DNA from: Candidatus Woesearchaeota archaeon
Lineage (GTDB): Archaea; Nanobdellota; Nanobdellia; Pacearchaeales; GW2011-AR1
DNA length: 64,000 bases
Reading direction: 5' to 3'
Assembly (NCBI GenBank): GCA_964547875.1
Contig: CAZJPE010000001.1
Location: 38,535 to 102,534, forward strand
Below the pieces are notes generated by a model. That model had not been told where the DNA came from and made no database searches. It saw only the letters and a list, made by a program, of their open reading frames with translations. Within the stretch, counting starts at the first letter, position 1. The number at the start of each line of letters is the position of its first letter. Below, piece by piece: positions 1 through 64,000 of the stretch. A program made the position numbers and the translations under genes.

Positions 1-1152
1 GGTATACAGGCTAATAGATGGTATTTTGTTGTTGGTACTTTTAATCGTACAACAGCAACGCTATATCTCGATGGCGTCTTGGTGAGTCAAAAAATAGGAT
101 CAAGAAATATTTTATATTCTGATGATTCGCTAGTTATTGGATATGAGCAACAAGGACCAAATCGAAATTATTTTAATGGCACAATTGACGAACTGAGAAT
201 ATGGAACAGAAGTTTATCCGCGGATGAGATTGAAGAGCAATACTATTCTAATTTATTTAAGTACGACGTTGATAAATGGAGTTTATATGTTAATCAAAAT
301 TTTATAGTAAATGGAACATACACATATCAGGCATTTGCTTCTAACATTCTTAATAATTGGGCTGCGACTGAAGAGCGAGTCTTGAATGTAAATGTTTCTT
401 ATTTAATTATTGATATCTCGGATTTAGGTTTTCAAAATATTCAACCTGGAAAAGCTGAATATGTAAATTTCTCTGTTCTTGTTTCTAATTATATTGGACA
501 GAATTTGATTAGGTTGAATGCGAGTTTTTCTAGGGGAAATATTGCTAGAACAAATGTATCTTGCGCCCGTGTTGCCGATGTTAGCTCAACAATTGCGAAT
601 TATTCTTGTAGTGTTGATATTTGGTATTTTGATCCTTCTGGGGAATGGAATGTCAGTGCTGATGTTAGGGATTCTGTTGGGAGAGTAGCTTATCGCAACG
701 AGATTTTTAACTTAATGTCAGAGGCTTTTATTTCGCATCAAGGTATTTTGTCTTATGGGAGTTTATTGCCGGGAGATACAAATATAATTAGAGATTTCTT
801 ATTGAATAATATAGGGAATGACGCGTTTAGCCAGATTAAAATTAAAGGAAGAAATCTTTTGCAGCAACCTTTTGGACCAAACATAATTCCATCAGTTAAT
901 TTTGCCGTTAGCGATATTAGTGCTTCGTCTTGTAGTGGAATTATTTTAGATCATGGCGTTGAGAAGACTGTAACAGGACTTACGTTGCAGGTCGGGAATA
1001 ATTCAATAAATACAAGAGACTCTAGTTCTGGACAAGAAGAATTATTTATCTGCCTTAAACAAGTTCCTATTGGCATACCTTCTGCAGAATACAAAGCGGG
1101 GCAGGCTAATACGTGGGAGATAACAACTATCCCTCCTCATACTTTTGCGTAA
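1..1152 (+). CDS. C-terminal part of a large secreted surface protein with a LamG/concanavalin-A-like lectin domain (5' partial; the frame is open back to position 1)
   Basis: Frame 1 is open from nt 1. Motif NRWYFVVGTFNRTTATLYLDGVLV...GTIDELRIWNRSLSADEI is a classic LamG/ConA-like pattern. Many N-x-S/T sequons. Confidence 0.6.
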   Translation, partial: GIQANRWYFVVGTFNRTTATLYLDGVLVSQKIGSRNILYSDDSLVIGYEQQGPNRNYFNGTIDELRIWNRSLSADEIEEQYYSNLFKYDVDKWSLYVNQNFIVNGTYTYQAFASNILNNWAATEERVLNVNVSYLIIDISDLGFQNIQPGKAEYVNFSVLVSNYIGQNLIRLNASFSRGNIARTNVSCARVADVSSTIANYSCSVDIWYFDPSGEWNVSADVRDSVGRVAYRNEIFNLMSEAFISHQGILSYGSLLPGDTNIIRDFLLNNIGNDAFSQIKIKGRNLLQQPFGPNIIPSVNFAVSDISASSCSGIILDHGVEKTVTGLTLQVGNNSINTRDSSSGQEELFICLKQVPIGIPSAEYKAGQANTWEITTIPPHTFA

Positions 1153-1276
1153 TTTTAATTACCTTTGATAAATGAATTTGTTGAATACAAATAAAATTCT
1201 TTAACGAAATGTTTATAAATGACGATGAATATTAAAGATTAGGTTTTATAAAGATAAAGAAAATCTTAAAAGAGGG

Positions 1277-2347
1277 ATGATGAAAAATAAAAAGATTATT
1301 TATATTGGATTTTTTGCAATTGTATTATTTGCGATGATTTCTTTTGTTAGCGCAGGGTTTGGTGATTGGATCAAAGGATTGTTTGGGGAGCCGCAGTTGG
1401 GGCCTTTTAATGCGACGGTTACGATTCAGAGCCTTCCGCCAAATATTGTTAGGATATTTAATGTGACTGATGATTTTGTAAGTAGCGGCGTTGATAGTGT
1501 TCTGCCTACACCTGATAGTGCTTCTAATGTGTATGTAACATTTTTGGCTGACGATCCAAATGGAAGAACAGACTTGCCTACTACTTTGACTATAGGAACT
1601 AATGTGGACCTCAATCTTACTTATTCCGGTGTAAGAGCTACTACTTCTAGTTATATTGGTTCATCAGCATCTGCAGATACTTGTGTTGAGGTTACTAATT
1701 GTGGCTCGTGTAGTTCTAATCAAAGGATGTATTTTTGTAACTTGTCATCAGCCATGCAATTTTATTATCAGCCTAATTTTACAGCTAATCTTTGGTTTAC
1801 TAGCACAAGAATAAGTGATATTACGCTTACTTTTGGGCCAGCTAATAATACATTTGGATTTACATATCGTGAACTTGCTGATGTTTTGAATATTGTTAAT
1901 CTGACATGGTATGGTATTTCTCCTTCAGGTACTAATCAGAAAGCTACTGATAATGTTACTCTTATTAACAAGGGTAATAGATTGCTTAAAAGTGTAAATA
2001 TAACTGCTTACAACCTTACAGGTTCTAATTATCCTGGTACTAAGGCGCTGATTCCTGCTAACACAATTAGGGCCAATGGCACGATCGGAACAGAGTGCAA
2101 TAGTATTGGCACAACAACTTTTTGGGAACATGCAGGATTAAATGTTACTATTGGCAATCTTGATTATGGACCTAGCGAACAAAGAAGTTTACATTTTTGC
2201 ATATTTCCTGCCTTAAATGCGCTTCCTGAATATGCCCCCGGGGGTTTGGATTTGGGTAATTCTCCATATACCGCTAGAGGGCCATTAGTTGGAGGAAACA
2301 TAAATCCTGCTACAGGAACATCTGATTGGAGGTTGCAGTTGGTATGA
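1277..2347 (+). CDS. Secreted/surface glycoprotein, hypothetical (N-terminal signal/TM)
   Basis: N-terminal KKIIYIGFFAIVLFAMISFVSA hydrophobic segment; sequon-rich, Thr/Ser/Asn-rich ectodomain. Confidence 0.5.
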   Translation: MMKNKKIIYIGFFAIVLFAMISFVSAGFGDWIKGLFGEPQLGPFNATVTIQSLPPNIVRIFNVTDDFVSSGVDSVLPTPDSASNVYVTFLADDPNGRTDLPTTLTIGTNVDLNLTYSGVRATTSSYIGSSASADTCVEVTNCGSCSSNQRMYFCNLSSAMQFYYQPNFTANLWFTSTRISDITLTFGPANNTFGFTYRELADVLNIVNLTWYGISPSGTNQKATDNVTLINKGNRLLKSVNITAYNLTGSNYPGTKALIPANTIRANGTIGTECNSIGTTTFWEHAGLNVTIGNLDYGPSEQRSLHFCIFPALNALPEYAPGGLDLGNSPYTARGPLVGGNINPATGTSDWRLQLV

Positions 2348-2910
2348 AAATTCAATATAGTATCAAAAATATATTTATCTTTATAGTAGGGACTATTTTT
2401 CTTATTTTGTTTAGTTCTTTTATTAGCGCCCTTACAGTCGCTGTTCCAGGCGATTTGAGTTTGTATCCTGGGCAGGTTTATGATACTGGCTTTGATATAA
2501 TGAATACGATTGGAGGGAGTGGTGATTTAGTCTTAGAAGCGCAATTTTCAGAGGGCTCTGAAATTGTTTCTTTCACTCAAGGGAATAGATTTGAAGTTCC
2601 CGGCGGGAGTTCAGTACCTGCTTTTGTAAGGTTTAGGATTCCAGCCAATGCAGCCCTAGGGACTATATATCCTATTAAGGTCGTATTTAAAACCGTATCT
2701 GAAGGAAAAGGAAGCGGGAGTGTTAGCTTTGTAGAAGACGTTGTCACAACATTTAAGGTTACAATAGTTGAGCAGTCAACAATAAGCGTTCAGCCTACCG
2801 CAGAGGCAGAAAAAGTCAGCGTATTTTCCAATGTATGGTTCTGGATTATAGTAATTATTATAATAGTTATAATTTTATGGCTTATTTTCAAGGTAAAGAA
2901 AAAGCAGTGA
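2344..2910 (+). CDS. Membrane-anchored surface protein (N-terminal signal, C-terminal TM anchor)
   Basis: GGAGGT 11 nt upstream of ATG 2344 (the ORF track extends to a TTG at 2326). C-terminal VWFWIIVIIIIVIILWLIFKVKKKQ anchor. Confidence 0.5.
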   Translation: MKIQYSIKNIFIFIVGTIFLILFSSFISALTVAVPGDLSLYPGQVYDTGFDIMNTIGGSGDLVLEAQFSEGSEIVSFTQGNRFEVPGGSSVPAFVRFRIPANAALGTIYPIKVVFKTVSEGKGSGSVSFVEDVVTTFKVTIVEQSTISVQPTAEAEKVSVFSNVWFWIIVIIIIVIILWLIFKVKKKQ

Positions 2911-2919
2911 TTTAATTTT

Positions 2920-3144
2920 ATGGCAGCTAAAATAAATTACATAGAAAAATTGATTGAATGGCATAAATACCCTATAAACGCATTTCTTCATCTTGTTGCA
3001 CTGATTATTTTAGTGATTGCCTTATGGTATCATAGCTGGATTGGGATTGTAATAGCGTTTGTTATTGCTTTAATAGGTCATTTGATTCAAGAAACATATA
3101 GCCATAAAGATAGAATTGACAAGCTTGAAAAGAAGAGAAGATGA
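2920..3144 (+). CDS. Small membrane protein (2 TM), hypothetical
   Basis: 74 aa, two hydrophobic helices. Confidence 0.4.
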   Translation: MAAKINYIEKLIEWHKYPINAFLHLVALIILVIALWYHSWIGIVIAFVIALIGHLIQETYSHKDRIDKLEKKRR

Positions 3145-3362
3145 GTGATAATCTTATTGGATTATAGAGAATTGAGTCCGCTTCGCTGACTTTGCAAGAT
3201 TAGCGGCTTTGCGTGAGTTTTAATCACATCTAGAAAAGTAAGACAATCTTCTAAAATTGTGTAAGATTATTCTTGCCGTTATTTATCCGTAATACCCTGT
3301 GATCTTGCCATAGTGATAAAGCTATAAGTTAACATAACTGACTATAGTAATTTATTACATTT

Positions 3363-4658
3363 TTAATTTTCTTCATAGATGAGGAGCCATTTCCATAGAG
3401 GCATAAATATTATTCCTCCCTCACTTTTTTCTATATTTCTTGTCAAGATTATCAAATCCTTTGTCTTTATTTTGAATTCCTTTTTAAAATCCATTAAACC
3501 ACTTATTTCCCTTTTGTTTATTTCGTCTGCATCTGTTACGTTTAAGGCGCTTAGGGAATTATCTTTATTCTTTATAATAAAATCAACTTCATTTTTGTTT
3601 TTCCAATAATAAATTTTTTTACTTCTTCTTTTAAGTTCGAGAAAAGTAAGGTTTTCTATTAATTTTCCTCTGTCTTCTGAAAATTTGAAACTTACTGCAT
3701 TTCTCAAGCCATTGTCAATACAATATACTTTAGATGCCCTTGTTTTTTGTTCTTTATAACTATAGGAGAAGTGCTCTAAAGTAAAAATTAGAAATGCTTC
3801 CTTACAATAAGATAGATATTCTTTTACTGTATCATACGCTATTTTAAGAACGTTTCTTATATTTCTTAGTGATATCAGAGAGGTAATACTAGTCATAAAA
3901 AATAATGTAATATCTCTTGTCTTTTGAGCATTCAAATCATAACGGTCAACAATGTCTTTATATATTATATCATCGAAATATTGCTCGAGTAATTTTATTT
4001 TGAAATCTGATGCCTTTGTAAGAACTTCTGGAAATCCTCCAAAATTTAGATAATCTCTAAGATATTTTAGTATTTTTATTTTAGTTGTTTCTAAAATTAT
4101 ACCTTTTCTAAGTTTTGCTTTGTCTATTTCTATATTATGAAAAAATAGAAATTCCTCAAAACTTAATGGAAATACCTCAAAAGTAATGTTTCTGCCTGTT
4201 AATAAAGTAGAATATTCTTTTTTTAAGAGATGAGAGCTAGAACCTGAAATAATAAATTTGTCATTTGATTTTAAGTCATATTTTTTTCTTATCCATAATT
4301 CCCAGCCTTCTTTTCTCTGAATCTCATCTAAAAAGATATATGCCTTTTTGTCTATATTGAGATATTGCCTATAACTTAGATAGAGGTCATCTAATGAGTC
4401 GTGTATAAGTTTCTTGTCTTCGCAATTTATAAAAAGTATTTGTTGTGGGGCAATTCCTTTTTTTAGTAAAGAGTCAATCATTTGATACATTAATGTGCTT
4501 TTTCCTGAACGCCTAACTCCGGTAATTATAGTTATTTCTTTTACGTTTATAGATTTAAGTAGGAGATTGTAAGATTTGCGTGATCTACCTTTTAATTCAG
4601 ATGTTACTTCTAGCTTCTCCCACCAAGGGTTCCATTCGTTGAGTTTCTCTATTTCCAT
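3363..4658 (-). CDS. AAA+ ATPase of the AAA_14/DUF4143 family
   Basis: Walker A GVRRSGKST; Walker B IFLDEIQ; 431-aa architecture typical of the archaeal COG1373-type ATPases. Confidence 0.75.
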   Translation of the reverse strand: MEIEKLNEWNPWWEKLEVTSELKGRSRKSYNLLLKSINVKEITIITGVRRSGKSTLMYQMIDSLLKKGIAPQQILFINCEDKKLIHDSLDDLYLSYRQYLNIDKKAYIFLDEIQRKEGWELWIRKKYDLKSNDKFIISGSSSHLLKKEYSTLLTGRNITFEVFPLSFEEFLFFHNIEIDKAKLRKGIILETTKIKILKYLRDYLNFGGFPEVLTKASDFKIKLLEQYFDDIIYKDIVDRYDLNAQKTRDITLFFMTSITSLISLRNIRNVLKIAYDTVKEYLSYCKEAFLIFTLEHFSYSYKEQKTRASKVYCIDNGLRNAVSFKFSEDRGKLIENLTFLELKRRSKKIYYWKNKNEVDFIIKNKDNSLSALNVTDADEINKREISGLMDFKKEFKIKTKDLIILTRNIEKSEGGIIFMPLWKWLLIYEEN

Positions 4659-4922
4659 TTTGTTACATTAAGATGTAACAAATAGTATATAAATGTTACG
4701 TTTTAGTGTAACTATAGTTTGAAGGTTGCGAAAACCGCTTCTAATAATTTTCTCTGAAGACTTACAAAAAACGCATGTTATCATTTTCACTCCTTCTCAT
4801 CGTGGAGGACATTTTATTATCAATCTATAGAAGACTTAATAGAATCTGTTGGATATATTGGCATAATAAGGATAACTTGGAAATACAAAAAGTATTAAAT
4901 ATCTCATTTCATTTTTTATCTC

Positions 4923-5603
4923 ATGAAAAGAGCAATTGTATTTTTGATTTTATTGTTAAATATAAATTTTTTTATTTCTTCTGTCAGCGCATTCGGAGTT
5001 GCAACTTTATATTCTGACAATTATCCTTTGAAAATGTATCCTGGAGAAACAAAAGAGACATTTTTTTTGTTGAGAAATGTTGTAGAGGGAGACGACGATG
5101 TTGTTATTAAGTCCGAACTTACGAGCGGGGCGGATATTGCCAAATTGATAGATGGGGCGAAGAGTTATGATGCCCCTTTTGGAAGCGAGATTGAAGTGCC
5201 TCTTAGCATAGAGATACCTAAAGAAGCAGTGATAGGGAGCGAGTATAGAATAGGGGCCATTTTCAGGCCAACTCCAACAAAGGTCGCAGGAGGAAATATT
5301 CAATTTATTATAAATATAGGAAAATCTTTTCCAGTTGTTATAATAGAGAAATCTAAACAAGCGAAGAAAGAGATTGAAACATATACAATAACACTTGAAG
5401 ATGATGGCGGAGTTGGAGGGGCATTTGCTCCGTTTATCAAGGGAGCAAAGGGTATTTGGCTCGGATTTATTTTTGGATTAATAGCAGGGATAATTATAGT
5501 GATAATGCTGATAATTTCTTTTACAATAAAAGCTGTAAAAAGAACTAGAGAATTAGCAGAAAACGATTTTATTCAGGCTGAGAATATTAGCAGACCATAT
5601 TAA
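4923..5603 (+). CDS. Surface protein with signal peptide and C-terminal TM anchor
   Basis: Signal peptide MKRAIVFLILLLNINFFISSVSA; C-terminal IWLGFIFGLIAGIIIVIMLIISF plus a basic tail. Confidence 0.5.
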   Translation: MKRAIVFLILLLNINFFISSVSAFGVATLYSDNYPLKMYPGETKETFFLLRNVVEGDDDVVIKSELTSGADIAKLIDGAKSYDAPFGSEIEVPLSIEIPKEAVIGSEYRIGAIFRPTPTKVAGGNIQFIINIGKSFPVVIIEKSKQAKKEIETYTITLEDDGGVGGAFAPFIKGAKGIWLGFIFGLIAGIIIVIMLIISFTIKAVKRTRELAENDFIQAENISRPY

Positions 5604-5868
5604 TGTTTTTTATTCATGTAGACTAGACCATAATTTTGTCTCTATACGAGATTTCGTTATTTTTGAAGATAAAATATCCCATCAAGATAACAATTATTAA
5701 GATTGCAAGCCAGAGAATAGCGGTTATTTTTTGATTCATGGAATGTTAAATCAGAGTTTATCTATAAATTTGCTCGTAAACGAAAGAAAATTACAACAAT
5801 TTAGATGACTTCATATTAACAGCTCACAATTCAGTAAGTCTTAAATAGATGATTTTATTATTTTAAGA

Positions 5869-7599
5869 ATGAAAAAAGAGTTGAATAAAAAACTGGTTTA
5901 TTTTGTTTTATCTTTTGTCTTTTTAATCTTAATTTTTGGTTTCATTTTTCCAGAAGTTTTCTTGAGATATTTTCTTATACCTGCTTTGTCTCCTTTTTTT
6001 CCTGATTACTCGCCTTTTAATGCTACTGTTACCTTAATTGGTTATTCTGCGCCTTTAATTATCAATTTATCTACGAGCATATTGGTATGCGAAGAAAGTT
6101 CTTTATCTCATTTCTTTAATGTTAGCGATTTAGATAGGAATCTTGTGGAAGTTTCTATTTCTCCTCTATCGCCTTTTTTTACAGAATTGATCAGTTCGCC
6201 TCCTATTGGAAGCAGCATATATACTGCGCGAATATTCTCTCCAATTTTGGGTAAAAATACAGTAGACAGAGCCTTAGGTTATAGAACCTATGCGAGGATA
6301 GTTTCTGCAAGAGATTCTACTAATTTAATCGATACGAAAGCGGTAGATATTATTGTGATAGAGATAAATAATAGGCCCTTTGTAGTTGGCATAGGCGTAA
6401 GGACAGTTTGGATGCAGGGAGATGACAGCACTTTTGAGCATCAACTCAATGTTTTTGATGTTGAAGACGGAAATCAAAATTCTGGAGATTTAACTTTTAA
6501 TTTAACATTTTTAGATAACTCCCCAATATTATTTAATATCAGCGCTAATGGGACAATGATATTTACGCCTAATGTTAGCGAGATTGCAGCAGGAGTCTAT
6601 AATCTTAGTGTTTATAATATTAGCGTGTGCGTGAAAGATAAGGGATTAAATAATATTCATCCTAACATAACTATTTGCGGGCAAGATGGAGGCTCAAATG
6701 AGGTTTGTCAGAATTTTAGTTTAACTATTACAGATGAAAATAGGGCGCCGATTATTACAACACATTATCCTTTGAACTTGAGTTTTAGTGCAGATGGAAT
6801 AAGTATTTTATATTTTAACATTACAACAAGGGATCCTGATGGAACAATTCCTGATGCTTATTGGTATGTTGATGATATTCTTAGGAACTATAGTTCAAGC
6901 AGCTTATTTTATGAGTTTTTGCATACATTTGGATGTGGTGTTTCTGGAAGGCATAATATTACTGCTTTAGTAACAGATGGTTTGCTTAATACTTCCCTAA
7001 CTTGGAATGCCAGCGTTCAAAATGTTGCTTGTCCATCACCTCAACAATCTGGAGGAGGCGGAGGCGGTTTTGAAAAATGTAATGAAAAATGGGCGTGCTT
7101 GGATTGGAATGTCTGCCAGAATGCAGAAGGTTCTTTCAGCTCTGGCTTAATATCAGGTGATGATTTTGACACTATAAAAGAAAATTGCAGACTTGATTTA
7201 TTTGGAGAGAATTGTGGATTGCAGATAAGGGGCTGTTATGACATAAATTCCTGCAAAACTAGTTCATTCAAGCCTGATGAGATAGGGCATTGCTATTATG
7301 TTGAGAATCCGAGTTGTAGCGATGGAGTTAAAAATTGTCATGATGAAACTTGTGAATTATTGATTGATTGCGGCGGGCCTTGTGACGCTTGTCCGACATG
7401 TTCAGATGGAAAAAGAAACCAGGGCGAGTTAGGAAAAGATTGCGGAGGACCATGTCCTTTGATATGTCCTTATAGACCGTCTCTATTTGCTATATTGAGA
7501 ATCCAATATATCTTTTTAGCTTTAATCTTATTGTTTTTGATAATAGTGGTAATACAAATAATCAGGTTTTATAGAGCGAGAAAGAAGATAACGAAATAA
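5869..7599 (+). CDS. Cys-rich membrane-anchored surface protein
   Basis: N-terminal TM; Gly6 linker; Cys-rich module with repeated DCGGPC; C-terminal TM plus RARKK tail. Confidence 0.5.
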   Translation: MKKELNKKLVYFVLSFVFLILIFGFIFPEVFLRYFLIPALSPFFPDYSPFNATVTLIGYSAPLIINLSTSILVCEESSLSHFFNVSDLDRNLVEVSISPLSPFFTELISSPPIGSSIYTARIFSPILGKNTVDRALGYRTYARIVSARDSTNLIDTKAVDIIVIEINNRPFVVGIGVRTVWMQGDDSTFEHQLNVFDVEDGNQNSGDLTFNLTFLDNSPILFNISANGTMIFTPNVSEIAAGVYNLSVYNISVCVKDKGLNNIHPNITICGQDGGSNEVCQNFSLTITDENRAPIITTHYPLNLSFSADGISILYFNITTRDPDGTIPDAYWYVDDILRNYSSSSLFYEFLHTFGCGVSGRHNITALVTDGLLNTSLTWNASVQNVACPSPQQSGGGGGGFEKCNEKWACLDWNVCQNAEGSFSSGLISGDDFDTIKENCRLDLFGENCGLQIRGCYDINSCKTSSFKPDEIGHCYYVENPSCSDGVKNCHDETCELLIDCGGPCDACPTCSDGKRNQGELGKDCGGPCPLICPYRPSLFAILRIQYIFLALILLFLIIVVIQIIRFYRARKKITK

Positions 7600-7705
7600 C
7601 GAATATTGCCAGCAATGCGTGAAGATATTTTACTCTACATTTAAAATATCGGGACAATGTTTATAAACTTGTTTTACTCTACATAATTGTTTTTAAAAGA
7701 GGATA

Positions 7706-10700
7706 ATGGTGCATAAAAGATACATAAAGATTAGGGGTAAAACTTATGGGCCTTATTATTACGAGTCTTATAGAGAAGGCAGTAAGGTAAAGAAGAGATA
7801 TCTTAAAATCCCGCATGAAAAAGAGCGTAGAGTAAAAAGCTTTTTGAATCAAAATAAAATAATTAATCTAAAATTGTTAATAATATTTTATCTTATTTTT
7901 ATTGTCATTTTGATGTTGCTTGCAATTAACAGATATTCTGCTCCATTTTTTTCTGAAAGAGAGGATAGAGCTGTATTATTGGCTCCGCCTGGAGCTTCTG
8001 TTGGAGCAAGCGATAACGCTAATTTGAGCATTTGGGATGATACAGACCTTGGGGAGAATAGGTTCAGTGGAATTTTAGTTAATTTTTATGCGAATTATAC
8101 TAATTCTGTTGGGAATGTAATAGACAATCTAAATGGAAATTGCCTGATAAGATATGATTATACTGGAGTTTATACGAATTATGATAATATGGTATATGAC
8201 ATTAATTCTTTATTGTGGAAAAGCAGTAGGACTTTTAATTACAAGGGAATTCATAATTTTGAAGTTGATTGCAGAAGTGATTTGGGAAATGTAAGCCTAA
8301 CTAATAATTTTGTTATTTCTAATTCAGAGCCTGACATAAAAGAGACGCCTGGCGGATCTCTTGATTTTGACAACAATATATTTAATAATGATATTTTAGG
8401 ATGTGTAGAAGATATTTTATGCCTATATAATATCTCGGCAAATGTCAGCGATCCTGATGTAAATGACATGCTTGTTTTTGATTACATTCCAGGGCCAAAT
8501 TCTACTTTAACTAATTTTGCCATAGATCCACAAACAGGCATTTTGAGCATAGATATAAATAAAGACGCCGATACAGGACAGAAAATAATAGAATTGACTG
8601 TAATTGACAGCGATGGAGCGAGAGACACTGCTACTTTGTCTGTGAGCATAACGCCTGTTAACGACGCTCCTGTTTTTATTAATCTGATTAATAAAAGCTT
8701 TAATATATCAATGCTATTTGAATATAACATTATTGCGAATGACGAAGAAGGCAATGTTCCATTTAGTTTCAACATAACTTTTTTAAGCTGCGAGACAGCC
8801 CAATGGTCTACGAGGACAAATTGCGAATTATTCAATACTAGTCAATATAGCGTCAATGGCACTGCAATAAATATAAGCTTTACTCCTTCAAGAAATGATG
8901 TTGGGAGCTATATAATTAATTTCAGCGTTAGTGATTCTGGAATACCAAGCGCGATTAGGAGCGAGATAATCAATTTTACTGTTCTTAATATAAATTCTGA
9001 GCCATGGTTTAGATATGTCTGCGATAATGAAAGGGAGGCTGTTGAGGATTTGGAATTTAATTGCTATATAAATGCGAGCGATATTGACGAGGTGAATAAT
9101 TTGACATTTAGTTCTAATGCGAATTGGTTTTTGGATTTTAAAAGCGTGATTGTAAATAGCACTACTAATTTTAATGGCTCTATTCTTGTTAACTTTACGG
9201 CGACAGATAAAAATGTAGGGAACTGGAGCATAAATGTTACAGTAAGGGATACTGGAATACCTATCATGCAGAATTCCAGCACATTTTATTTTTTTGTGGA
9301 CAATATTAACGATAGAGTTAAATTGCAAGATTTACCGACTATTACAGCATATACGAGCAATAATTATTCAGTATATATTAATGCTAGTGATGACGATTTG
9401 CTAATACCTGATAAAAATGTTTACAATGAGATTTTAAGTTTTTCTTCAAATGCGAGCTGGGTTTATATTAGTTCAGTTGGGATTGTTTCTGGGACAAATA
9501 TAACAAGGGCATTAATAGAATTCGATCCTAATAACGCACCAGGGAGCGGACAGCACGTTATTAATATCAGCACTAGTGATGCGAATGGTTTCTCAATAGA
9601 TTCAAAGATTTTAACTATAAATATTATAGGGAATTTTAAGCCGGTGTGGCTGAATCCTGCGGCGAATCATGTTTTGACAGAAGATAATGAATTTTATTTG
9701 AATTTGTCTGAGAATGTAACAGATCCTGAAGGAGACGCTATAAGTTTTAGCTTTAGTAGCGATACAGGCTTCCCATCGTTTTCACTAAACGCTGGAACAG
9801 GCGTGATTAATCTAACGCCTAGTGACATTGACGTTGGACAGCATATTGTTATTATTAATGCTTCAGATGTTGCAACACCAAGCCCATTTACATTTAATTT
9901 TAGTGTGAGCAATATTAACGATTTGCCTATTATAGAAACTCCTCTTCAAGGAAATAATGTCACGATAGATCTTAATTCTAATATGGAAATTATGGAAGAT
10001 AATAGAGTTGAAATATTTCTTTTTGTGAAAGATGAAGATCTAAAAATACCTCTTGGACAAAAGGATTTCTACAATGAGAACTTGGTTGTTAATTCAGTAA
10101 TAGAAGGGGCTAATAGCAATTTATTTAGTTTCGTTGAGCCAATATTTTTGCCGCCAGAAAGACTGATATTCTCTGCCATATTTACGCCGAAAAAGAGCGA
10201 TGTTGGCTTTTATAACGTAACTGTGAATGTGAGTGATGCAAGCGGCGCATTAGCAACCTTAAGCTTTAATTTGTCTATATTTGAGATTAATCATCCTCCT
10301 ACTTTTATTAATTTAACTGATCAGGCTACGATAATTGACAGAGAACTATTTTACAATATAGAAGCTTTTGACATTGAGGATGGCGATGACAGCACTGGCA
10401 ATTTAACCTATTCGTATAAATTCTTAGCTGATGGGAGAATGGATGATTTTATTGGAAATGACGAGAGAATATTCAATAAGACATCTGGAATTTTGAATGT
10501 GACATTTATCAATGGGCAGGGAGGCGCATATCATTTGAACATAAGTGTCAATGATTCCATAGGATTACAAAACACTGAAGATTTCTGGGTTTTTGTATAT
10601 GATTTGCCTATTATACTTTCGCCTCCTGCAAATTTTGTTTTCAATTTGAAAGAGGGGAATGCAACTAATCTTACCTTTGTTGCTAATTCCAGCGGGATCG

Positions 10701-11989
10701 GCAATTTAAGCTATCAGTTCTACATTAATGACAATTTAAGATATAGCACTATCTATTATGGGGATGGAACGCCAATTAAATGGATGGCAATTCCTGAATT
10801 TAGCGATGAAACATATGGTTTATTCGGGAATTTAACTTTAACTGTTTCTATTCCTAATTTTCTATATCTAAATAACTCTAGAACATGGAATGCAAATATA
10901 ACCCATGCAAATGCTCCAATTGGATTTCTAAATAATATCGGGGACAAACAGGGAATTTATGGAAAGGATATTGTAATAAATCTAAGCGAACATTTTTCAG
11001 ATTTTGACGCTTTTGATGTTTATTATAATCAGTCCGCCAGTTTTATTGTTAGGAGTAATGCCAATCAGAGTGCTATAAGCTATTCTGTCAGCAATTGGAT
11101 TTTGAGTTTAAGCGCTTCAAGCGCTGTTGTTGAAATATTAAACATAACAGGGAATGATTTGAACGGAGGTGTGATAATGACAAGTGCAATGAGCAATAAT
11201 TTTAAGGTTGAATTTATAGAGCCGATTAGTGTGCCGGTTCCAGTTCCAGAGCCAGTACCTGTGCCTGCTGGAGGAAGCGGAGGTTCAAGTACTGAGAAAC
11301 TTGTTTCTTTGAAAATAATTCATCCTGGGCCTGTTTCTGCTAAGAGAGGAGAGACTATAATACTGCCTATTGAAATTTTTAATGACGGCCCTACAACTCT
11401 TAATGGCATAGACATAGGGAGTTTGGTTGTAAAAGACGGAAAGATTAGAAACGAGTTTAATGTAAGCCTTAGCAAAAGACATATTGTGAGCCTGGCTAGC
11501 GGTGCGCGGGAGAATTTAACATTGACAGCAAACGTTGGTTTTGAGCTTGGATTGTTTGAAATAACTGTTAATGCGAGCGTTCAAGAGCCAAAATATTATG
11601 ATTGGGGAAAGATTTTCATTAATTTTGAAGAGGGAGAGACTGTTATTGAGAAGTTAGTATTTACAGAGGAATTTATTGTTGAGAATCCAGAATGCGCTGA
11701 AGTTAAAGAGCTTGTTGACGAATCCCGCGAGTACTTGGCGATAGGGGATTTTGATTCTGCGAGAGTTAAGTTAGACGAGGCGGCAGACGCCTGTAAGGAA
11801 GCAATATCTAAAAACTCTTTCTTTTCAGGGACAAGATTGAAAGCTAAATTACAAGACAAGATATTTATTTATCTATTTGTTGCAACGATATTGTCTGTTG
11901 TCTTGGGAATATCTTATTATGTTTTCAGGAGGAGGGCGCTTAAAAAAGCCTTGGAAGAGGTCAGCAAAATGAGTTTTGAGAAGACCTAG
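7706..11989 (+). CDS. Giant (1427 aa) cadherin-like repeat cell-surface protein, type II signal anchor plus C-terminal TM
   Basis: Repeated cadherin-like signatures TPVNDAPVF, INDLPIIET, NHPPTFIN. PVPVPEPVPVP-GGSGGS linker; C-terminal TM IFIYLFVATILSVVLGISYYVF plus RRR. Very high N-x-S/T density. Confidence 0.7.
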   Translation: MVHKRYIKIRGKTYGPYYYESYREGSKVKKRYLKIPHEKERRVKSFLNQNKIINLKLLIIFYLIFIVILMLLAINRYSAPFFSEREDRAVLLAPPGASVGASDNANLSIWDDTDLGENRFSGILVNFYANYTNSVGNVIDNLNGNCLIRYDYTGVYTNYDNMVYDINSLLWKSSRTFNYKGIHNFEVDCRSDLGNVSLTNNFVISNSEPDIKETPGGSLDFDNNIFNNDILGCVEDILCLYNISANVSDPDVNDMLVFDYIPGPNSTLTNFAIDPQTGILSIDINKDADTGQKIIELTVIDSDGARDTATLSVSITPVNDAPVFINLINKSFNISMLFEYNIIANDEEGNVPFSFNITFLSCETAQWSTRTNCELFNTSQYSVNGTAINISFTPSRNDVGSYIINFSVSDSGIPSAIRSEIINFTVLNINSEPWFRYVCDNEREAVEDLEFNCYINASDIDEVNNLTFSSNANWFLDFKSVIVNSTTNFNGSILVNFTATDKNVGNWSINVTVRDTGIPIMQNSSTFYFFVDNINDRVKLQDLPTITAYTSNNYSVYINASDDDLLIPDKNVYNEILSFSSNASWVYISSVGIVSGTNITRALIEFDPNNAPGSGQHVINISTSDANGFSIDSKILTINIIGNFKPVWLNPAANHVLTEDNEFYLNLSENVTDPEGDAISFSFSSDTGFPSFSLNAGTGVINLTPSDIDVGQHIVIINASDVATPSPFTFNFSVSNINDLPIIETPLQGNNVTIDLNSNMEIMEDNRVEIFLFVKDEDLKIPLGQKDFYNENLVVNSVIEGANSNLFSFVEPIFLPPERLIFSAIFTPKKSDVGFYNVTVNVSDASGALATLSFNLSIFEINHPPTFINLTDQATIIDRELFYNIEAFDIEDGDDSTGNLTYSYKFLADGRMDDFIGNDERIFNKTSGILNVTFINGQGGAYHLNISVNDSIGLQNTEDFWVFVYDLPIILSPPANFVFNLKEGNATNLTFVANSSGIGNLSYQFYINDNLRYSTIYYGDGTPIKWMAIPEFSDETYGLFGNLTLTVSIPNFLYLNNSRTWNANITHANAPIGFLNNIGDKQGIYGKDIVINLSEHFSDFDAFDVYYNQSASFIVRSNANQSAISYSVSNWILSLSASSAVVEILNITGNDLNGGVIMTSAMSNNFKVEFIEPISVPVPVPEPVPVPAGGSGGSSTEKLVSLKIIHPGPVSAKRGETIILPIEIFNDGPTTLNGIDIGSLVVKDGKIRNEFNVSLSKRHIVSLASGARENLTLTANVGFELGLFEITVNASVQEPKYYDWGKIFINFEEGETVIEKLVFTEEFIVENPECAEVKELVDESREYLAIGDFDSARVKLDEAADACKEAISKNSFFSGTRLKAKLQDKIFIYLFVATILSVVLGISYYVFRRRALKKALEEVSKMSFEKT

Positions 11990-12220
11990 AAAAATTTAAT
12001 ATAGTATAGAACAAATGATACGATGTAGAGAAGAGTGGGAAGAGAGAGTATTAACTAAGCCGGTTGATTCCGCATTTGAGAGATTGCGAGTGGACTCGAG
12101 AAAAGCAAGATATACTTTTGAATATGTAAACTCTTTAAGATATACAGGCTTTGATTATAGAAATTCAAAGAAAGTTTTAATAAGACAAAATTATTTACTA
12201 ATAAGATAAAAGAGAGGAAA

Positions 12221-13399
12221 ATGAAACATAAAGCTGAAGATTTAGAGAAAGAAGAGATTAGGGATAAAAGAGAAAGGAAGCATAAAAAGGAAAAGCATGC
12301 AGGGCGTCATATAGAACATAAAAAACCAGAACATCACGAGCATAAGCATGTTAAACATCCTAAAGAAGAGAAAGATAAAAATAAGAAAAAGATAGAAAAG
12401 CCTGAGAGCGAGGAGGTTCATGCCAAGGACGAAAGGCCTAATAACGCGGAGATGAATAGATATTCTGAATTTATTTTTAGGATGAAAAAGGAGATTGCAA
12501 AGGTTATTACAGGACAGGAAAAGATTATTGATAGCCTTATAATGGCTTTGCTTTGTGATGGGCATGTTTTGCTAGAAGGCGTGCCTGGAATTGCAAAGAC
12601 ACTGGCTGTGAGAACCCTTGGCATAGCGAGCGGGTGCAGTGTTAAGAGAATACAATTTACAGTTGACTTGCTACCCACAGACATAACCGGCATAACTACT
12701 TATACTCCTGGAAAGGGATTTGAGACTATTAAAGGGCCCATTTTTGCTAATTTTATAATTGCTGACGAGATTAATAGAAGTCCGAGTAAGACGCAATCTG
12801 CTTTGATTGAGGCAATGCAGGAAACGCAGGTTACAATAGGGAAAGAGACTTTTAAATTGCCAACTCCATTTTTTGTCATGGCAACTGAAAATCCGCTTGA
12901 GCAGAGCGGGGTTTATACTTTGCCAGAAGCGCAGATAGACAGGTTTCTTTTTAAATTGCTAATGGGATATCCTACATATAACGAAGAGAAGAAGATAATG
13001 GAGGAGAATATGACATTAAAGAAATTTGAGGAATTTAATATAAGAGCAGTAATTTCTCCTAACGATATTTTAAAGGTGCAGAAGTTAACTAAAAAAGTTT
13101 ATTTAGACGACAAAATAAAAAGATATATTCTTGATATTGTAAAAAGAACAAGGACAAAGGATTTTAAGTATGGAGAGTATATTGAATGGGGCAGTTCGCC
13201 GAGAGCGAGCATATCATTGTTTATAGCCTCTAAAGCGAAGGCTTTAATGAGCAGGAGAAATTTTGTTATTCCGTCTGATGTCAAGGCGATTGTGCATGAT
13301 GTTATGAGGCATAGGATTATTTTGAATTATAGGGCAAGGGCAGAGGGTGTTGATAGCGACAAGATAATAAATGAAATTCTGACTGTGGAAAATATTTGA
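12221..13399 (+). CDS. MoxR-family AAA+ ATPase with a His/Lys-rich N-terminal extension
   Basis: Walker A LLEGVPGIAKT; Walker B IIADEINRSPSKTQSALIEAMQE. The N-terminal ~80 aa are K/E/H low complexity (EHKKPEHHEHKHVKHP). Confidence 0.85.
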   Translation: MKHKAEDLEKEEIRDKRERKHKKEKHAGRHIEHKKPEHHEHKHVKHPKEEKDKNKKKIEKPESEEVHAKDERPNNAEMNRYSEFIFRMKKEIAKVITGQEKIIDSLIMALLCDGHVLLEGVPGIAKTLAVRTLGIASGCSVKRIQFTVDLLPTDITGITTYTPGKGFETIKGPIFANFIIADEINRSPSKTQSALIEAMQETQVTIGKETFKLPTPFFVMATENPLEQSGVYTLPEAQIDRFLFKLLMGYPTYNEEKKIMEENMTLKKFEEFNIRAVISPNDILKVQKLTKKVYLDDKIKRYILDIVKRTRTKDFKYGEYIEWGSSPRASISLFIASKAKALMSRRNFVIPSDVKAIVHDVMRHRIILNYRARAEGVDSDKIINEILTVENI

Positions 13400-13405
13400 G
13401 TTACA

Positions 13406-13711
13406 ATGAGAGAGATTGATGAATCTTATTTGGCAAGAAAAATTCGCGATATTTGCAGCGAATCTAAGTCTAATTTAGACATATTTACCTCTCTTGTTTC
13501 AGACAAGGGAGAAAAGGAATATAACAGGATTGATTACGAGGCTTTTTTCACTCATTTTATAGGCATGATAGAGACTATGACACTAATTAAACTTTATCAG
13601 TCAAATTTTAATAGAGAAAAATTTGGAGACATGAAGTTTCATTTAGAAGATTATATTGCAAAGACAAAGAAAAATTTAGTTGAAAGCCTATTGAAGAGGG
13701 AATATGATTAG
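13406..13711 (+). CDS. Hypothetical protein between MoxR and DUF58
   Basis: ORF only; its ends abut moxR and overlap the DUF58 gene. Confidence 0.35.
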   Translation: MREIDESYLARKIRDICSESKSNLDIFTSLVSDKGEKEYNRIDYEAFFTHFIGMIETMTLIKLYQSNFNREKFGDMKFHLEDYIAKTKKNLVESLLKREYD

Positions 13712-14606
13712 ACAAAAACTAAATGTTAATGTTCCAAGGGCTATTACTGAATTTGAGGCAGCTGCGAAGGAATTTGAATTAAAAGAAAAATTATATAGGA
13801 TTATTTTTCGGGGCAAGGGTTTAGAATTTGATAAGTATAGGGATTATGCTCCTGATGAGGATGCAACTAGTATAGACTGGAAGGCGAGCTTAAGGGCAAA
13901 TAAATTAATTGCCAAGCAGTACATAGAAGAGAGGGATTTGAATATTGTTTTTGTTTTTGATATCAGCGAAAACATGCTGTTGGGCTCTGCTGATAAATTG
14001 AAATGCGAGTATGCTGTAGAGATATTTGCAGCATTGGCTCATTTGATAATAAGCTCTAATGACCGAGTTGGGATTGTTCTTTTTGGCGATGAGATTAAAA
14101 ATTTTATACCTCCAAAAGGAGGAACAAATCAGTTTTTTAATATTGTTGACATACTATCAGATCCTTCCACATACAGCGGGGGATCAAGGATTGATAAATT
14201 ATTAAAATTTATTTTGGCGTATTTAGGGAAGAATGTAGATGTGGTTATTTTTATTTCTGATTTTATCAGGATGAATGACAGAGTTTTGAACGATTTATTT
14301 TTGGTTTCTCACAAATTTGAGAGCGTGGCGATAATGGTTAGAGATATGCTGGACAAAACTTTTCCTGAAATTGACAGAGAATTAGTAATAGAAGACCCTA
14401 TTACAAAAGAGCAGGTTCTTATAAATCCCAAGATGATAAAACAAATATACGAGAAAAGTGCATTAGAAAGGGATAGGGTTGTTAAAAGTATTTTTAGAAA
14501 AGCAAATATTGACCTTTTGGAATTAATGACAAATAAAACTTTTGCTTTTGATTTAGCAGGTTTTTTGAGCGAGAGGGCAAATATGGGAAAGAAATTTGGG
14601 AGATGA
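13704..14606 (+). CDS. DUF58 (vWA-like) protein, MoxR partner
   Basis: VFVFDISENM...DRVGIVLFGD...VVIFISDF, the typical DUF58 core; conserved gene order after MoxR. Confidence 0.75.
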   Translation: MIRQKLNVNVPRAITEFEAAAKEFELKEKLYRIIFRGKGLEFDKYRDYAPDEDATSIDWKASLRANKLIAKQYIEERDLNIVFVFDISENMLLGSADKLKCEYAVEIFAALAHLIISSNDRVGIVLFGDEIKNFIPPKGGTNQFFNIVDILSDPSTYSGGSRIDKLLKFILAYLGKNVDVVIFISDFIRMNDRVLNDLFLVSHKFESVAIMVRDMLDKTFPEIDRELVIEDPITKEQVLINPKMIKQIYEKSALERDRVVKSIFRKANIDLLELMTNKTFAFDLAGFLSERANMGKKFGR

Positions 14607-14934
14607 ATTTATGAAAGCTTTATGTCTGAAAGAGCCATGGGCGTCCATGATAAAGGGAGGAGTGAAAACAATAGAAACTAGAAAATGGAAAACAAGTTAC
14701 AGAGGAAAAATACTTTTATGTGCAAGCAAAAATCCAAAATCTTCAATTAGCGGCAATGCATTTGCGATTGCAGAATTAATTGATTGCAGAAAAATGATTG
14801 AGGAAGATGAGAAGTTAGCATGCTGTAAAGTTTATCCCAAAGCCAATTCATGGATATTAAAAAATATAAGAAACATTGAGCCATTTCCAGTTAAAGGAAA
14901 GTTAGGGTTATTTGAGATTAGTGAGGTTAATTAA
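14596..14934 (+). CDS. ASCH (PUA-like) domain protein
   Basis: MKALCLKEPWASMIKGGVKTIETRKWKTSYRGKILLCA matches ASCH domain starts. Confidence 0.6.
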   Translation: MGDEFMKALCLKEPWASMIKGGVKTIETRKWKTSYRGKILLCASKNPKSSISGNAFAIAELIDCRKMIEEDEKLACCKVYPKANSWILKNIRNIEPFPVKGKLGLFEISEVN

Positions 14935-15074
14935 ATGGTAATAGTAAAAAGAAAGAACAAATGGGTATTATTGACTAAAGATAAAAAGAAAAAGCTTGGA
15001 GAGTTTAGAACATATAAGGCAGCATTGAAGCGCGAGAGGCAGATAATTTTCTTTAAGAATATGAGATAACTAAT

Positions 15075-16025
15075 TTACACACGCTCACTTTTTAGGAGCG
15101 TGTCTAATAAATAAGTTCTTTTAATTAGAGTACCCACCTACGTTTACTTAGGAGGTGGGTACTATGTTACCTAGATGGTGTAATGAAGTCTATGACTTAA
15201 ATGTTGCGTTTTCTATAATGCGTAGGATAGTGCAGCAAAGTAAGATAGTGAAAGGAGGAAGAGGAGCTAAGCCGAAGCATAATCCGACAAAGTATGCTTT
15301 GACTCTTGCATTGAAAGAAATGCAAAATAGAAATCTAAGAGAAACAGAATGTCATTTAACGAAATATGTCTGCGACGAAAGAGTAGACCATTCTGTTCTT
15401 TCTTATTGGGAGAATAAAGAAGAAATGCCAATGATTATTGCTAAATTTATCAGCATAGCTGGAGCTATGCTCGATAAGGCCTTATCGTCGCTATTCAGCT
15501 TTGTTGATTCAACAAAATTTACGGGCTGGGATGTGAAAGAAATAAAATTGATAGAAGTAACTGTTTGCAATAGAATTGCAGATATGTCAGTTTATCCTGT
15601 TGGAATTAGCTTTCTTAGAAATGACGTCGTCTCTCCTGTCAGAGAAGCTGTTCCAAACGGAATAGGAAAGATAAAGGCAGACGCGTGGTACGATGAAATA
15701 GATACTATCAAGCATCTGTTTAAGATTGGGTATACGCCAATAATCTGCCCAAACAAAACTCGTTACAGAGGATTTTACAGAAGGAAAGCAAGAAAAATCT
15801 ATAGAATGCCTGAAAACAGATTAGCTTATAGGCAGAGAGGAAGAGGAGAAAGTATGTTCGGCAGTCTGACAAACGAGCATGGAGACAGATTAAAAGCAAG
15901 AAACGTAAATGCTATCAGAACAAGGATAGCGGCGAGGATATTCTGCTATCAGATAAAGTTATTGATACGGATTCAATTAGCACTAAATGTGCTAATTGTT
16001 AGACACGCTCACTTTTTAGAAAGCT
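15075..16025 (+). mobile_element. Insertion sequence with an IS4/IS5-superfamily DDE transposase; ends marked by the repeat acacgctcactttttag (15079-15095 and 16003-16019) with a palindromic core
   Basis: A direct 17-bp repeat at both ends. The left end forms a hairpin acacgctc/gagcgtgt. A second perfect 10-bp hairpin gtacccacct/aggtgggtac (15130-15162) overlaps the transposase RBS GGAGGTG. Exact termini are uncertain. Confidence 0.6.
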
Positions 16026-16048
16026 TTTTAAAGGGGGGGCGTAGATAG
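15164..16048 (+). CDS. DDE transposase (IS4/IS5-like, DDE_Tnp_1 type)
   Basis: D in FVDSTKF, D in KADAWYD, E in the YRQRGRGESMFGSLT motif (Y-2-R-3-E-6-x signature); ~295 aa. SD GGAGGTG lies 6 nt upstream of ATG 15164 (the track starts at GTG 15155). Confidence 0.7.
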   Translation: MLPRWCNEVYDLNVAFSIMRRIVQQSKIVKGGRGAKPKHNPTKYALTLALKEMQNRNLRETECHLTKYVCDERVDHSVLSYWENKEEMPMIIAKFISIAGAMLDKALSSLFSFVDSTKFTGWDVKEIKLIEVTVCNRIADMSVYPVGISFLRNDVVSPVREAVPNGIGKIKADAWYDEIDTIKHLFKIGYTPIICPNKTRYRGFYRRKARKIYRMPENRLAYRQRGRGESMFGSLTNEHGDRLKARNVNAIRTRIAARIFCYQIKLLIRIQLALNVLIVRHAHFLESFLKGGRR

Positions 16049-16051
16049 AAT

Positions 16052-16363
16052 ATGAAAGGAAAAATAATTTTGTTACTAAGCTCAATGCTTTTAGTTGGGC
16101 TTGCAGTTTTTGTTTCTGCTTCTATGAGCTGGCAAGGTAATGGACCTAATGTACCTTATAAAGTTGAACTTGAACTGAATAAAGGATGGAACATAATTGC
16201 AGGAACACTACCTGAAGATGGAATATTAAGTGATAGTGAAATTCAGGCATCAGACATTAAAGCAATGTGGTATTATTCTCCGAAAACCAAAGAATATAAG
16301 GTTTATATTAGACGAATTAAAAAGGCGTCCTGGCATTATAAAGTAACCCAGGACAGTTATTAA
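16052..16363 (+). CDS. Small secreted protein, hypothetical
   Basis: Signal peptide MKGKIILLLSSMLLVGLAVFVSAS. Confidence 0.45.
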   Translation: MKGKIILLLSSMLLVGLAVFVSASMSWQGNGPNVPYKVELELNKGWNIIAGTLPEDGILSDSEIQASDIKAMWYYSPKTKEYKVYIRRIKKASWHYKVTQDSY

Positions 16364-16461
16364 TATTACAATATTTCTCTACTTTAAAAATCCTTCGGTT
16401 GCCTGATTTTTTAAAATCTTCTTTTTTCTAAGGATTTTCGAAATAGCGCAAGTTTAATAAA

Positions 16462-16824
16462 GTGCTGGAGATAGAGATTAATATGAGATATCAGCTAGAC
16501 ATTAGGGGTGATGAATTCTTAGACTATGTTTTTGAAGGGCCTGATGATATTGCAGGCCTGATGAATTTTGCAAGCAGAATTGAGAAATTGAGGAATGTTG
16601 GATATAAATTTGCCGAACAGATATTATTGCCAGAATTCCTGAGTAGAAATAAAGTTCCAGAAGATATTGCAGAAGATGTGTGGATTCATATGGGTTATAT
16701 AAATAGAGAAGGTATTAATTCAGCTAGTTCGTATGAACAAATAGAAAAAATCGAGAGAGATTATAATTTAGGTAGAGGAAAGTTAATAGGGCTTTTAGAT
16801 GTGGCATTAGGTAAATACCCATAA
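16462..16824 (+). CDS. Hypothetical protein
   Basis: ORF only; acidic, no recognisable motif. Confidence 0.4.
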   Translation: MLEIEINMRYQLDIRGDEFLDYVFEGPDDIAGLMNFASRIEKLRNVGYKFAEQILLPEFLSRNKVPEDIAEDVWIHMGYINREGINSASSYEQIEKIERDYNLGRGKLIGLLDVALGKYP

Positions 16825-16838
16825 AATAAAGTAGAAAG

Positions 16839-17762
16839 ATGGTGTCAATAAGTTTTTTGTATCCGAGATATTTGTTTTTCTTATTTTTAATCCCCTTGTT
16901 TATTTTTATTCATATTGTTACATTAAGAGCTTCTAGGACTACTGCTTTAAAATTTGCGAATTTTGAGGCGATTGCGCGCATTAAGGGAGTTGATTTTTTT
17001 TCCAAGAATATTATAACCTTGTTTTTAAGTATTCTTATAATTTTTTTATTAGTTATGGCAGTTTCAGGATTGACTTTACATACAACTATTAAAGCAACTG
17101 ATTATTCTTTTGTTATAGCGTTAGATAGTTCAGAAAGTATGGGGGCTAATGATTTATTGCCAAATAGGATGGAGGCTGCTAAGAGAGCGGCTGTTGCTTT
17201 TATTGACGCACTTCCTATAACAACTAGAGTTGGAGTTATTTCTTTTTCAGGGAATGCTATTATTGAGCAGGATTTGACTGAGAGCAAAAGCTCTATGAAA
17301 AGCGCTGTAAATGAGGTGCAAATCAGCGAGATATCAGGGACAGATGTTTATGAGGCAGTTATCACAGGAACAAATTTGTTGAGCGCGGAGAATACAAAGG
17401 CGATTATTTTATTGAGCGATGGGCAGATAAATGTCGGGACAATTAATGACGCTATAGTTTACGCTAATGAGAATGATATTGTTGTGCATACAATTGCTAT
17501 TGGAACAGAAGAAGGCGGGGAAACTTCATATGGATTGTCAAAATTAGATGAAGATTCATTGAAAGCGCTTTCTTATAATACAAACGGGCAGTTTTTCAGG
17601 GCTTTGGATGAAAATGAACTTTCCAATTCTTTTAATGAAGCAATTGCAAAAACAGAAAGAAAAGTCGGAATTAATCTCGCTGATTACTTGCTTATTGCTT
17701 CTATTCTGCTGTTTGCCTTTGAGTATTATTTGATAAATAGCAGATATAGGAGATTGATTTAG
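16839..17762 (+). CDS. von Willebrand factor A domain membrane protein (BatA/BatB-like)
   Basis: Two N-terminal TM helices; MIDAS VIALDSSESM...SGT...LSDG; C-terminal TM. Neighbourhood with MoxR/DUF58. Confidence 0.75.
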   Translation: MVSISFLYPRYLFFLFLIPLFIFIHIVTLRASRTTALKFANFEAIARIKGVDFFSKNIITLFLSILIIFLLVMAVSGLTLHTTIKATDYSFVIALDSSESMGANDLLPNRMEAAKRAAVAFIDALPITTRVGVISFSGNAIIEQDLTESKSSMKSAVNEVQISEISGTDVYEAVITGTNLLSAENTKAIILLSDGQINVGTINDAIVYANENDIVVHTIAIGTEEGGETSYGLSKLDEDSLKALSYNTNGQFFRALDENELSNSFNEAIAKTERKVGINLADYLLIASILLFAFEYYLINSRYRRLI

Positions 17763-17942
17763 GGTTATTTTTTAGTAGTTACAAAATAAAATTCCTTTCT
17801 AATTGTGCTAAGATGAATTTGCTTTTTAATCCAGATCATATGTAATAAAATCAATATTTATATTCGATAAAAGATTACAATGATATATTAATAACAACTA
17901 AATAGAAACTTATTTAAAGCAAAATTAAAAGAGCATCTATGT

Positions 17943-19466
17943 CTAATCAAACAACTTAGAAACCCATCCACTAATTGTATTCCCAATCCAACTTCCAAGT
18001 TTTTGGAAGAAAAATCCTTCTCGCTCATACTCGCCAGAAACAGGACTAGAAGTGCCAGAACTGCTTCCGCTTGGCGATACGCTGGCAGTTCCAAAAGCAC
18101 TAGGCGACCTAGAAGCAGATGAAGTCACACTTCCTTTAGGCGTCTTAGTAGAAGATATTTTAGGTGAGGGTGATTTAGAGGCTGTGACAGAAGCGCTAGG
18201 AGCTCTAGATCCAGAAGGATAAGCACTAGGAGTTCTAATAGGTCTAGTAGCAAAAGGAATAGGAGATATCTGCGTAATAGGTAGAGAAACAACATCATTT
18301 CCCTCTTTGTCAGTAACTATAAGATCCTTAGCCCCTTCAACAATAGGAATTTTTAAATGAAAATCAATTGCGCTTCTCTCAAATATCTCACCCTCTATAC
18401 TACCCTCCTCGTCAGGCGTTTCTTTAGGTTTGTCCGTATATATATAATCTGAATTTTTATAAACCTCTCCTTCTATTCCAACAACATCATATTGTCCTTC
18501 TTTGTTTAATTCGTACAAAGGAGCGTCTGTAAATATCTCTTCATGATTAAATCCGCCAAGTGCAACCTTGCTTCCATCATTCAAGATAATGCTGTATGAC
18601 GAATCTCCTTGGCTGATTCTTCCAGCGCAACCACTTCGAACAGCCTTTCTAATGCTAAAATCACCATTAACCCGCTTCCCTTCTATAAGCCAATACCTCT
18701 CTTCTGAGCAATCTCGTCCTTTACTAATGGCTCTTCCCGTTATCCCAGAATTTGTATTCTTTGTTAGCTCCAATATTTTGTTCTCTATAACCCACTCGTT
18801 AAAATTTCCATAATTATCAACTCTTAAAGTGCGCATAACGCCCTCTTCTACAGAGCGGAAATAATCGTGGCGAGAACAGCCTTCGTAACAGCCATCATTC
18901 TTTCCAAAAAAATCCTCGCAATCAGCAGCGCAGTTCCCGGCAGAATTTTTCGGGATATTTGCAGGCACGTATTCTTCTGCCAAGCTGACAAAACTATGCC
19001 CGAACTCATGTGCCAACACGCTAAGGGGATGTCTCGTATTAATGCTCATAACATTTAGATAAGTAGAACTTCTAAAATTTGTATTGTAATCATCGTTCAA
19101 TATCACAATCTGATCATTAGGGCATGAAGCTGCTTTTACAATTAACTCGCGCGAATAGCAAAACAAAGCAATATTATTATAAAGCTCACAAGGAGGCTTA
19201 TAATTAATATAATAAAAATTAAATCTTTCTCTGAAACCATTTACTGGCTCTAAATTAAGAAAATAATCAGTATATTTCTCTACATCATCTTTATTATCTG
19301 CAAAAAAAACGAGAGAAATTGCGTTATCGCCTGATTCTCTTATGATATTACACTCCTCCAGTCCATAACTGTCGGGGCTTAGATAAGCTCTCCAAAAAAA
19401 TAAAAAAACCAATCCAACAATAGCAACTAAAGCAAGAAAAATCCATAAAAAAATTAACTTTCTCAT
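17943..19466 (-). CDS. Secreted zinc metallopeptidase (HExxH) with S/P-rich linker and C-terminal W-rich tail
   Basis: N-terminal signal/TM; HEFGHSFVSLAEEY zincin motif; long Ser/Pro/Thr-rich linker; terminal FQKLGSWIGNTISGWVSKLF. Confidence 0.6.
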   Translation of the reverse strand: MRKLIFLWIFLALVAIVGLVFLFFWRAYLSPDSYGLEECNIIRESGDNAISLVFFADNKDDVEKYTDYFLNLEPVNGFRERFNFYYINYKPPCELYNNIALFCYSRELIVKAASCPNDQIVILNDDYNTNFRSSTYLNVMSINTRHPLSVLAHEFGHSFVSLAEEYVPANIPKNSAGNCAADCEDFFGKNDGCYEGCSRHDYFRSVEEGVMRTLRVDNYGNFNEWVIENKILELTKNTNSGITGRAISKGRDCSEERYWLIEGKRVNGDFSIRKAVRSGCAGRISQGDSSYSIILNDGSKVALGGFNHEEIFTDAPLYELNKEGQYDVVGIEGEVYKNSDYIYTDKPKETPDEEGSIEGEIFERSAIDFHLKIPIVEGAKDLIVTDKEGNDVVSLPITQISPIPFATRPIRTPSAYPSGSRAPSASVTASKSPSPKISSTKTPKGSVTSSASRSPSAFGTASVSPSGSSSGTSSPVSGEYEREGFFFQKLGSWIGNTISGWVSKLFD

Positions 19467-19597
19467 GCCTTTTTAACACATAACAATCTTTTAAATGTAT
19501 CACATTATCCTTTAGATAAAAATAAGACACTTTATAATCTTTAGATAGTTGCAACAATTTTGTAAATACGATTGAGCTTACGAAAAAATAATTTTAA

Positions 19598-21343
19598 TTA
19601 ATAAATGCATCTCAAATTATCAGTGTTAACATAATCATAGCCTTCTAGAGGATAAGGATACGAAAGCTGCACTCGTCCGAATATATAACCTAAAGTATGT
19701 ATGGGATCTGTAAGATTAATTCTCCCATCATCATCTGAATCAGCTGCATCCATACAATCTATCCCAGAGCCATTAAATAAATAAAGTAATGTCTTAATCG
19801 GGTCTGAAATATCTATGGTTTTATCATTATTCGCATCTGCTCTGATAAATTTCCTCGGGCATTGGATTCTATCCTCTAATATTTCTCCCTCTAATGAACA
19901 AAAAACTGCTGCCAGCGTGTCAATTCTCGGAAATACCAAGCCATTTCCCTCGTCTGTTACAGGAACTCCGGTTGTCTTTAAAATATTAACAATTTCATCA
20001 TATTTAAGATTAGGATTTACTTGTTTCATCAATGCAATTGTCCCAGAAACGTGAGGCGCAGCTGCTGACGTTCCTGCACCGCCCTCATATCCCCCATTTA
20101 ATGTTGTTGATCTAATATCAGCTCCTGGTGCCATCATATCCAAAATATCAGCACTATTAGAGAAACACGAAACTTTATCTCGTGTTGCATTCTCTGTGCA
20201 TCGCTCTAAACATTCTCTAGTATTAACATCTCTTTCAACGCAAAAATTAACTTGACCTAGATTAGTGTCATAAACAGCTCCGACTGAAATAGCATTTAAA
20301 GAGCATGCAGGAGAATTAATGCCATTCTTAAAACCATCATTACCTGATGCAATAACAAAAGGAAGATTAAAAGAATAAGCTCTATTTATAACAGAATCCA
20401 TCCAAGTTGGACAATTTGATGAATTATAATTCCCAAAGCCGATACTCATACTCAAAACATCTATCTCAAATTCATCCTTATTATCAATACACCAATCACT
20501 ACCTGCTATCATAGTAGAGGCAGAGCAATCAACATCGCATACTTTTATAGCAAGCAATTTCGCATTTGGAGCAACTCCAATTACGCCTCCATTAGCAGCA
20601 GCAATTCCTGCGACATGTGTTCCGTGACCATATATAGCATCAGGATCAGCATCATTATTAACAAAATCATATCCTCCAATCACTTTACAATCTGCTCCAA
20701 AACATCCTCCTAAATCAGGATGAGTATAATCAATTCCGTCATCTATTATAGCTATAACCTGCCCATCACCCTTTATATTTATTGAATTAATCTCCATTCT
20801 ATGGGCGTCATCTGCATTAATCAGAGGAACGCTCTGCGCTAAAGATGTATGAAAAACACTATCTAAATAAACAGATTTTACATTATTATCATTATTCAAT
20901 TTCTTCAAACCATTTAGAGTTATCTCGCCTGCAAATCCAGGAATTGTTTTATATTTAAATCTAAGAGAGAAATCAGAATCAGATAATTCAGATAAAACGC
21001 TATCCTCTTTAATCCTTATCTTTTCTTTATATTCTTTAAACTTATCTTTATTAAATTCCTCATCATGCAATTCAACAATAACGCGAATATAATTTTCTCC
21101 TTTTATTTTATCAAAAATCTCTGACTCTATTTTTGAATTCATGCCAACAATCTGCTCTAAATTATCTCCTTTTTCTCTAATTTCTATCTTAGTATTTTGC
21201 TTTAAATAATCAGTCTTTATATTATCATGTTCCTGAGATAAAGCATAAGAAGATAATCCTCCTAAAACTAGAGGAATAGATATTGTCCTCCCTAACAAGT
21301 ACATTCTTTCTTTTATTTTTTCTAAATATCTCATATCTTTCAT
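19598..21343 (-). CDS. Subtilisin-like serine protease (S8) with C-terminal dockerin-like Ca-binding module
   Basis: Catalytic triad contexts DDGIDYTHPDL / HGTHVAGIAAA / GTSAAAPHVSG. C-terminal DANNDKTIDISDPIKTLLYLF and DSDDDGRINLTDPIHTLGYIF resemble a type-I dockerin duplicated segment. Confidence 0.85.
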   Translation of the reverse strand: MKDMRYLEKIKERMYLLGRTISIPLVLGGLSSYALSQEHDNIKTDYLKQNTKIEIREKGDNLEQIVGMNSKIESEIFDKIKGENYIRVIVELHDEEFNKDKFKEYKEKIRIKEDSVLSELSDSDFSLRFKYKTIPGFAGEITLNGLKKLNNDNNVKSVYLDSVFHTSLAQSVPLINADDAHRMEINSINIKGDGQVIAIIDDGIDYTHPDLGGCFGADCKVIGGYDFVNNDADPDAIYGHGTHVAGIAAANGGVIGVAPNAKLLAIKVCDVDCSASTMIAGSDWCIDNKDEFEIDVLSMSIGFGNYNSSNCPTWMDSVINRAYSFNLPFVIASGNDGFKNGINSPACSLNAISVGAVYDTNLGQVNFCVERDVNTRECLERCTENATRDKVSCFSNSADILDMMAPGADIRSTTLNGGYEGGAGTSAAAPHVSGTIALMKQVNPNLKYDEIVNILKTTGVPVTDEGNGLVFPRIDTLAAVFCSLEGEILEDRIQCPRKFIRADANNDKTIDISDPIKTLLYLFNGSGIDCMDAADSDDDGRINLTDPIHTLGYIFGRVQLSYPYPLEGYDYVNTDNLRCIY

Positions 21344-21629
21344 AATGTATTAATATTATTTAAACCTTGCTGTTACTTATAAGTAAGTATGTTATTATTT
21401 AATAGGGGAAGTAAATAAGTTTAGCAAGAGTCCAAAATAATGTTCTAAATTTACTTCATAAGTATAACTATTATTTTTAATTACCAACTAAAACCCACGA
21501 CGATAAAAATATTTTATGTTAACTACCATCAAAATACGCTGTCAATTATTTTAGAAAGGGATTAATGTCACTTACTATTTCTATTTAGTTATTATTAATA
21601 TATCTTTGTAATCTTAGAGAAGTTTTAAT

Positions 21630-22706
21630 CTATACCTTTATCAAAACAATTTCACTAGTAAACCATCCTGTAATGGTTTTAGTAAGCCATCCAACAAGTC
21701 TTTGATAAAATGGCTTCTCTCCTGCAGGAGAAAAACTAATAGGGCTTCCTGATCCTGAAGGGCTACCTGACGCTGAAGGGCTACCTCCAGCACCACCGCC
21801 AGAACCACTGCCAGAACCAGAATCAGGAGGAGGCGCAGGCGAACTTGGTGATTCAGATCCGCTGGAACTTGTTCCTCCACCACCTCCCACACTTTCAGGA
21901 ATACATACTCCGCTTGAGCAAAGATTGCTTGCACATTCTCCCGGGGAATCACATTTATATCCTAAATCACAGCTTAATTCTGAAGAATCATCTCCTGGAG
22001 GATTATTATTACAATCAATTCTCGTTTTCGGTAAAACACACAATCCACCTAAATATTTAAGTCCCTGACAACAATCACGACTATTCGGCGCATAACTTCC
22101 AGCAGTTGCACAACTGATTTGACAAACATAGGTTCTTTCGCTAGAGCCCCAACACCAATCAGTTTTACACTCTTGAGAACAATCACACTCTACTCCACTA
22201 GTACAATCAAGATTATCATCACATTGTGAAATAGGATTATTCTCACAAACAATTTCAGAGCCTCTATATTGCTCAAGCCTATCCTCTTCTGTACTATCTT
22301 CAACATCTCGTGAACTATCGTCAATTACCTCATTTGCTTCACTTGACTCATCACTAGCTTCTCCAGCACCTTGCCCACTCCCACTTCCTCCTGCAGGAGA
22401 AAAACTCTCGTCAAAAGCCAAATAAGCAACAAACTCTCGCCCATCTAATATATCAACTACTCCATCCTCATTAACATCTGCGTTCTCTCTGCAATTCAAT
22501 CCTTCTCCACGAAAATATCCATTAATATGCGTTATGTCATTCTCATCAATTCTGCCATCACCATTGGCATCACCCTTTAAATCAGTACATCTTGGTATAT
22601 GTCTAAAATAATAAATACTTCCAGAAGCTACAATTACAAATAAAACTATTCCAAAAATAATAAAAATATTTTTATATCTGTTTGATGAATCTACCTCTCT
22701 TTTCAT
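21630..22706 (-). CDS. Surface protein with dockerin-like repeats, Cys-rich module, G/S-rich linker and C-terminal W-rich tail
   Basis: N-terminal TM; DANGDGRIDENDITHINGYF and DVNEDGVVDILDGREFVAYL dockerin-like segments; a module with more than 20 Cys; terminal FYQRLVGWLTKTITGWFTSEIV. Confidence 0.55.
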   Translation of the reverse strand: MKREVDSSNRYKNIFIIFGIVLFVIVASGSIYYFRHIPRCTDLKGDANGDGRIDENDITHINGYFRGEGLNCRENADVNEDGVVDILDGREFVAYLAFDESFSPAGGSGSGQGAGEASDESSEANEVIDDSSRDVEDSTEEDRLEQYRGSEIVCENNPISQCDDNLDCTSGVECDCSQECKTDWCWGSSERTYVCQISCATAGSYAPNSRDCCQGLKYLGGLCVLPKTRIDCNNNPPGDDSSELSCDLGYKCDSPGECASNLCSSGVCIPESVGGGGGTSSSGSESPSSPAPPPDSGSGSGSGGGAGGSPSASGSPSGSGSPISFSPAGEKPFYQRLVGWLTKTITGWFTSEIVLIKV

Positions 22707-22808
22707 ATTTTATTTAACATATCTTGTTTTAAATATTTTTCCCCCAATGCTTTTGTTGACTTAAAGGGTGATATTCTTGCTTAAGCAAAAATATCTTATC
22801 TTAATTGA

Positions 22809-23018
22809 ATTAATATAGGAATCTTTTCCCATCCATACTATCCTCAAGACAAAGGCAAGGTAGAAAGAACAATAAGAAATTTAGTTGAAGAGTTTATTGT
22901 TTTGCTTAAACATTTTCCAGAATGGCTCAATGGAAAGCTGGAAGAATGGCAAGAATGGTACAATACGAAACGATTTCATAGAGGGATAAAAACATATCCC
23001 TCTCTTTTGTTTTTTTAA
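22809..23018 (+). pseudogene. C-terminal remnant of an rve-type (retroviral-integrase fold) transposase
   Basis: FSHPYYPQDKGKVERTIRNLVEEF...WYNTKRFHRGIKTYPS is the HPxxPQxxGxVER...YNxxRxH signature of the rve catalytic C-terminus. No N-terminal part upstream (stop at 22806). Confidence 0.55.
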
Positions 23019-23104
23019 GTTGGGAAGTTTACTTAACATAATAATGCATTGTTGCGTTGTCGGGACTTTTTATGGAGTATTTTAAAACCCTGATTAAATA
23101 AAAG

Positions 23105-24025
23105 TTAATTTTCAGTTTTGTTTTCCTTATTAGTATTCAAAATAATGACAAAATTACTTATTGCTGAGAATTCTTTGAACATATCTAAAAAGAAATGAAT
23201 AACAACAGGATTTTTCTCTTTTAGGATTTCTAAAGAATCTTCGCTTATTGTTTCCCTTTCATCCAAAAAAGATTTAATTTTTATCATATCTTGGTTCTGA
23301 TAAGCACTCATAAGTTCTTGATAAAAATCTTTAGTCTTCTTTATTAAATTGATTTCGATTTCATTAAATTTTAAATTATTAGTTTTTGCATACTTATATG
23401 AGTAAATTATTGATCTTGAAATATTAAAGAGTCCTATTAAAAAATTATAAGCGTATTTCGAGGTATTCTTACCAAAAACTAAATTTTTGTTTATTGATCT
23501 TTTTGAGAGATTAATAAGTTTCGTTACAACTTTGTGTATCTCTAAAGTTTCATCAAAATTTGAATAACTTTTTTTCTCAATATCCTCAATAAAATAATCA
23601 AATTGCGAAAGAATTTGAAATAAAATTCTTTTTAAATTGCTCTCAAATTCTATTGTATCAATTGACGCTACGGCCTTTATTATGCAATATTTTGGATTAC
23701 TTTCAACAATTTCAAAGCCTGTAAGTTCAGCTAACACTTTTCTGATCAGCGATAATTGTTTTTGTTCAGTATAATTTATTTTGATTTCATCAAATCCATA
23801 TGTATAAAGATGAGAAAGAATCCGATTAATATACCATTCTTTTTCATTGGAAAGATTTATTTCAATTGACGAAAACTTTGTTTTTTCTGGACTTATAATT
23901 AATCCTCTTTCGGAAATATCTATGTTTAAGAATTGTCCTTTTTGTATGTTATTGCTTTTAACCCATTTTGATGGCAGCGACAAACTTAACGTGCTGTTCC
24001 CGTGCTGAACTATCTTTCTTTTCAT
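23105..24025 (-). CDS. AbrB/SpoVT-type DNA-binding domain protein with helical C-terminal (PhoU-like) region, putative regulator
   Basis: N-terminal KIVQHGNSTLSLSLPSKWVKSNNIQKGQFLNIDISERGLIISP swapped-hairpin motif. The PhoU assignment of the remainder rests on architecture only. Confidence 0.5.
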   Translation of the reverse strand: MKRKIVQHGNSTLSLSLPSKWVKSNNIQKGQFLNIDISERGLIISPEKTKFSSIEINLSNEKEWYINRILSHLYTYGFDEIKINYTEQKQLSLIRKVLAELTGFEIVESNPKYCIIKAVASIDTIEFESNLKRILFQILSQFDYFIEDIEKKSYSNFDETLEIHKVVTKLINLSKRSINKNLVFGKNTSKYAYNFLIGLFNISRSIIYSYKYAKTNNLKFNEIEINLIKKTKDFYQELMSAYQNQDMIKIKSFLDERETISEDSLEILKEKNPVVIHFFLDMFKEFSAISNFVIILNTNKENKTEN

Positions 24026-24135
24026 TGATTTATCAGATGCGCCATAATATATAAATCTTCCGTAAACATATATTTATATACAAATTGTTGATATAAACAC
24101 CAAAAGTATATATTTACCCCTATCTTTATAATTCT

Positions 24136-24843
24136 ATGAGCATAAATCTGCCCCAAATAAATTATGGAAAATTGAAAGGGAGAATTAAAGATGAGAAAAA
24201 TATTGTTTACTATAGAAGAGGATTTGAAGAGCTATCCTTGAATGTAACAAATGCCTGTCCTAATGCTTGTGCATTTTGCATACGTGACAGAGATCAAGGA
24301 TGGGGTGTTTCCAATTTATATCTTTCCAGAGATCCTAGTGTCGAAGAAATCATACAGGCCTATGATGAAGAATCTAAGAGGATTTTAGCTCTGGGAATCG
24401 ATCTTAAAAAAATAAAAATTTGTGGATATGGGGAGCCAATACTTAGGTTTGAAGACCTGAAACCAATCACAAGACATATCAGAGAAAGAGGCAGAAATGA
24501 TAATCTAGAAATACAGATTACAACTACAGGCTGGCCTTATTTTAGATTTATTAGCCCAGATGTGGGAAGAATTAGCGAGCTTAAAGAGGCAGGGGTATCT
24601 CACATCTATCTTAGTGTTAATGCGTTAGACAAAAAAAACTATGATAAATTAGTAAGACCAGGGGTTAATGAAATTGATAATGATGCTTTTAGTGATGCTT
24701 TAAGATTTGGCGAATGGGCAAAAGAAGCAGGCCTTGATGTTACCTTGGGATTTATAAGACTTGGAAAAATAACTGATGAAGAAGTAAAATCGTTTGCTGA
24801 AAGATATGAGATGAAATATAGATTACGAGATTTTGAGGAGTAA
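24136..24843 (+). CDS. Radical SAM domain protein
   Basis: CPNACAFC (CxxxCxxC) cluster near the N-terminus. Confidence 0.7.
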   Translation: MSINLPQINYGKLKGRIKDEKNIVYYRRGFEELSLNVTNACPNACAFCIRDRDQGWGVSNLYLSRDPSVEEIIQAYDEESKRILALGIDLKKIKICGYGEPILRFEDLKPITRHIRERGRNDNLEIQITTTGWPYFRFISPDVGRISELKEAGVSHIYLSVNALDKKNYDKLVRPGVNEIDNDAFSDALRFGEWAKEAGLDVTLGFIRLGKITDEEVKSFAERYEMKYRLRDFEE

Positions 24844-24845
24844 AA

Positions 24846-25613
24846 ATGGAAGAAACATATGTTAAAGATTATTTCAGTAGGACGAGGACAGTTTCCTCTT
24901 GGTGGGAACCAGAAACAGGCGATAAATCACATATTTTTGCAAGAGAGATTAAAGTACTGGAGAAAATGTTAGATGAGGAAGAGGCAGCTGATGCCCTAGA
25001 TATTGCCTGTGGAAAGGGAAGAGTCTCAAAGATGCTAAACCGAAGAAGGTTAAAAACTATTTCTTTAGACATTTCTCAAGAAATGCTTGATATTGGTTAC
25101 CAGAGAGGCGATATTATCAATCCACAAAAGGGGGATGGAGAAGATTTACATTTTGATGATAAATCTTTTGATGTAGTTACTTGTATTGATGCTCTAGTCC
25201 ACTTTCCAAACTATAAAAAAGCGATTAGTGAAGCTCATCGGGTTCTTAGACCAAATGGTGTTTGCCTCTGTACAACTAGTAATCCTTATGATTTAGGATT
25301 TATTCCGAGAGTCATATCAAAAGGGATAAGGGCAATTTCTAATGGGGAATCAAGTAGTAAAGGAGAAGGAATATTTAGATACATAGCTCCAAGTGAGATG
25401 AGAAGATCCTTAATAAATCAGGGATTTCAAATAGAAGGAGAAGCAAAACTAGGAGTTTTGGCTCCAGTTGAAATTAAAGGTAATAATGGAAAAGATTTCC
25501 ACTTAATTTCGGAATCATTCTCAAGAAGATATGATAACTTAGATAGACTATTAGAGAGAATTCCTGTAATTAATCAATTGGCAATACTTTCAGTTTACAA
25601 AGCAAGAAAATGA
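24846..25613 (+). CDS. Class I SAM-dependent methyltransferase
   Basis: Motif I LDIACGKGRVS; acidic motif II DVVTCIDAL. Confidence 0.75.
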   Translation: MEETYVKDYFSRTRTVSSWWEPETGDKSHIFAREIKVLEKMLDEEEAADALDIACGKGRVSKMLNRRRLKTISLDISQEMLDIGYQRGDIINPQKGDGEDLHFDDKSFDVVTCIDALVHFPNYKKAISEAHRVLRPNGVCLCTTSNPYDLGFIPRVISKGIRAISNGESSSKGEGIFRYIAPSEMRRSLINQGFQIEGEAKLGVLAPVEIKGNNGKDFHLISESFSRRYDNLDRLLERIPVINQLAILSVYKARK

Positions 25614-26542
25614 TCTCAATAATTATTTCGGCCCATAATGAAGAAAAGAACATAAAAAATATGCTTGAGGATGTAATAAAAGAAATGGATTTATTAGGAG
25701 AAGATAGTGAACTATTAATCGGGTTGAGTGGTTGTACCGACAAAACAGAAGAAATTGCAAGAGTTATGATAAAGAAGCATAAGCAAAAACCCCTAATTGT
25801 AAAAACTCCTTTAGGCAAGATTAATTCTCAAAAGAGAATTATTCAGTTAGTAAATAAAAAATCTTGGGGAATTTTATTTTTAGATTGTGATGTACGGCTA
25901 AAAAAATATGCAATAAGGAATATAGTAGCAGATGCCAAAAAATATCAAAAAGTAAAAATGTTTTATGCGAAAGAAATTCCACTTCCAAGAAAGAGTATTT
26001 TTTATAATATAATAAATGTTAGAACATTAAATCCAGACTACGTAATAGCAAAAGAAAACGTATCTGACTTTCATCCGTATATAAAGAATAAGAATAAAAA
26101 ATTCTTTTCAACGGGAGGTATGTATCTCATAAGAAAAGGGATTTATGACGTTGATGGAAAAACTATTGGCGATGATAGTTATTTGACTCATTCTATCTAC
26201 TATAGATTTGGTGTTGGAACTATTAAACAAACAGAGAATGCAATTGTTTATTATCAACCGGTTTATACCTTTAGAAGTTGGATAAAGAAATGGAAGAGAA
26301 TATGGAGTGATATAAACAATTTATATTCATATCATCCTGAATTTAAATACTTGGAAAAATATATGAAACTAAAAATAGATTTCAAAAAGCTCATCAAAGA
26401 AGGAAAAATAAAATTGATCATTTACTTTTCTCTTGAACGAACATGGAATAATATTGGAGGATTTATCTTTAGAAAATTCCTTCTTGATAAAGAAAATAAA
26501 TGGGACCAATTAAAAGATACTAAAGAGGTAGTATTGAAATGA
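25610..26542 (+). CDS. Family 2 glycosyltransferase
   Basis: N-terminal MISIIISAHNEEKNI, typical GT2 start; DxD-like LDCDV. Confidence 0.7.
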   Translation: MISIIISAHNEEKNIKNMLEDVIKEMDLLGEDSELLIGLSGCTDKTEEIARVMIKKHKQKPLIVKTPLGKINSQKRIIQLVNKKSWGILFLDCDVRLKKYAIRNIVADAKKYQKVKMFYAKEIPLPRKSIFYNIINVRTLNPDYVIAKENVSDFHPYIKNKNKKFFSTGGMYLIRKGIYDVDGKTIGDDSYLTHSIYYRFGVGTIKQTENAIVYYQPVYTFRSWIKKWKRIWSDINNLYSYHPEFKYLEKYMKLKIDFKKLIKEGKIKLIIYFSLERTWNNIGGFIFRKFLLDKENKWDQLKDTKEVVLK

Positions 26543-27135
26543 AAACAATCTTGATAGAAGGAACTGAATTAAGTGGGAAAACAACACTCGCAAAAAGCGT
26601 TAGACAAAGATTGACAAACGAAGGATTTAGCATCGTTATTAATTCGGGCCCAATAAATAAGACTTCAAGGTTGGTAAATACTCCATTAAATATGGCTAAA
26701 AAAATACACTCACCCTCCATTAAAGAATTCTTATACACTTTAAGTTTGATTACAGATAGAGATCCAAAAGAAAGTTACCCTGAAGTTGATTTTTTTATGC
26801 AAGAAAGATACTTTCCAAGCGTAATAGCTTATTCAAAAGTGTTTAATTCTTTTGGAGTTAATAGATATGTTGGCGATTATCTTCAACGATTCTATCCTTC
26901 TTTTGATATTAATATTTTAGTTAAAACTAGTTTAGAAACAAGATTGGAAAGAATTAAAACTAGAAATGTAAAAACTAAGTTAGATAAGATTATTGAAGAA
27001 AAACCACAACTTGCATCGGATTTAGAAAGAGAAATTCAGAGAGTTTTATGCAAAGAAAGAAACTATTTTGAGTTAAATACTGATGAAATGGACATTGATG
27101 AAGCAACAGAGGAAATTTATAGGAGGATAATATGA
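26539..27135 (+). CDS. P-loop nucleoside/nucleotide kinase-like protein (dTMP-kinase-like)
   Basis: ILIEGTELSGKTTLAK Walker A at the N-terminus as in Tmk/dNK family; ~200 aa. Confidence 0.5.
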   Translation: MKTILIEGTELSGKTTLAKSVRQRLTNEGFSIVINSGPINKTSRLVNTPLNMAKKIHSPSIKEFLYTLSLITDRDPKESYPEVDFFMQERYFPSVIAYSKVFNSFGVNRYVGDYLQRFYPSFDINILVKTSLETRLERIKTRNVKTKLDKIIEEKPQLASDLEREIQRVLCKERNYFELNTDEMDIDEATEEIYRRII

Positions 27136-27740
27136 ATATCCTAGTTGTTGGAGCACATCCTGATGATTATGAATTAGGGATGGGAGGAACTATAAAAAAA
27201 TATTTCACAGAAGGGCATAACATAATTTCGATTATTATGTCAAATGGAGAAGCTATAGGAAATACTAATGAGCGAGTAAAGGAGGCAAAAAAATCTGCCA
27301 AATTCTTAGGGATAAATACAATTTATTTTTTAAATTTTAAAGATACAAAGATAAGTTCAGGCATAGAGTCGATTAAGAAAATTGAACAAATCATTAAAAA
27401 ACATAAAATAGATAGGATATATACCCATTCATTAAGAGATACACACCAGGACCATAGGAACACTTGTCTGGCTGTTCTTTCCGCAGGAAGAAATGTGGAA
27501 CAGATATTATTTTTTGAATCTCCTTCGTCAGATTTGGATTTTAGACCAACATTCTTTATTGATATTTCCAGTTACTTAAAAGAGAAGATAAATTCATTAA
27601 AAATATATAAGTCTCTATTAAAATTAAAAAAGAGGTATCTAGAAATTAAAGCAATAATAGATAGCGCTTCCTTTAGAGGATATCAAAGCAACCTAAAATA
27701 TGCAGAATGTTTTGAAGTTTTTAGGTTTATAGAAAAATGA
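27132..27740 (+). CDS. PIG-L/LmbE family N-acetylglucosaminyl deacetylase
   Basis: MNILVVGAHPDDYELGMGGTI is the AHPDDE/LGxGG hallmark. Confidence 0.8.
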   Translation: MNILVVGAHPDDYELGMGGTIKKYFTEGHNIISIIMSNGEAIGNTNERVKEAKKSAKFLGINTIYFLNFKDTKISSGIESIKKIEQIIKKHKIDRIYTHSLRDTHQDHRNTCLAVLSAGRNVEQILFFESPSSDLDFRPTFFIDISSYLKEKINSLKIYKSLLKLKKRYLEIKAIIDSASFRGYQSNLKYAECFEVFRFIEK

Positions 27741-28435
27741 AAATAACAATACACCAACCAAATTTCTTACCTTATCTAGGATTTTTTGATAAATGTGATT
27801 ATGCAGACATATTGGCCTTATATGATTCTACACAATTTAAAAAAAACGATTATCAAAATAGAAATAAAATTAAGGGAAAGGATGGATGGTTCTGGTTGAC
27901 AATTCCAGTTAATTACAATTTTGGTGATGTAATAAATGAAGTAAAGATTGATAACTCAAAAGAATGGAAAAAAGACCATATAAAATCATTAGAAACATGT
28001 TATTCGGGTTCAAAATACTTTAATCAGTACTTTCCAAAAATAAGAGAAATCTATGAAAAAAATTGGAATTTTATATCAAACTTTAATATAGAATTAATTA
28101 AGTTTGTGCTTAATGAGTTGGGAATAAAATGTAAAGTTGTTTTATCTTCAGAACTAATGATTAAAGATGATAGAACCGAGGCTCTAATTGAAATATGTAA
28201 AAAGTTAAAATCAACAGGGTATGTTTCTGGAAAAGATGGAAAAAAATATTTGGAGGTAAAATCATTTAAAAAAGAAGGATTGACTATAGAATTTCAAAAT
28301 TATCAGCATCCTGAATACAATCAGAAATTTGGAGAATTTAAACCTTATATGTGTATATTGGACTTACTATTTAATGAAGGACCGAATAGTTTAAAAGTAA
28401 TAAGAGATGGGAGATATTATGAAAGCGAATGTTAG
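27737..28435 (+). CDS. WbqC-like family protein (glycan biosynthesis)
   Basis: MKITIHQPNFLPYLGFFDK...DYQNRNKI...WLTIPV matches WbqC family (PF08889) starts. Confidence 0.7.
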   Translation: MKITIHQPNFLPYLGFFDKCDYADILALYDSTQFKKNDYQNRNKIKGKDGWFWLTIPVNYNFGDVINEVKIDNSKEWKKDHIKSLETCYSGSKYFNQYFPKIREIYEKNWNFISNFNIELIKFVLNELGIKCKVVLSSELMIKDDRTEALIEICKKLKSTGYVSGKDGKKYLEVKSFKKEGLTIEFQNYQHPEYNQKFGEFKPYMCILDLLFNEGPNSLKVIRDGRYYESEC

Positions 28436-28853
28436 AGTTTCAGGCATTGTCTTTAAAGAAGGAAAAGTGGTTTTGGTCAAACATGAAAACAAACACAATG
28501 GAATTTATTATCTTCTTCCAGGAGGAGGATTAGAACGGGATGAAACAATTGAAGAATGTGCAATAAGAGAAGTTAAAGAAGAAATAGGATTGGATGTTAA
28601 GATTAAGTTTTTTGCATATTATGAAGATGTAGTTAGTGAAGATGACCACACATTACATTTAATTTTTAGATGTGAGATTATTGGGGGAAAAGTTGAGAAC
28701 TTGGACCCAGATAAGAAAGTTAAAGATATAGTTTTTATGAATGAAGAAGAATTTAAGAAAGTAAAATTTTTTCCAGAAAAACTTAAAAAAACTCTTTTTT
28801 CAGAAAAAGATAATGGTCTTCCACTATCTTTAGGAAAAACCTCCTTCTCATAA
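28407..28853 (+). CDS. NUDIX hydrolase
   Basis: Nudix box GGGLERDETIEECAIREVKEEIGL. Confidence 0.8.
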   Translation: MGDIMKANVRVSGIVFKEGKVVLVKHENKHNGIYYLLPGGGLERDETIEECAIREVKEEIGLDVKIKFFAYYEDVVSEDDHTLHLIFRCEIIGGKVENLDPDKKVKDIVFMNEEEFKKVKFFPEKLKKTLFSEKDNGLPLSLGKTSFS

Positions 28854-28856
28854 TAT

Positions 28857-29552
28857 TTATTTTTTAGTAGCTTTAATTATCAATATATCCCCAAAAAGGA
28901 AAGGTCTATTTTTAGGAAACATAAAAATAGATAAAATTCTATAGGACATATCTGAAATAAAATTTAATACGGCATAACCAAATTTTTTAAAGAAATTATC
29001 TCTATCCATATAATAAAAAGTGTATCCAAAGGTTCTATTTGTGGTTATTTTATTTATCTTAAAATCATATTTCTCTAGTAAAAAGATAATTTCTCTCCAA
29101 TATAATGGATGAATGTGCAGAGAACCCTTATTTCCAAATTCATTTTCTTGAAACCAATGAAATTCTGATCTAAATAGAAACTGAAATCTTGATTTTACAT
29201 TCTGGATATTTGGGGTGGTTATTATAAGTTGCCCATTCTTCCTTATCACCCTACTTAGTTCTTTTATGAATATTGCAGGATTTTCTAGATGCTCAATTAC
29301 TTCAATAGATATTATTTTATCAAAAAAAGAATTATTAAACGGAATATTATTATTGAAATTTGCTTTCTTGAATGGAATTTTTAATCTGAATCTATTCGGG
29401 TCAATGTCACAAGCATATACATTGCCATCCCTATTAACTAATTGTTCTGTAAACGAACCTTTTCCGGCACCACAATCTAAGACTTTCTCGCCTTTTATAT
29501 TTCCTAGCAATTCAAGTACTTTTTCATGTGTTCCTTTTGATGCTCCCATCAA
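28857..29552 (-). CDS. Class I SAM-dependent methyltransferase
   Basis: Motif I VLDCGAGKGSFT; motif II VYACDID. Confidence 0.75.
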   Translation of the reverse strand: MMGASKGTHEKVLELLGNIKGEKVLDCGAGKGSFTEQLVNRDGNVYACDIDPNRFRLKIPFKKANFNNNIPFNNSFFDKIISIEVIEHLENPAIFIKELSRVIRKNGQLIITTPNIQNVKSRFQFLFRSEFHWFQENEFGNKGSLHIHPLYWREIIFLLEKYDFKINKITTNRTFGYTFYYMDRDNFFKKFGYAVLNFISDMSYRILSIFMFPKNRPFLFGDILIIKATKK

Positions 29553-29591
29553 TTGAATGGGCTTTCGAGAATTTAAATTACTTTCTAATTA

Positions 29592-29770
29592 TACCTTACT
29601 CATCTTAATCAAATCCAACCATTTATTCTTACTTAACTCTAAATTTGGAATAGCTAGCTCATAAGGACAGCAACCTATTCCTTGGTGTTTTCTTATGAAG
29701 TTATAATAGATTTCATATCCTTTCATAATTGCAGATGCAGATTCAATGCAACATAATAAAAGGGTTTAAA
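29592..29770 (-). pseudogene. Second C-terminal remnant of an rve-type transposase
   Basis: Minus-strand translation ...SASAIMKGYEIYYNFIRKHQGIGCCPYELAIPNLE shows the YNxxRxHqgIg..P integrase C-terminal signature. Short; no upstream catalytic part. Confidence 0.4.
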
Positions 29771-29956
29771 TACTCTTTAATATATTATCTTTCATGAAAA
29801 ATCTAATAAGGATTATCAGTATTTTTAGTATGATTAATTTGAATAGTTGTATTAGAGGAATAGATTATAATAACGTTGTAGTGATGAAAAAATAGAAAGT
29901 TTTAAAAGCATATTCTTACCTCAAAATATATTAAGAAAAGACACTTAATATATAAA

Positions 29957-31168
29957 ATGACTCTTGAAGACCAATTAAATGAACTTAGAAGAGGAACAGT
30001 AGACATTCTCACAGAAGAAGAATTAGTCAGAAAACTAAAACAAAATAGACCTCTTAATGTTAAATTTGGAGTTGACCCTACAGCTCCAGATATTCATCTT
30101 GGCCATACTGTACCTTTACAAAAATTGAAACAATTTCAAGACTTGGGGCACAGTATACAACTTATTATTGGGGATTATACGGCAATGATTGGCGACCCTA
30201 GCGGAAGAACTGAGACAAGACCAACGCTAAGTAGAGAAGAAATAGAAAGTAATATGGAAACCTATCAAAGACAAGTCTTTAAGGTTTTAGACCCTGATAA
30301 AACTAATTTGATATATAATAGCCAGTGGTTAGAAAAATTTTCTGGAACTGATGTTATTAAATTAGGTTCAAAATATACTGTTCAGCAACTTTTGCAAAGG
30401 AGAGATTTTGGAGAAAGAATAAAACAAAATAGACCTCTTAATGTTACCGAATTGTTATATCCTCTTCTCGTTGGCTATGATTCTATACACCTTAGAAGCG
30501 ATGTAGAAATTGGAGGAACTGATCAATTATTTAATTTTATGGCAAGCAGAGAAATACAAAAAGCATATGGGCAGGAACCAGAAGTAATTATAACACTTCC
30601 TTTGCTTGAGGGGGTAGATGGCGTAAGGAAGATGAGTAAAAGTCTTGGAAATGCTATAGGTGTAAGTGATGATCCTAATGACATGTATGGAAAAATAATG
30701 TCTATATCTGATGATTTAATGTTAAAATATTATGAGTTATTATCTGAAACTCCTCTAGAAGAATTTCAAGAAATTAGAGCAGCTATTGCTTCTGGAAATG
30801 TAAACCCTATGAAATATAAACAAAGATTAGCAAGGGAAATAGTCTCAAGATATCATGGACAAAATTTTGCAATATCTGCTGAAGAAAGATTTAATGGGGT
30901 GCATAGAAAAAGAGATACGCCAAGCCAATTGGAAGAGGAGATAATAAAGTACTCTGCGCATGAAGAAAAACTTCCAATTGTTACAGTCCTCAGGCAAATT
31001 GGAAGAGCAAAATCTAACAGTGAAGCTAGAAGGCTTATAGAACAAGGAGGAGTAAAGTTGGGTGGAGAGGTTATAAATGACATTAATTACTTTGTTTCTC
31101 CTCAAGATGGTCAAGTTGTTCAAGTTGGAAAAAGGTATTTTAGAAGGTTAAAATATGAAACAGACTAG
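29957..31168 (+). CDS. tyrS: Tyrosyl-tRNA synthetase, bacterial type (with C-terminal S4 domain)
   Basis: GVDPTAPDIHLGHTVPL (HIGH) and VRKMSKSLGN (KMSKS); colinear with bacterial TyrRS; C-terminal S4-like RRLIEQGGVKLGGEVIND. Confidence 0.8.
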   Translation: MTLEDQLNELRRGTVDILTEEELVRKLKQNRPLNVKFGVDPTAPDIHLGHTVPLQKLKQFQDLGHSIQLIIGDYTAMIGDPSGRTETRPTLSREEIESNMETYQRQVFKVLDPDKTNLIYNSQWLEKFSGTDVIKLGSKYTVQQLLQRRDFGERIKQNRPLNVTELLYPLLVGYDSIHLRSDVEIGGTDQLFNFMASREIQKAYGQEPEVIITLPLLEGVDGVRKMSKSLGNAIGVSDDPNDMYGKIMSISDDLMLKYYELLSETPLEEFQEIRAAIASGNVNPMKYKQRLAREIVSRYHGQNFAISAEERFNGVHRKRDTPSQLEEEIIKYSAHEEKLPIVTVLRQIGRAKSNSEARRLIEQGGVKLGGEVINDINYFVSPQDGQVVQVGKRYFRRLKYETD

Positions 31169-31215
31169 TATTAATAAACAGATTTATAAATAAGTTTTTA
31201 TTTATCTAAATTAAG

Positions 31216-32349
31216 ATGGATTTCAAAGAAAAATTTGATTTAATAAAAAGGAATACTGAAGAAATTATGACTGAAGAAGATTTGAAAGTTCTTTTAGAGA
31301 GTGGAATTAAAGTTAAACATTATATTGGTTTTGAGATTTCTGGAAAGATTCATCTAGGTACGGGATTAATGTGCATGTCAAAAGTTAAAGACTTTATGGA
31401 TGCAGGAATTGATTGTTCAATTTTTTTAGCTGATTGGCATAGCTGGATAAATGATAAGCTTGGAGGAGATAGAGAAACAATAAAGAGAGTTGCTGGAGGA
31501 TATTTCAAAGAAGGGTTAAAAGCTAGTTTGAAATGTTTTGGAGGAAATCCTAATAAACTAAAATTTGTTCTAGGATCAGATTTATATCATAATAATGATG
31601 ATTATTGGTCCACTATGATAGAAGTTAGTAAAAATACTTCTCTTTCGAGGATGCAGAGAAGCATAACAATTATGGGAAGAAAAGAAGGAGGTTCAGTAGA
31701 TTTTGCAAAGTTGATCTATCCCCCTATGCAAGTTGCAGATATTTTTATCCAAGGAATAAATCTACCTCATGCGGGATTAGATCAAAGAAAAGCACAGGTT
31801 ATTGCAAGAGATGTTGCATTAAAAATAAAAAATAAACCTTTGTTAAATAAACAAAATGAATCAATGAAACCTGTTGCAGTTCATCATCATTTGATATTAG
31901 GGTTAGGGGAGCCACCAGTATGGCCCGTTCCAAAAGATCAACTCCAAGAACTGTGGCCTGCTCTAAAAATGAGTAAATCGAAACCAGATACATGTATATT
32001 TATTCATGATTCACCCGATGAGATTAGAAGAAAAATAAAACAAGCATTTTGTCTGGAGGGTGAAACAAAATTTAACCCCATTCTTGATTGGACAAAATAC
32101 CTTATTTTTAGAGATACGAACCCAAAATTAGAAATTAAAAGACCAGAAAAATTTGGTGGGAATATTACTTATACCTCCTATGAAAAGTTAGAAAGGGATT
32201 TTGCTGAAAAAAATCTTCACCCAATGGATTTGAAAAATGCAGTGGCAGAAAAATTAATCCAAATTCTTGAGCCAGCAAGGAAGCATTTTGAACAACCAAG
32301 GGTTAAAAAAATGCTTGAAGAGTTAGAGCAAATGATAATAATTAGATAA
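31216..32349 (+). CDS. Tyrosyl-tRNA synthetase, archaeal/eukaryotic type (HIGH motif degenerate to HLGT)
   Basis: Near-colinear with archaeal TyrRS: IKRNTEEI...YIGFEISGKIHLGTG, LADWHSWIN, KMSKSKP, IKRPEKFGGNITYTSYEKLERDFAEKNLHPMDLKNAVAEKLIQILEP. Recall-based comparison. Confidence 0.7.
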   Translation: MDFKEKFDLIKRNTEEIMTEEDLKVLLESGIKVKHYIGFEISGKIHLGTGLMCMSKVKDFMDAGIDCSIFLADWHSWINDKLGGDRETIKRVAGGYFKEGLKASLKCFGGNPNKLKFVLGSDLYHNNDDYWSTMIEVSKNTSLSRMQRSITIMGRKEGGSVDFAKLIYPPMQVADIFIQGINLPHAGLDQRKAQVIARDVALKIKNKPLLNKQNESMKPVAVHHHLILGLGEPPVWPVPKDQLQELWPALKMSKSKPDTCIFIHDSPDEIRRKIKQAFCLEGETKFNPILDWTKYLIFRDTNPKLEIKRPEKFGGNITYTSYEKLERDFAEKNLHPMDLKNAVAEKLIQILEPARKHFEQPRVKKMLEELEQMIIIR

Positions 32350-32370
32350 TACTCAACTAAAAAGAGGTAA

Positions 32371-32889
32371 AATGGAAATTAAAAAGATAATCTTTGATAA
32401 AAAATATTATAGTTCTCTTATGAAGGAATTTGGTTATAATCCTTTAGAATTTGAAAAAATTAATTTTTCACTGGGAAATTTAAAAAAGACGACCTTCAAA
32501 GAATGTGGTTATGTCATCATGAAGGGGATAGTTTTGCTAGAGATCTAAAAAGAGGAAGAAAGCAGGATAAAACTTTACAACAAGCTATAAGACTCACAAA
32601 ACCAGGTGGCAAAATAATTGTTCTTGGAGTATTTGAAAAGAATTTTTTTGGTAAAATTCTTTTAAGAGATCTTTTTTATAAAGAAATAGAAATTATTGGC
32701 TCAAATTCTTATGGTTTTTTTAATGGGAAAAATGAATTTGCTATGGCAATAAGTTTGTTGAGAAAATTAAAAACAAGATTTTCAAAAATTATAACTCATA
32801 TAATCCCATTAAAAAACTTTAAAGAAGGATTAAACTTGATAAAAGATAAAAAAGATTCTGGAGTTATAAAAATAATATTAAAACCATGA
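32371..32889 (+). pseudogene. Decayed C-terminal fragment of a medium-chain (zinc-type) alcohol/threonine dehydrogenase
   Basis: Only the C-terminal Rossmann-end segment LTKPGGKIIVLGV...IEIIGSNSYG...ITHIIPLKNFKEGLNLIKDKKDSGVIKIIL is present. A frame break separates it from the short upstream ORF 32371-32500. Confidence 0.45.
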
Positions 32890-33005
32890 GTAAAATTAGA
32901 TGTTTTATATTTGACCAAGATGGCACTTTTTACCCAGAGGATAGTGAACTCACGAATACCTTAAGAAATAAAACAAAATTTCTAAATATCCCATCTTCTT
33001 TTTAA
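32886..33005 (+). pseudogene. N-terminal 39-aa stub of a HAD-superfamily hydrolase
   Basis: MSKIRCFIFDQDGTFY carries the HAD motif I DxDGT, then a stop after 39 codons. Confidence 0.35.
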
Positions 33006-33089
33006 GCTCTTCATGCTATTTAAACTTTGCTATCACTTGAGCGTGAGAAAAATAAGTTCTATAGTAAATACAATTAACTTACAGGTTGA

Positions 33090-33365
33090 TTATTGGTTAA
33101 TCAGTTTTCCTTCAAGATCTTCTTCGTTTTCTTTATTCTCTTTTACTTGTTGAGCAGTATTTTGCTCTTCTTGATTCTCGGAAAGTTTTATAGCATATGG
33201 CTGCTTTTTGTAATTAGCCCCCATAGAATTTATATCTTCTTTTATTCCAGTATACATTCTCTCGCCTAAACGGCAAAAACCTTCTCCTGTGCGCATCATA
33301 AAATTACAGCCTGTCATGGATAGCGCTCCAGCGAGTGCAACATGTGTTAAGGTTTTATATTTCAT
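33090..33365 (-). CDS. Small lipoprotein-like secreted protein
   Basis: LAGALSMTGC lipobox-like signal end; acidic C-terminus. Confidence 0.4.
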   Translation of the reverse strand: MKYKTLTHVALAGALSMTGCNFMMRTGEGFCRLGERMYTGIKEDINSMGANYKKQPYAIKLSENQEEQNTAQQVKENKENEEDLEGKLINQ

Positions 33366-33472
33366 ATTTTTGTTATCACTTTATAGTTTTTAAATGTTTC
33401 GTTTTTGCTTTGAATTTTTTATTTTTATAAAGCACTTTAGATTAGTTAAAAAAGGAAGATCGGACTTTTTAT

Positions 33473-34315
33473 TTAACCGGTAATTGACTTTATAAGTCTG
33501 GCCCCTTTTGCTATTTCTTGCACAAGGTCAATAATTTTGAAACGATCCCTTACATATTCATTCACTATTTTTTTTATCGTTTCTCTAAATAGGTCTAATT
33601 TTTCTATGTTTTCCTTGTTCTTATTTATCTCTGCGAGCGTGTAGGTTTGCTTAAATATTCTTTGCAATTCTTTATAAGCATCTCTTATTTTTTCTTCGTC
33701 TATTTGGGACAACTCTTTTGCTATTTTATCTGCTTCCGGCAAATGAGGAAGCAAAAATTGCGAATATTGTTTTAAGTCTGCTGATTGCTCTTGCGGTTTT
33801 GTTTTCTCTGTTAGGAGCATTTTGGGAGCCATAGGCTTAATTTCTTCTTGTATCGTCATTTCTTTTAATTTTGGATGCTCTTCATTAATTATATTCTCCA
33901 ATTCGTCAAGAAGAATCTTTATTTTATCTTTATTTATTCTCTCTCCTGAATATAATATTTCCAGCATTTTCTTACAGAATATCGCAAGTCTATCTTTCTT
34001 TTTTTCCTTGAAAATTCGTATCATTTCAGAGTAATCTAAATTAGAATCTAATTTGAAATTTTCAAGAAAGAAATTTCTGGCAAATAAATCAATTGAATTT
34101 AATAAAATCTCTGGTGGCTTATTAGAATTTTTCAATTCATTTAAATTTTTTTTTAGAAAATCTTCTTCTTCATCTACTAATTCTTTTATGTTAACTTTTT
34201 TCTTCAGCTTTCTATTGACGAAAAACAGCGTTATTATAACAATTAGAAGAATTAAGGAGAAAACTCCCAATAATATTATCTTGGGCGTCAGAAATGAGCT
34301 TATATTTAATGCCAT
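33473..34315 (-). CDS. Membrane-anchored coiled-coil protein, hypothetical
   Basis: N-terminal TM IILLGVFSLILLIVIITLFFV; K/E-rich helical remainder. Confidence 0.45.
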   Translation of the reverse strand: MALNISSFLTPKIILLGVFSLILLIVIITLFFVNRKLKKKVNIKELVDEEEDFLKKNLNELKNSNKPPEILLNSIDLFARNFFLENFKLDSNLDYSEMIRIFKEKKKDRLAIFCKKMLEILYSGERINKDKIKILLDELENIINEEHPKLKEMTIQEEIKPMAPKMLLTEKTKPQEQSADLKQYSQFLLPHLPEADKIAKELSQIDEEKIRDAYKELQRIFKQTYTLAEINKNKENIEKLDLFRETIKKIVNEYVRDRFKIIDLVQEIAKGARLIKSITG

Positions 34316-34460
34316 GATTCACCTCTTTAAAAGATATACATTTTTATATATAAAAACTTACTGATTCATAGTTATAAAGATTTAGTAAACCTCGAGGAAC
34401 AAAGTTCCTTGATGGCCATCAAGATTCAGGGAATCTTGAGGTCTTTTAGCAAAGTGGGGG

Positions 34461-34835
34461 TTGCTTCGCAACAACATTATGAAAATAAGAGTTGAGCATT
34501 CTGGGAGAAATTTAGAATTAGATGTTAAAAGAGTTGGATTTTTTTCCAGAGGCATGGGATTAATGTTTAAGTTTAGGAATACAAATAATTTGCTATTTGA
34601 ATTTGAGAGAGAGGTTAAAATTCCTTTTCACTCCCTGTTTGTGTTTTTTCCTTTTCTTGCTATATGGCTCGATTCAAAAAACAAGGTTTTAGAGGCTAGA
34701 ATTGTCAAGCCATTTTGTTTTAATGTAAAGCCTAAAACAAGATTTAGAAAAGTTATTGAGCTCCCTTTAAATTCAAAGAATGCGAAAATAATTGAATTTT
34801 TTATTCGAAAGAATAATCTTCACGATGATTTTTAA
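34461..34835 (+). CDS. DUF192-like protein
   Basis: SRGMGLMFKFRN...LLFEFE...IWLDSKNKVLEARIVKPF resembles the DUF192 (COG1430) core. Confidence 0.5.
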   Translation: MLRNNIMKIRVEHSGRNLELDVKRVGFFSRGMGLMFKFRNTNNLLFEFEREVKIPFHSLFVFFPFLAIWLDSKNKVLEARIVKPFCFNVKPKTRFRKVIELPLNSKNAKIIEFFIRKNNLHDDF

Positions 34836-35217
34836 ATAGTATTTCTTCATATTTAGTTATTATTATATCTGGATATTTTTGCTGGTATATAACATGGGCA
34901 AATTCTTCAGCATCTTCTTCTCTACAGAATCCGTATTCAATATTACAACATTTAAGATCTATTATCGAACCTTCTGAATTATTTGTAGATATTACATATG
35001 TGTCTACTGACCTTTGTGCTAAGATTTCTTTATTGCTTAGAACGAATACGTAATATCCCAACCATCTGGATGCTTTCTGTTTAATTTTGGATATGTTGCT
35101 TTTTGATAATCCATAAACCTGATAGAATTTCTCCCAATTAACTGATCTTACCTTGTTATTTACATCATATTTTACTAACTCTGATAATCTTGGGATAGGT
35201 ACGTTTTTTTGCTGCAT
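34801..35217 (-). CDS. Hypothetical protein
   Basis: ORF only. Confidence 0.4.
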   Translation of the reverse strand: MQQKNVPIPRLSELVKYDVNNKVRSVNWEKFYQVYGLSKSNISKIKQKASRWLGYYVFVLSNKEILAQRSVDTYVISTNNSEGSIIDLKCCNIEYGFCREEDAEEFAHVIYQQKYPDIIITKYEEILFKNHREDYSFE

Positions 35218-35337
35218 TAGTCATTCATGAATATTTCATTTTTAAATCTTTTCACAACTATTTTTTTCGTTAAAGGAAAGATTTAAATATTTGTTTTATT
35301 TAATAAAGTTGATAATATAATTTTAAAGGAGGTTGAA

Positions 35338-35463
35338 ATGGGAAAGGTTATTGTAAGAAATGTGGTAAAGAGAAAGCATGGTTATCTTTACTATGTTGAT
35401 GGGCACGGGAATGTTTGTGAAGCAAAGATGGCCCGTGGCGGACGAAAGAAAAAGAAGAGATAG
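35338..35463 (+). CDS. Candidate small basic protein (41 aa), not in the ORF track
   Basis: Strong SD AAGGAGGT 5 nt upstream of ATG. MGKVIVRNVVKRKHGYLYYVDGHGNVCEAKMARGGRKKKKR. Sits upstream of kae1 behind an AT-rich region. Confidence 0.35.
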   Translation: MGKVIVRNVVKRKHGYLYYVDGHGNVCEAKMARGGRKKKKR

Positions 35464-35643
35464 GTTTCTATTCTGTTTTTTATTTTTTTATTTTTGATAT
35501 TTTTTAGGAGATATTGTATTATTTAACTTAAAAAAGACAATAAAAATAAATTATTTTCTTAATATATTACTCTTATTATTTTCTACTAACATTCTTATTA
35601 GAGGATTAGGGCATTTATTCTTCATATCTCTCTAATACTTAGT

Positions 35644-35651
35644 TTTATAAA
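35644..35651 (+). promoter_or_regulatory. Putative archaeal TATA box (TTTATAAA) ~22 nt upstream of the kae1 ATG, suggesting a leaderless transcript
   Basis: TTTATAAA at the expected archaeal distance from the start codon. Confidence 0.35.
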
Positions 35652-35672
35652 CATTTTTATTATTAAACTGGG

Positions 35673-36641
35673 ATGATTTTGGGAATTGAATGCACTGCAC
35701 ATACTTTTGGAATTGGAATTGTTTACAATGGAAAGATATTGGCTAATGTGATAGACATGTATATTACAGATAAAGGAGGGATTGTACCTAATGAGGGCGC
35801 GAGGCATCATAGAAATGTTGCAGGGAGAGTTTATCTTGAGGCATTGAGCAAGGCCGGAATTAACGAGAAAGATATTAACGCGATTGCTATTTCTAATGCT
35901 CCAGGGTTAGCTCCTTGCTTACATGCAGGAATGGATTTTGCTAGAAGGAAAGCTAAAGAATTGAAACTGCCTTTAGTTGGAGTTAATCATTGTATTGCTC
36001 ATTTAGAGATAGGGAGGAGTCTTGGCGCTTTTAATCCTGTTTTGCTATATGCTTCTGGAGCTAATACGCAGATTATTGCTTTTGCATCTGGAAAATACAG
36101 AGTTTTTGGAGAGACTTTAGATATTGGAATTGGAAACTTTATTGATAAATTTGCCCGCCATGCTGGAATAGGATTTCCAGGAGGACCTAAGATTGAGAAA
36201 GAGGCTGTTGGAGGAAATTATATTGAACTGCCTTATTCTATAAAAGGAATGGACGTTTCATTTTCAGGGATGCAGACTAAATTGCAGCATCTTTATGATA
36301 AAAAAATTAGTTTAAAGGATTTAGCATTTTCATTGCAGGAGACTGCTTTTGCAATGCTTGTTGAGGCAGCTGAAAGGGCAATGGCTCATACCGGGAAGAA
36401 TGAATTGGTTTTAGGAGGAGGGGTTGCGTGCAATTCCCGTCTGCAAGAGATGTGCGAGATTATGTGTAAAGAGCGCGGAGCTAAATGCTTTTGTCCTGCT
36501 CGCGAGCTTCTTAGTGACAACGGGGCAATGATAGCGTTTACGGGAGAAATAATGTTCAATTCGGGGATTAGCGAGGGAATTGATAAAATTGAGATTAAGC
36601 CTCGTGAAAGAACAGACGACGTTATTGTGAGATGGAGATGA
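35673..36641 (+). CDS. kae1: tRNA N6-adenosine threonylcarbamoyltransferase Kae1 (KEOPS catalytic subunit); not fused to Bud32
   Basis: MILGIECTAHTFGIGIV start; metal-binding HCIAHLEIG; ASKH-fold motifs GGGVACNSRLQ; ~322 aa. Confidence 0.85.
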   Translation: MILGIECTAHTFGIGIVYNGKILANVIDMYITDKGGIVPNEGARHHRNVAGRVYLEALSKAGINEKDINAIAISNAPGLAPCLHAGMDFARRKAKELKLPLVGVNHCIAHLEIGRSLGAFNPVLLYASGANTQIIAFASGKYRVFGETLDIGIGNFIDKFARHAGIGFPGGPKIEKEAVGGNYIELPYSIKGMDVSFSGMQTKLQHLYDKKISLKDLAFSLQETAFAMLVEAAERAMAHTGKNELVLGGGVACNSRLQEMCEIMCKERGAKCFCPARELLSDNGAMIAFTGEIMFNSGISEGIDKIEIKPRERTDDVIVRWR

Positions 36642-36874
36642 ATTATTTTGCTATTTTTAATCTGATTGGAGATGCTAAATTTTATTATTGTGACGATAAA
36701 GATAAAAGAAATTCTCAAGAATTTGACACAAGTCCTGGAAGCCTTGTTTTATTAAGGGGTGCGAAAAATAAAGATGAGCAACGATATAGACCATATCACT
36801 ATATAATGCCTATGAAAAGCGAGAGATTATCGTTAAATGTAAGGAAAAAATCAGAATTATTTAGTTCTACTTAA
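36632..36874 (+). CDS. Hypothetical small protein
   Basis: ORF only. Confidence 0.3.
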   Translation: MEMNYFAIFNLIGDAKFYYCDDKDKRNSQEFDTSPGSLVLLRGAKNKDEQRYRPYHYIMPMKSERLSLNVRKKSELFSST

Positions 36875-36919
36875 TAAAAATTCCCAAAGATTTAAATATA
36901 AGTTATACAATGTATAACT

Positions 36920-37144
36920 ATGACAGTTATAGAGGCGAGGGTAAAAAAATGGGGAAACTCATTTGGAATAATTATTCCCAGCGAGGCTGTTGCAAACAAC
37001 AACATAAGAGAGAATGAAAATATAAAGATATTAATAATTAAAGATTCTAGAAAGGTCTTGAAAGAAACATTTGGCTTGCTAAAGGGAAAGATAAAAAAAC
37101 CAACACAACAAATAAAAGATGAACTCAGACGAGACTTATACTAA
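36920..37144 (+). CDS. AbrB/MazE-type antitoxin (VapB-like)
   Basis: VKKWGNSFGIIIPSEAV swapped-hairpin motif; overlaps the downstream PIN gene. Confidence 0.6.
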   Translation: MTVIEARVKKWGNSFGIIIPSEAVANNNIRENENIKILIIKDSRKVLKETFGLLKGKIKKPTQQIKDELRRDLY

Positions 37145-37514
37145 TCAGGGAGAGTCTTTTTTCTTTGATAGTTATGCTTTTTTTGAGATTCTTAAGGCTA
37201 ATAAAAATTATAGTAAATACGAAAATGCAGAAATTGTTACTACAAAACTTAATCTTTTTGAGCTTTATTTAGGTATCCTAAGGGAGAAAGGTGAATCTGA
37301 AGCTAAAGAAGTTTTGGAGTTATATTATCCATTTGCAGTAGATTTTGATGAAAATACTATTGAGGAAGCAGCAAAATTAAAAAATCAATTGAACAAAAGA
37401 AATATTTCAATGACTGATTGCATTGGCTATGTTTTAGCTAATAAGTTAGGGATCAGATTCCTTACAGGAGACAAGGAATTTGAGAATTTAGAGAATGTAG
37501 AATTTGTCAAATAG
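37119..37514 (+). CDS. PIN-domain toxin (VapC-like)
   Basis: Acidic quartet contexts FFDSYAF / LFELY / SMTDCIGY / TGDKEF. Confidence 0.65.
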   Translation: MNSDETYTNQGESFFFDSYAFFEILKANKNYSKYENAEIVTTKLNLFELYLGILREKGESEAKEVLELYYPFAVDFDENTIEEAAKLKNQLNKRNISMTDCIGYVLANKLGIRFLTGDKEFENLENVEFVK

Positions 37515-37682
37515 CTTAATAATTCTGGCTTCAGGAATACTATCAGAATCATCTTGCATGACAAAGCAAGATTATTTTATTTTGAGAGAATTAAATGATA
37601 ATATCCACGCAGAAAGCCTTAAAAACAGAAGATATTTAAAGAGATATTTACTTAATAATATAAATTAAAGAAGAGGTTATAG

Positions 37683-40646
37683 ATGACAGAAAGAAAATTA
37701 ATTAAATTTATTTTGTCTAGTTTTATAATAGTTGTTTTAGTATTTTCTATTCCCGGAGTTATTGCCCCCTCACATCCTGATAATATAGATTTTATAATAG
37801 AAGATGTCGATACTATTATATATTATGAATGTGGAAGTATTGATGGCGCAATTGCTTCTTCAATTTCACATGACATGGGGATTCCTTCTTTTTGTGGCGA
37901 ACATGATTTGGTTCATGAAGATTTTTTAACTGAATTTAAAGATGATGGCTTATACGCAAATGTAAATAGAGTTGTTATTCTCGGTGGCGAGGCTGTTGTT
38001 CCTAGTGAAGTTCAGCAGGTTTTAGATATACATGGAGAAGTTGTTGGAGGATATGATACTTATAGAATAGAAGGAACAACTGCAACAGGAACTGCTGTTG
38101 AAGCTATTGAATATTTTTATGGTCCAGAGATGCTACAAGAAGTTACATTAGTTGCTTATGAAGGAGATTCTAATTCTGATTACAATGAAGTTCTGCATTT
38201 AGCTGCAGAATCAGATGGAGGTATTATTATTCCTGTTCCATCTGATGCTAATGGTTTGCCTGCGGAGGTTGTTGAAACTTTAGATACAATTAACCCAGAT
38301 GAAAGTATGACTATTAATATAATAGGAGATTTTGAGCAAGAAGCAATTGTAAAAGATGACATCCAAGAAATAGGAGCTGTAGTAGAAACAGAAATAGACG
38401 GAACTAATCCTGAGGTTGTTGAAGAGCAAGTAGAAGAGTTAGTAATAGAAAATATTCAGCCTGGAGAGTCAGTTGATATAGTTTATGTTGAAGAGGGAAG
38501 CCAGCCTCCTGTTGTGCAAGATGAAATAGTTATATTTTATACAGATGAAAATAATGATGGTATAGATGACGAAAGCGGAAGCGCTTTAGACGACATTGGA
38601 GTAGGATTATATAATGAGTTAATTGAAAAAGGAGCAAGCGTAGATGATATTAAATGTACTGGCAGTCATACTTCTGTTTGGGCTGATTTTGAGGTAGAAA
38701 TAGAGGGAAGAGGAGAGTTAGTTGAGGTGGTAGAATATACAAATGCAGAAGATTTAATTGGAATTGAGCTGACTACTGATAAGGAACAGGCGGAAGAGAT
38801 TTCTAATGAATTTAAAGAAGAGGAAGATGAATGGGCAGAATTAGCAGAACAGCATAAGGCAGAATTTGGAGCAGCACTGCCTTCTATGATTGAGCAGTTT
38901 AAGGCGTATTATATTGAAATAAAAGATACATTATCTCCAGAGGCTTTGGAACTAGCTAATAAAATAATAGACGAGGGAAATAAAGGGGATTCTGTAGCGC
39001 AATGGCAATTAATGCATGCTTTTGCTAATTCTTATGAGCATGAAGAATACGTTGAGAATTGCCATACTGATGAGGCTTGCAGAAACGAACATGTAGAGAT
39101 GGAATATTTGAATACTGAAGATGCTCTTGTTGAATTTGTTGGAACTGATAGGGCTGGAGAAATTACTAATTTAGATTTTGGAACTAAGGTTAAATTATTG
39201 GGGATGGATGATTTTGTCCCTCCTACGCCTGAAGAAGAAAGTGCGTTTAAGGCAGATATAACTGAAATCTTAGCAACCGGAGCAAGCATAGAGAGTTTAC
39301 CAGCTGAATATGTTAATGAAGTTAAGGGAGAGGCTTATTCTATATATGCTGAAGAATTGAAGAGCGAATATGAGGCAGCCGGTAGGACAACTGAAGCAGC
39401 TGCTTTAACTCCTGAAGAAGTAGCGAGAATATTTGATGATAGATTAGTTGTTGAGAGTGAGGCTTATTTGTCTGGACTTGTAAGCCATGAAGATTTTGCA
39501 GACCCTGCTAAGAGGGCAGAGACTATGGCAAAGATGGAGAGTATTCATAGCGAATTTGAGAGCAAAGGCGTTACAGAAAATTATTATTTGACACCTGAAT
39601 ATTGGAAAGAGGCTTATAATAAATATACTACAGATGGGACTTTGCCAGAGAATTTTGTTAAAGAATGCGAAGCAGCTGTATCTAGTTATAGGACATGGGA
39701 AGAAGCTTATCCAGGGGTTTCTTATGATCCTCGTGACTCATTCTATAATGCAAAGACCGGACAGTTTAGTTATACAGATCATGAAAATAGGGTTGTGTCA
39801 GGAGTTTATGACGGAACTGAAGGAACTTACACATTTACTAATGAAAATGGCGAATTAGTGCAGGGAACTGATGTAGGAGAGGTGAATAAGTATACAGGCG
39901 ATTATGGAGGATGGACTTTTGATAAAAGCTCTGGCTCATGGAAAGGACCAGGCGGAGAGACATATATACCCCCATCTGTTTATAATCCTGTTACAGGAAC
40001 ATATGATTACCACCCTTCTTCAGGCGAACATAGCGATGTCGATGGTTATATTTATCAATGGGGAAGCAAGGGACTTTCTGGAGGAATTTATACTGGGCCA
40101 GGCTCGGCATGGACTGCTCCTGAAGGATGGACACAGAGTTCTGATGGAACATGGACAAGTTCTGATGGACAGACATATTCTGCAAGCACATCTTATTATA
40201 GTCATTCTGGCAGCGAAGGATTTAAGAGCAGTGGAGAGGTATGGACACAGAGTTCTGATGGAACATGGACAAGTTCTGGAGGAGCAACTTATTCTGGCTA
40301 TCACGATAGTGGATCTTATAGTTATGTTTCTCCTTCTGGCGAGAGTTATAGTGGAGGAACATATAGTGGTAGCGAAACCGGGACATATGGCCCAGCAGCA
40401 GGTACAACACAGATAGATCCCTCGGGAAATACATGGACACAGAGTTCTGATGGAACATGGACAAGTTCTACTGGGGAAACATCTAGTGTGGGAACATCTA
40501 CTGGAGGAACAACAACATCCGGGACGACAGATAGTGGAGGTGGATCTGCTCCTAGCGGTGGGGATGGTGGCGGTGGAATGACAGGACATGCAATATATGA
40601 CTCTTCGTTAACAAGAAGCTGGTTAGGTAGATGGCTTTTGGGCTAA
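37683..40646 (+). CDS. Large (987 aa) highly acidic secreted protein with C-terminal WTQSSDGTWTSS repeats
   Basis: Signal/TM start; Glu/Asp-rich; repeats near 40125-40500; terminal SWLGRWLLG. Confidence 0.6.
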   Translation: MTERKLIKFILSSFIIVVLVFSIPGVIAPSHPDNIDFIIEDVDTIIYYECGSIDGAIASSISHDMGIPSFCGEHDLVHEDFLTEFKDDGLYANVNRVVILGGEAVVPSEVQQVLDIHGEVVGGYDTYRIEGTTATGTAVEAIEYFYGPEMLQEVTLVAYEGDSNSDYNEVLHLAAESDGGIIIPVPSDANGLPAEVVETLDTINPDESMTINIIGDFEQEAIVKDDIQEIGAVVETEIDGTNPEVVEEQVEELVIENIQPGESVDIVYVEEGSQPPVVQDEIVIFYTDENNDGIDDESGSALDDIGVGLYNELIEKGASVDDIKCTGSHTSVWADFEVEIEGRGELVEVVEYTNAEDLIGIELTTDKEQAEEISNEFKEEEDEWAELAEQHKAEFGAALPSMIEQFKAYYIEIKDTLSPEALELANKIIDEGNKGDSVAQWQLMHAFANSYEHEEYVENCHTDEACRNEHVEMEYLNTEDALVEFVGTDRAGEITNLDFGTKVKLLGMDDFVPPTPEEESAFKADITEILATGASIESLPAEYVNEVKGEAYSIYAEELKSEYEAAGRTTEAAALTPEEVARIFDDRLVVESEAYLSGLVSHEDFADPAKRAETMAKMESIHSEFESKGVTENYYLTPEYWKEAYNKYTTDGTLPENFVKECEAAVSSYRTWEEAYPGVSYDPRDSFYNAKTGQFSYTDHENRVVSGVYDGTEGTYTFTNENGELVQGTDVGEVNKYTGDYGGWTFDKSSGSWKGPGGETYIPPSVYNPVTGTYDYHPSSGEHSDVDGYIYQWGSKGLSGGIYTGPGSAWTAPEGWTQSSDGTWTSSDGQTYSASTSYYSHSGSEGFKSSGEVWTQSSDGTWTSSGGATYSGYHDSGSYSYVSPSGESYSGGTYSGSETGTYGPAAGTTQIDPSGNTWTQSSDGTWTSSTGETSSVGTSTGGTTTSGTTDSGGGSAPSGGDGGGGMTGHAIYDSSLTRSWLGRWLLG
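40129..40480 (+). repeat. Three near-identical 36-nt copies (tggacacagagttctgatggaacatggacaagttct) encoding WTQSSDGTWTSS
   Basis: Copies at ~40129, ~40243 and ~40436 seen directly. Reverse-strand ORFs here (40020-40589) are spurious Cys/Ser-rich mirror frames. Confidence 0.6.
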
Positions 40647-40692
40647 GAATAAACAATTAGATGTTACAGGTCTGTTTTTAGCTATCAAATAA

Positions 40693-41079
40693 ATGGTGCA
40701 AAAATTTATAAACTATTATTTTAATCATATTCTAATTAAACAAACCAATGAAGTTTATACTGAGGAAATGACAGACTTCTATAGAATCGTTGAAGAAGCC
40801 AGAAAGACCGGCAAGATTGACAAGGGAACTAACGAGGTTACCAAAGCAATTGAGCTTGGAGTAGCAAAGGCAGTATTTTATGCGGCAGATGTTTCCCCTA
40901 AAGAGATTATTACCCATCTGCCAGCGCTATGCAAGGAAAAAGGCATTCCGTGCGTTCAAGTTGACTCTAAGCAAAAGCTTGGAATTGCTGCAGGGATTTT
41001 AGTTGGAACAGCTTCTGTTGCCATTATTAATGCAGGCTCAACAGACAAAGATATTGCGCATTTAAAGGAAAAGAAATAA
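40693..41079 (+). CDS. rpl7ae: Ribosomal protein L7Ae
   Basis: [47 protein letters not shown] matches the L7Ae/L30e core. Confidence 0.85.
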
Positions 41080-41080
41080 G

Positions 41081-41347
41081 ATGGTATCTGACTTGACTAA
41101 AAAATTTGATGGAAATTCATTAGCGAGTATAGGAAATATTCTTAATGCTAAATTTAGTATCGCTGATCATAGAAAATTTCATGAACTAAGACTAAGAAAT
41201 GATAATAAAGTAATTGGCATTTTAACAGGTTGCTCTAGGACAGGTATTTCAAGAGAAAGCTTTGCTCACAGGAAAAATATTGTTGAATGTTATCTTGCTT
41301 ATGACTCTAAGGGTAATTATTTAGGAGGTTTAGAGTCATTATTTTAA
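41081..41347 (+). CDS. Hypothetical protein
   Basis: ORF only. Confidence 0.35.
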   Translation: MVSDLTKKFDGNSLASIGNILNAKFSIADHRKFHELRLRNDNKVIGILTGCSRTGISRESFAHRKNIVECYLAYDSKGNYLGGLESLF

Positions 41348-41353
41348 TTAAAA

Positions 41354-41644
41354 ATGGCAAAGCAACAAAAAGGAACTAAGGACAAAGCATCTGAAGGAAA
41401 AAGCAGCATTGAAAGATTTACCAGCGGAGAGGCTGTCAATGCTTTAGTTGAAGAATTCGTCGGAAGAACAGGAGGAAGAGGAGAAGTAACGCAAGTAAAA
41501 GTAAAAGTTCTAGATGGTAGAAATAAAGGCAAGAGCATGAGAAGGAATGTTAAAGGGCCTGTAAAAATAGGAGATTTAGTAACATTAAGAGAGACTGAAA
41601 TTGAAGCCAGAAGGATTAAGGGCATGATAGGAAGGAGCATGTAA
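41354..41644 (+). CDS. rps28e: Ribosomal protein S28e (with N-terminal extension)
   Basis: [46 protein letters not shown] matches the S28e core. Confidence 0.8.
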
Positions 41645-41645
41645 A

Positions 41646-41924
41646 ATGGCTCGAAAATCAAATAGAATGATAGAAGGATATTTTGGTTTAAGTATAGATT
41701 TAGATGATTATCTTGTAATGAGAGATGGAGGAATATATGAATATTTTAGTAAAGATAGAACAAATGGATTTACTCTTGTTACGCCTATTAAAATGGCGCC
41801 CAATTATAAAAGTGAAATGGAATACCTAAGAAAGTTATTTACACAACGCGCATTAATATTGAGAGAATTTGTTGATTATGAAAATAAAATAGAAGGATTT
41901 TCGTGGAGGATGCGAGAGAGATAA
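41646..41924 (+). CDS. Hypothetical protein within the L7Ae-S28e-L24e block
   Basis: ORF only. Confidence 0.4.
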   Translation: MARKSNRMIEGYFGLSIDLDDYLVMRDGGIYEYFSKDRTNGFTLVTPIKMAPNYKSEMEYLRKLFTQRALILREFVDYENKIEGFSWRMRER

Positions 41925-41925
41925 A

Positions 41926-42105
41926 ATGGTGAAATGCGTGTTTTGCGGGAAAGACGAGTATGCTTTTAAGGGGCTTCATTTAATCAGGAATGACGGCACA
42001 ATTAATTATTTTTGCTCAAGCAAATGCAGATTAAACGCTTTGAAATTAAAGCGGGACAAGCTTAAGGTCAAGTGGACAGCTGCTTTTAGAGAGAAGAAAC
42101 GATAG
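41926..42105 (+). CDS. rpl24e: Ribosomal protein L24e (59 aa; below the ORF-track size cutoff)
   Basis: MVKCVFCGKDEYAFKGLHLIRNDGTINYFCSSKCRLNALKLKRDKLKVKWTAAFRE zinc ribbon, typical L24e. Confidence 0.8.
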   Translation: MVKCVFCGKDEYAFKGLHLIRNDGTINYFCSSKCRLNALKLKRDKLKVKWTAAFREKKR

Positions 42106-42252
42106 AGAGTTACATAGATTAGACGATATTTTATTAATAATTATTGACTTGCCAATAGTTTTTATTTGATTAGGCATTAATCTTAGAAACTAGGAAACTT
42201 TAAGAGTAAAGTAAGGTAAACTTCGTTTATCGACGATAAAACTGGGTAAAGG

Positions 42253-42260
42253 TTTATAAA
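42253..42260 (+). promoter_or_regulatory. Putative TATA box upstream of gyrB
   Basis: TTTATAAA ~34 nt upstream of ATG 42294. Confidence 0.3.
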
Positions 42261-42293
42261 TGGGATTGAATTTTTGATTTATCAAAGATAAAA

Positions 42294-44183
42294 ATGACAG
42301 ACAAAAAAGATTATTCTGCAGAGAAGATTCAAGTATTAGAGGGGCTTGAAGCAGTTCGCAAACGTCCTGCTATGTATATAGGCAGCACTGGCAAGAGTGG
42401 ATTGCATCACCTAGTTTACGAAGTTGTTGATAATTCTGTTGACGAGGCAATGGTTGGATATTGTACAGAGATTGAAGTTATCTTGAATAAAGACGGAAGC
42501 GTGACTGTTATTGATAATGGTAGAGGCATTCCAGTTGATGTACATCCCATTTATAAAAGGCCTGCTTTAGAAATTGTCGTGACTAAATTACATGCTGGCG
42601 GGAAGTTTGACAAAGGAGTATATAGTGTATCAGGAGGCTTGCATGGAGTTGGAATAAGCGTAGTTGCTGCTTTATCCAAGCACATGGAAGTTATTGTAAA
42701 AAGAGGGGGCAAGAAATACAAGCAAGAATATAAAATCGGAAAGCCATTATATGACGTAAAAGTTGTTGGAGAGTCTTCAAAAGACGAGAGAGGGACAGAG
42801 GTTAGTTTTCTTCCTGATGATAGCATTTTTTCTGTTAGCAAATTTGATTTTTCTGTCTTAGAGACAAGATTTAGAGAGATTGCCTTTTTGAATAAAGGAT
42901 TGAAAATAATTTTGAAGGATGAAGCAACTGAAAAAAAAGAGGTATTTTGCTATGAAGGAGGCATTGTAGAATTTGTCAAATGGCTTAACAAGTCAAAGGA
43001 GTCTTTGCATAAAGCTATTTATTATTTAAAAGAAGACAGCGGAGTTATAGTTGAGTGCACTGTTCAGTACAATTCTGGCTATCAAGAGAATGTTTTGGGA
43101 TTTGTAAACACAATTAACACAGTAGAGGGGGGAACTCATATTATTGGCTTTAAGACTGCTTTGACAAGAGCGATTAATGATTATGCAAATAAGAATAAAT
43201 TGCTTAAGGATGGAAATTTAACTGGAGATGATGTCCGCGAGGGATTGACTGCTATTATTTCTACTAAAGTTCCAGAGCCGCAATTTGAGGGGCAGACAAA
43301 GACTAAATTAGGGAATAGCGAAATTAAAGGAATTGTTGATAAGATAAGCATGGCGGCTTTATCTGAATTTTTTGAGGAAAATCCTCCTATTGCAAGAAGG
43401 ATTGTTAATAAAGCATTAGAGGCGCAGAAAGCAAGAGATGCTGCGAAAAAAGCTAAAGAGCTAGTTAGGAGAAAGAGCGCATTTGGAGGGGGAGGTTTGC
43501 CTGGCAAATTAGCTGATTGCTCTGATAAAAAAGCTGAGAATACAGAATTATTTATTGTTGAGGGAGATAGCGCAGGAGGTTCGGGGAAACAGGCAAGAAA
43601 TAAAGAAAATCAAGCTATACTGCCTTTGAAAGGAAAGATATTAAATGTGGAGAAAGCAAACGCTGTGAAAGTATTGAGCAATGAAGAAATTTCTTCATTG
43701 ATTACTGCAATCGGGACAAGCATGGGCGAGCAGTTTGACATAACAAAATTAAGATATTCAAAAATAATTATTATGACTGATGCTGATGTTGACGGGGCGC
43801 ATATTAGGACTTTGTTGTTGACTTTTTTCTACAGATTTGTGCCTGACTTGGTTAAGAATGGAAATATCTACATTGCTGTCTCGCCTTTGTATAGAGTGAG
43901 AAAGAGAGGAGACCATTATATTTATTCTGACGAAGAGCTTAAGGAGATTAAGCAGAAGCTAGGGCATAATATTGACGTGCAGAGGTTTAAGGGACTTGGT
44001 GAGATGAATCCCCAGCAATTATGGGAGACAACTATGAATCCCAGAACAAGATTGCTGAAAAAAGTAACTGTTGAAGACGCTGCGCTGGCAGACGAGGTAT
44101 TTTCAAGATTAATGGGCGATGATGTTGAAGCGCGCAGGCAGTTTATTGCTTCTCGCGCGCATGAAGCAGAGGTGGATATTTGA
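42294..44183 (+). CDS. gyrB: DNA gyrase subunit B
   Basis: GLHHLVYEVVDNSVDEA (GHKL ATPase), EGDSAGG, PLKGKILNVEKA, KGLGEM (TOPRIM); 629 aa. Confidence 0.9.
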   Translation: MTDKKDYSAEKIQVLEGLEAVRKRPAMYIGSTGKSGLHHLVYEVVDNSVDEAMVGYCTEIEVILNKDGSVTVIDNGRGIPVDVHPIYKRPALEIVVTKLHAGGKFDKGVYSVSGGLHGVGISVVAALSKHMEVIVKRGGKKYKQEYKIGKPLYDVKVVGESSKDERGTEVSFLPDDSIFSVSKFDFSVLETRFREIAFLNKGLKIILKDEATEKKEVFCYEGGIVEFVKWLNKSKESLHKAIYYLKEDSGVIVECTVQYNSGYQENVLGFVNTINTVEGGTHIIGFKTALTRAINDYANKNKLLKDGNLTGDDVREGLTAIISTKVPEPQFEGQTKTKLGNSEIKGIVDKISMAALSEFFEENPPIARRIVNKALEAQKARDAAKKAKELVRRKSAFGGGGLPGKLADCSDKKAENTELFIVEGDSAGGSGKQARNKENQAILPLKGKILNVEKANAVKVLSNEEISSLITAIGTSMGEQFDITKLRYSKIIIMTDADVDGAHIRTLLLTFFYRFVPDLVKNGNIYIAVSPLYRVRKRGDHYIYSDEELKEIKQKLGHNIDVQRFKGLGEMNPQQLWETTMNPRTRLLKKVTVEDAALADEVFSRLMGDDVEARRQFIASRAHEAEVDI

Positions 44184-44749
44184 CTATGAAATGTGAAAAT
44201 ATGGACGAAAGAGAGATTAGAGATAGAGTGAAGGATGCAGTAGATTATCTAGCTCCAAATTTCGATTTAAAGAAAAGTAGCATAACTACTCTTGATGTTT
44301 TAATAATGTCTCTTCCTAGACATAATTATGCCACTTTTAATGATCTAGCGCACATTCTTTGTTTTGATCTTGAGCAATTTTTATATGATACCTCTCAAAC
44401 AGATTGTCAAAATGATATATTAAATCTTATATGTGGGGAAGAAGCAGCGCATTATTTAGATTTAAATAGCTCGGGAGATATTTATAAAGTTATTTTACTT
44501 GAGTCTTGTAAAACAGCCAGATTTGTTTCAGAAACAATTGGGCATTATGGGGGACTAATTTATTCTAATAAGGATATTAATTCTTGTTTTTTCGGTTTAG
44601 ACGCTAGAGCCCCAGGAGTTATAGGAGAGGCTTATAAATCTGCAGATAAAATTTTTGAGACTTATAGAGCAGAAAGGTTTAGAGATATTGTTCAAATAAA
44701 TAATTTAATTAAACGATATGAAAAAATTGGAGAGCTAATGGGAAAATAA
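44180..44749 (+). CDS. Hypothetical protein between gyrB and gyrA (overlaps both ends)
   Basis: 189 aa, no recognisable motif. Start overlaps the gyrB stop (ATGA); its stop is 1 nt before the gyrA ATG. Confidence 0.45.
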
Positions 44750-44750
44750 A

Positions 44751-47700
44751 ATGACAGAAGAAAATAACGAAAAGAAAATTGACGAAGCGATTGAGGAAAA
44801 GGAAAGAGAGAGAAGGAAGAAGGACATGATTGAGAATGGCGTTCAGGGAACTGAAATAGTTGAGGAGATGGAAAAATCTTACATTGATTATGCGATGTCT
44901 GTGATTGTGCAAAGGGCGCTGCCTTCTGTTGAAGATGGCTTGAAACCAGTGCATAGAAGAATTTTGTATTCAATGGAGCAGCTTGGGCTTGATGCTTCAA
45001 AGCCTACAAAAAAATCTGCTACTATTGTAGGAGATGTTATTGGAAAATATCATCCTCATGGAGACATTGCTGTTTATGATGCGCTTGTTAGATTAGCGCA
45101 GGATTTTTCTTTGCGCTATCCTCTTGTGCATGGGCAAGGAAATTTTGGCTGCTTCACAGCAGATACAAAAGTTAAACTTGCTGATGGCAGAGATTTATCT
45201 TTTATTGAGTTGATTGAAGAAAACAATAATGGGAAAAGGAATTTCACATTTACAATAGATAATGGCATTGTTAAAATAGCAGAAGTAAAAAATCCTAGAA
45301 TGACTAAAAAAAATGCAGAGATTATGAAAGTTTTTCTTGATAATGGTCAGGAAATCAAATGTACATTAAATCATTTATTTATGTTAAAGGATGGAAGCTA
45401 TAAAGAAGCAAGAAATCTAAAATCTGGGGACTCGTTGATGCCTCTTTATACGAAACTATCTACTGAAACTGACAGCCTAAAGAATCCAAAAACCATTGGC
45501 TATTCGATGATATTTCAGCCAAAATTAAAATCTTGGAATTTTATTCATATATTGGCTGATGAGTGGAATTTAGATAATAAAATATATGCAGTAAATTCTG
45601 GCAGAATAAGACATCACATTGATTTTAATAAGTTAAATAATAATCCTATAAATATCAAAAGAATGCATTGGAAAGAGCATTGGCAGACACATTACAATTT
45701 AACTTCTTCAAGACATAAAAATGATTTAGATTATAGAAAGAAATTGGAAGAGGGAAGGAGAAGGTTTTGGAGCGACGCTAAAAATCGAGAAGTTTATTCT
45801 CAAAGAATGACTGAAAGAAATTTAGAGAATTGGAAAAAAAGCAGTTATAGAGAAGAAAAACGCATTCAACTTAGTGAAATTAATAAAAAATATTTTAAAG
45901 AGAATCCAGAAGCTATAGAAATAATAAGAAAAAGAGCTTCTATAACTATGAAAAAAATGTGGGAAATTCCAAGATATAAAGAACTTTTTCATGAAAAAAT
46001 TGTCGCTTCTAATAAAAATAGAAAATCAAATCTAACTGGAAAAAAGAAATTTTTAAAGATATGTAATTATTTGCTGACTAAGAATTTACCATTAACAAAA
46101 GAAAATTTTGAAAATATTAGACAAAATATTTTTGGAATAAAAAGCTTTACCAGTTGGAATCATGGAATTAAAAAACATTTTAATGGAGATAAAAATTTAA
46201 TTTTAAATGAATTAAATGGGAATCATAAGGTTGTAGATATAGAATTTATCAATCAACATACTAGCGTTTACGATCTAACAATTGATGATACGCATAATTT
46301 TGCCCTTTCGGCAGGGATTTTTGTGCATAATTCATTAGACGGAGATTCAGCTGCAGCCTATAGATATACAGAAGCACGATTGAGTAAAATCTCTCAAGAG
46401 CTTTTGGCAGACATTGACAAAGAAACTGTCAAGATGAATCCGAATTTTGATAATTCTACAAAAGAACCAGAGACATTGCCTGCTAAACTGCCTAATCTCT
46501 TACTAAATGGGGCGACTGGAATAGCAGTCGGCATGGCTACTAACATACCTCCGCATAATTTGATAGAGTTGTGCGATGCTATTATTGCGTATATTGACAA
46601 TTCAGATGTCAGTATAGATGAACTTTTGCAGATTGTTAGAGGACCTGATTTTCCAACTGGAGGACATGCAATGGGGCCTGGAATTTTAGAGATGTACAAA
46701 ACAGGAAAAGGAAGGATAGTCATGAGAGCTAGAACCTCAATAGAGGAGAAAAAGGGAAGAGAAAACATAATTGTTACAGAGATTCCTTATATGGTTAACA
46801 AGGCAGAGCTGGTTAAGGATATTGCGAGGCTTGCAAGCGAGAAGAGATTGTCTGACATTTCTGACATATGGGATGAATCTGCAAAGGGAAAGATAAGAAT
46901 TGTTATCGAATTGAAGAAAGGCGTTGATTCAAAATATACGATAAACAGATTATACAAATTGACTAATATGCAGACTAATTTTGACGCTAATGTTTTAGCC
47001 TTGGTTGGCAAACAGCCGAGAGTGCTGAATTTGAGGGATGTTATTGTTGAGTATGTTAAATACAGAAGAATGATTGTTACTAATAGAAGTAAGTTTGAAT
47101 TGAAGAAAGCAGAAGATAGATTAGAAATTGTTCTCGGATTATTGATAGCCTTAAAGAATATAGATAGCATTGTTGAGCTTATAAAAAAGAGCAAGACAGT
47201 CAGCGAAGCGCATGAAGGGCTTATGAAGAAATTTGATTTTAGCGACAGACAGGCAAGGGCTGTTTTAGAGACGAAATTGCAGCAGCTTACTTCATTAGAG
47301 CACACAAAATTAAAGGAAGAGGAGCAGAAGCTGAAAGAGACAATAGAATATCTGAAAAATGTTTTGGGCTCTGACAAAGAGATTTTGAAAATTATCAAGA
47401 AAGAGGTTAATGAGCTGAAGAAGGAATATGGAGATGAGAGGAGGACTAAGATCGTGAGAAAGATTGATGAAATTTCTGAAGGCGACTTGATTGAGAAAAA
47501 AGACGTTGTTGTTATGCTGACAAATTCTGGATATATCAAGAGAGTTGATCTTAAGACTTATAAAGAGCAGAAAAGAGGAGGGGCAGGCGTTATGGGTACG
47601 GGATTAAAGGATGATGATTTTGTGAGAAAGATGATTAGCTGTTCAACTCATGATTATTTGCTGTTCTTTACAAAAAGAGGCAGAGTTTACTGGCTTAAGG

Positions 47701-48464
47701 CGCATGACGCTCCTGCTGCAGAAAGACAGGGTAAAGGAAGAAGCATTGCAAACTTACTGAATTTAAGAGAGGAGGCAATTGCCAATGTTATGGCTATTAC
47801 TAACTTTGAATCTGGGTATTTAATGTTTGCTACAAAATTAGGAATTGTGAAGAGGCTGCCTTTAAAGGATGTTTCTAATCCCAGAAGCACGGGAGTTAGA
47901 ATAATGAATCTGCCTGCTGACGGGAGTGACGAGATAATTAATGTCAGCAGAGTAGAGGATGGGCAGGAAGTATTGATTATCACAAAGAAAGGACAGGCTA
48001 TTAGATTTAATTCCAATGATGTTAGGGCTATGGGTAGAGCGAGTTATGGAGTCAAAGGAATTGATTTAGCAAAGAATGATTTAGTTGTTTCTTTAATGGC
48101 TGTTCCTAAAGATGGAAAGACAACTGTTCTAACACTAACGGAAAAGGGATTTGGGAAGAGGTCTGATATTGTGGAATATAGAAAAACTGCGAGAGCTGGA
48201 AAGGGCGTTATTAATTTAAAGACAAATGACAAGACAGGAAGCGTTATTGCATCTGTAGCTGTGAATGACAAAGATTCTGTTATTATTACTACAACAAAAG
48301 GCAATATTATAAGAATTCCAATGAAGGACTTGAGGGTTATGGGGCGAGCAACTCAGGGAGTGAGAGCTGTAAAGCTCAAGGAAGGAGATAAGGTTGCCGA
48401 TGTTGTTCGAGTCCCTGTAATGATTGAAGACTCTCGTTTTGCTGATATGTTTAGTAATCTTTAA
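44751..48464 (+). CDS. gyrA: DNA gyrase subunit A interrupted by an in-frame intein (extein ~843 aa)
   Basis: [23 protein letters not shown], catalytic Tyr in [32 protein letters not shown]-terminal beta-pinwheel repeats. A 394-aa insertion sits between GQGNFG and SLDGDS. Confidence 0.9.
45150..46331 (+). mobile_element. Intein (394 aa) with HNH-type homing endonuclease inside gyrA
   Basis: Starts with Cys ([13 protein letters not shown], block A); block [13 protein letters not shown]-like [24 protein letters not shown]; blocks [24 protein letters not shown] followed by Ser+1. Confidence 0.85.
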
Positions 48465-48786
48465 TAATATTTTTATATGCGGATTTTGTAGCAGAAAGAT
48501 GGATAATGATAAGGAATTAAGACTTTTAAGAAGAGCGAGAGAAGTTAAGGAGTCCTTAAATAGATTTGGTAGGAGATGCGATGACGCTGAGAAGATATTG
48601 GAATTGGGTAGGACTAGAGAAGGATTAGATAGGCTTTCTGAATTATCAGAAAGGGATAGAGATTATTCAATTAGATATAATCATTATGTTTATCATTGCA
48701 CTTATCCAGAGGGTTCAGAGAAGGATGCTGTTGAGTACGCGGAAAAATCTGTTGAGAATTTATTAAAAATAAAGAATAAAGAATAA
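48424..48786 (+). CDS. Hypothetical protein (the track start is a TTG overlapping the gyrA end; a later ATG at [10 protein letters not shown] is possible)
   Basis: ORF only; the N-terminal hydrophobic stretch exists only with the TTG start. Confidence 0.35.
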
Positions 48787-48789
48787 AAT

Positions 48790-49173
48790 TTAGTGCTTTG
48801 ATACTGCCCATTTTCCAGGACCGCTTAAAGCAATTGTTATCAAGCCTGCTATTCCTATCAGATGAAAAAATGAGTTGCTTGAAGTAATTCCTCCATTCGG
48901 AACAACTACGAGAATCCACGCTACTGCTAGAATTATGGCCAATGGCCATGTTGTATATTTAGTTTTATAGCCTATAAGGATTAATGCGCCGAAAACAGTC
49001 TCCGAAAGGATTAAAAGCCATCCGAAGAAAGAAGGCAATGGAAAGCCTAATCCTCCAAGCATGCCAATCACTTGATCAGGGCCCATGAACTTTTTTATTC
49101 CTGCTATCAGGAATAAAAGGCCTATAACAACTCTTAACAGAGTATGGCCAAGTATGTGTTTGTCTGATGTCAT
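48790..49173 (-). CDS. DoxX-family membrane protein
   Basis: LLRVVIGLLFLIAGIKKF and four TM helices typical of DoxX. Confidence 0.6.
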   Translation of the reverse strand: MTSDKHILGHTLLRVVIGLLFLIAGIKKFMGPDQVIGMLGGLGFPLPSFFGWLLILSETVFGALILIGYKTKYTTWPLAIILAVAWILVVVPNGGITSSNSFFHLIGIAGLITIALSGPGKWAVSKH

Positions 49174-49400
49174 GTTTTATCCTCCTTTCATTTTTTATTT
49201 GAATAGAAATTGCTTTAAATAGTTTACGGAAATGTTGTTCACTTTATAGCTTAACATCTCTATAAGATTTTTTATTATTAATAGAAGTTCCTTTTAATTT
49301 CAAGATTCTCTATCATTATGAACCATTAACTATATTGTTTCATTAATTATCAAATGTAAACTATGTTAAGTTAGAAGGTTTACTTTACAGGAAACTCTAA

Positions 49401-49850
49401 TTAATATTTCCAATTATAATATCCTGCGAGAGTTTCGTAACGAGGCTCGTAGTAATATGATTTCGTGTAAGCGTTAAAATTGTTGTCGTAATCTCTATCA
49501 TAATAATTGTAAGGCATTTTATACCTCCAATTTGAATAAGAGGGATAGGAATATTTGTATAAAGGCGCTCTGGGATAAGGCCTGTAATAATAATCGCCAT
49601 AATATTGGTTATAATCTCTTTCTATAGTTGTTCTCCTTGTTGTTGAAAGATATATCTTTTCTCTTCCCCATGGGTAATAATTTGTATAGTATTCTTTGTC
49701 ATAGGAATATGATGTTTTTCTGTAATCGTCATCATAATTGCTGTAACCATAGCTATGAGGAGGATAGTAATAGGAATAGCCTGCTGATGCTAAATTAAGG
49801 GAAAATAGCGCTGTTAAGAGTATCACTGCAAAGAGATATTTTTTGCTCAT
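49401..49850 (-). CDS. Secreted, extremely tyrosine-rich low-complexity protein
   Basis: Signal peptide MSKKYLFAVILLTALFSLNLASA. The mature part is ~30% Tyr (YSYYYPPHSYGYSNYDDDY...), rich in D/R/N/P, no Cys. Confidence 0.5.
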   Translation of the reverse strand: MSKKYLFAVILLTALFSLNLASAGYSYYYPPHSYGYSNYDDDYRKTSYSYDKEYYTNYYPWGREKIYLSTTRRTTIERDYNQYYGDYYYRPYPRAPLYKYSYPSYSNWRYKMPYNYYDRDYDNNFNAYTKSYYYEPRYETLAGYYNWKY

Positions 49851-49946
49851 ATATTTTAGTATAAGTTTTTATATTTAAATCTTGTTTACTACTTTTTTTG
49901 ATGATATTTCAATAAAATTTAAATAAAAAGCTTTAAGCAAAATATT

Positions 49947-50207
49947 ATGTTTGATGAAAAAAGGAGAGAATATAGTTTTGAGGAAGTAACTGAAATAATT
50001 AATGTAAAAGAGAGATATAACAGAATGACGGATAGTTGTTTAAAAGTGATTGGTAGGAGTAATAATATTGATGGAGCATTTTTGGGTGAGATTTATACTT
50101 ATAGGAACGAATTAGGGAAATATCCTAAATTTTTCCCTTTATATAAGGAGCAATTTGAGCCAGTAGCTGATAGAGCAATAAATATCCTGAAGGAGAGAAA
50201 GAATTAG
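49947..50207 (+). CDS. Hypothetical protein
   Basis: ORF only. Confidence 0.35.
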   Translation: MFDEKRREYSFEEVTEIINVKERYNRMTDSCLKVIGRSNNIDGAFLGEIYTYRNELGKYPKFFPLYKEQFEPVADRAINILKERKN

Positions 50208-50235
50208 TTAGATTTATATAACAGAAATTGTATTA

Positions 50236-50460
50236 ATGAAAATGTTGAAAAGGAGCGTGACAATTGAGTTAGACGAGAGAGTTGTTTCAAGGCTTCAAAG
50301 GAGGGCAAAGCGAAATATGCTTTCTTTAAGGGAATTAATAGAAGATATTATAAGGAGAAGCGCTGTCTCTTCTGGCGGGGCATCCATCAGCGGGGATTCA
50401 GACGACGCTCTCGTAAGCATATTCAGCAGAAAAACTAAGGCAAGGAAAAAATGGCGATAG
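50236..50460 (+). CDS. Ribbon-helix-helix (CopG/Arc-like) DNA-binding protein
   Basis: KRSVTIELDERVVSRLQRRAKRNMLSLRELIEDII beta-strand plus two helices. Confidence 0.5.
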   Translation: MKMLKRSVTIELDERVVSRLQRRAKRNMLSLRELIEDIIRRSAVSSGGASISGDSDDALVSIFSRKTKARKKWR

Positions 50461-50732
50461 ATACGATTGTGATATCAGCGAGCCTTGGCGCATTAGGCGG
50501 GCTGACAAGAGGAATTGTAGGCTTGCTGAAAGCATTGTCCCTTAGGCGAAGAATTATATGGAATTACTGGCTTATTACAGTTGTTATAGCAACAATAATA
50601 GGAACATTTGTCGGCGTTGTTTTTGATTTTGATTATCGGCTTTCTTTGCTTTCTGGCTATGCAGGCTCGGATATATTAGAGGGAATTTACAAAAGCTTTA
50701 AAGTCCAAAAGGTTTATACAAAGCAGAAATAA
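50451..50732 (+). CDS. Small membrane protein (2-3 TM)
   Basis: Hydrophobic helices; overlaps the RHH gene end. Confidence 0.4.
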   Translation: MAIDTIVISASLGALGGLTRGIVGLLKALSLRRRIIWNYWLITVVIATIIGTFVGVVFDFDYRLSLLSGYAGSDILEGIYKSFKVQKVYTKQK

Positions 50733-51024
50733 ATGTTTTAAGCATAATAAAAATAAGGAGTAAAAATATAAGATAGCAGATATTATGCGTGGATGGGATA
50801 AGAAATTTAATTCTAAGAAGTAACTTCAATTTTATAGCAAAAGACTAAAATAATTTATCGGTTTGTCTTTTGCTACATCAAGAATAAAATTCTTGAGGCC
50901 ATCAAGAACAGAGTTCTTGAGGTATTCGAGAGAACAAAAAGCTTGGTTAATTATTTTGGTCTCTCTTTATAATCAAAAATTTTTATTAATAAGATTTAAA
51001 AACGCATTTACTTTTTATTTTCGT

Positions 51025-51096
51025 GCTCCAATAGTTTAGTGGCTAGAACATGCGCCTGTCACGCGCAAGGCCCGAGTTCGATTCTCGGTTGGGGCG
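51025..51096 (+). tRNA. tRNA-Asp (anticodon GTC), 72 nt, no encoded CCA
   Basis: Acceptor GCTCCAA/TTGGGGC (one G-U pair), D-arm GTTT-AGTGGCTA-GAAC, anticodon arm TGCGC-CTGTCAC-GCGCA, 4-nt variable, T-arm CCGAG-TTCGATT-CTCGG, discriminator G. Confidence 0.85.
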
Positions 51097-51131
51097 TAAT
51101 CCACCAGAACGGTTATTTGAAAGATTATTAT

Positions 51132-51374
51132 TCATTTTTCTTTTAACTTTAATTTTGCTTGAGTTGTGAATTCAAGCCATCGTTTATAATAATAAGTTAA
51201 TATTCCTGGAATTCCTCCGATATACAAAAATATCTTCGAAAAGGTGTTTTGTGTATTCATAAAGGCATCTATAATTGCGCCAACACTAAACATACCTATT
51301 AAGATTACTGCAGGAGCAGCAAAGAAATAAAATATTAACTCTCTAATTCCTTCTTGATATTCGTGTTCTTTCAT
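51132..51374 (-). CDS. Small membrane protein
   Basis: 80 aa, two TM helices. Confidence 0.35.
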   Translation of the reverse strand: MKEHEYQEGIRELIFYFFAAPAVILIGMFSVGAIIDAFMNTQNTFSKIFLYIGGIPGILTYYYKRWLEFTTQAKLKLKEK

Positions 51375-51673
51375 TTTTTTTCATCTCTGGGCTTTTCTAT
51401 TTTTATTATTTTAAATAAATTGTTATTGTCCATTCTTTTAAGTTCTGGCGTTGGTTCCCATACAATTATAGGATTGTCTGTATTCTTTCCAAGCATAAAA
51501 GGCTTTACTAAGCCAGCTTCTTGAAATTCATTAATTATCCTTTCTGTCATATGATTATTAGTTTCTAAAGCATTTGTTATTTGACTACCAGTTACTGGTG
51601 AGCCAGCATTTACAATAAAATCCTTTGCTTCTTTTCTTAATCTAAACCTTTCGTCATTTTCAATCATTGGCAT
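51371..51673 (-). CDS. Hypothetical protein with possible winged-helix
   Basis: GSPVTGSQITNALETNNHMTERIINEFQEAGLVK HTH-like segment. Confidence 0.4.
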   Translation of the reverse strand: MPMIENDERFRLRKEAKDFIVNAGSPVTGSQITNALETNNHMTERIINEFQEAGLVKPFMLGKNTDNPIIVWEPTPELKRMDNNNLFKIIKIEKPRDEKK

Positions 51674-51722
51674 AGAAATAAGAGATAAATTTAGTTTAAA
51701 TGTTTTTGGATAATGTCCAAAA

Positions 51723-52679
51723 TTAGATTTTACTTCTCCAATTTATAGGGCAACTTATTTCTGGTAAGTCAGAATATTCTTGTTTCCAAATCTCGTCGCA
51801 TAAATTATCTGTGGATGAATCATTATAAACACATATATTTAATTTGTAACATTTATTCTCCTTCTCAAAGGCGCATCCTGGGCAATCTAATAGAAGAGTA
51901 AACGTCCTTAACCCATTTTTAATTTCTCTTCTTCCTTCTTCACATCTTTCATATACGGTGTCAAAATCATCTCCATAACTACTACAATTTTGATGCCATA
52001 AATATAATTGAATAAAACCATGACTAAGTGGGTTCAGGCTAAATTCTTCGTAACCTTTACGTGCTTTGTAAGTTTTATCTTCATCTATGATGTAAAAATT
52101 CATATATCCTGTTGGTCTTTGTCCATTGTTTACAACTTTAAAATTCAAAGTATTATCTCTATGATTAAAACTCCCGTCTTGATTGTGTTGAATTGAGGCT
52201 AAATGAAAAGTGGCGCGGGCATAACCATTTGTTAGAGCTACTTCTATGTTAGGACTAATTGTCGGACTACTTTCTTTTTGCAGATTAAAGATTTGATAAT
52301 TAAAAAATATTGTAGTAACAAGGCTAATAACAGCTACGATAGCCATTACTATTGTAGCCAACTTCGTTGTTTCATTTCTTTTTCTATTGGTCTCTATAAG
52401 CTTAAGTTTAGTTAAGTAATCTATTCCTTTCGGAGTAATTGTTATCTCATCTATTCCCATTAGCCACGAATCTAATTTGTATCTTCCAGTTGGAGCTATA
52501 CGGCTTTCTGGAAGTACAATATCAATTTTTCCTGTATCTTTTAAATATCTAAGAATCTGAGAAAATTCTCCATCAAGAGAATGTAATCCTACTTCTTTTC
52601 TCAATTTTTCTGCATAATAAAATTTAGGATATGCTACTTCCAATAGCTTTAAAATTTTAATAATGGATTTTCTATCCAT
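51723..52679 (-). CDS. Membrane protein with N-terminal wHTH-like domain, one TM and a Cys-containing extracytoplasmic domain
   Basis: N-terminal IIKILKLLEVAYPKFYYAEKLRKEVG...LRYLKDTGKI; TM LATIVMAIVAVISLVTTIFF. Confidence 0.45.
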   Translation of the reverse strand: MDRKSIIKILKLLEVAYPKFYYAEKLRKEVGLHSLDGEFSQILRYLKDTGKIDIVLPESRIAPTGRYKLDSWLMGIDEITITPKGIDYLTKLKLIETNRKRNETTKLATIVMAIVAVISLVTTIFFNYQIFNLQKESSPTISPNIEVALTNGYARATFHLASIQHNQDGSFNHRDNTLNFKVVNNGQRPTGYMNFYIIDEDKTYKARKGYEEFSLNPLSHGFIQLYLWHQNCSSYGDDFDTVYERCEEGRREIKNGLRTFTLLLDCPGCAFEKENKCYKLNICVYNDSSTDNLCDEIWKQEYSDLPEISCPINWRSKI

Positions 52680-52719
52680 AAAATTTAAAATAAATAAAGG
52701 TATAAAAATTTATAGTAAT

Positions 52720-52959
52720 TTAACGCTTTACATAGTGTCTAAACCTATCATCTTCTGGATTTATACATTTGACAAAGCCTATTTTCTCTAATATTAATAA
52801 AACTCTGCTTATAGAACTTCTATGTTTATTTAATTCCTTAGCTAATTCTGTTGCTGTTTTTGGCCTATCTAAAGCTTCTAAAATTACTCTTCTAAGTTTG
52901 CCTTTCTTGAGAAATATCTCTTTCTTTAATTCTTTTTTCATAAAGAAATAGCGTAACAA
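52720..52959 (-). CDS. ArsR/HTH-type small transcriptional regulator
   Basis: RRVILEALDRPKTATELAKELNKHRSSISRVLLILEKIGFV winged-helix. Confidence 0.55.
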   Translation of the reverse strand: MLRYFFMKKELKKEIFLKKGKLRRVILEALDRPKTATELAKELNKHRSSISRVLLILEKIGFVKCINPEDDRFRHYVKR

Positions 52960-53021
52960 TAATTTAAAGGCGAGAGTAACTTTAGCGTAACATTTTTATA
53001 TTATAAAAATTTGGTTAATTC

Positions 53022-53498
53022 ATGGAAAAACAAGAATCTTGGTTTAACAGGCATCCGATATTGACAACTATCTTAATAATTTTTGCATTGCTAATTATTT
53101 ACTCAGTAATTCGAAGTGATAATAATGAGTCACATACTGATAAAAGTGCAAATATAGAAGATGTGAACCAACAAGATAATACACAAAGTAATTCTTTAGC
53201 TACATGGCATGAAATAAAGAGATTTGAGGGTAGTGGGATAAAAGATACCGATACATTTAACATCCCTTTAAATGAATGGAGAATTTCTTGGGATACTAAG
53301 CCTCGTGAAGATGTATATGGAACCTGGCCTTCAAATTTCGCTATATATGTTTATAGCGATGATGGGCAATTAGTAGATGTGGTTGCGAATGTTGTCGGTT
53401 ATAGTAAAGATTCTACAATTATGAGAGGTGCTGGGAATTATTATCTAGGGATTAATAGCGGCCAACCATATATAATATTAATAGAAGCTAAATATTAA
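53022..53498 (+). CDS. Secreted/anchored hypothetical protein
   Basis: N-terminal TM ILTTILIIFALLIIYSVI. Confidence 0.4.
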   Translation: MEKQESWFNRHPILTTILIIFALLIIYSVIRSDNNESHTDKSANIEDVNQQDNTQSNSLATWHEIKRFEGSGIKDTDTFNIPLNEWRISWDTKPREDVYGTWPSNFAIYVYSDDGQLVDVVANVVGYSKDSTIMRGAGNYYLGINSGQPYIILIEAKY

Positions 53499-53532
53499 AT
53501 ATTAATTTTCAATTAAAGATATTTCGCTCCAT

Positions 53533-54606
53533 CTATATTTCATTTTTCTCGCGCATATAATCTATTCCTTCCCTTAAACTTACATTTATTCCATCATTTT
53601 CAAATAAACCACGAATTATTTTACCATCATGTCTAAAATGGCTGTTATCATGGGCAATATCTCCAGAATTTTCATTAAAAGAGTAATATAATAATAAGCT
53701 TTCATCATGTATATTTCCAAGCGGACTATTATCTGTATATCTCCCAGTAGTAAATAGAGAAGAAACTTCTGCATCATTTAATGAGGCGTTATAAATTCTG
53801 AATTCGTCTAAACTGCCTGGAACAGTTTGTTCTGTTTCAGTGTTCCAATCCCCAATTTTACCAGGATTAATAGCTCCCACAGCCAAGAAATTTTCAAAAT
53901 CATGAAAGTCATAAAATTCCATTCTTCTGTTTTTTCTTATAACAGCGCTATCAATTGGCTGTTTTTTACCATCTATATATATTGCAAGATAGCCCAAATT
54001 TGGTTTTGCGGTAAGAACAATGTGGTGCCATTCTCCATCTGAAATATTAATATGGCCATGCGTAGCGCCCCTTAATTCACTTCCAAATTCATCTCTTAGA
54101 TTAAAAGCAATATAATTTGTTGTCTGTCCAGTATAATCAATATGCGCGCTCACATTATCGTTTAAATATGCAGAGAACATAGTATCCGTGTCATCACCAT
54201 TTTGTGTTCCAAACGGAGTCCAAACTTCTGTTGTATTTGTCGAATTAACCCAAAAAGAAACAGTAATATTTGTAGATTCTAAATTACTTCCTAAACCTTC
54301 TATAAGTCCTGCATTAATATGCGTCTTAAAATCTCCATCAAGAAATATCCATGTTTGATTTTTCGCAATCAATTCAAAACCGCCCTCATAGAATTTAGTA
54401 AGATTATTTATTATTGCCTCTTTATAAAGAATTTTTTCTCCGTTTTCTTTAATAAAATAGATTTTAATTTTATTTATATCTTTTTCATTTTCGCCATTTT
54501 CTGAAACAGAAAAACCAGTGATTTTACTTTTTAAAAAGAGAATAATAAACCCTACTAATATTAAAATCATTAGGATTATTGTAATTAAATAGAATCTTTT
54601 ATTCAT
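53533..54606 (-). CDS. Signal-anchored LamG/ConA-like domain protein, last gene downstream of the toxin array
   Basis: N-terminal TM; HGHINISDGEWHHIVLTAKPNLGYLAIYIDGKKQ...GSLDEFRIYNASLNDAEVSSLF LamG pattern. Confidence 0.6.
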   Translation of the reverse strand: MNKRFYLITIILMILILVGFIILFLKSKITGFSVSENGENEKDINKIKIYFIKENGEKILYKEAIINNLTKFYEGGFELIAKNQTWIFLDGDFKTHINAGLIEGLGSNLESTNITVSFWVNSTNTTEVWTPFGTQNGDDTDTMFSAYLNDNVSAHIDYTGQTTNYIAFNLRDEFGSELRGATHGHINISDGEWHHIVLTAKPNLGYLAIYIDGKKQPIDSAVIRKNRRMEFYDFHDFENFLAVGAINPGKIGDWNTETEQTVPGSLDEFRIYNASLNDAEVSSLFTTGRYTDNSPLGNIHDESLLLYYSFNENSGDIAHDNSHFRHDGKIIRGLFENDGINVSLREGIDYMREKNEI

Positions 54607-54808
54607 TTTCCAAATAAATTATTTAGATTTATATATTCTTTGTCTTTTTCACAGATATTATATTCTAATGTTTATAGCAATTATATTAAGATTTTCATAA
54701 TCTAAAGAATATTTTTAAGTAGAGTTCGTCATTATAATTATCTTCTAATAAAAGAGGTGTTTAGATAAATTCATTATCTTTTTGATTTATTAGGGTTTGC
54801 ATTTTGAA

Positions 54809-55366
54809 TTAATCAATAATTAAAAAGTAAAAAATTATAGAAAGTAATATAAAAATAATTAATGGAATAATTATATAATATTTTAGCCTTGTTTTAGACA
54901 ATTTAATTAAATAAGCTCCTAAGAAAATTAAGAACAGGGGAGATAGTAAGGGCATCAAAAAGATTTGAGAATAATATAATATTCCTAATATTCCAGATAA
55001 AGGACGAAGAATGATTGGCTCAAAATAAATAATTGAGAAAAGAAAAAGAATAATAACTCCAGAAATTAGCGAAGTGATTCCCATGTGTTTTAATGATTTT
55101 TCTTCTCTTTCTTCAAATTTTATATTAGCTTTAAATTTAATAAATAAGAAAAATGTTATTATAGGTATGCTAGTTATTAGTAAATTCAAAAAATACCATT
55201 CAAATCCGCCCTCATGAGAGATTGAATTGATCCAAATAAAAAAATGTAGCATTCCAAATACTATACTCGTTATTAATAAAATCCAATATCTTATTCTAGG
55301 TAATTTTCTCTTTGGCTTAGCCATCTTAGTGCTTAGATTATTTTTATTTTTATCTCCATTTATCAT
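54809..55366 (-). CDS. Multi-TM membrane protein, candidate immunity protein for toxin 55369-56343
   Basis: 185 aa, 5-6 hydrophobic helices; starts 3 nt after the toxin stop. Confidence 0.5.
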   Translation of the reverse strand: MINGDKNKNNLSTKMAKPKRKLPRIRYWILLITSIVFGMLHFFIWINSISHEGGFEWYFLNLLITSIPIITFFLFIKFKANIKFEEREEKSLKHMGITSLISGVIILFLFSIIYFEPIILRPLSGILGILYYSQIFLMPLLSPLFLIFLGAYLIKLSKTRLKYYIIIPLIIFILLSIIFYFLIID

Positions 55367-55368
55367 CT

Positions 55369-56343
55369 TTATTTCCTACCTTCATAGGCATATATGACTC
55401 CGTCTGGCCCGGGATCTTCAGTTTTACTATAAGGTTTAGAAAACCAAGAACTAATCTGTTCTAAATATGAGTTTTTTGATAAAGAATCTATTGGTTTTGC
55501 TTCGCTATTTTCACTACTGGATTTTTCAAGCTCATCTCCAATATATTCAATTATATTGTTTTTCGTTGTTTTAATATTTTCACGTTTGAAATCAAAAATT
55601 AAATGTTTTATATGCTCCTTCTTTGTTGTTCCCCAATCAGGTCCTCCTTGATGTATTGTATCTCCAAAAACATGCAAATATCTTCCTGCTCCGTTGTCTC
55701 CTCTTCGATATGCTTGAACAAATTTCTGTGCATTTTGCCGGAGTATATTTTCCATATTTTCATTACTAATATCAGAAGCAAGGTGAAAGAATCTATGATT
55801 TTCAGTTTCGGTGTACGAGCGCAAAGGAGGAATGTCTGGTGTAATGGAATCCCATGCTAGTTTAAGCGACTCAATTCTTCCAAATCCCAGTTCTCTACTA
55901 GCGCCATATGTCCCTATAAAATGTATGTCAACTGTTGATTTTCCTGTCGGGTCTGTATATCTATACGGATTATTAAGCACATAAGAATAACAATTCAATG
56001 CCTGAGGATTATAAATATCTGGCTTGATTGTATCACATTGTGTAAACAACTTGATAAATGAACTATAATACCTCGCACCTAAATAATCTAAATCAACTAA
56101 CTTATCTCTCTCCTTGCCAGCAAACAAAAATCTACTTAATTCCAATCCAGAATAAATCTCTCCAAACGGCAAATAAAACTCTTCCTCAACAACATCTCCT
56201 GTCTGATTTGTAACTAATGTTGTGCTGCCTAAATGGTCATCATGATAAAATGTCTTTGCGCCTGAATTGTCTTTCTTCGCAATTAATTTATCATTCGCAT
56301 AATAATATGTTTCATTGAGGATAGTTCCGCTCATTATTTTCAT
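55369..56343 (-). CDS. Orphan RHS-tip toxin module (starts directly at the conserved tip, no N-terminal domain) with a C-terminal toxin domain of unknown activity
   Basis: MKIMS-GTILNETYYYANDKLIAKKDNSGAKTFYHDDHLGSTTLVTNQTGDVVEEEFYLPFGE...DLDYLGARYY...ALNCYSYVLNNPYRYTDPTGK is the RHS repeat-associated core ending; tail KPYSKTEDPGPDGVIYAYEGRK. Confidence 0.7.
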   Translation of the reverse strand: MKIMSGTILNETYYYANDKLIAKKDNSGAKTFYHDDHLGSTTLVTNQTGDVVEEEFYLPFGEIYSGLELSRFLFAGKERDKLVDLDYLGARYYSSFIKLFTQCDTIKPDIYNPQALNCYSYVLNNPYRYTDPTGKSTVDIHFIGTYGASRELGFGRIESLKLAWDSITPDIPPLRSYTETENHRFFHLASDISNENMENILRQNAQKFVQAYRRGDNGAGRYLHVFGDTIHQGGPDWGTTKKEHIKHLIFDFKRENIKTTKNNIIEYIGDELEKSSSENSEAKPIDSLSKNSYLEQISSWFSKPYSKTEDPGPDGVIYAYEGRK

Positions 56344-56352
56344 TTTAGGGTT

Positions 56353-56709
56353 TTATTTTTCATCAACTAATTTTTCTTTCTCTAATATTTCTTTTAATTC
56401 CTTCTTTAATATTGGAATATCTTCATTAATTGTCTTCCAAATTATCCCAATATCAACACCAAAATAATGATGTATCATTTTATCCCTCATCCCTACTATT
56501 TTCTTCCATTCAATATTTTTATATTTATCAATAAATTCCGATGTTAGATTTTTAGCTGCTTCGCCTATTACTTCTATTCTCCTTATAGTAGCGTCCAATA
56601 TATCTCTATTATTCTCAAAATCTCTCTTTGAAAGATTCTTTATAGATTTTTCAATAAGGGTTATATTATCAAGTATATGACTAATAAATACTAAAGGATT
56701 CTTTCTCAT
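56353..56709 (-). CDS. HepT-like (DUF86) toxin of a HepT/MNT module
   Basis: RDKMIHHY gives the Rx4HxY catalytic motif; 118 aa. Confidence 0.8.
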   Translation of the reverse strand: MRKNPLVFISHILDNITLIEKSIKNLSKRDFENNRDILDATIRRIEVIGEAAKNLTSEFIDKYKNIEWKKIVGMRDKMIHHYFGVDIGIIWKTINEDIPILKKELKEILEKEKLVDEK

Positions 56710-56987
56710 ATTATCCTAATTTCCTCTTTAAGTATAGATTTCCTTAATAATGGATTTATTCCTTTATAAGTAAGCAAATCTACTTTTTTCTTTAGTTTTC
56801 TATTTAGTTCCATTTCTAATTCTATCAAACTCAATAAGCCTCCATTGAATTCTATTAAAATATCAATATCGCTATTTTTTTTAGCCTCGCCCCTTGCATA
56901 ACTGCCAAAAATTCCTGCCTTAGGTATATGATATTTTTTTAAGGTGCCTTTAATTTTTGATTTTATCTTGCTTATTTCATTTACCAT
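56706..56987 (-). CDS. MNT minimal nucleotidyltransferase antitoxin
   Basis: GIFGSYARGEAKKNSDIDILIEF = GSxxRG...DxD nucleotidyltransferase motif; 4-nt overlap with HepT. Confidence 0.8.
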   Translation of the reverse strand: MVNEISKIKSKIKGTLKKYHIPKAGIFGSYARGEAKKNSDIDILIEFNGGLLSLIELEMELNRKLKKKVDLLTYKGINPLLRKSILKEEIRII

Positions 56988-57074
56988 ATTATCCTATGAA
57001 ATTGATATTTTTTATATCTTTGGGATTTCCCATCAGGTTGTATAAACCTAAATAAAGTAGAAGGCTCATAATAT

Positions 57075-57554
57075 CTAATTTCCAGAATTATCTTTCTTTG
57101 CAACTAATTTACCATTTGCGTAATAATAAGTTTCATTTAATATTGTTCCATTGCTGTAACGAACTTGAATGAAATTGTCACTTATCTTATTTCTAAAATC
57201 AACAAATTCATCATAGATTATGTTTCTAAATCCAAAATCATAATTTTCATTATGAAATATAAAATGCAAAGAAATTCCTTGATTTAACCAATAGATATTT
57301 TGTTCTTCGTCATAAATGTAACCACTATCAAAATTTTTATCAGAATTATTTAATCCATAAATTGAGAATGTCAAACATTCTCCTAAAATATTATTTGTTA
57401 AATTATTTGAATGACAGATTATAGTGGATTGTGAATAGAAGTCTATTGTGTCGTTCCTTTCAGAGTTCTCTATGTTGTTTTGGGCAAGTGAGAGATTTAA
57501 TAATATGAGAATTAGGAAAATTGCTAAAATTATTTTTGGTAGATTAATATTCAT
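57075..57554 (-). pseudogene. Truncated toxin gene: Sec signal peptide plus N-terminal domain, ending 20 residues into the RHS-tip motif
   Basis: MNINLPKIILAIFLILILLNLSLA signal; ends ISDNFIQVRYSNGTILNETYYYANGKLVAKKDNSGN then stop, i.e. the same tip segment other array members continue through. Confidence 0.55.
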
Positions 57555-57559
57555 TTTTA

Positions 57560-57823
57560 TTATATAATCATTAAAATTATTATTGCTATAATGATGAGAG
57601 ATATGCCTATTCCTGTAGCAGAATTTTTACTTGTTGGTGCGCCCCTAATCCATGCTTTTTTAGTTTTTATAGATTTTACGCCTCCATGTAAAAGCCATAC
57701 GCCAAATAATATTAAGATAATACTATATAAATTAACTTCTTTAAAAGAATAAGATTTTATGAATCCAATTATAAAATATATTAAGTCATATAACCAAATA
57801 AAATTACTTTTCTTTTTCACCAA
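57560..57823 (-). CDS. Small 2-TM membrane protein, candidate immunity for toxin 57827-59182 (non-ATG start)
   Basis: 87 aa; two TM helices; no ATG available near the start (TTG/GTG); starts 3 nt after the toxin stop. Confidence 0.45.
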   Translation of the reverse strand: MVKKKSNFIWLYDLIYFIIGFIKSYSFKEVNLYSIILILFGVWLLHGGVKSIKTKKAWIRGAPTSKNSATGIGISLIIIAIIILMII

Positions 57824-57826
57824 TTT

Positions 57827-59182
57827 TTATATACAGGACATTATAACCCCACATCCTCCTCTGTTGTTATTACTTCTTGACTGTTCTTTATTAGATTTTG
57901 AAGATATTGCATTATTTAAATTTCTTCCGCCTCTATTCGATTGTGAGTTAGAGTTTGTTTGTTTATTGGAAGAATCTACCGTTCCTTTAAATATAGATTC
58001 TCCAAATTCAGAATATCCAGATTGTGCTGTTTGAGATATCGCTTCGCTAAATGTAGCTTTTCCTAATTGTGAGGATGGATAAAATTGGCCAGGCGTTCTT
58101 CTTATTATGCCAGGAAGAGAACTTTGCGAGATTCTTGATGAAATTACAGAATTAAAAACGGCGGATGTTAAAATATCTCTGCCTGAAATCTCATTATACC
58201 CTCTTCCTTCCACTAAAGTCTCTTGAGCAAACTCTTGTCCAGCACCAATGCCTGCTAATGCTGTTGTTCTAATAGCAGTGCCAACACCTGCTGTTGCAAT
58301 ACTTCTAAGCCCACCACTAGCTATAGCCGCTACTGTTGTTCCAGGAGAAATTAGTATACTTGCAGCAGTCGCTCCACCAGCAATCGTTCCAGATAACACA
58401 GCTTTGCCTATATCCCCAGTTTGCTGATAAGTAATATAACCTTGGATGCCTCCTATGACTATTGCGGGCACAGCAACAACCAAGACAGGAATGTTTCCTG
58501 TCTCATCCGTATACTTATACGGATTATTCAAAACATAAGAATAACAATTCAATGCCTGTGGATTATAAATATCTGGCTTTATTGTATCACATTGAATAAA
58601 TAGACTAGCAAATGGATTATAATACCTTGCGCCCAAATAATCTAAATCAACTAACTTATCCCTTTCCTTGCCTGCAAACAAGAATCTGTTTAGTCCAAGA
58701 CCTGAAAATATCTTTCCGAACGGCTCATAGAAATTCTCTTCTACAATATTGCCAGATTGATTTGTTACTAATGTAGTGCTACCTAAATGATCTCCATGAT
58801 AATAATTCTTACTTCCAGAATTGTCTTTCTTAGCAACAAGTTTATCATTGGCATAGTAATAAGTTTCATTTAATATAGTTCCATTAGAATATCTAATTTG
58901 AATAAAATTATCAGAGATATAATAAGTAGTTGCGTTAATGCCTGTGCTATAATCATAATCTGCCTTCTTAACCCTATTTCCTTCTGCATCATAAGCATAT
59001 TGCTCTATTAATCTTCCATTTGTTGAGTTAGTTATTTTTGTTAATTGGTTAAATCCATCATAAGTATAGTTTTTATCAAATCCTGAAATGAGATTGCCAT
59101 TTGGGTCATAAGGAAAAGGAGTCCAGATAATTTCTCCTTCCTCAATATAATTATCTTCTTTCTGTATTGTTATGAGTTTCAT
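57827..59182 (-). CDS. YD-repeat/RHS-tip polymorphic toxin with glycine-zipper (membrane-active) C-terminal domain
   Basis: N-terminal MKLITIQKEDNYIEEGEIIWTPFP; YD repeats YTYDGFNQL / YAYDAEGNRV; RHS tip ...YYHGDHLGSTTLVTNQSG...DLDYLGARYY...NNPYKYTDETGN; then IPVLVVAVPAIVIGGIQG...TIAGGATAASILISPGTTVAAIASGG; tail RGGCGVIMSCI. Confidence 0.75.
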   Translation of the reverse strand: MKLITIQKEDNYIEEGEIIWTPFPYDPNGNLISGFDKNYTYDGFNQLTKITNSTNGRLIEQYAYDAEGNRVKKADYDYSTGINATTYYISDNFIQIRYSNGTILNETYYYANDKLVAKKDNSGSKNYYHGDHLGSTTLVTNQSGNIVEENFYEPFGKIFSGLGLNRFLFAGKERDKLVDLDYLGARYYNPFASLFIQCDTIKPDIYNPQALNCYSYVLNNPYKYTDETGNIPVLVVAVPAIVIGGIQGYITYQQTGDIGKAVLSGTIAGGATAASILISPGTTVAAIASGGLRSIATAGVGTAIRTTALAGIGAGQEFAQETLVEGRGYNEISGRDILTSAVFNSVISSRISQSSLPGIIRRTPGQFYPSSQLGKATFSEAISQTAQSGYSEFGESIFKGTVDSSNKQTNSNSQSNRGGRNLNNAISSKSNKEQSRSNNNRGGCGVIMSCI

Positions 59183-59691
59183 TTCTTAATATTTTTATAT
59201 TTCTTAAATAACCCTCCTACTATTAATACAACAAATATGTATTGTAAGGGATAAATTATTAAAAACGATAGAATCCCAAAAAAATCAACCAAATCTGTAT
59301 AGGAACTTGGATCATAGGGTATAGTTGATTTATTAGCCAAATAAAAGCCAATATTGTTGGCTATTTCGGCTGTTATTCCTATTGGAATCAACATAAATAC
59401 CAACACACTTAAAAATATAAAATGAAAATTATACTTTATAGGTTTCAAATAAGGTATTAAAGTTATTAGATTATGTAATAAATAAAGAGGAATTAAAACT
59501 AAAATAAAGCTTCCTAATATTATCTCTTCTAAACCACTAGAACCAAGAACAGAGAGATATATTTCACTATATTGAAATAGGTAATTTGTAATAAACCAAA
59601 CTATTGCCGTTGATAAAATGATAGAGAAAGAAAGATAAACTATCAATTTCAGCTGATTTCCTATAATATCTTTTATGTTATTTTTTTTCAT
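59179..59691 (-). CDS. Multi-TM membrane protein, candidate immunity for toxin 59693-61051
   Basis: ATG 1 nt after the toxin stop (the track extends to GTG 59700); 4-5 TM helices. Confidence 0.5.
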   Translation of the reverse strand: MKKNNIKDIIGNQLKLIVYLSFSIILSTAIVWFITNYLFQYSEIYLSVLGSSGLEEIILGSFILVLIPLYLLHNLITLIPYLKPIKYNFHFIFLSVLVFMLIPIGITAEIANNIGFYLANKSTIPYDPSSYTDLVDFFGILSFLIIYPLQYIFVVLIVGGLFKKYKNIKK

Positions 59692-59692
59692 C

Positions 59693-61051
59693 TTATGCAC
59701 AACTCATGATTTTGCCACATCCTTTATTTCTACTACCTTCAGATTTATCTTTATTATATGGTTTTTCAACTATTCTTTTATCATAGTTATATGTTTTATC
59801 TATTCCTGGAGAAATTGCCCAAGGAGATAGATCTCCCTTAGGAAAACTACTGCCTGCATTTTCTGTAGCAGTTCTTGCGAAAACATTTGAATTAGATCTA
59901 CTGCTACCTACTTTAGGGTTGAGAACATACGGCACCTTCGCTTCATTCAATTTGTTTCCTTCTGCTATAATATCATTAATAAATTCTGTATCTGTCTTTC
60001 CTTCTGGCGTATTCAATAATACATTGCTATATTCTTTAGTTCCTCCTGTTTTCTCCACATTCTTTCCAAATTGCAAAATACTATTAGGATTAAAAATTCC
60101 ATCTGAAGCATATGCCCCTAAATTGAAGTTGGTTTCTCCTCTAAAGTCTTCCGGATTATCAGGTATAACATTAAAGTAAGAATGAGTAGTATGACTTGTA
60201 ACAAAATTAGAGACCACTCTAAGAAAAAGAATATCACTATTTGCATATTGATTATTTATACTTCTTGTAACTAAATAAACCTCCTTGCCATTTGGGTCTA
60301 TGTATTTATAAGGATTGTTAAGCACATAGGCATAATGATTTAGATTTTGTGGGTTGAATATATTAGCTATCATAGAATCAGGAGAAATAAACATCCTCAT
60401 AATTGAAGCCTGATAATACCTTGCTCCATAATAATAAATATCAACTAATTTATCAAACTCTTGAGCCGTGAATAAATATCTTGAACTTTCACTTCCACTA
60501 TACACATCACCAAACGGCAAATAAAACTCTTCTTCTGTAATATTTCCTGTTTGATTAGTTACTAATGTAATAGAACCCAAGTGGTCAGAATGATAATATG
60601 TCTTTGCACCGCTATTATCTTTCTTTACAATTAATTTATCATTTGCATAGTAATATGTTTCATTTAATATTGTTCCGTTTGTATAGCGGATTTGAATGAA
60701 ATTGTCGCTAATGTAATAGGTTGTTTGATTATTTCCTGTTGTGTAATCATATTCTACTTTCTTTATTCTGTTGCCATCAGCATCATACCTATATTCTGCT
60801 ATAACATTTCCTGTGGCATTCTTCTTTCTAACTGAAGATAATTGATTGAATGGATCATACTCGTAATATTTGCCAAGTCCTTTTATTAAATTTCCATTTG
60901 CGTCATAAGTCATATCTGTGTTATAAGTTAAGAGATTTTCGTAATCTAAGGCGTATTCTAGATAGAGTTCTTCTTCGCTATTATATTTATTTTCTGATAA
61001 AAACGGCGTCCAGATTAGTATGTTATTTTTTGGGTTTGTTAGGATTTGCAT
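59693..61051 (-). CDS. YD-repeat/RHS-tip polymorphic toxin, C-terminal toxin domain of unknown activity
   Basis: N-terminal MQILTNPKNNILIWTPFL; YD repeats MTYDANGNL / YEYDPFNQL / YRYDADGNRI; RHS tip to NNPYKYIDPNGK; ~200-aa unique C-terminal domain; tail EKPYNKDKSEGSRNKGCGKIMSCA. Confidence 0.75.
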   Translation of the reverse strand: MQILTNPKNNILIWTPFLSENKYNSEEELYLEYALDYENLLTYNTDMTYDANGNLIKGLGKYYEYDPFNQLSSVRKKNATGNVIAEYRYDADGNRIKKVEYDYTTGNNQTTYYISDNFIQIRYTNGTILNETYYYANDKLIVKKDNSGAKTYYHSDHLGSITLVTNQTGNITEEEFYLPFGDVYSGSESSRYLFTAQEFDKLVDIYYYGARYYQASIMRMFISPDSMIANIFNPQNLNHYAYVLNNPYKYIDPNGKEVYLVTRSINNQYANSDILFLRVVSNFVTSHTTHSYFNVIPDNPEDFRGETNFNLGAYASDGIFNPNSILQFGKNVEKTGGTKEYSNVLLNTPEGKTDTEFINDIIAEGNKLNEAKVPYVLNPKVGSSRSNSNVFARTATENAGSSFPKGDLSPWAISPGIDKTYNYDKRIVEKPYNKDKSEGSRNKGCGKIMSCA

Positions 61052-61052
61052 T

Positions 61053-61304
61053 TTAAATAAAAGTCAGATATATTCCTAAAATGATTAAAATAATACCTAT
61101 ACAAATGCCTAATGGAGCAAAAAACTTTCTTATAATATTTGCCGCTTTATCTTCGCCAAAAATTTTTCTCCAAATAAAAGCTTTTGGGCTTTTCTTGACA
61201 TAATTCTCTAGAAACTTTTTATCTTTAATGGCTTTTGTCGCATAATAAAAGTTTATTACACCAGCTAATAAAATTAATAAAGAATAAGTGTTAAATTTAA
61301 TCAT
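61053..61304 (-). CDS. Small 2-TM membrane protein (extra/orphan immunity-like gene)
   Basis: 83 aa; sits between the barstar-like gene and the next toxin. Confidence 0.4.
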   Translation of the reverse strand: MIKFNTYSLLILLAGVINFYYATKAIKDKKFLENYVKKSPKAFIWRKIFGEDKAANIIRKFFAPLGICIGIILIILGIYLTFI

Positions 61305-61348
61305 ATTTATATTAGTTTTATTAAGTTTAAAAGTTTTTGTTTTTATTC

Positions 61349-61642
61349 TTATTTCTCAATCTTAAATTTTACATGATATTTATGATTTCTTATTATTTCA
61401 AGTATATTTTTTAAGAATTCTTCAGGCAATTCTTTTTTTGATTTATCAAAGTTTCTCCAAACTAAAATTATCTTTTCTTTGAACTCAAATTGGTATCCTC
61501 CATATAGGATATCGTCAAAAGCATCATAGTTTCTACCAAAACCTTTAAAATCATTAGTCAGCACACTTACTATCTCGTCATAAAATCCTTTTATATCATG
61601 AAAATTTTCTCCATCTATAATAAAAGTCTTTATTTTCTTCAT
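61349..61642 (-). CDS. Barstar-like RNase inhibitor (immunity protein)
   Basis: IIDGENFHDIKGFYDEIVSVL...FGRNYDAFDDIL...IILVWRNFDKSKKELPEEFLKNILEII is colinear with barstar ([21 protein letters not shown]...YGENLDALWDCL...LVLEWRQFEQSKQ). Confidence 0.8.
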   Translation of the reverse strand: MKKIKTFIIDGENFHDIKGFYDEIVSVLTNDFKGFGRNYDAFDDILYGGYQFEFKEKIILVWRNFDKSKKELPEEFLKNILEIIRNHKYHVKFKIEK

Positions 61643-62688
61643 TTCTTTTTAGAACCTCCAAAAACATTTTTAATCTTATCTACGATTTTAGTAAATGAAC
61701 TCTTTTCGTAATGCTTATCAGTATAATATGTTTCTCCGCCCTTACCAGTTATAACTCTTTCTGGATTTTTTCTACTAGTTACATCATGAGTTGTATAATA
61801 ACCTAGTTCTTGTTTTGGAAGTGCGCCCTCTACATTCTTAAATTCATGGGGTCTTAGCCCATCAGTCTTTCCACTTTGTATTTTATTAATTGTATCTTGG
61901 ACACTTTGAGGCAAATCGGATAACTTGGTTTCCTTTAATTTATCCGCGACATTTTCTGCGCCCTTCAAAGCATCTCCCACCTTCTCCCCGGTCTTAGCCA
62001 AATCAGCCACATCACTAACTCTATCAATTCCTTTAGCAACTCTAAATCCTGCCCCTAATCCAGTTACAAAAGGCAAGGCTGCTCCTGCAACATCTAAACC
62101 AAGAGCAACATAATTGGCAGAATTGTCAGGATCTTGAATAATGCTATAAATATCATATCCGATAAATCCTACATCGGCAACAGTTTCTATATAATGCCCA
62201 GTACCATCTTTGTATTTGTAGGGATTGTTTCTTGCATAATTATAACAGTTTAATTGTTGAGGATCGTAAATATCTGGCTTAATTGTATCACACTGTATAA
62301 ACAACCTCATAATAGAAGCTTGATAATACCTCGCCCCATAATAATACAAGTCAACAAGCTTATCAAACTCTTGAGCTGTGTATAAAAACCTAGATAATCC
62401 AGCTCCAGATAGTATATCGCCAAAAGGACCATAAAAGTTTTCTTCAACAATATGCCCACTCTGATTAGTAACTAAACTCGTACTACCTAAATGGTCTCCA
62501 TGATAAAATGTTTTTGCTCCTGAATTATCCTTTTTAGCAACTAATTTATCATTGGCGTAATAATATGTTTCGTTGAGAATTGTTCCGTTAGTGTTCTCAT
62601 CATTTAAAATATATTCCATATAAAATTCTTCTTGTGGCATTTGTGTCCAGATGAACTCGTTATCTTTTTCTATAATAATAGTTATCAT
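61639..62688 (-). CDS. RHS-tip polymorphic toxin with C-terminal barnase/RNase Sa-T1 family ribonuclease domain
   Basis: N-terminal MITIIIEKDNEFIWTQMP; RHS tip; C-terminal LPQSVQDTINKIQSG...FKNVEGALPKQELGYYTTHDV...ERVITGKGGETYYTDKHYEKSSFTKI aligns with RNase Sa (FQNRESVLPTQSYGYYHEYTV...RRIICGEATQEDYYTGDHYATFSLI). Confidence 0.8.
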   Translation of the reverse strand: MITIIIEKDNEFIWTQMPQEEFYMEYILNDENTNGTILNETYYYANDKLVAKKDNSGAKTFYHGDHLGSTSLVTNQSGHIVEENFYGPFGDILSGAGLSRFLYTAQEFDKLVDLYYYGARYYQASIMRLFIQCDTIKPDIYDPQQLNCYNYARNNPYKYKDGTGHYIETVADVGFIGYDIYSIIQDPDNSANYVALGLDVAGAALPFVTGLGAGFRVAKGIDRVSDVADLAKTGEKVGDALKGAENVADKLKETKLSDLPQSVQDTINKIQSGKTDGLRPHEFKNVEGALPKQELGYYTTHDVTSRKNPERVITGKGGETYYTDKHYEKSSFTKIVDKIKNVFGGSKKK

Positions 62689-63074
62689 TTTTTATCTACA
62701 TTTCTTAATTTTCTCATTAATTTAACAATTCCAAGACCTAAATAAAATCCAATTAATAAACCTGCTATTTTAATAACTAAAAAATCTCCCCAATAATATT
62801 TTAATAATTGCCAAGATATGATGGCTAGTAATATAGAAAATAACAATTCTCTTTCGTTAAGTGAGTTTTTGTTCATTTTAAAAAAGCCCCTTCCTTCTTT
62901 GGAATAGATTATCGATGTTACTAAAAATCCAAAGAATATACCGAGTATCATAATAATTGATCCAAAAATTATAATAAAGACTGGGCTACGCTTGCCTATG
63001 ATAGAGGCACCAATCGCAAGAATCAAAAAAGCAATCCCATACATTATTATTGTAACTATTTTTTCTTTATCCAT
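62685..63074 (-). CDS. 3-4 TM membrane protein, candidate immunity for toxin 63077-64000+
   Basis: The ATG (MDKEKIV...) lies 2 nt after the toxin stop; its end overlaps the next toxin start (ATGA). Confidence 0.5.
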   Translation of the reverse strand: MDKEKIVTIIMYGIAFLILAIGASIIGKRSPVFIIIFGSIIMILGIFFGFLVTSIIYSKEGRGFFKMNKNSLNERELLFSILLAIISWQLLKYYWGDFLVIKIAGLLIGFYLGLGIVKLMRKLRNVDKK

Positions 63075-63076
63075 TT

Positions 63077-64000
63077 TTATGCACAACTCATAACTTTATT
63101 GCAACCTCCATCTTGATTTTTTTCTGCTAAATTACTGCCTTTATTTATAGGTTTACTTCCATATCCATAAATTACACCATCAGGACCAGGATCTTGAGTC
63201 CTACTGAATGGTTTATTGAAGTTATATTCATTATAATAATCTTGTAACGTATTTTCTTTTATAAGTTTTGTGTTATCTAATTTCTCTTTTTCAAAATCTT
63301 CATCAGGTTCTCTATCTAATTCTCCAAAATCAAAAATAGGATATCCTTTACTCCACTGATAAGCTACTCCAACTTTTGCCAATATATTTGGATCATTAAG
63401 TCCCTGTGTAATAGGGTCGCCTTTTATAAAATTAGTAGTTATTTGGGTTGTTACAGTTTCTGTTATGATGGGGGCACCAACAGTTGCTATTGATGAACCT
63501 CCTGAAAGAATACCTGCTACAACAGTAGCTCCTGCAACTCCTCCTCCAGCCAAACCTGCGACAGCGGAATCTGTAATGTCCACCCAAGTAGCTTGCGGAT
63601 TATTTGCTGTATTAATGGCTCCTATAATCGCTCCAATGACAGCTCCCCCAACAACTATACTCGCCACAGTAATTGTTATCGGGTCTATTAAATTTCCACT
63701 CTCATCAGTATATTTGTAGGGATTATTCAAGACATAACTATAACAATTCAATGCCTGAGGATTATAAATATCTGGCTTAATTGTATCGCATTGAGTGAAT
63801 AATCTCATAATTGACGCTTGATAGTAACGAGCGCCATAATAATACAAATCAATAGCCTTGTCCAATTCCTTAGCTGTATAGAGGAATCTGCTTAATTCAG
63901 GCCCTATAAAGATATCTCCGAATGGACCATAGAAATTCTCTTCTGTTATATTCCCTGTCTGATTTGTCACAAGCGTTGTTGAACCAAGATGATCTGGATG
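63077..64000 (-). CDS. RHS-tip polymorphic toxin with glycine-zipper C-terminal domain (5' part outside window)
   Basis: Frame open to the window edge (…HPDHLGSTTLVTNQTGN…); RHS tip to NNPYKYTDESGN; ITITVASIVVGGAVIGAIIGAI...VAGLAGGGVAGATVVAGILSGG; tail KPFSRTQDPGPDGVIYGYGSK...GGCNKVMSCA. Confidence 0.7.
   Translation of the reverse strand, partial: HPDHLGSTTLVTNQTGNITEENFYGPFGDIFIGPELSRFLYTAKELDKAIDLYYYGARYYQASIMRLFTQCDTIKPDIYNPQALNCYSYVLNNPYKYTDESGNLIDPITITVASIVVGGAVIGAIIGAINTANNPQATWVDITDSAVAGLAGGGVAGATVVAGILSGGSSIATVGAPIITETVTTQITTNFIKGDPITQGLNDPNILAKVGVAYQWSKGYPIFDFGELDREPDEDFEKEKLDNTKLIKENTLQDYYNEYNFNKPFSRTQDPGPDGVIYGYGSKPINKGSNLAEKNQDGGCNKVMSCA

Follow-up and report, generated by a model that had tools for sequence, protein, structure and literature searches.

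An archaeal (DPANN) RHS polymorphic-toxin locus, the distal part of which occupies the minus strand between 54.8 and 64.0 kb of the window (the whole stretch of 64,000 nucleotides analyzed here), raises the question whether the glycine-rich toxin regions encoded there act on membranes and are neutralized by the small membrane proteins encoded behind them. An earlier note on this DNA had proposed such an activity, and the open reading frames and peptides quoted in it were all recovered at the places given (Table 1). Upstream of the orphan cassettes, just past the window end, lie the genes for a TcB-like protein (1520 aa, with FG-GAP, TcdB_toxin_midN and RHS repeats) and a TcC-like protein (1122 aa, with YD shell, core and hypervariable C-terminus, plus a LamG domain). 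Both proteins carry an N-terminal signal or anchor, and this Sec-signaled pair would together form an RHS/YD cocoon. The two separate genes, TcB-like and TcC-like, the N-terminal signals and the orphan toxin-immunity cassettes downstream are all reminiscent of the Tc-toxin components TcB/TcC and of Sec-dependent RHS toxins, Bacillus WapA among them. In contrast, the LamG domain in the TcC-like protein and the archaeal host set this locus apart, and the 1.7 kb preceding the TcB-like gene did not reveal a TcA-like gene.

The orphan cassettes each consist of the final ~130-250 aa of an RHS shell with its core, a C-terminal toxin that differs between cassettes, and an immunity gene of their own. 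Alignments of the paralogs (A1 and A2) revealed that they can be aligned up to the motif NNPYKYxDxxG and not beyond it. The Rhs-associated core is conserved in all cassettes of the array, and the 130 aa preceding the core motif reach 84% mean column identity among four cassettes. The order of toxin and then immunity gene is confirmed for the array, since the barnase/barstar cassette of tox2 provides an internal control. Scans of loci with an RHS core end gave 6 and 4 loci, and our cassette statistics are based on about 20 non-identical cassettes, taking only those with an assignable downstream gene. In these 20 cassettes, which are not phylogenetically independent, a membrane immunity protein accompanied 11 of 12 zipper-type C-termini, compared to 4 of 8 non-zipper C-termini.

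Table 1. Positions of toxin and immunity features in the window.
Feature	Positions	Strand	Basis	Remark
tox1, C-terminal 307 aa of the 1122-aa TcC-like main RHS protein	63077..64000	-		ORF exits the window
tox1 glycine-zipper stretch, first 80 aa after NNPYKYTDESG	63458..63697	-		four strict motifs
tox1 C-terminal tail	63080..63106	-		GCNKVMSCA
imm1, 129 aa	62685..63074	-	Kyte-Doolittle	3-4 TM; directly downstream of tox1
tox2, orphan cassette	61639..62688	-	PF00545, 5.4e-11	barnase-like RNase C-terminus
tox2 immunity gene	61349..61642	-	PF01337, 7.7e-14	barstar family
tox3, orphan cassette	59693..61051	-		non-hydrophobic C-terminus, family unclassified; tail GCGKIMSCA
imm3, 170 aa	59179..59691	-	Kyte-Doolittle	4 TM; downstream of tox3
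tox4, orphan RHS C-terminal cassette ORF, 451 aa	57827..59182	-	ORF list, domain searches	
tox4 Rhs-associated core, aa 152-229	58496..58729	-	TIGR03696, 57.1 bits (cutoff 32.5)	ends NNPYKYTDETG
tox4 module 1, aa 230-318	58229..58495	-		Gly/Ala/Ser/Thr plus Ile/Val stretch
tox4 module 2, aa 319-405	57968..58228	-	alignment A3	polar, weakly amphipathic, conserved
tox4 linker, about aa 406-441	57860..57967	-	sequence	S/N/K/R-rich, low complexity
tox4 C-terminal tail	57830..57859	-		GGCGVIMSCI; C-x5-C, then one residue
imm4, 87-aa membrane protein	57560..57823	-		predicted cognate immunity protein of tox4
tox6	55369-56343	-		C-terminus unclassified, ends in DPGPDGVIYAYEGRK motif
imm6	54809-55366	-		~5 TM segments; paired with tox6

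We focused on tox4, which runs from YD/RHS repeats through the Rhs-associated core into a variable C-terminal toxin region. Domain searches matched RHS_repeat (PF05593, 7.5e-7) and TIGR01643 (19.8 bits, cutoff 15.8), and an identical protein, P0001, is present in a public collection. By comparison with known RHS/TcC proteins (PMC10684867), the core motif is presumed to be an autoproteolytic boundary at which the toxin region would be cut off. Behind this motif the composition changes. Gly, Ala, Ser and Thr make up 53% of aa 230-318 and Ile, Val and Leu 29%, with 5 charged residues in 89, while the first 229 aa contain 25% Gly, Ala, Ser and Thr. Stretches of about 90 aa rich in Gly, Ala, Ile, Val and Thr had been reported for the C-termini of tox4 and tox1. 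The composition was borne out, but not the position: both stretches directly follow NNPYKYTDE[TS]G, and about 130 residues separate them from the C-terminal end.

Module 1 of tox4 contains a hydrophobic, uncharged stretch that is predicted to form a helical hairpin, with helix 1 (H1) at aa 232-255, helix 2 (H2) at aa 258-278 and the conserved sequence ITYxQTGD at the turn. Neither helix carries a charge, their mean Eisenberg hydrophobicity is 0.53-0.56, and the hydrophobic moment is low. Using the Kyte-Doolittle scale, we found one TM candidate reaching 2.0, and the standard TM hydropathy threshold was passed by H1 only. Module 2 has the consensus ES.AQQTLV.GR..NELSY..I..SA..N...PG.ISR..GQFYPS..G...E.GSQ...S.YSE in alignment A3. 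The linker behind it, with a mean Kyte-Doolittle hydropathy of -2.1, is not conserved in the same alignment. A reading of the toxin domains as soluble low-complexity linkers does not hold for aa 230-404, and only about aa 405-441 are of this kind.

To count glycine zippers, a strict motif was defined as (G/A/S)xxxGxxxG or GxxxGxxx(G/S/T). There are two such motifs in tox4, AIVIGGIQG and AVLSGTIAG, both within module 1. Composition-matched shuffling gave a mean of 1.6, and the excess is not significant (P=0.48). In tox1 we counted four motifs compared to a shuffle mean of 1.2 (P=0.04). Hence, the GxxxG spacing claimed for both toxins exceeds the expectation from composition in tox1 and stays within it in tox4. 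The density of strict motifs in the two stretches is nevertheless 2.2-5.0 per 100 aa, versus 0.28 in the other long ORFs of the window. The motif of helix 1 recurs at a nearly constant position throughout the seven homologs that carry module 1, and that of helix 2 in 4 of 8 sequences with module 1 (3 of 7 when homologs alone are counted).

The C-terminus of tox4 is a member of a rare family that is conserved over ~175 aa. Word-indexed searches with this C-terminus or with the family alignment returned little or nothing, and it was an exhaustive HMMER search of 1.84 billion representatives that revealed the family, with 8 further clusters (E 7e-25 to 9e-4). These clusters are mostly C-terminal regions of RHS/YD-shell proteins, and the members share about 35-45% identity. 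Most conserved positions in A3 are occupied by Gly, Pro or small residues, with Gly and Pro in the invariant columns, and they do not form a catalytic-looking set. Searches of Pfam, NCBIfam and PDB did not yield a match for the family; against all PDB chain sequences, the best hits of the family profile were unrelated enzymes (E 0.18), and homology to known pore formers was not found. Likewise, the families Gly-zipper_Omp/YMGG/OmpA, PT-TG, Colicin and Bacteriocin_IIc were absent from the whole-protein hits at E up to 0.1, and for all nine members of the tox4 family up to E=5. A candidate match of the family to L010 1078 was confined to the tail and not significant. We conclude that aa 230-404 of tox4 represent a rare, unclassified and probably all-helical family.

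The putative immunity protein imm4 has two clear TM segments and a weaker third one by Kyte-Doolittle, and together with imm1 it falls within the range of two to four TM segments that had been noted for the downstream genes. A juxtamembrane motif, G[LV]KSI[QK]TKKAW[IL]RG, is conserved. Importantly, imm4 homologs are encoded directly downstream of tox4 homologs in at least five loci (L007, L008, L010, L011 and L013), and because of this arrangement we regard tox4 and imm4 as a cognate toxin-immunity pair. The two families co-occur across independent metagenomic loci. The similarity of imm4 to the L011 protein is clear (E=9e-13), and a profile made without imm4 recovered it as the sole hit in the window (E=1.2e-11), corroborating the pairing proposed in the earlier note. 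Both the toxin and the immunity family are new to the polymorphic-toxin catalogue. Expression of the pair is putative, since tox4 is an orphan without a secretion signal of its own and imm4 starts with TTG or GTG and is absent from the output of the source gene caller.

A second pair, tox1 and imm1, is analogous and of the same build, but not homologous. The full tox1 gene corresponds to L019 6244-9612, and its 80-aa stretch contains 51% Gly, Ala, Ser and Thr, 33% Ile, Val and Leu and 4 charged residues. Homology between the zipper domains of tox4 and tox1 was rejected, as the match is confined to the tail. The immunity protein imm1 is homologous to the product of the gene in immunity position of a Nanoarchaeota array (L001 2772-3212, E=2e-6). 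Matches of tox1 to L001 1316 (E=0.078) and to the module of the colicin-D cassette (E=0.32) were not significant, and a likeness to microcin E492 was not supported. A word-indexed search with the tox1 C-terminus gave little or nothing; this is a weak negative, tox1 itself not having been recovered.

How would such a pair work? In the explanation that we favor, and to which we give about an even chance, tox4 would be a membrane-permeabilizing toxin and imm4 a membrane immunity protein that blocks it, by analogy with Tse5/Tsi5 or the CDI ionophores. We infer that the C-terminal region is delivered to the target cell, where it would be released from the shell after autocleavage at the Rhs core motif. 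The hairpin would then go into the cytoplasmic membrane of the target, and packing of the zipper helices might lead to an ion-conducting or otherwise membrane-disrupting oligomer that depolarizes the cell. The immunity protein of the producer and its kin, with two to three TM segments, would bind the toxin helices in the bilayer and block their assembly. The membrane-toxin interpretation of the earlier note is partly supported by our data.

For channel-forming effectors, immunity is almost always provided by polytopic membrane proteins, and in Pseudomonas aeruginosa the Rhs protein Tse5 has a pore-forming C-terminus and a membrane-bound immunity protein, Tsi5 (PMC12744356, PMC10684867). Similar to Tse5, tox4 would be a C-terminal piece cleaved from an RHS cocoon protein; it is hydrophobic, predicted to be helical and non-enzymatic, and its immunity protein is located in the membrane. 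In contrast, sequence similarity between the two was not detectable, and delivery would depend on the Sec signals of the TcB-like and TcC-like proteins here, and not on a T6SS with PAAR or VgrG. Module 2, the low-complexity linker and the Cys tail are extras of tox4.

The CDI ionophores (CdiA-CT EC93 type) are polymorphic, highly divergent, helical and equipped with a glycine zipper, and are paired with CdiI proteins of 72-100 aa that form two-helix hairpins (PMC11630599), close in size to imm4. Their two-part logic of entry plus ionophore could apply to tox4 as well. However, the carrier here is an RHS protein and not CdiA with its VENN motif, homology was not found, and in some relatives the immunity protein consists of the unit in tandem duplicate. 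The CDI ionophores form a membrane-spanning five-helix bundle; for the tox4 C-terminus, AlphaFold2 predicted five helices from a 9-sequence alignment, but this model is unreliable (pLDDT 42.8). The T7SS LXG toxins TelE, EsxX and TspA share the zipper motif in its identical definition, as their suspected toxic element, and rely on membrane-protein immunity against an extracellular toxin (PMC10434224, PMC12744356). These toxins are bacterial and not archaeal, use an LXG instead of an RHS carrier and have the zipper near the C-terminus, whereas in tox4 and tox1 it lies right after the RHS core.

It is also possible, although somewhat doubtful, that the hairpin of module 1 is a pre-toxin module for membrane entry or translocation, carrying whatever follows across or into the target membrane. 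The effector would then be module 2 in tox4 and the acidic C-terminal half in tox1, and the membrane immunity protein would block entry or bind the effector at the membrane. A cassette of the Nanoarchaeota array (L001 5502-7064) is built in the same way, with RHS core, GNIP start, hydrophobic helix, TG-type turn and Gly/Ala zipper, and runs on into Colicin_D (PF11429, 4.9e-16); its immunity protein, of the colicin-D immunity family, is soluble (PF09204, 3.2e-14). The similarity of this module to tox4 module 1 is weak (BLASTP 5e-4 over 103 aa; hhalign 80% probability for the first 45 aa). Since the zipper-like module here precedes a colicin-D tRNase, the zipper may serve entry rather than killing. 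As in this cassette, the zipper lies N-terminal to the nuclease in the T6SS DNase effector Tde1, where it is needed for translocation into target cells (PMC10240207). CdiA C-terminal regions have separate domains for entry into the cytoplasm (PMC11630599). Unlike Tde1, tox4 and tox1 do not contain a recognizable nuclease after the zipper, and each is paired with a membrane immunity protein. Within the tox4 family, P0007 matches query residues 86-172 only and thus has module 2 without module 1, behind unrelated TM helices. Module 1 may therefore be a mere anchor or entry device. The two modules are, however, kept together in 7 of 9 family members, and module 2 lacks a recognizable enzyme signature. 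Furthermore, membrane-embedded immunity is unusual for toxins acting in the cytoplasm (PMC12744356), and the nuclease cassettes of these arrays normally carry a pre-toxin segment of another kind, the VADVxFIGYDIY type.

We consider it unlikely that the toxin inserts and then binds and inhibits an essential component of the membrane, for example a transporter, an envelope assembly protein or a lipid carrier, instead of forming pores. Class II bacteriocins, which jam their receptor, are the model for such an activity. The role of imm4 would then be to compete for the toxin or to shield its target. The evidence for a membrane location fits this possibility as well as it fits permeabilization, and the polar motifs of module 2 (PG.ISR..GQFYPS) resemble a binding surface more than a lipid-facing helix. 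In addition, tox3 has the same tail and a 4-TM immunity protein despite its non-hydrophobic C-terminus, and membrane immunity in the array hence extends beyond hydrophobic toxins. Against inhibition of a membrane component speaks that a candidate target is lacking and that the glycine-zipper toxins tested so far, namely TelE, EsxX, TspA, Tse4 and the CDI ionophores, depolarize or permeabilize membranes (PMC12744356, PMC10434224, PMC11630599).

Finally, it is very improbable that tox4 is a decaying, functionless orphan cassette with a Gly/Ala-rich stretch that is a hydrophobic or low-complexity spacer: the missing signal peptide of tox4, the non-ATG start and missed gene call of imm4, a truncated neighbor cassette (57075-57554) beside a HEPN/MNT pair and a DNA identity of only 67-84% between cassette cores would agree with decay, but both ORFs are intact, the ATG of tox4 overlaps the stop codon of imm3, homologs of tox4 and imm4 elsewhere are under evident purifying selection with motif positions retained, and the tail is conserved as protein despite codon changes (TCC versus AGT for Ser).

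This G-C-x5-C tail (GCxxxxSC) is common to the unrelated toxins tox4, tox1 and tox3 and to homologs elsewhere. It is preceded by a low-complexity linker, is sometimes duplicated, and sometimes has a DPGPDGVIY motif before it. The tail or the DPGPDGVIY block as a right-hand recombination site at the DNA level was rejected, because the coding sequences disagree at most synonymous positions and the block ends before the immunity gene. We also rejected the tail-coding GGAGG as a ribosome-binding site; its distance to the start codon is ~27 nt, and the corresponding sequence in tox3 is AAAGG. The tail could be a disulfide-closed heptapeptide loop or an attachment site for a lipid or a receptor. A broader reading, which we find rather unlikely, is that the self-inserting zipper hairpin of archaeal RHS proteins is a general device for getting into or through the single membrane of archaea, and that tail and linker constitute an undescribed maturation or targeting signal of toxins attacking the membrane from its outer side. 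The hairpin may in this case carry the colicin D nuclease in some cassettes and be itself the weapon in tox4 and tox1.

To our knowledge, toxin-antidote weapons of this kind are well known in bacteria and barely described in archaea, and we are aware of very little work on how archaea, especially the DPANN, fight or control their neighbors. For many of these small-genome archaea, a life attached to host cells is assumed. If tox4 acts by ordinary pore formation, it would extend Tse5-like and CDI-ionophore-like biology to archaea in a routine way. The G-C-x5-C tail and the DPGPDGVIY motif, which are under selection at the protein level, could reveal a route of toxin maturation or targeting. With tox4 and imm4 there is now a concrete candidate for a toxin-immunity pair that would have to act on an archaeal ether-lipid membrane.

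On the minus strand, from 54.8 kb to the window end, lies a series of ORFs that carry a near-identical stretch (GTILNETYYYANDKL...NNPYKYxDxxG) and are wholly divergent beyond it. Judged by its sequence, this stretch is the terminal part of an RHS protein. The ORF tox4 matches the Pfam RHS_repeat model (7.5e-7) and, over aa 152-229, the NCBIfam Rhs-associated core TIGR03696 (57.1 bits, cutoff 32.5); the core is also present in tox1, tox3 and tox6. A small gene begins within a few bases of the end of every cassette ORF. One cassette leaves no doubt, since a barnase-type RNase end (tox2) precedes a barstar gene. The array is thus arranged as are polymorphic-toxin orphan cassettes, with RHS end, variable toxin and immunity gene in that order. 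The pair tox4/imm4 clearly belongs to this class. The C-termini of tox3 and tox6 are non-hydrophobic and without family assignment, yet the proteins in their immunity positions have 4-5 TM segments; the two toxins may be extracytoplasmic or membrane-directed enzymes. A truncated cassette, whose full-length counterpart in L001 (a sister array from a Nanoarchaeota MAG) continues into a glycine-zipper module and then colicin D, adjoins an MNT/HepT-like pair (together 56353-57554), which points to an insertion or deletion within the array.

Features of the RHS cassette array, its carriers and other genes (window coordinates unless a locus is named)
Feature	Position	Strand	Content
TcB-like protein	beyond the 64000 end (pair, L019 1685-9612)		1520 aa; signal peptide, FG-GAP repeats, TcdB_toxin_midN, RHS repeats
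TcC-like protein	within L019 1685-9612		1122 aa; N-terminal signal or anchor, LamG domain, YD shell
tox1	63077 to beyond 64000	-	tail 63080-63106; DPGPDGVIY block ~63160-63220
imm1	62685-63074		129 aa, 3-4 TM segments
tox2	61639-62688	-	barnase-type RNase at C-terminal end, PF00545, 5.4e-11
barstar gene	directly after tox2	-	PF01337, 7.7e-14
possible orphan immunity gene	61053-61304		83 aa, between barstar and next cassette; at least one strongly hydrophobic C-terminal segment
tox3	59693-61051	-	tail 59696-59722
gene after tox3	59179-59691		immunity position
tox4	57827-59182	-	tail 57830-57859
imm4	57560-57823		87 aa, 2 clear TM segments and 1 weaker
truncated cassette	57075-57554		signal peptide and RHS fragment ending at KKDNSGN
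MNT/HepT-like pair	56353-56987		nucleotidyltransferase/HEPN
tox6	55369-56343	-	DPGPDGVIY block 55369-55430
gene after tox6	54809-55366		immunity position
DNA gyrase A gene	44751-48464		split by intein (PF14890, 5e-20)
gyrB	42294-44183		upstream of gyrase A gene
two tyrosyl-tRNA synthetase genes	29957-31168; 31216-32349		side by side
MoxR AAA ATPase, DUF58, VWA cluster	12221-17762		encloses DDE transposase ORF (15155-16048)

Neither Pfam, NCBIfam nor PDB sequences gave a match to the C-terminal region of tox4, and a word-indexed search gave none either. Exhaustive searching of 1.84 billion cluster representatives with HMMER recovered tox4 itself and eight homologous clusters (E 7e-25 to 9e-4), mostly C-terminal regions of RHS/YD-shell proteins. 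Their alignment comprises about 175 conserved residues in two parts. Module 1 (tox4 aa 230-318) consists of a hydrophobic helix, a turn (ITYxQTGD) and a Gly/Ala/Ser/Thr-rich helical region, while module 2 (aa 319-405) has the consensus ES.AQQTLV.GR..NELSY..I..SA..N...PG.ISR..GQFYPS..G...E.GSQ...S.YSE. The S/N/G-rich linker that follows is not conserved, and five of the nine members end in GC[GE]V[ILY]xSC. Conservation on this scale across eight clusters dismisses the alternative of a low-complexity linker; the region is a real protein family. It is probably helical: an AlphaFold2 model from a shallow alignment has five helices, at a pLDDT of only 42.8. Helices 1 and 2 of the model carry no charge; their mean Eisenberg hydrophobicity is 0.53-0.56 and their hydrophobic moment is low, and the later ones are weakly amphipathic. 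The TM and structure prediction proposed earlier gave hydrophobic helices 1 and 2, and a five-helix model only at that low pLDDT.

The earlier note had described C-terminal toxin stretches of about 90 aa dominated by G/A/I/V/T in GxxxG spacing. The quoted peptides were confirmed in the window, and the composition held. Tox4 aa 230-318 contain 53% G+A+S+T (25% in aa 1-229), 29% I+V+L and 5 charged residues in 89, and the first 80 aa of tox1 beyond the core are similar. Their position had to be corrected, as both stretches begin straight after the RHS core, with about 130 residues still to come, rather than at the protein end. Using the strict glycine-zipper motif of PMC12744356, we found two motifs in tox4 and four in tox1. 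Their density of 2.2-5.0 per 100 aa compares with 0.28 in the other long ORFs of the window, and by motif definition tox4 is a glycine-zipper protein. Against same-composition shuffles, the tox4 count did not stand out (P=0.48) and that of tox1 did so marginally (P=0.04). More telling is positional conservation: a strict motif recurs at about the same position of helix 1 in 7/7 homologues bearing module 1, and of helix 2 in 4/8 sequences bearing it. The further claim that the downstream genes encode proteins with 2-4 TM segments was borne out by imm4 and imm1.

Homologues of imm4 lie directly downstream of tox4 homologues in five loci (L007, L008, L010, L011 and L013). Pairwise BLASTP of imm4 with the L011 protein gave 9e-13, and a profile built without imm4 recovered it at E=1.2e-11 as the sole window match in a search of 1300 ORFs from all loci. 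Going by these matches, imm4 is the cognate immunity protein of tox4. The L010 and L011 members are tandem duplications of the unit, and imm4 aligns to both L010 halves. These duplicated proteins (L010/L020 10945-11460; L011 2464-2952) have 4-5 TM segments and a KKAW juxtamembrane motif in each half. In the source assembly imm4 is absent from the gene list and a 53-aa antisense ORF is called instead; the start codon of imm4 is TTG or GTG, with no ATG. In L001, a zipper-type cassette has a homologue of imm1 (E=2e-6) as its immunity-position gene, and the toxin of that cassette has no detectable similarity to tox1.

The best-supported reading is that tox4 is a membrane-inserting toxin neutralised in the bilayer by imm4, because it combines a hydrophobic hairpin, invariant columns (Gly and Pro) that carry no enzymatic signature, a membrane-embedded cognate immunity protein and precedent. 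Channel-forming effectors are nearly always countered by polytopic membrane proteins, and the C-terminal fragment of the Rhs protein Tse5 forms pores countered by membrane-bound Tsi5 (PMC12744356, PMC10684867). CDI ionophores are paired with hairpin CdiI proteins of 72-100 aa (PMC11630599). The C-terminal region would be released by autocleavage, delivered and inserted into the membrane, which it would depolarise unless imm4 neutralised it within the bilayer. Of the pore-forming or depolarising type proposed earlier, hairpin and membrane-embedded immunity protein are in place; depolarisation is inferred.

The main rival holds that the glycine-rich hairpin is a pre-toxin or entry module, as is the glycine zipper of Tde1 (PMC10240207). 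In L001 one cassette opens in the same way, with GNIP, a hydrophobic helix, a TG-type turn and a long Gly/Ala zipper, and runs into a colicin-D tRNase (PF11429, 4.9e-16); the immunity protein encoded behind it is of the soluble colicin-D type (PF09204, 3.2e-14). Its zipper module aligns with module 1 of tox4 (BLASTP 5e-4 over 103 aa; hhalign 80% probability, first 45 aa), and in the tox4-family protein P0007 module 2 is preceded by ordinary TM helices. Such a hairpin can therefore act as a pre-toxin or entry module. In the case of tox4, modules 1 and 2 are conserved jointly in seven of nine family members and the immunity protein is a membrane protein, both of which favour action at the membrane. 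Other nuclease cassettes of these arrays have a different pre-toxin segment (VADVxFIGYDIY...) and soluble immunity proteins.

The C-terminal regions of tox1, tox3 and tox4 show no relationship to each other, but all end in G-C-x-x-[IV]-M-S-C-[AI]. The same C-x5-C tail type occurs in L001 (1322-2770), L008, L009, L010 and L014, and is duplicated in some, for example in L001 (GCGFTMSCGSGCGSFMSCGH). Codon usage is not the same in all copies; for Ser, both TCC and AGT occur among tox1, tox3 and tox4, an argument that the peptide is under selection. Of the 661 ORFs with 60 aa or more from all loci, 13 (10 non-identical) end in C-x5-C-x(0-2), and all 13 are toxin C-terminal regions of RHS arrays, from RHS cassettes and the tox4-family proteins P0007 and P0009. 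In a small sample with related members, the immunity protein was a membrane protein for all tail-bearing toxins, and the tail was absent from the nuclease cassettes; we regard this association only as a lead. A second block, KP[FY]S[RK]T[QE]DPGPDGVIY, is common to tox1 and tox6 near the toxin ends, where 7/9 core codons are synonymously different, so that here, too, selection acts on the peptide. Extended by [AG]Y, the motif is common to the unrelated C-terminal regions of tox1, tox6 and L001 (20-607). Possible roles for tail and block include a disulfide-closed loop, or a signal by which toxins acting outside the cytoplasm are matured or targeted.

On L019, the 290-kb metagenomic contig containing the window, two genes, a TcB-like/TcC-like pair, share the coding of the main RHS toxin, with tox1 as the C-terminus of the TcC-like protein. 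They overlap by 4 nt, and each product has a separate N-terminal signal or anchor; upstream of the pair there was no sign of a TcA-like gene. The host is an archaeon, its Kae1 matching the archaeal equivalog TIGR03722 (423 bits, cutoff 375). The RHS core has its nearest relatives (64-92% identity) in MAGs labelled Nanoarchaeota or Woesearchaeota, among them L001, whose array has the same build. Of the window's two adjacent tyrosyl-tRNA synthetases, one contains an S4 domain and is of the bacterial type (TIGR00234, 368 bits), and the other matches a different TyrRS model, NF006330 (433 bits), which represents the archaeal/eukaryotic type.

Read in this way, tox4/imm4 would work like Tse5/Tsi5, in which a membrane immunity protein counters a pore-forming Rhs toxin, or like a CDI ionophore/CdiI pair. 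By sequence, tox4 falls into none of the described toxin families. New are the tox4 toxin and imm4 immunity families, the C-terminal motifs shared by RHS-array toxins, and a DPANN archaeal host with Sec-signalled TcB/TcC-like carriers.

Follow-up and report, generated by a model that had tools for sequence, protein, structure and literature searches.

A short shared N-terminal leader on array-internal RHS-tip toxin cassettes of DPANN-type archaea and its possible function in translational restart

In Salmonella, the translation of orphan Rhs toxins begins at internal starts, and the products function within the cell as toxin-antitoxin modules (PMC7043789). The archaeal locus analyzed here resembles the enterobacterial orphan rhs-CT/rhsI loci (PMC3967940, PMC7043789): an array of tip, toxin, and immunity gene follows one delivery-competent gene in the same orientation, the delivery region is absent from the array members, and decayed copies are found at the distal end of the array. 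As in the orphans of Salmonella Typhimurium, a dedicated internal translation start may lead to intracellular production of the archaeal cassettes. The Salmonella orphans, however, have an arbitrary truncation point, an internal promoter, and a CTG start inside the conserved rhs sequence, whereas every archaeal orphan carries the same short added leader with its ATG on the stop codon of the previous gene. The 5' end of an orphan should be a plain rhs truncation, but the archaeal cassettes are capped by a discrete leader that is absent from the main gene. Moreover, the host is an archaeon, delivery involves a Sec signal instead of a type VI secretion system, and the RHS shell and the tip are encoded by separate genes.

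Such a shell, encoded apart from a toxin-bearing closing piece, is also the arrangement of TcB and TcC of the ABC (Tc) toxins (TcdB2-TccC3, YenB/YenC), a likeness that is read here from the genes. The model of the archaeal tip superposes on TccC3 and YenC/RHS2 with a TM-score of about 0.7. Unlike TcC (about 680 aa), the archaeal piece is split off much nearer to the C terminus, the tip representing about 20% of the shell (target TM-score 0.17 to 0.26), and tip subunits carry their own signal peptide or leader. A TcA, as in the Tc toxins, was not found. The HAPSRI at the end of gene 1 and the YDANGNLI at the start of the tip are contiguous in the unsplit archaeal homologue P0111, which reads IHAPTRVGETTLFYDANGNLI without a break. 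In other polymorphic toxin systems, such as the cdiA-CT/cdiI orphans and mafB-CT cassettes that Zhang et al. reportedly described in 2012, the stored modules are said to share a conserved 5' segment with the expressed gene, which permits tip replacement by recombination. There, the shared segment belongs to the main gene (the VENN or DWVKN region), and its archaeal counterpart is the RHS tip, whereas the archaeal leader is an element in addition to it.

The window, which is the whole stretch of 64,000 nucleotides that was analyzed, contains the array of a locus that forms one tightly packed minus-strand gene string of gene 1, gene 2, an immunity gene, and spare cassettes. Gene 1, upstream of gene 2, encodes a 1520-aa RHS shell with a Sec signal, TcdB_toxin_midN, an FG-GAP propeller, and RHS repeats, and ends with …HAPSRITIAT. 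Cassettes A, B, and C follow gene 1 and gene 2 (L001) in the same orientation and are without a signal peptide or LamG/Ig domains. They yield RHS_repeat and RHS matches in Pfam and contain the RHS-associated core with its terminal autocleavage motif of the PxxxxDPxG type, NNPYKY[TIK]D[EPG][TN]G, in front of a variable toxin, and the AlphaFold model of the tip matches the Rhs, TccC, and teneurin shells. Toxin and immunity gene follow downstream as an RNase/barstar pair in cassette A according to Pfam, and the small membrane ORFs behind the glycine-rich toxins are probably immunity genes. The features are as follows, from upstream to downstream.

63077..64000, minus strand: 3' end of main gene 2, which encodes 1122 aa (Sec signal/anchor, LamG and Ig-like domains, an RHS tip with the last YD repeats and the core, and a toxin) and runs past the window end
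62685..63074, minus strand: 129-aa membrane ORF that presumably confers immunity to the main toxin; overlap between its stop and the leader A start
61639..62688, minus strand: cassette A toxin with leader, short RHS tip, and barnase-type RNase
62635..62688, minus strand: leader copy A, MITIIIEKDNEFIWTQMP; its ATG shares bases with the stop of the immunity ORF in front of it (ATGA)
61349..61642, minus strand: barstar immunity gene of cassette A (Pfam)
61053..61304, minus strand: additional membrane ORF of 83 aa, with its stop immediately next to the leader B start
59693..61051, minus strand: cassette B toxin with leader, probable domain remnant, RHS tip, and an uncharacterised toxin with a …GCGKIMSCA tail
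60998..61051, minus strand: leader copy B, MQILTNPKNNILIWTPFL; begins 1 nt past the stop of the 83-aa ORF
60914-60997, minus strand: probable pre-tip domain remnant in cassette B, …EEELYLEYALDYENLLTYNTD
59179..59700, minus strand: 173-aa membrane ORF, presumed immunity gene of cassette B; its stop overlaps the start of leader C
57827..59182, minus strand: cassette C toxin with leader, RHS tip (pLDDT above 95), and a glycine-rich toxin with a …GCGVIMSCI tail
59111..59182, minus strand: leader copy C, MKLITIQKEDNYIEEGEIIWTPFP; 6-aa insertion, ATG overlapping the upstream stop, fused straight to the first YD repeat
57560..57823, minus strand: 87-aa membrane ORF, presumed immunity gene of cassette C
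57075..57554, minus strand: head-only fragment D with Sec signal MNINLPKIILAIFLILILLNLSLAQ, a Cys-containing domain, and the start of an RHS tip; ends with KKDNSGN and a stop
56353..56987, minus strand: MNT/HepT toxin-antitoxin pair, inserted between D and E
55369..56343, minus strand: cassette E, the 3' part of a split signal-type cassette; starts with MKIMSGTILNETYYY, no leader
54809..55366, minus strand: 185-aa membrane ORF, presumed immunity gene of cassette E; leader remnant R follows
54690..54802, minus strand: degenerate terminal leader copy R, MQTLINQKDNEFI, stop, TPLLLEDNYNDELYLK…LDYEN; at the W site it reads MQTLINQKDNEFI, stop, TPLL

A short shared N terminus at the cassette starts was confirmed. 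The motif M-x-[TIL]-x-x-x-x-K-…-I-W-T-[PQ] opens three intact minus-strand ORFs with starts at 62688, 61051, and 59182, where the N termini quoted by the first-pass annotation are indeed present. In-frame stops are located 1 to 4 codons 5' of the three ATGs, so that these ORFs cannot begin further upstream. Scored with a leader HMM, the copies reached 27 to 42 bits and the next best of 941 six-frame ORFs reached 5 bits, a gap indicating that the motif did not arise by chance. Independently, a repeat search of the window recovered the copies at 54802, 61051, and 62688 as one 88-nt family (D6). The copy at 54802, copy R, was absent from the list of the first-pass annotation. It sits directly behind the last immunity ORF of the array, its W codon has been changed into a stop at 54761-54763 followed by a frameshift, and no RHS tip comes after it.

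The leader had been described as lacking a hydrophobic Sec signal, which agrees with the hydropathy data. The maximum 11-residue Kyte-Doolittle mean in the first 45 aa was 0.2 to 0.8 for the three leader ORFs versus 3.3 to 3.9 for gene 1, gene 2, and ORF 57075-57554, the last of which had rightly been assigned a classical Sec signal. By this measure, the leaders do not have the makeup of a Sec (class I/II) signal peptide, in which a positively charged n-region is followed by a hydrophobic h-region of about 10 to 15 residues, and no hydrophobic stretch, no RR of a Tat signal, and no KG/RG plus hydrophobic run of an archaeal class III (pilin-like) signal was present in any of the three. Pfam scans of the full leader-bearing proteins gave no N-terminal match at E <= 0.01 (PAAR, LXG, WXG100, MuF, TPS/filamentous haemagglutinin, and MafB-N types), a test that covers Pfam families and a leader of only 18 to 24 aa, and this is in line with the earlier statement that no known trafficking family could be recognized. 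AlphaFold predicted the leader to be disordered (pLDDT 46 to 55) and the RHS tip to be ordered (pLDDT above 95).

That YD repeats follow the leader directly, as had been claimed, is the case for copy C (59182), but in copy B about 30 aa (SENKYNSEEELYLEYALDYENLLTYNTD) are located in between, and leader A is joined much deeper in the tip, at NGTILNETYYY. In a related main gene, a separate domain lies ahead of the RHS tip, and the 30 aa of copy B are probably what is left, in diverged form, of its final strands. The leader is joined at differing points of main-gene-like sequence, these being half a domain (L003 o2), half an Ig domain (P0123), a YD repeat (C), or the late tip (A), and each of the at least six distinct leader-body junctions is in frame. 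In L003, the junction precisely marks a drop in main-gene identity from 84% to 43%. The leader is not contained in the main gene, with HMM scores within gene 2 of 1.6 bits or less. Its derivation as a main-gene remnant from the mature N terminus of gene 2 (IIIEKNNLTIF) was rejected (-1.1 bits versus 27 to 42 bits for the true copies), and a match to the sequence upstream of the L003 main-gene junction was at noise level with 43% DNA identity. As a weak guess, IWTP might be related to IKWTS, which forms the penultimate strand of the pre-tip domain, given that the two occur together in L003 o2. A frameshift fusion of the upstream membrane ORF to the toxin as a signal anchor was rejected as well, the leader frame being -1 relative to the upstream ORF in the window and +1 in L003.

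Besides the leader, the same RHS tip may be headed by a signal peptide plus a Cys domain of about 110 aa (57075-57554, L003:7939) or, in the main gene, by a signal/anchor with LamG and Ig-like domains, and a bare signal peptide serves as the head in 71 of the 120 best homologues. The head swapping on the RHS tip proposed by the first-pass annotation is real, but several heads and not two are involved, and a trafficking role of the leader is unsupported.

The first-pass annotation had made its interpretation dependent on a recurrence of the motif outside of this array, and the motif does recur. In a profile search of 1.84 billion proteins, it was at residue 1 in every match and never internal, and all matches were RHS tips, with no other cargo. 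In at least nine further contigs or genomes, RHS-tip cassettes start with a looser version, MKQxLIQK…E-h-h-F/W-h-P-h-P, with the kinship of the L006 and L008 leaders, which are missed by the narrow leader HMM, resting on a rank test and on L042 intermediates. All named homologues belong to DPANN MAGs, and the narrow IWTP form is confined to a small number of contigs that are close relatives. When alignments of the leader alone were used, word-index searches yielded nothing or just P0122. In DNA-pattern scans of the GTDB representative genomes and JGI metagenomes, a single genome, of a Nanoarchaeota member from Hainich groundwater, contained true copies; another 7 and 14 stretches that matched look like chance, with no IW and frequent stops.

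The position of the leader within the arrays was uniform. All 18 copies with known context start between -35 and +11 nt from the stop of an upstream small ORF, usually of the membrane or immunity type, none of the 18 is on the first gene of its locus, and the first RHS-tip gene has a Sec signal in each array seen whole. DNA similarity among the copies begins at the ATG, and the sequence upstream is unrelated. Array ends are decayed or toxin-less leader remnants, namely, R in the window, P0013 in L003, P0122 in L040, and L042:7149, and in a collapsed 33-aa ORF in L039 the leader runs straight into the conserved C-terminal tail of the toxin. Neither an exporter nor any other conserved partner gene was seen beside the window array or conserved around the other arrays examined, although a dedicated co-occurring exporter had been considered by the first-pass annotation. 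Its central claim, that the leader dictates the export route, is not supported when this exporter result is taken together with the array-internal position behind small ORFs, the remnants at array ends, the RNA-level character of the first half of the leader, and the disorder in the AlphaFold model.

This RNA-level character is apparent from codons 2 to 10, which are C/A-rich and G-poor, with a C+A fraction of 0.82 in the leaders versus 0.58 at 124 other ORF starts. The C+A content was above the prediction from the peptide and local codon usage in 12 of 12 leaders (mean excess 0.095 versus 0.033 at background starts), and the folding energy of the -20..+40 region had a mean of -1.7 kcal/mol for 17 leaders versus -4.9 for 140 other starts (p = 5e-6), all of these tests counting copies related by descent as independent items. 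A milder C/A bias exists also at other gene starts. The open initiation region is likewise present in distant lineages with different peptides (L006, L008, L042, and L043). A Shine-Dalgarno-like motif precedes 0 of the 3 intact window copies versus 13 of 42 long window ORFs. Within the first nine codons, the amino acids vary non-conservatively (T/I/Q/K/L) and the nucleotides stay C/A. The first half of the leader behaves like an initiation element that acts at the RNA level. In its second half, the peptide E-h-h-F/W-h-P-h-P is kept across lineages differing elsewhere (NEFIWTPIP, NEIVFVPVP, and LDIIFIPIP), and its Thr and Pro codons vary synonymously.

A "downstream CA repeat" in Escherichia coli was reportedly found by Martin-Farmer and Janssen in 1999 to raise the translation of mRNAs without a Shine-Dalgarno sequence. 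The archaeal leader resembles it in its G-poor, C/A-rich tract right 3' of the ATG, the missing Shine-Dalgarno sequence, and the very low predicted structure, but it differs in that the tract also encodes a semi-conserved peptide, M-x-Q-x-L-I-Q-K. To our knowledge, the effect has never been shown in archaea or for a restart after an upstream ORF.

The explanation favored here, which is given an even chance of being correct, is that the motif represents a conserved 5' cap, or restart leader, of array-internal, delivery-less "orphan" RHS-tip toxin cassettes in DPANN-type archaea. Each spare cassette starts at an ATG that coincides with or adjoins the stop of the small ORF before it, 8 or 9 C/A-rich, G-poor codons leave the initiation region essentially unstructured, and a short hydrophobic-proline stretch (E-F-I-W-T-P-I) leads in frame into 5'-truncated main-gene-like sequence, the leader taking the place of the signal peptide and surface domains. 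Ribosomes ending the immunity ORF may then restart without a Shine-Dalgarno site. The cassette would be translated yet remain cytoplasmic, with its toxin neutralized by its own immunity protein. Both the translation of the long operon and the expression of the downstream immunity genes would be sustained in this way, and, by analogy with what was shown for the Salmonella orphan Rhs, each toxin/immunity pair would be placed under selection as an addiction-like module, while intact tips would stay available for recombination onto a signal-bearing head. A cytoplasmic addiction would not require the 130 to 230 aa of RHS tip that have been kept. Furthermore, a pure initiation device needs no conserved peptide in its second half, which indicates that a peptide-level role is possible.

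Such a role may be that of a tag for trafficking or docking independent of Sec. Being linear, short, and disordered, the motif would hand the tip-toxin to a partner, for instance, the RHS shell of gene 1, a small membrane protein whose gene is located directly upstream, or a bridge between cells, and the cassettes would be deployable alternative warheads. This is considered unlikely, albeit the motif is always at residue 1, the hydrophobic-proline core is common to several DPANN lineages, the leader, like many linear motifs, shows disorder in a model of its own, and it replaces the signal peptide on an otherwise identical tip, which is a separate subunit anyway because the RHS is split in this locus. 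Neither an exporter nor a conserved partner gene is next to the arrays, the motif occurs on RHS tips and no other cargo and never on the first gene, toxin-less and decayed copies terminate the arrays, and the first nine codons vary as amino acids but keep C/A. The products of gene 1 and gene 2 are, moreover, Sec substrates that cross the membrane unfolded, which makes cytoplasmic docking hard to picture, and signal-type mini-RHS proteins need no such strand. The related and clearly improbable proposal that the E-h-h-F/W-h-P-h-P core recruits signal-less RHS-tip toxins to Sec-independent delivery in DPANN archaea, possibly by docking on the separately encoded RHS shell or through episymbiont cell-cell contacts, would, if true, turn the "orphan" cassettes into a magazine of ready-to-fire warheads instead of silent spares.

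Alternatively, the leader could be a neutral hitch-hiker without a function of its own, derived from one ancestral truncated cassette and spread by homologous recombination of blocks composed of tip, toxin, immunity gene, leader, and tip. In a double crossover between repeated tips, the leader would be taken along and the frame kept automatically, the narrow IWTP form is found in a few closely related contigs, and most positions change freely, as indicated by 11 non-synonymous and 4 synonymous differences over 30 codons between window copy B and the terminal copy of L003. Cassette DNA, however, is down to 73 to 85% identity with longest exact matches of 14 to 39 nt, values that led to the rejection of recent gene conversion among cassettes, and the leader copies are at 60 to 75%. 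All intact toxins have retained the ATG, the frame, and W-T-P, the loss of which is limited to decayed cassettes (R and L040), and the in-frame state of all of the six or more junctions and the unstructured initiation region that distant lineages maintain with different peptides (L006, L008, L042, and L043) make a neutral passenger quite unlikely.

A DNA-level recombination site at the cassette boundaries, either an integron-like recombinase site or a 3' homology arm for toxin-immunity swaps, would account for the precise location at every boundary, including that after the last immunity gene, for the L039 ORF with its leader straight on the toxin tail, and for an IS110-type transposase fragment fused to RHS sequence at the end of L008, but it is highly improbable: copies within one array are 60 to 75% identical over about 55 to 90 nt, too poor for homologous recombination, for which the adjacent tips offer far better homology; the boundaries have no inverted repeat or attC-like structure, and the array scan no Rfam match; a Pfam scan of the array-flanking window ORFs revealed no recombinase/integrase and no exporter; and synonymous variation at conserved Thr/Pro codons points to coding constraint.

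The usual view of orphan toxin cassettes is that of silent spares with arbitrary truncation points. A dedicated and conserved start module on these cassettes argues that archaeal RHS arrays are built for translation throughout. It also provides a sequence handle for such cassettes in DPANN genomes, composed of the ATG on the upstream stop, the C/A-rich tract, and the hydrophobic-proline stretch. The conflict and host-interaction biology of DPANN archaea is almost unknown. If the peptide half of the leader binds a partner, this would point to a new route by which archaea load or export toxins; otherwise, the leader would be a natural example of a Shine-Dalgarno-free restart by way of an unstructured coding leader.

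The window's final 10.5 kb (53.5-64 kb, minus strand) hold the distal portion of an RHS toxin locus, which starts outside the window, further upstream on the same contig (L001, taken from ena:ERZ27284378 k139_317676, 290 kb). Downstream of gene 2, almost zero intergenic space is left along the array. From upstream to downstream, the features are:

L001:1685-6247, gene 1, the RHS shell (1520 aa) with signal peptide, TcdB_toxin_midN, FG-GAP repeats, a long run of RHS repeats and the C terminus …HAPSRITIAT
L001:6244-9612, 3' end at window 63077-64000 (minus), gene 2, the main tip and toxin gene (1122 aa) with signal/anchor, LamG, Ig-like domains, the last few YD repeats plus RHS core, and toxin; overlaps gene 1 by ATGA
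62685-63074 (minus), immunity-type membrane ORF, first after gene 2
61639-62688 (minus), cassette A, barnase-type RNase
61349-61642 (minus), barstar of cassette A
61053-61304 (minus), 83-aa membrane ORF after the barstar, directly before the leader of B
59693-61051 (minus), cassette B, then a 173-aa membrane ORF
57827-59182 (minus), cassette C, then an 87-aa membrane ORF
57075-57554 (minus), fragment D, a head-only piece with signal peptide
56353-56987 (minus), MNT/HepT pair
55369-56343 (minus), cassette E, then a 185-aa membrane ORF

The MNT/HepT toxin-antitoxin pair sits inside a signal-type RHS-tip cassette (55369-57554, minus), parting head D from body E with a duplication of about 22 aa (GTILNETYYYAN.KL.AKKDNSG), and the same insertion is present in a second contig (L039:2207-3939). 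Directly after the array, on the same strand, follows a 357-aa signal-peptide protein with LamG (Laminin_G_3; 53533-54606, minus), which is similar to the head portion of gene 2 but has no RHS tip. A second small membrane ORF (63-83 aa) follows the recognizable immunity gene in many cassettes and directly precedes the next leader, as in the window after the barstar, in L003:9835-10029 after the colicin-D immunity gene, and in L006:9801-10013, L008:9805-10026 and L043:5703-5894; the last three look related (…LLP.IG…IV..LRK…). Elsewhere in the window, the DNA gyrase A gene (44751-48464, plus), with gyrase B directly upstream (42294-44183), has an intein, an Intein_splicing match at residues 143-527 that interrupts the topoisomerase domain.

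The N-termini of A, B and C are present exactly as the first-pass annotation gave them, and in-frame stops 1 to 4 codons upstream of the starts mean that these ORFs cannot begin further 5'. A hydrophobic segment, clear in gene 1, gene 2 and D, is indeed absent from all three. A degenerate copy, R, is located at 54802 after the last immunity ORF and reads MQTLINQKDNEFI (stop) TPLLLEDNYNDELYLK…LDYEN; its Trp codon has become a stop, a frameshift occurs later, and no RHS tip comes after it. A repeat search independently found the copies at 54802, 61051 and 62688 as an 88-nt family (D6), and a leader HMM, applied to the six-frame ORFs of the window and of related loci (941 in all), scored the true copies at 27 to 42 bits and the next best at 5 bits, with nothing leader-like in gene 2. 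That YD repeats directly follow the leader, as had been proposed, holds for C but not for A and B. About 30 aa (…EEELYLEYALDYENLLTYNTD) intervene in B, with the counterparts LTQIYASESSFDPILIITYNTD in L003 and EYSSESS…PYLIVSYN in L040, and comparison with a related array suggests that these residues are what is left, in diverged form, of the final strands of the domain preceding the tip in a main gene. The leader of A is joined much deeper inside the tip, at NGTILNETYYY.

The leader also recurs outside this array, in other contigs and genomes; a lack of such recurrence would have refuted the first-pass annotation. A leader profile search of 1.84 billion representative proteins (E <= 0.001) gave five matches, every one at residue 1 and none internal: B, A, P0124 (a 482-aa cassette from a Hainich groundwater Nanoarchaeota MAG), P0123 (532 aa) and P0122 (a 47-aa remnant). 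Genomic context was examined for several loci, and each showed the same layout. The array of L003 runs from gene 1, gene 2 and immunity genes to MQTLTIQKENNEFTWTSIP… (482 aa) with an immunity gene and MQTQTTQKQNNELIWTPISS… (519 aa) with immunity genes, then to a colicin-D cassette of the signal type, likewise with an immunity gene, and closes with the toxin-less copy MQTITNQKNKEFIWTPISP… (P0013). The four leaders of L042 (MKQRLIQKQADSENEIVFVPVSIE…, MKTIQKEAELENEIVFVPVPIE…, MKQKFVLKDSELDIIFIPIPIQ… and the truncated MKQKIIQKEEVESELIFIPLHP…) bridge the NEFIWTP form of the window and the looser versions in L006, L008 and L043, and an HMM of the loose form only ranked the narrow leaders 1st, 3rd, 4th, 5th and 8th of 350 N-termini. 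In total, roughly 30 leaders were identified. At the DNA level, exact matches to the narrow pattern are very rare and were found in just one species-representative genome and one metagenome series. In the decayed relic of L040, a leader and a frameshifted tip survive along with what remains of an immunity gene. A 33-aa ORF at L039:1213-1314, MKQTQIHKQLKQAKINKGGGNVKSGCGVTMSCL (stop), has a leader fused straight to a Cys-rich conserved toxin tail, as though a cassette had shrunk until only its two conserved ends were left. At the array end of L008, an ORF (12267-13535) joins the N-terminus of an IS110-type (DEDD) transposase to RHS shell repeats, either through a genuine insertion or, perhaps, as a chimera made in assembly.

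The idea of alternative heads on one RHS tip was correct, and the situation is richer than stated, with at least four head types. When the first 250 aa of B were used as the query, 71 of the best 120 homologues were proteins of about 400 to 440 aa with a classical signal peptide straight before the first YD repeat, from Pacearchaeota, Woesearchaeota, Nanoarchaeota and similar MAGs; a minority begin with M-x-Q-x-L-I-Q-x-K… instead. Such signal-peptide "mini-RHS" proteins (about 420 aa, tip and toxin only) are common in DPANN MAGs, and some of their genes are accompanied by an immunity gene and nothing else of the locus (L010, L011). In a structure model of residues 1-240 of C, based on an 89-sequence alignment, the RHS tip reached a pLDDT above 95, and residues 1-20 were coil with a pLDDT of 46 to 55. 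The modeled tip superposes on the C-terminal fifth of the T6SS Rhs, TccC3, YenC and teneurin shells (query TM-score about 0.7, target TM-score 0.17 to 0.26); alone, it cannot make a cocoon. In P0111, an unsplit homologue from archaea, the sequence IHAPTRVGETTLFYDANGNLI runs on uninterrupted, which means that the DPANN genes are the result of a true split of the RHS protein just before the tip, here into a shell gene ending in …HAPSRITIAT and a second gene for tip plus toxin.

The leader is most economically read as the start module of cassettes that lie inside the array and lack a delivery region. Each of the 18 leader-type starts whose context is known falls near the stop of an upstream small ORF, no more than 35 nt inside that ORF or 11 nt past its stop. 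A leader-type gene never opens its locus, and the first tip-bearing gene always carries a signal peptide. Copies resemble each other from the ATG onward, whereas the 45 nt in front of it share nothing except a richness in A. The leader does not belong to the main gene. Downstream, the leader is joined in frame to half a pre-tip domain (L003 o2), half an Ig-like domain (P0123), the last-strand remnant (B, L003 o1, P0003, P0122, R), a YD repeat (C) or a site late in the tip (A); the second cassette of L003 has 84% DNA identity to the main gene from NENLYNDIG on versus 43%, which is noise, in the 60 nt before. In leader codons 2-9, the amino acids change non-conservatively (T/I/Q/K/L/N/P) but the C and A nucleotides are kept; in residues 10-18, the hydrophobic-Pro pattern is kept and the Thr and Pro codons vary synonymously.

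At the RNA level, C and A together made up a fraction of 0.82 of the 27 nt that follow the ATG in 11 leaders versus 0.58 in 124 other ORF starts. In each of 12 leaders, this fraction exceeded what the encoded peptide and the local codon usage would predict (mean excess 0.095 versus 0.033 for ordinary starts). The predicted folding energy from -20 to +40 had a mean of -1.7 kcal/mol for 17 leaders, several at 0.0, compared to -4.9 for 140 other starts of the same loci and -6.4 for random 60-mers of the window; p-values for these comparisons overstate independence because leader copies are related, but the effect persists in lineages with differing leader peptide sequences. No Shine-Dalgarno-like motif was found in the three intact window copies; one is present in about one-third of the long ORFs of the window. 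On the start-module reading, ribosomes finishing an immunity ORF would restart at an ATG in an open, C/A-rich tract without a Shine-Dalgarno site, and the product, without any export signal, would be neutralized by its own immunity protein. This agrees with the orphan Rhs toxins of Salmonella, which were shown experimentally to be made from internal starts and to act as intracellular toxin-antitoxin modules, a behavior that explains their upkeep (PMC7043789). Three observations speak for selection on translation from the leader: cassette DNA has diverged to 73-85% identity without long exact tracts; the ATG and the reading frame have been kept all the same, along with intact ORFs of 350 to 530 aa; and decay of the ATG or the frame is confined to copies that have lost the toxin (R, L040).

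Restart leaves unexplained the cross-lineage conservation of the hydrophobic-Pro peptide core, which is conserved and disordered as in short binding motifs. These RHS systems are split, moreover, with the tip as a subunit of its own. Both points leave a small probability for export or trafficking directed by the leader, as the first-pass annotation had suggested. This proposal is unsupported and considered improbable, because no known trafficking domain in Pfam matches the leader, no transporter or other partner gene was seen beside the arrays examined, including that of the window, the profile search of 1.84 billion proteins found no leader on non-RHS cargo, and the leader is missing from locus-opening genes. 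Two further readings were rated lower: a neutral hitch-hiker spread via recombination between tips, and a DNA recombination site.

The opposite end of the cassettes deserves separate mention. Unrelated toxins of the window share the same Cys-rich C-terminal tail, …GGCNKVMSCA, …KGCGKIMSCA or …GGCGVIMSCI, each before the stop (63077-63106, 59693-59722 and 57827-57856, minus), and …GCGFTMSCGSGCGSFMSCGH and …GGCGVLMSCP, also terminal, occur elsewhere; tails are found in L003:3759-5207, L008:8146-9321, L043:2868-5402 and P0123. DPGPDGVIY[GA]Y often precedes the tail, and a 21-nt repeat (D19) is common to the tails of the main toxin and B. As a C-terminal signal, the tail might act in sorting, lipidation or metal binding, and it may be more informative on trafficking than the N-terminal leader.

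No paper on RHS arrays in DPANN archaea or on a conserved leader of orphan cassettes was found in the literature, and the 2012 survey of polymorphic toxins says of archaea only that such systems are rare there (PMC3482391). The setting of the orphan Rhs cassettes differs here in being archaeal, Sec-based and split-RHS, and the new aspect is best filed as a dedicated start leader that replaces arbitrary truncation on orphan Rhs cassettes.

Follow-up and report, generated by a model that had tools for sequence, protein, structure and literature searches.

The two overlapping minus-strand genes at 61349..62688 of the window (the whole 64,000-nt stretch of DNA analysed) are best explained, with a probability of roughly 0.72, as one orphan cassette belonging to a DPANN archaeon's polymorphic RHS toxin locus, in which an RHS handle, a linker and an RNase of the RNase Sa fold are followed by a barstar. 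The 349-aa product would join about 165 aa from the end of an RHS shell, acting as a constant recombination handle, to an 85-aa linker and a 99-aa ribonuclease with the RNase Sa fold. Most likely this copy is a tip that has been stored or displaced and would become a weapon only once joined to a full-length carrier. Both sequence and fold make its C-terminal domain a homologue of the RNase Sa/barnase family, and it belongs to a subgroup from which the general-base Glu is absent throughout, not just in the 349-aa protein.

The cassette and its RHS locus

The RNase-bearing ORF (349 aa; 61639..62688, minus strand) and the barstar-family gene (97 aa; 61349..61642, minus strand) were both recovered by an ORF check, as the sequence-only reading had described them, the second also by its match to PF01337. 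The two ORFs overlap by 4 nt (ATGA), GGAGG is found 13 nt upstream of the barstar ATG, and neither gene contains a frameshift or an internal stop. The 349-aa ORF is unbroken and overlaps each flanking gene by ATGA, so it may be translated in its present form. From its N-terminus, the protein consists of a 5'-truncated C-terminal core fragment of the RHS/YD shell (aa 1-165; 62194..62688, minus strand), identified by BLASTP, a DNA repeat and weak PF03527/PF25023 matches; a pre-toxin linker (aa 166-250; 61939..62193, minus strand), delimited by homologue search and a Kyte-Doolittle profile; and the RNase Sa-type ribonuclease toxin domain (aa 251-349 plus stop; 61639..61938, minus strand), identified by PF00545, phmmer and AF2/Foldseek.

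The attachment of the RNase domain to an RHS core end, proposed from the sequence beforehand, was upheld by BLASTP, in which aa 19-201 show 58.5% identity to aa 772-958 of the main RHS protein, which is 1122 aa long. The core fragment ends in NNPYKYKDGTGH165, and the motif NNPYKY(K/T/I)D(G/E/P)(T/S/N)G(H/N/K) is common to the main gene and the other orphans, closing a constant handle beyond which the sequences diverge completely. The corresponding bacterial motif is PxxxxDPxGL, of which this core end, NNPYKYxDxxG[HNK], is a variant. At the DNA level the core end forms a repeat of about 400 nt, present in 5 copies with 63-80% identity. Between the handle and the main gene DNA identity is just 63-66% and the longest exact match 23 nt, and frequent homologous swapping is therefore doubtful.

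The linker (YIETVADVGFIGYDIYS...ALGLDVAGAALPFVTGLGAG...) has a moderately hydrophobic, Gly/Ala-rich core, with a Kyte-Doolittle maximum of 1.6 at aa 194-212 in a 19-residue window. A search with aa 166-349 returned six proteins sharing the linker alone and carrying other C-terminal domains, in one case with a weak, sub-threshold GIY-YIG match, while relatives of the RNase were not found by this search. The linker is thus a separate module that also precedes unrelated RHS toxin domains. It could not be assigned to a known pre-toxin domain, as Pfam at E<=10 gave one match, far under its cut-off.

On the source contig the cassette is the first of four orphans in a row. The order is a 1520-aa gene, the 1122-aa gene, an immunity gene and finally four truncated RHS ORFs, each of which has a small gene behind it. 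The 1520-aa protein is TcB-like, with a signal peptide, FG-GAP repeats, TcdB_toxin_midN (81 bits) and RHS repeats, and its C-terminal third matches solved Rhs shells. The 1122-aa RHS protein contains a signal/TM segment, Laminin_G_3 and a YD shell, and gave no match against PDB sequences. The 3' end of its gene lies at 63077..64000 (minus strand) and continues beyond the window; its tip ends in GGCNKVMSCA and differs from the RNase tip. Between this gene and the cassette is a 133-aa ORF counted from the first TTG (62685..63086, minus strand; a 129-aa gene on the source contig), which encodes a multi-pass membrane protein presumed to be the immunity gene product of the main RHS tip, and whose stop codon shares an ATGA with the start codon of the RNase orphan. 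Another short RHS gene of the array is apparently split by an MNT/HepT insertion. The 1520-aa and 1122-aa proteins probably form an encapsulating cocoon.

The sequence-only reading had taken the product of the 349-aa ORF to be secreted and delivered as an RNase on an RHS-type carrier, which does not hold for the ORF as it stands. It possesses neither a signal peptide nor a hydrophobic N-terminus, and both a complete YD shell and an N-terminal export region are absent, the RHS match being confined to main-protein aa 772-958. As an orphan cassette, it could be delivered only after recombining onto a carrier or with the help of a partner. On a related archaeal contig (L057), an RHS protein at least 712 aa long has the same linker and RNase type as its tip, with a barstar and further orphans after it. 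This occurrence of the RNase unit as a long-RHS tip is indirect evidence that tips may be replaced by recombination.

The archaeal nature of the host, assumed in the earlier reading, was confirmed by a Kae1 scoring above the archaeal equivalog cut-off and below the bacterial TsaD cut-off. The nearest genomic relatives are MAGs of Nanoarchaeota, Woesearchaeota and Pacearchaeota, with up to 81% identity, and the Kae1 loci found are labelled archaeal in 50 of 51 cases, the exception being one MAG labelled Patescibacteria. A bacterial or CPR origin was considered because of a bacterial-type TyrRS and gyrase, and was rejected on the archaeal Kae1 and the presence of an archaeal-type TyrRS as well. 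The host is a DPANN archaeon.

The RNase domain and its active site

Membership of the RNase Sa/barnase family, claimed from motifs in the sequence-only reading, was borne out in sequence and in fold. The Pfam searches proposed there placed both proteins of the pair above their gathering cut-offs: PF00545 (Ribonuclease) matches aa 252-329 of the 349-aa protein with E 5.4e-11 and 43.3 bits (cut-off 24), and PF01337 (Barstar) matches aa 5-87 of the 97-aa protein with E 7.7e-14 and 51.9 bits (cut-off 23.4). Against PDB sequences, phmmer retrieved RNase Sa, Sa2 and Sa3 at 4e-6 to 9e-5. The AF2 model of the domain (pLDDT 83.8, pTM 0.74) superposes on RNase Sa2 (1py3_B) in Foldseek with TM 0.77/0.85 and an rmsd of 1.9 A over 91 columns; 29 Sa-type chains were found at E about 1e-3 or better, and barnase had a TM of about 0.45. 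The motifs also correspond as described, FKNVEGALP to Sa FQNRESVLP, RVITG to RIICG, and YYTDKHY, with the catalytic His, to YYTGDHY.

RNase Sa, Sa2 and Sa3 of Streptomyces aureofaciens therefore share the fold of the archaeal domain as compared above, and barnase and binase are its more distant relatives within PF00545. Several alignments agree that the general-acid His326 (61711..61713, minus strand; Sa His85, barnase His102) and the phosphate-binding Arg311 (61756..61758, minus strand; Sa Arg69, barnase Arg87) are kept. In the family alignment of 181 domains, the acid column is His in 155 and the phosphate-binding column Arg in 164. Further key residues, encoded on the same strand, are Asn285 (Sa Asn39), Glu287, Tyr327 (Sa Tyr86) and Lys307, a basic residue at the position of Sa Arg65. 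The archaeal domain differs from RNase Sa in a loop 4 residues shorter after the Glu strand, and in its location behind an RHS core end and linker rather than a signal peptide. An exhaustive search of cluster representatives gave just 14 among 1.84 billion at E<=1e-10, and both the 349-aa and the 97-aa protein are singletons in a 15-billion-protein collection. The exhaustive search was the informative one, since a profile search of a word-indexed database missed the nearest RNase relatives and returned mainly classical bacterial RNases.

The archaeal domain departs from RNase Sa and barnase at the general base. An Asp had been suggested to occupy the place of the RNase Sa general-base Glu (HDV against HEY), but Asp302 (61783..61785, minus strand) lies two residues past the Glu column. 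GYYTTHDV aligns without gaps to GYYHEYTV in phmmer to RNase Sa, in the 181-domain alignment, and in the subgroup profile against Sa and barnase. Four alignments pair Thr300 (61789..61791, minus strand) with Sa Glu54 (barnase Glu73), His301 with Sa Tyr55, and Asp302 with Sa Thr56 (barnase Asp75). The register equating HDV with HEY would take a 2-residue insertion, is supported by no alignment and is contradicted by these four. The Sa Glu54 column holds Glu in 128 of the 181 aligned domains, and Thr, Ala or Ser in the nearest subgroup. With Thr300 in this column, the protein is a family homologue but not a canonical Glu/His enzyme. Asp302, at the position of barnase Asp75, probably has a structural or orienting role, and loss of the Glu could leave low RNase activity or none.

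The best candidate for a replacement general base, as judged from sequence, is His281 (61846..61848, minus strand). Within the subgroup, His281, Asn285, Arg311 and His326 are invariant or nearly so. A His of the His281 type was found by scripted count in 12 of 24 Glu-less domains versus 3 of 128 domains with Glu, counts that come from related sequences and do not represent independent events; inspection of the rows of the 181-domain alignment suggests that in 2 of the 24 the Glu is preserved within an insertion, and the proportion would then be about 11 of 22. The subgroup profile places His281 opposite Sa Val35, barnase Asp54 and RNase T1 His40, so that the archaeal domain differs from RNase Sa and barnase both here and in having Thr300 for Sa Glu54/barnase Glu73.

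The RNase T1 active site is composed of His40, Glu58, Arg77 and His92, and His40 adjoins the catalytic Glu. Steyaert, listed among the references of PMC11487538, reportedly found in 1990 that T1 His40 serves as the base once Glu58 is replaced by Ala (E58A). To our knowledge, His acting as general base in place of Glu has been seen only artificially, in this T1 E58A mutant. The two proteins share a P-H-x-[YF]-x-N-x-E motif (P39-H40-K-Y42-N-N44-Y-E46 in T1, P280-H281-E-F283-K-N285-V-E287 in the archaeal domain), an equivalence of sequence register alone, with the local alignment to T1 by itself reaching 2 bits, which is not significant. The archaeal domain also differs from T1 in that T1 keeps Glu58, and it is nearer to the bacterial Sa branch in overall sequence and fold. 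In the proposed catalytic scheme, His326 would be the acid, Arg311 and Lys307 would bind the phosphate, Thr300 would take the place of the Glu and His281 would be the candidate base; in the cytoplasm of a target cell the domain would cut RNA.

The description of the domain as guanyl-specific should not be carried over from the earlier reading. The guanine-recognition loop of the 349-aa protein does contain Asn285 and Glu287 (Sa Asn39 and Glu41), but the equivalent of Sa Glu41 is not conserved in the subgroup, where the column holds E, Y, A, K, G, D or R, and guanyl specificity consequently cannot be deduced.

The barstar homologue

The placement of a barstar homologue directly after the RNase gene, also part of the sequence-only reading, agrees with the PF01337 match and the 4-nt overlap. 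Barstar chains were retrieved by phmmer from PDB sequences at 1.5e-4, and IDGE, FGRNYDAFDDIL and LVWRNFDKSK align with barstar as had been described. The DxxxD pair in FGRNYDAFDD, Asp40 (61523..61525, minus strand) and Asp44 (61511..61513, minus strand), corresponds to Asp35 and Asp39 of the RNase-binding helix of Bacillus barstar. DxxxD is a signature of the barstar family (PMC3482391) and is kept in 7 of 7 partners of the subgroup RNases. The structural model is weak (pLDDT 55.5), as the homologue search for it gave 4 sequences only, but it has the beta-alpha-alpha-beta-alpha-alpha-beta order of barstar, and the top 19 Foldseek matches of this low-confidence model are all barstar chains, with TM 0.54-0.64 by query length and 0.59-0.69 by target length.

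The pairing is also reflected in the related loci. A Barstar-family gene directly follows the RNase gene in all six nearest relatives (P0008, P0009, P0015, P0016, P0018 and P0024), and the immunity proteins co-diverge with their toxins, with 54-73% identity for one toxin type versus 23-26% for the other. By analogy, the 97-aa gene would encode the cognate barstar-type inhibitor of the RNase domain. Asp40 and Asp44 would most likely plug the RNase active site, as in barnase-barstar and RNase Sa-barstar, so protecting the producer and its kin; barstar inhibits RNase Sa as well (PDB 1ay7). An 83-aa protein with two TM segments, encoded between the barstar and the next orphan (61053..61304, minus strand), was considered as a second immunity component and rejected, as it has no homologue beside the six related barstars; it is probably outside the cassette.

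Relation to known systems and alternative explanations

The combination of Tox-Barnase with RHS repeats and Imm-Barstar, together with the logic of cassette recombination, was described by Zhang, de Souza, Anantharaman, Iyer and Aravind in 2012 (PMC3482391). Their archaeal examples include RHS toxins of Methanosarcina that have cassettes, and methanoarchaea in which barnase and barstar form simple pairs (PMC3482391). The design is thus already catalogued, archaeal RHS loci included. The present locus has the same C-terminal toxin on an RHS-repeat protein, the same toxin-then-immunity order, the DxxxD and the same stand-alone cassettes arrayed downstream of a full-length gene. It differs in its DPANN host of Nanoarchaeota/Woesearchaeota type, neither a bacterium nor a methanogen, in an RNase of the Glu-less, His-bearing branch, and in a pre-toxin linker outside Pfam.

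Orphan rhs-CT/rhsI modules are reportedly carried by enterobacterial rhs loci, as Jackson in 2009 and Koskiniemi in 2014 are said to have described. They have the same structure of 5'-truncated core, variable tip and immunity gene, follow the main rhs gene in the same orientation, and likewise occur several in tandem. The archaeal modules are distinguished from them by core fragments just 63-80% identical in DNA, by a core end of NNPYKYxDxxG[HNK] rather than PxxxxDPxGL, and by related short forms with signal peptides of their own.

The carrier genes resemble the TcB-TcC (BC) cocoon of ABC toxins (Busby 2013, as cited in PMC6642349), the archaeal 1520-aa protein likewise possessing TcdB_toxin_midN, FG-GAP and RHS repeats. 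The two-gene split is similar, with the second archaeal RHS protein bearing the toxin tip, and a TcA-like injector was not seen in the 21 kb examined. A BC-toxin-like domain occurs in a DPANN SPEARE protein (Hamm 2019, PMC6642349), and SPEARE proteins have a Laminin-G domain, as at the archaeal RHS locus (PMC6642349). A full-text literature search for DPANN, RHS and toxin returned RHS toxin cassettes in no title or abstract, and these SPEARE proteins (PMC6642349) instead. It is tempting, though rather doubtful, to go further and regard the mostly DPANN-associated subgroup as a branch of the RNase Sa/barnase family that naturally lacks the Glu, uses His281 of a neighbouring strand as its base and is loaded in a two-gene TcB/TcC-like RHS cocoon, from which host-dependent archaea inject the RNase into hosts or competitors.

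Three other explanations of the pair were weighed against that of an orphan cassette. The 349-aa protein might be used as it is, without rearrangement, as a short cap made from the polycistronic array and docking on a secreted TcB-like/RHS protein in the manner of TcC on TcB, which would put the RNase into a cocoon of two parts. The intact ORF with its ATGA overlaps on both sides would suit this, as would the apparent division of the RHS shell between the 1520-aa and 1122-aa genes. P0008, P0015 and P0018, relatives 408-469 aa long that each possess a signal peptide, indicate that short RHS-RNase forms can stand alone, and one short relative lies three small genes (a barstar homologue and two others) upstream of a 1596-aa TcdB_midN/RHS protein. 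Unlike those three relatives, however, the 349-aa copy has no signal peptide or hydrophobic N-terminus, its shell of about 165 aa is far below any characterised TcC or Rhs core, and bacterial orphan arrays of identical form are explained by tip displacement and recombination (PMC3482391), all of which makes direct use as a cap unlikely. It is less probable still that the cassette is a decaying relic, a displaced former tip with a catalytically dead RNase whose barstar is kept solely against the RNase toxins of neighbours. Such decay would accord with the missing Glu54/Glu73 equivalent, the low DNA identity to the main gene, the singleton status of both proteins and the apparent MNT/HepT split, which shows that decay occurs in the array. 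Loss of the Glu is, however, a trait of the whole subgroup on different carriers and no private lesion; the subgroup keeps the active-site His, Arg and Asn along with its own specific His, the adjacent barstar has DxxxD in all six relatives, and both reading frames are undamaged.

Barnase and RNase Sa are secreted RNases, and DPANN archaea commonly lack nucleotide synthesis. The pair might accordingly be no inter-cellular weapon at all, and instead supply nucleotides from host or environmental RNA through a secreted RNase against which the producer is protected, with RHS as a mere surface or delivery scaffold. P0009, which consists of a signal peptide, linker and RNase only, followed by a barstar, fits such a role, as do the host dependence of DPANN archaea (PMC6642349) and the wide occurrence of simple barnase-barstar pairs without polymorphism, methanogenic archaea included (PMC3482391). 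The present copy, by contrast, is part of a polymorphic array of the classical kind, in which tips and immunity genes alternate with others, and has no export signal, and a purely nutritional role is highly improbable, although nutrient and weapon purposes are not mutually exclusive.

The pair anchors the reading of the array, in which the tips after NNPYKYxDxxG are toxins and the small genes behind them immunity genes. The RHS logic of bacteria, with a main gene, an array of orphan tips and cognate immunity genes, thus operates in very small archaeal genomes. Experiments have hardly touched the weapons and host-interaction machinery of DPANN archaea, and the locus supplies a concrete toxin/immunity pair from them that can be cloned. 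Its Glu-less, His-bearing active site would allow catalytic plasticity to be tested cheaply and in well-defined terms, in an enzyme family that is among the best studied.

Family, fold and host of the gene pair

The pair lies on the minus strand exactly where the sequence-only reading had put it, with the 349-aa RNase ORF at 61639..62688 and the 97-aa barstar-family ORF at 61349..61642 of the ORF listing. The two are joined by an ATGA overlap, GGAGG is found 13 nt upstream of the barstar ATG, and a second ATGA overlap links the start of the 349-aa ORF with the stop codon of the preceding 133-aa gene, which encodes a membrane protein. The proposed barnase and barstar kinship was borne out by Pfam and by structure, more weakly so for the barstar fold. 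PF00545 (Ribonuclease) matches aa 252-329 of the 349-aa protein at 43.3 bits (cut-off 24, E 5.4e-11), and PF01337 (Barstar) matches the 97-aa protein at 51.9 bits (cut-off 23.4, E 7.7e-14). In phmmer comparisons with sequences in the PDB, the ribonuclease portion matches RNases Sa, Sa2 and Sa3 (4e-6 to 9e-5) and the 97-aa protein matches barstar (1.5e-4). A confident AlphaFold2 model of aa 247-349 (pLDDT 83.8, pTM 0.74) superposes on RNase Sa2 with TM 0.77/0.85 and an rmsd of 1.9 A over 91 columns; RNases Sa and Sa3 are the next-best fold matches, and barnase is more distant. The model of the 97-aa protein, built from only four sequences, is weak (pLDDT 55.5); its secondary-structure order is that of barstar (beta-alpha-alpha-beta-alpha-alpha-beta), and barstar chains make up all of the 19 best fold matches.

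The host of the pair is archaeal. Its contig is metagenomic, 290 kb in length (ENA ERZ27284378). Kae1 in the window scores 423 bits against the archaeal equivalog cut-off of 375, whereas it fails the bacterial TsaD model (212 against 296), and its closest genomic relatives come from Nanoarchaeota, Woesearchaeota and Pacearchaeota MAGs, with identities reaching 81%. An archaeal-type TyrRS is also encoded; it is one of two adjacent tyrosyl-tRNA synthetase genes on the plus strand (29957..31168 and 31216..32349), one bacterial-type (TIGR00234, 368 bits) and one archaeal-type (PRK08560, 433 bits). The GyrB gene (42294..44183) is located just upstream of that for GyrA (44751..48464, plus strand, 1237 aa, with an intein, PF14890, at aa 143-527), so that the gyrase of this DPANN archaeon is of bacterial type. 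Two other contigs carrying related RNases were also assessed: L057, with archaeal RecJ, S15 and S3ae, is clearly archaeal, and L058, with an Mre11 that scores best with archaeal models and a GC content of 32%, leans archaeal.

Orphan cassettes and the pre-toxin linker

The genes of the source contig follow in the order 1520-aa protein, 1122-aa protein, 129-aa membrane protein (the 133-aa ORF of the window listing), 349-aa RNase ORF with barstar, 83-aa membrane protein, 452-aa RHS ORF with a 170-aa membrane protein, 451-aa RHS ORF and further fragments. This is the classical polymorphic RHS layout with orphan tip/immunity cassettes described by Zhang et al. 2012, who record Tox-Barnase alongside RHS repeats and Imm-Barstar, together with Methanosarcina RHS toxins with cassettes and simple barnase-barstar pairs in methanoarchaea (PMC3482391). 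The 1520-aa protein contains a signal peptide, FG-GAP repeats, TcdB_toxin_midN (81 bits), DUF6443 and RHS repeats, and its last third matches solved Rhs shells. The 1122-aa protein contains a signal/TM segment, a Laminin-G domain (Laminin_G_3), the remainder of the YD shell and a tip unlike that of the RNase orphan. The RHS shell is seemingly divided between two overlapping genes (L001, the source contig region, 1685..9612, upstream of the window end on the array strand), its N-terminal part in the secreted 1520-aa protein and its C-terminal part and tip in the 1122-aa protein. This split resembles TcB/TcC; no TcA-like gene was found within the 21 kb of the source locus examined.

The RNase had been read as secreted and RHS-delivered. 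It is an orphan cassette rather than a complete toxin: of the 1122-aa protein only aa 772-958 have a counterpart in the ORF (58.5% identity), and a hydrophobic N-terminus is lacking. Five copies of a core-end DNA repeat, each about 400 nt long, are present with 63-80% identity. The constant part of the RNase ORF stops at NNPYKYKDGTGH165, which varies the PxxxxDPxGL core-end motif of bacteria; beyond it the tips diverge completely. In L057 an RHS protein at least 712 aa long has the same linker, RNase and barstar unit as its tip, with further orphans behind it, as the cassette-exchange model predicts.

Between core end and RNase domain lies a linker, aa 166-250 (61939..62193, minus strand; YIETVADVGFIGYDIYS...ALGLDVAGAALPFVTGLGAG...), with the consensus D-x-[GA]-F-I-x-Y-D-x-Y-S ... 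ALGLDV-x-GA-x-x-PFVTG-x-G directly after the RHS core end. A search with aa 166-349 retrieved only proteins sharing this segment, which stands after a signal peptide or RHS core end and before unrelated C-terminal domains, one of them with a weak, sub-threshold GIY-YIG match. It recurs before several unrelated toxin domains in metagenomic proteins P0001-P0006, and some bearers come from high-GC, probably bacterial, sources. Its core is moderately hydrophobic, and no meaningful Pfam match was found for it. The linker is a module of its own. The pre-toxin or entry domains of polymorphic toxins in bacteria suggest, by analogy, that it may help in release or in translocation across a membrane.

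Several other features were noted. The 83-aa two-TM protein (61053..61304, minus strand), encoded between the barstar gene and the following orphan, is without counterpart in related loci; it may be an immunity gene left behind when its cassette was lost. The extreme C-termini of three different RHS tips share the tail G-C-x-x-[VIM]-M-S-C-[AI]-stop (GGCNKVMSCA, GCGKIMSCA and GGCGVIMSCI at 63077..63103, 59693..59719 and 57827..57853, minus strand), each preceded by an N/S/K-rich spacer; the RNase tip is without this tail, which could form a Cys-x6-Cys loop or serve as a signal for sorting or processing. A short RHS region on the minus strand (55369..57554) consists of the pieces 57075..57554, 56353..56987 and 55369..56343. 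Its 159-aa ORF, with a signal peptide, a Cys-rich N-domain and the beginning of an RHS core, resembles, together with a 324-aa RHS orphan, one short secreted RHS gene, which appears split by an inserted MNT (NTP_transf_2)/HepT toxin-antitoxin pair; about 100 nt of RHS core are duplicated around the insertion, with GTILNETYYYAN... on both sides. Subtilisin-like serine proteases are found near RHS loci, a 581-aa one in the window (19598..21343, minus strand) and a 929-aa Peptidase_S8 gene in L058 (5215..8004) that overlaps the start of a short RHS-RNase gene, recalling DPANN SPEARE proteins, in which a protease, LamG and a BC-toxin are combined.

A Glu-less, His-bearing RNase branch

An Asp had been thought to replace the general-base Glu, with HDV set on Sa HEY. 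This register was not upheld: phmmer to RNase Sa, an alignment of 181 domains (those of the 150 best library matches) and a nearest-subgroup profile scored against RNase Sa and barnase all put GYYTTHDV on GYYHEYTV, gap-free. Thr300 thus falls on Sa Glu54 (barnase Glu73), His301 on Sa Tyr55 and Asp302 on Sa Thr56 (barnase Asp75). The conserved part of the active site comprises His326 (Sa His85, barnase His102), Arg311 (Sa Arg69, barnase Arg87), Lys307 (Sa Arg65, barnase Arg83), Asn285 (Sa Asn39) and Tyr327 (Sa Tyr86), barnase equivalents being not applicable for His301, Asn285 and Tyr327; codon coordinates were verified. Glu287 occupies the guanine-recognition position (Sa Glu41), a column that varies within the subgroup, so that guanyl specificity should not be assumed.

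When 1.84 billion cluster representatives were searched exhaustively with phmmer, only 270 matches reached E<=1e-3 and only 14 reached E<=1e-10. The closest relative is P0008 (67% identity), followed by P0009, P0015, P0016, P0018, P0021 and P0024. In all seven the Glu column is Ala, Ser or Thr, most have an Asp two residues past it, and a His within the motif (R/E/N)-P-H-x-[FY]-x-N is common to them. A scripted count over related sequences, which are not independent events, found this His in 12 of 24 Glu-less domains versus only 3 of 128 Glu-containing ones, or about 11 of 22 Glu-less domains once P0080 and P0111, which on inspection of their alignment rows seem to keep Glu in an inserted segment, are set aside. 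The remaining Glu-less domains are mostly internal copies within tandem-repeat proteins.

In the T1 family, His40 (beta3) adjoins Glu58 (beta4) and is part of the catalytic set (PMC11487538, citing Steyaert 1990). The subgroup profile aligns the motif His to Sa Val35 and barnase Asp54, and its sole local match to RNase T1, at 2 bits not significant alone, sets rPHefkN on Y38-P39-H40-K-Y42-N-N44, that is, on T1 His40. This register agrees with the textbook correspondence between the guanine loops (T1 42-46, Sa 37-41, barnase 56-60). As Steyaert reportedly found in 1990, T1 His40 serves as base once Glu58 is changed to Ala, and it is therefore proposed that His281 may take the place of the missing Glu.

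Mechanism and alternatives

In the proposed mechanism, a two-gene BC-like cocoon would encapsulate the toxin, joining to a full-length carrier would activate the orphan tip, and the RNase domain would cleave RNA in a target cytoplasm with His281 as general base; barstar Asp40 and Asp44, inserted into the active site, would inhibit it. A dead relic is an unlikely reading of the orphan, since lack of the Glu is conserved as a trait across the subgroup and immunity is retained. The two genes behave as a cognate toxin/immunity unit. A barstar-family gene directly follows the RNase gene in 6/6 subgroup loci examined, usually with a 4-nt overlap, and the DxxxD motif (Bacillus barstar Asp35 and Asp39; Asp40 and Asp44 here) is kept in 7/7 partners, which argues that Glu-less RNases remain dangerous to their own producers. 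The immunity proteins also co-diverge with the toxins: FGRNxDAFDD barstars (54-73% identity to the 97-aa protein) accompany RNases of the '...[YH]-D' type, and longer CGxSxDSVHD barstars (23-26%) accompany those of the '...H-Y' type. In the related locus L056, a 63-aa RNase fragment (P0021, YYTAYS...YYTKDHY, 10061..10252) just downstream of another RHS-RNase/barstar pair indicates tandem or decayed cassettes.

The main rival to simple silent storage is that the 349-aa protein works as a short cap subunit. It is retained since the ORFs are intact with ATGA overlaps to their neighbours, DNA identity to the main gene (that of the 1122-aa protein) is low (longest exact match 23 nt), and other loci encode short RHS-RNase proteins (408-469 aa) that bear signal peptides themselves; three small genes lie between the gene for one of these and a 1596-aa TcB-like gene downstream of it.

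The combination of RHS carrier, barnase-family tip, barstar and orphan arrays is already known, and RHS/BC-like domains have been noted in DPANN SPEARE proteins (PMC6642349). New are a DPANN example without close relatives, both proteins being singletons among 15 billion sequences, the unannotated pre-toxin linker, and a small branch of RNases whose catalytic set is altered. If confirmed, the reading of the His as base would raise the interest of the locus.
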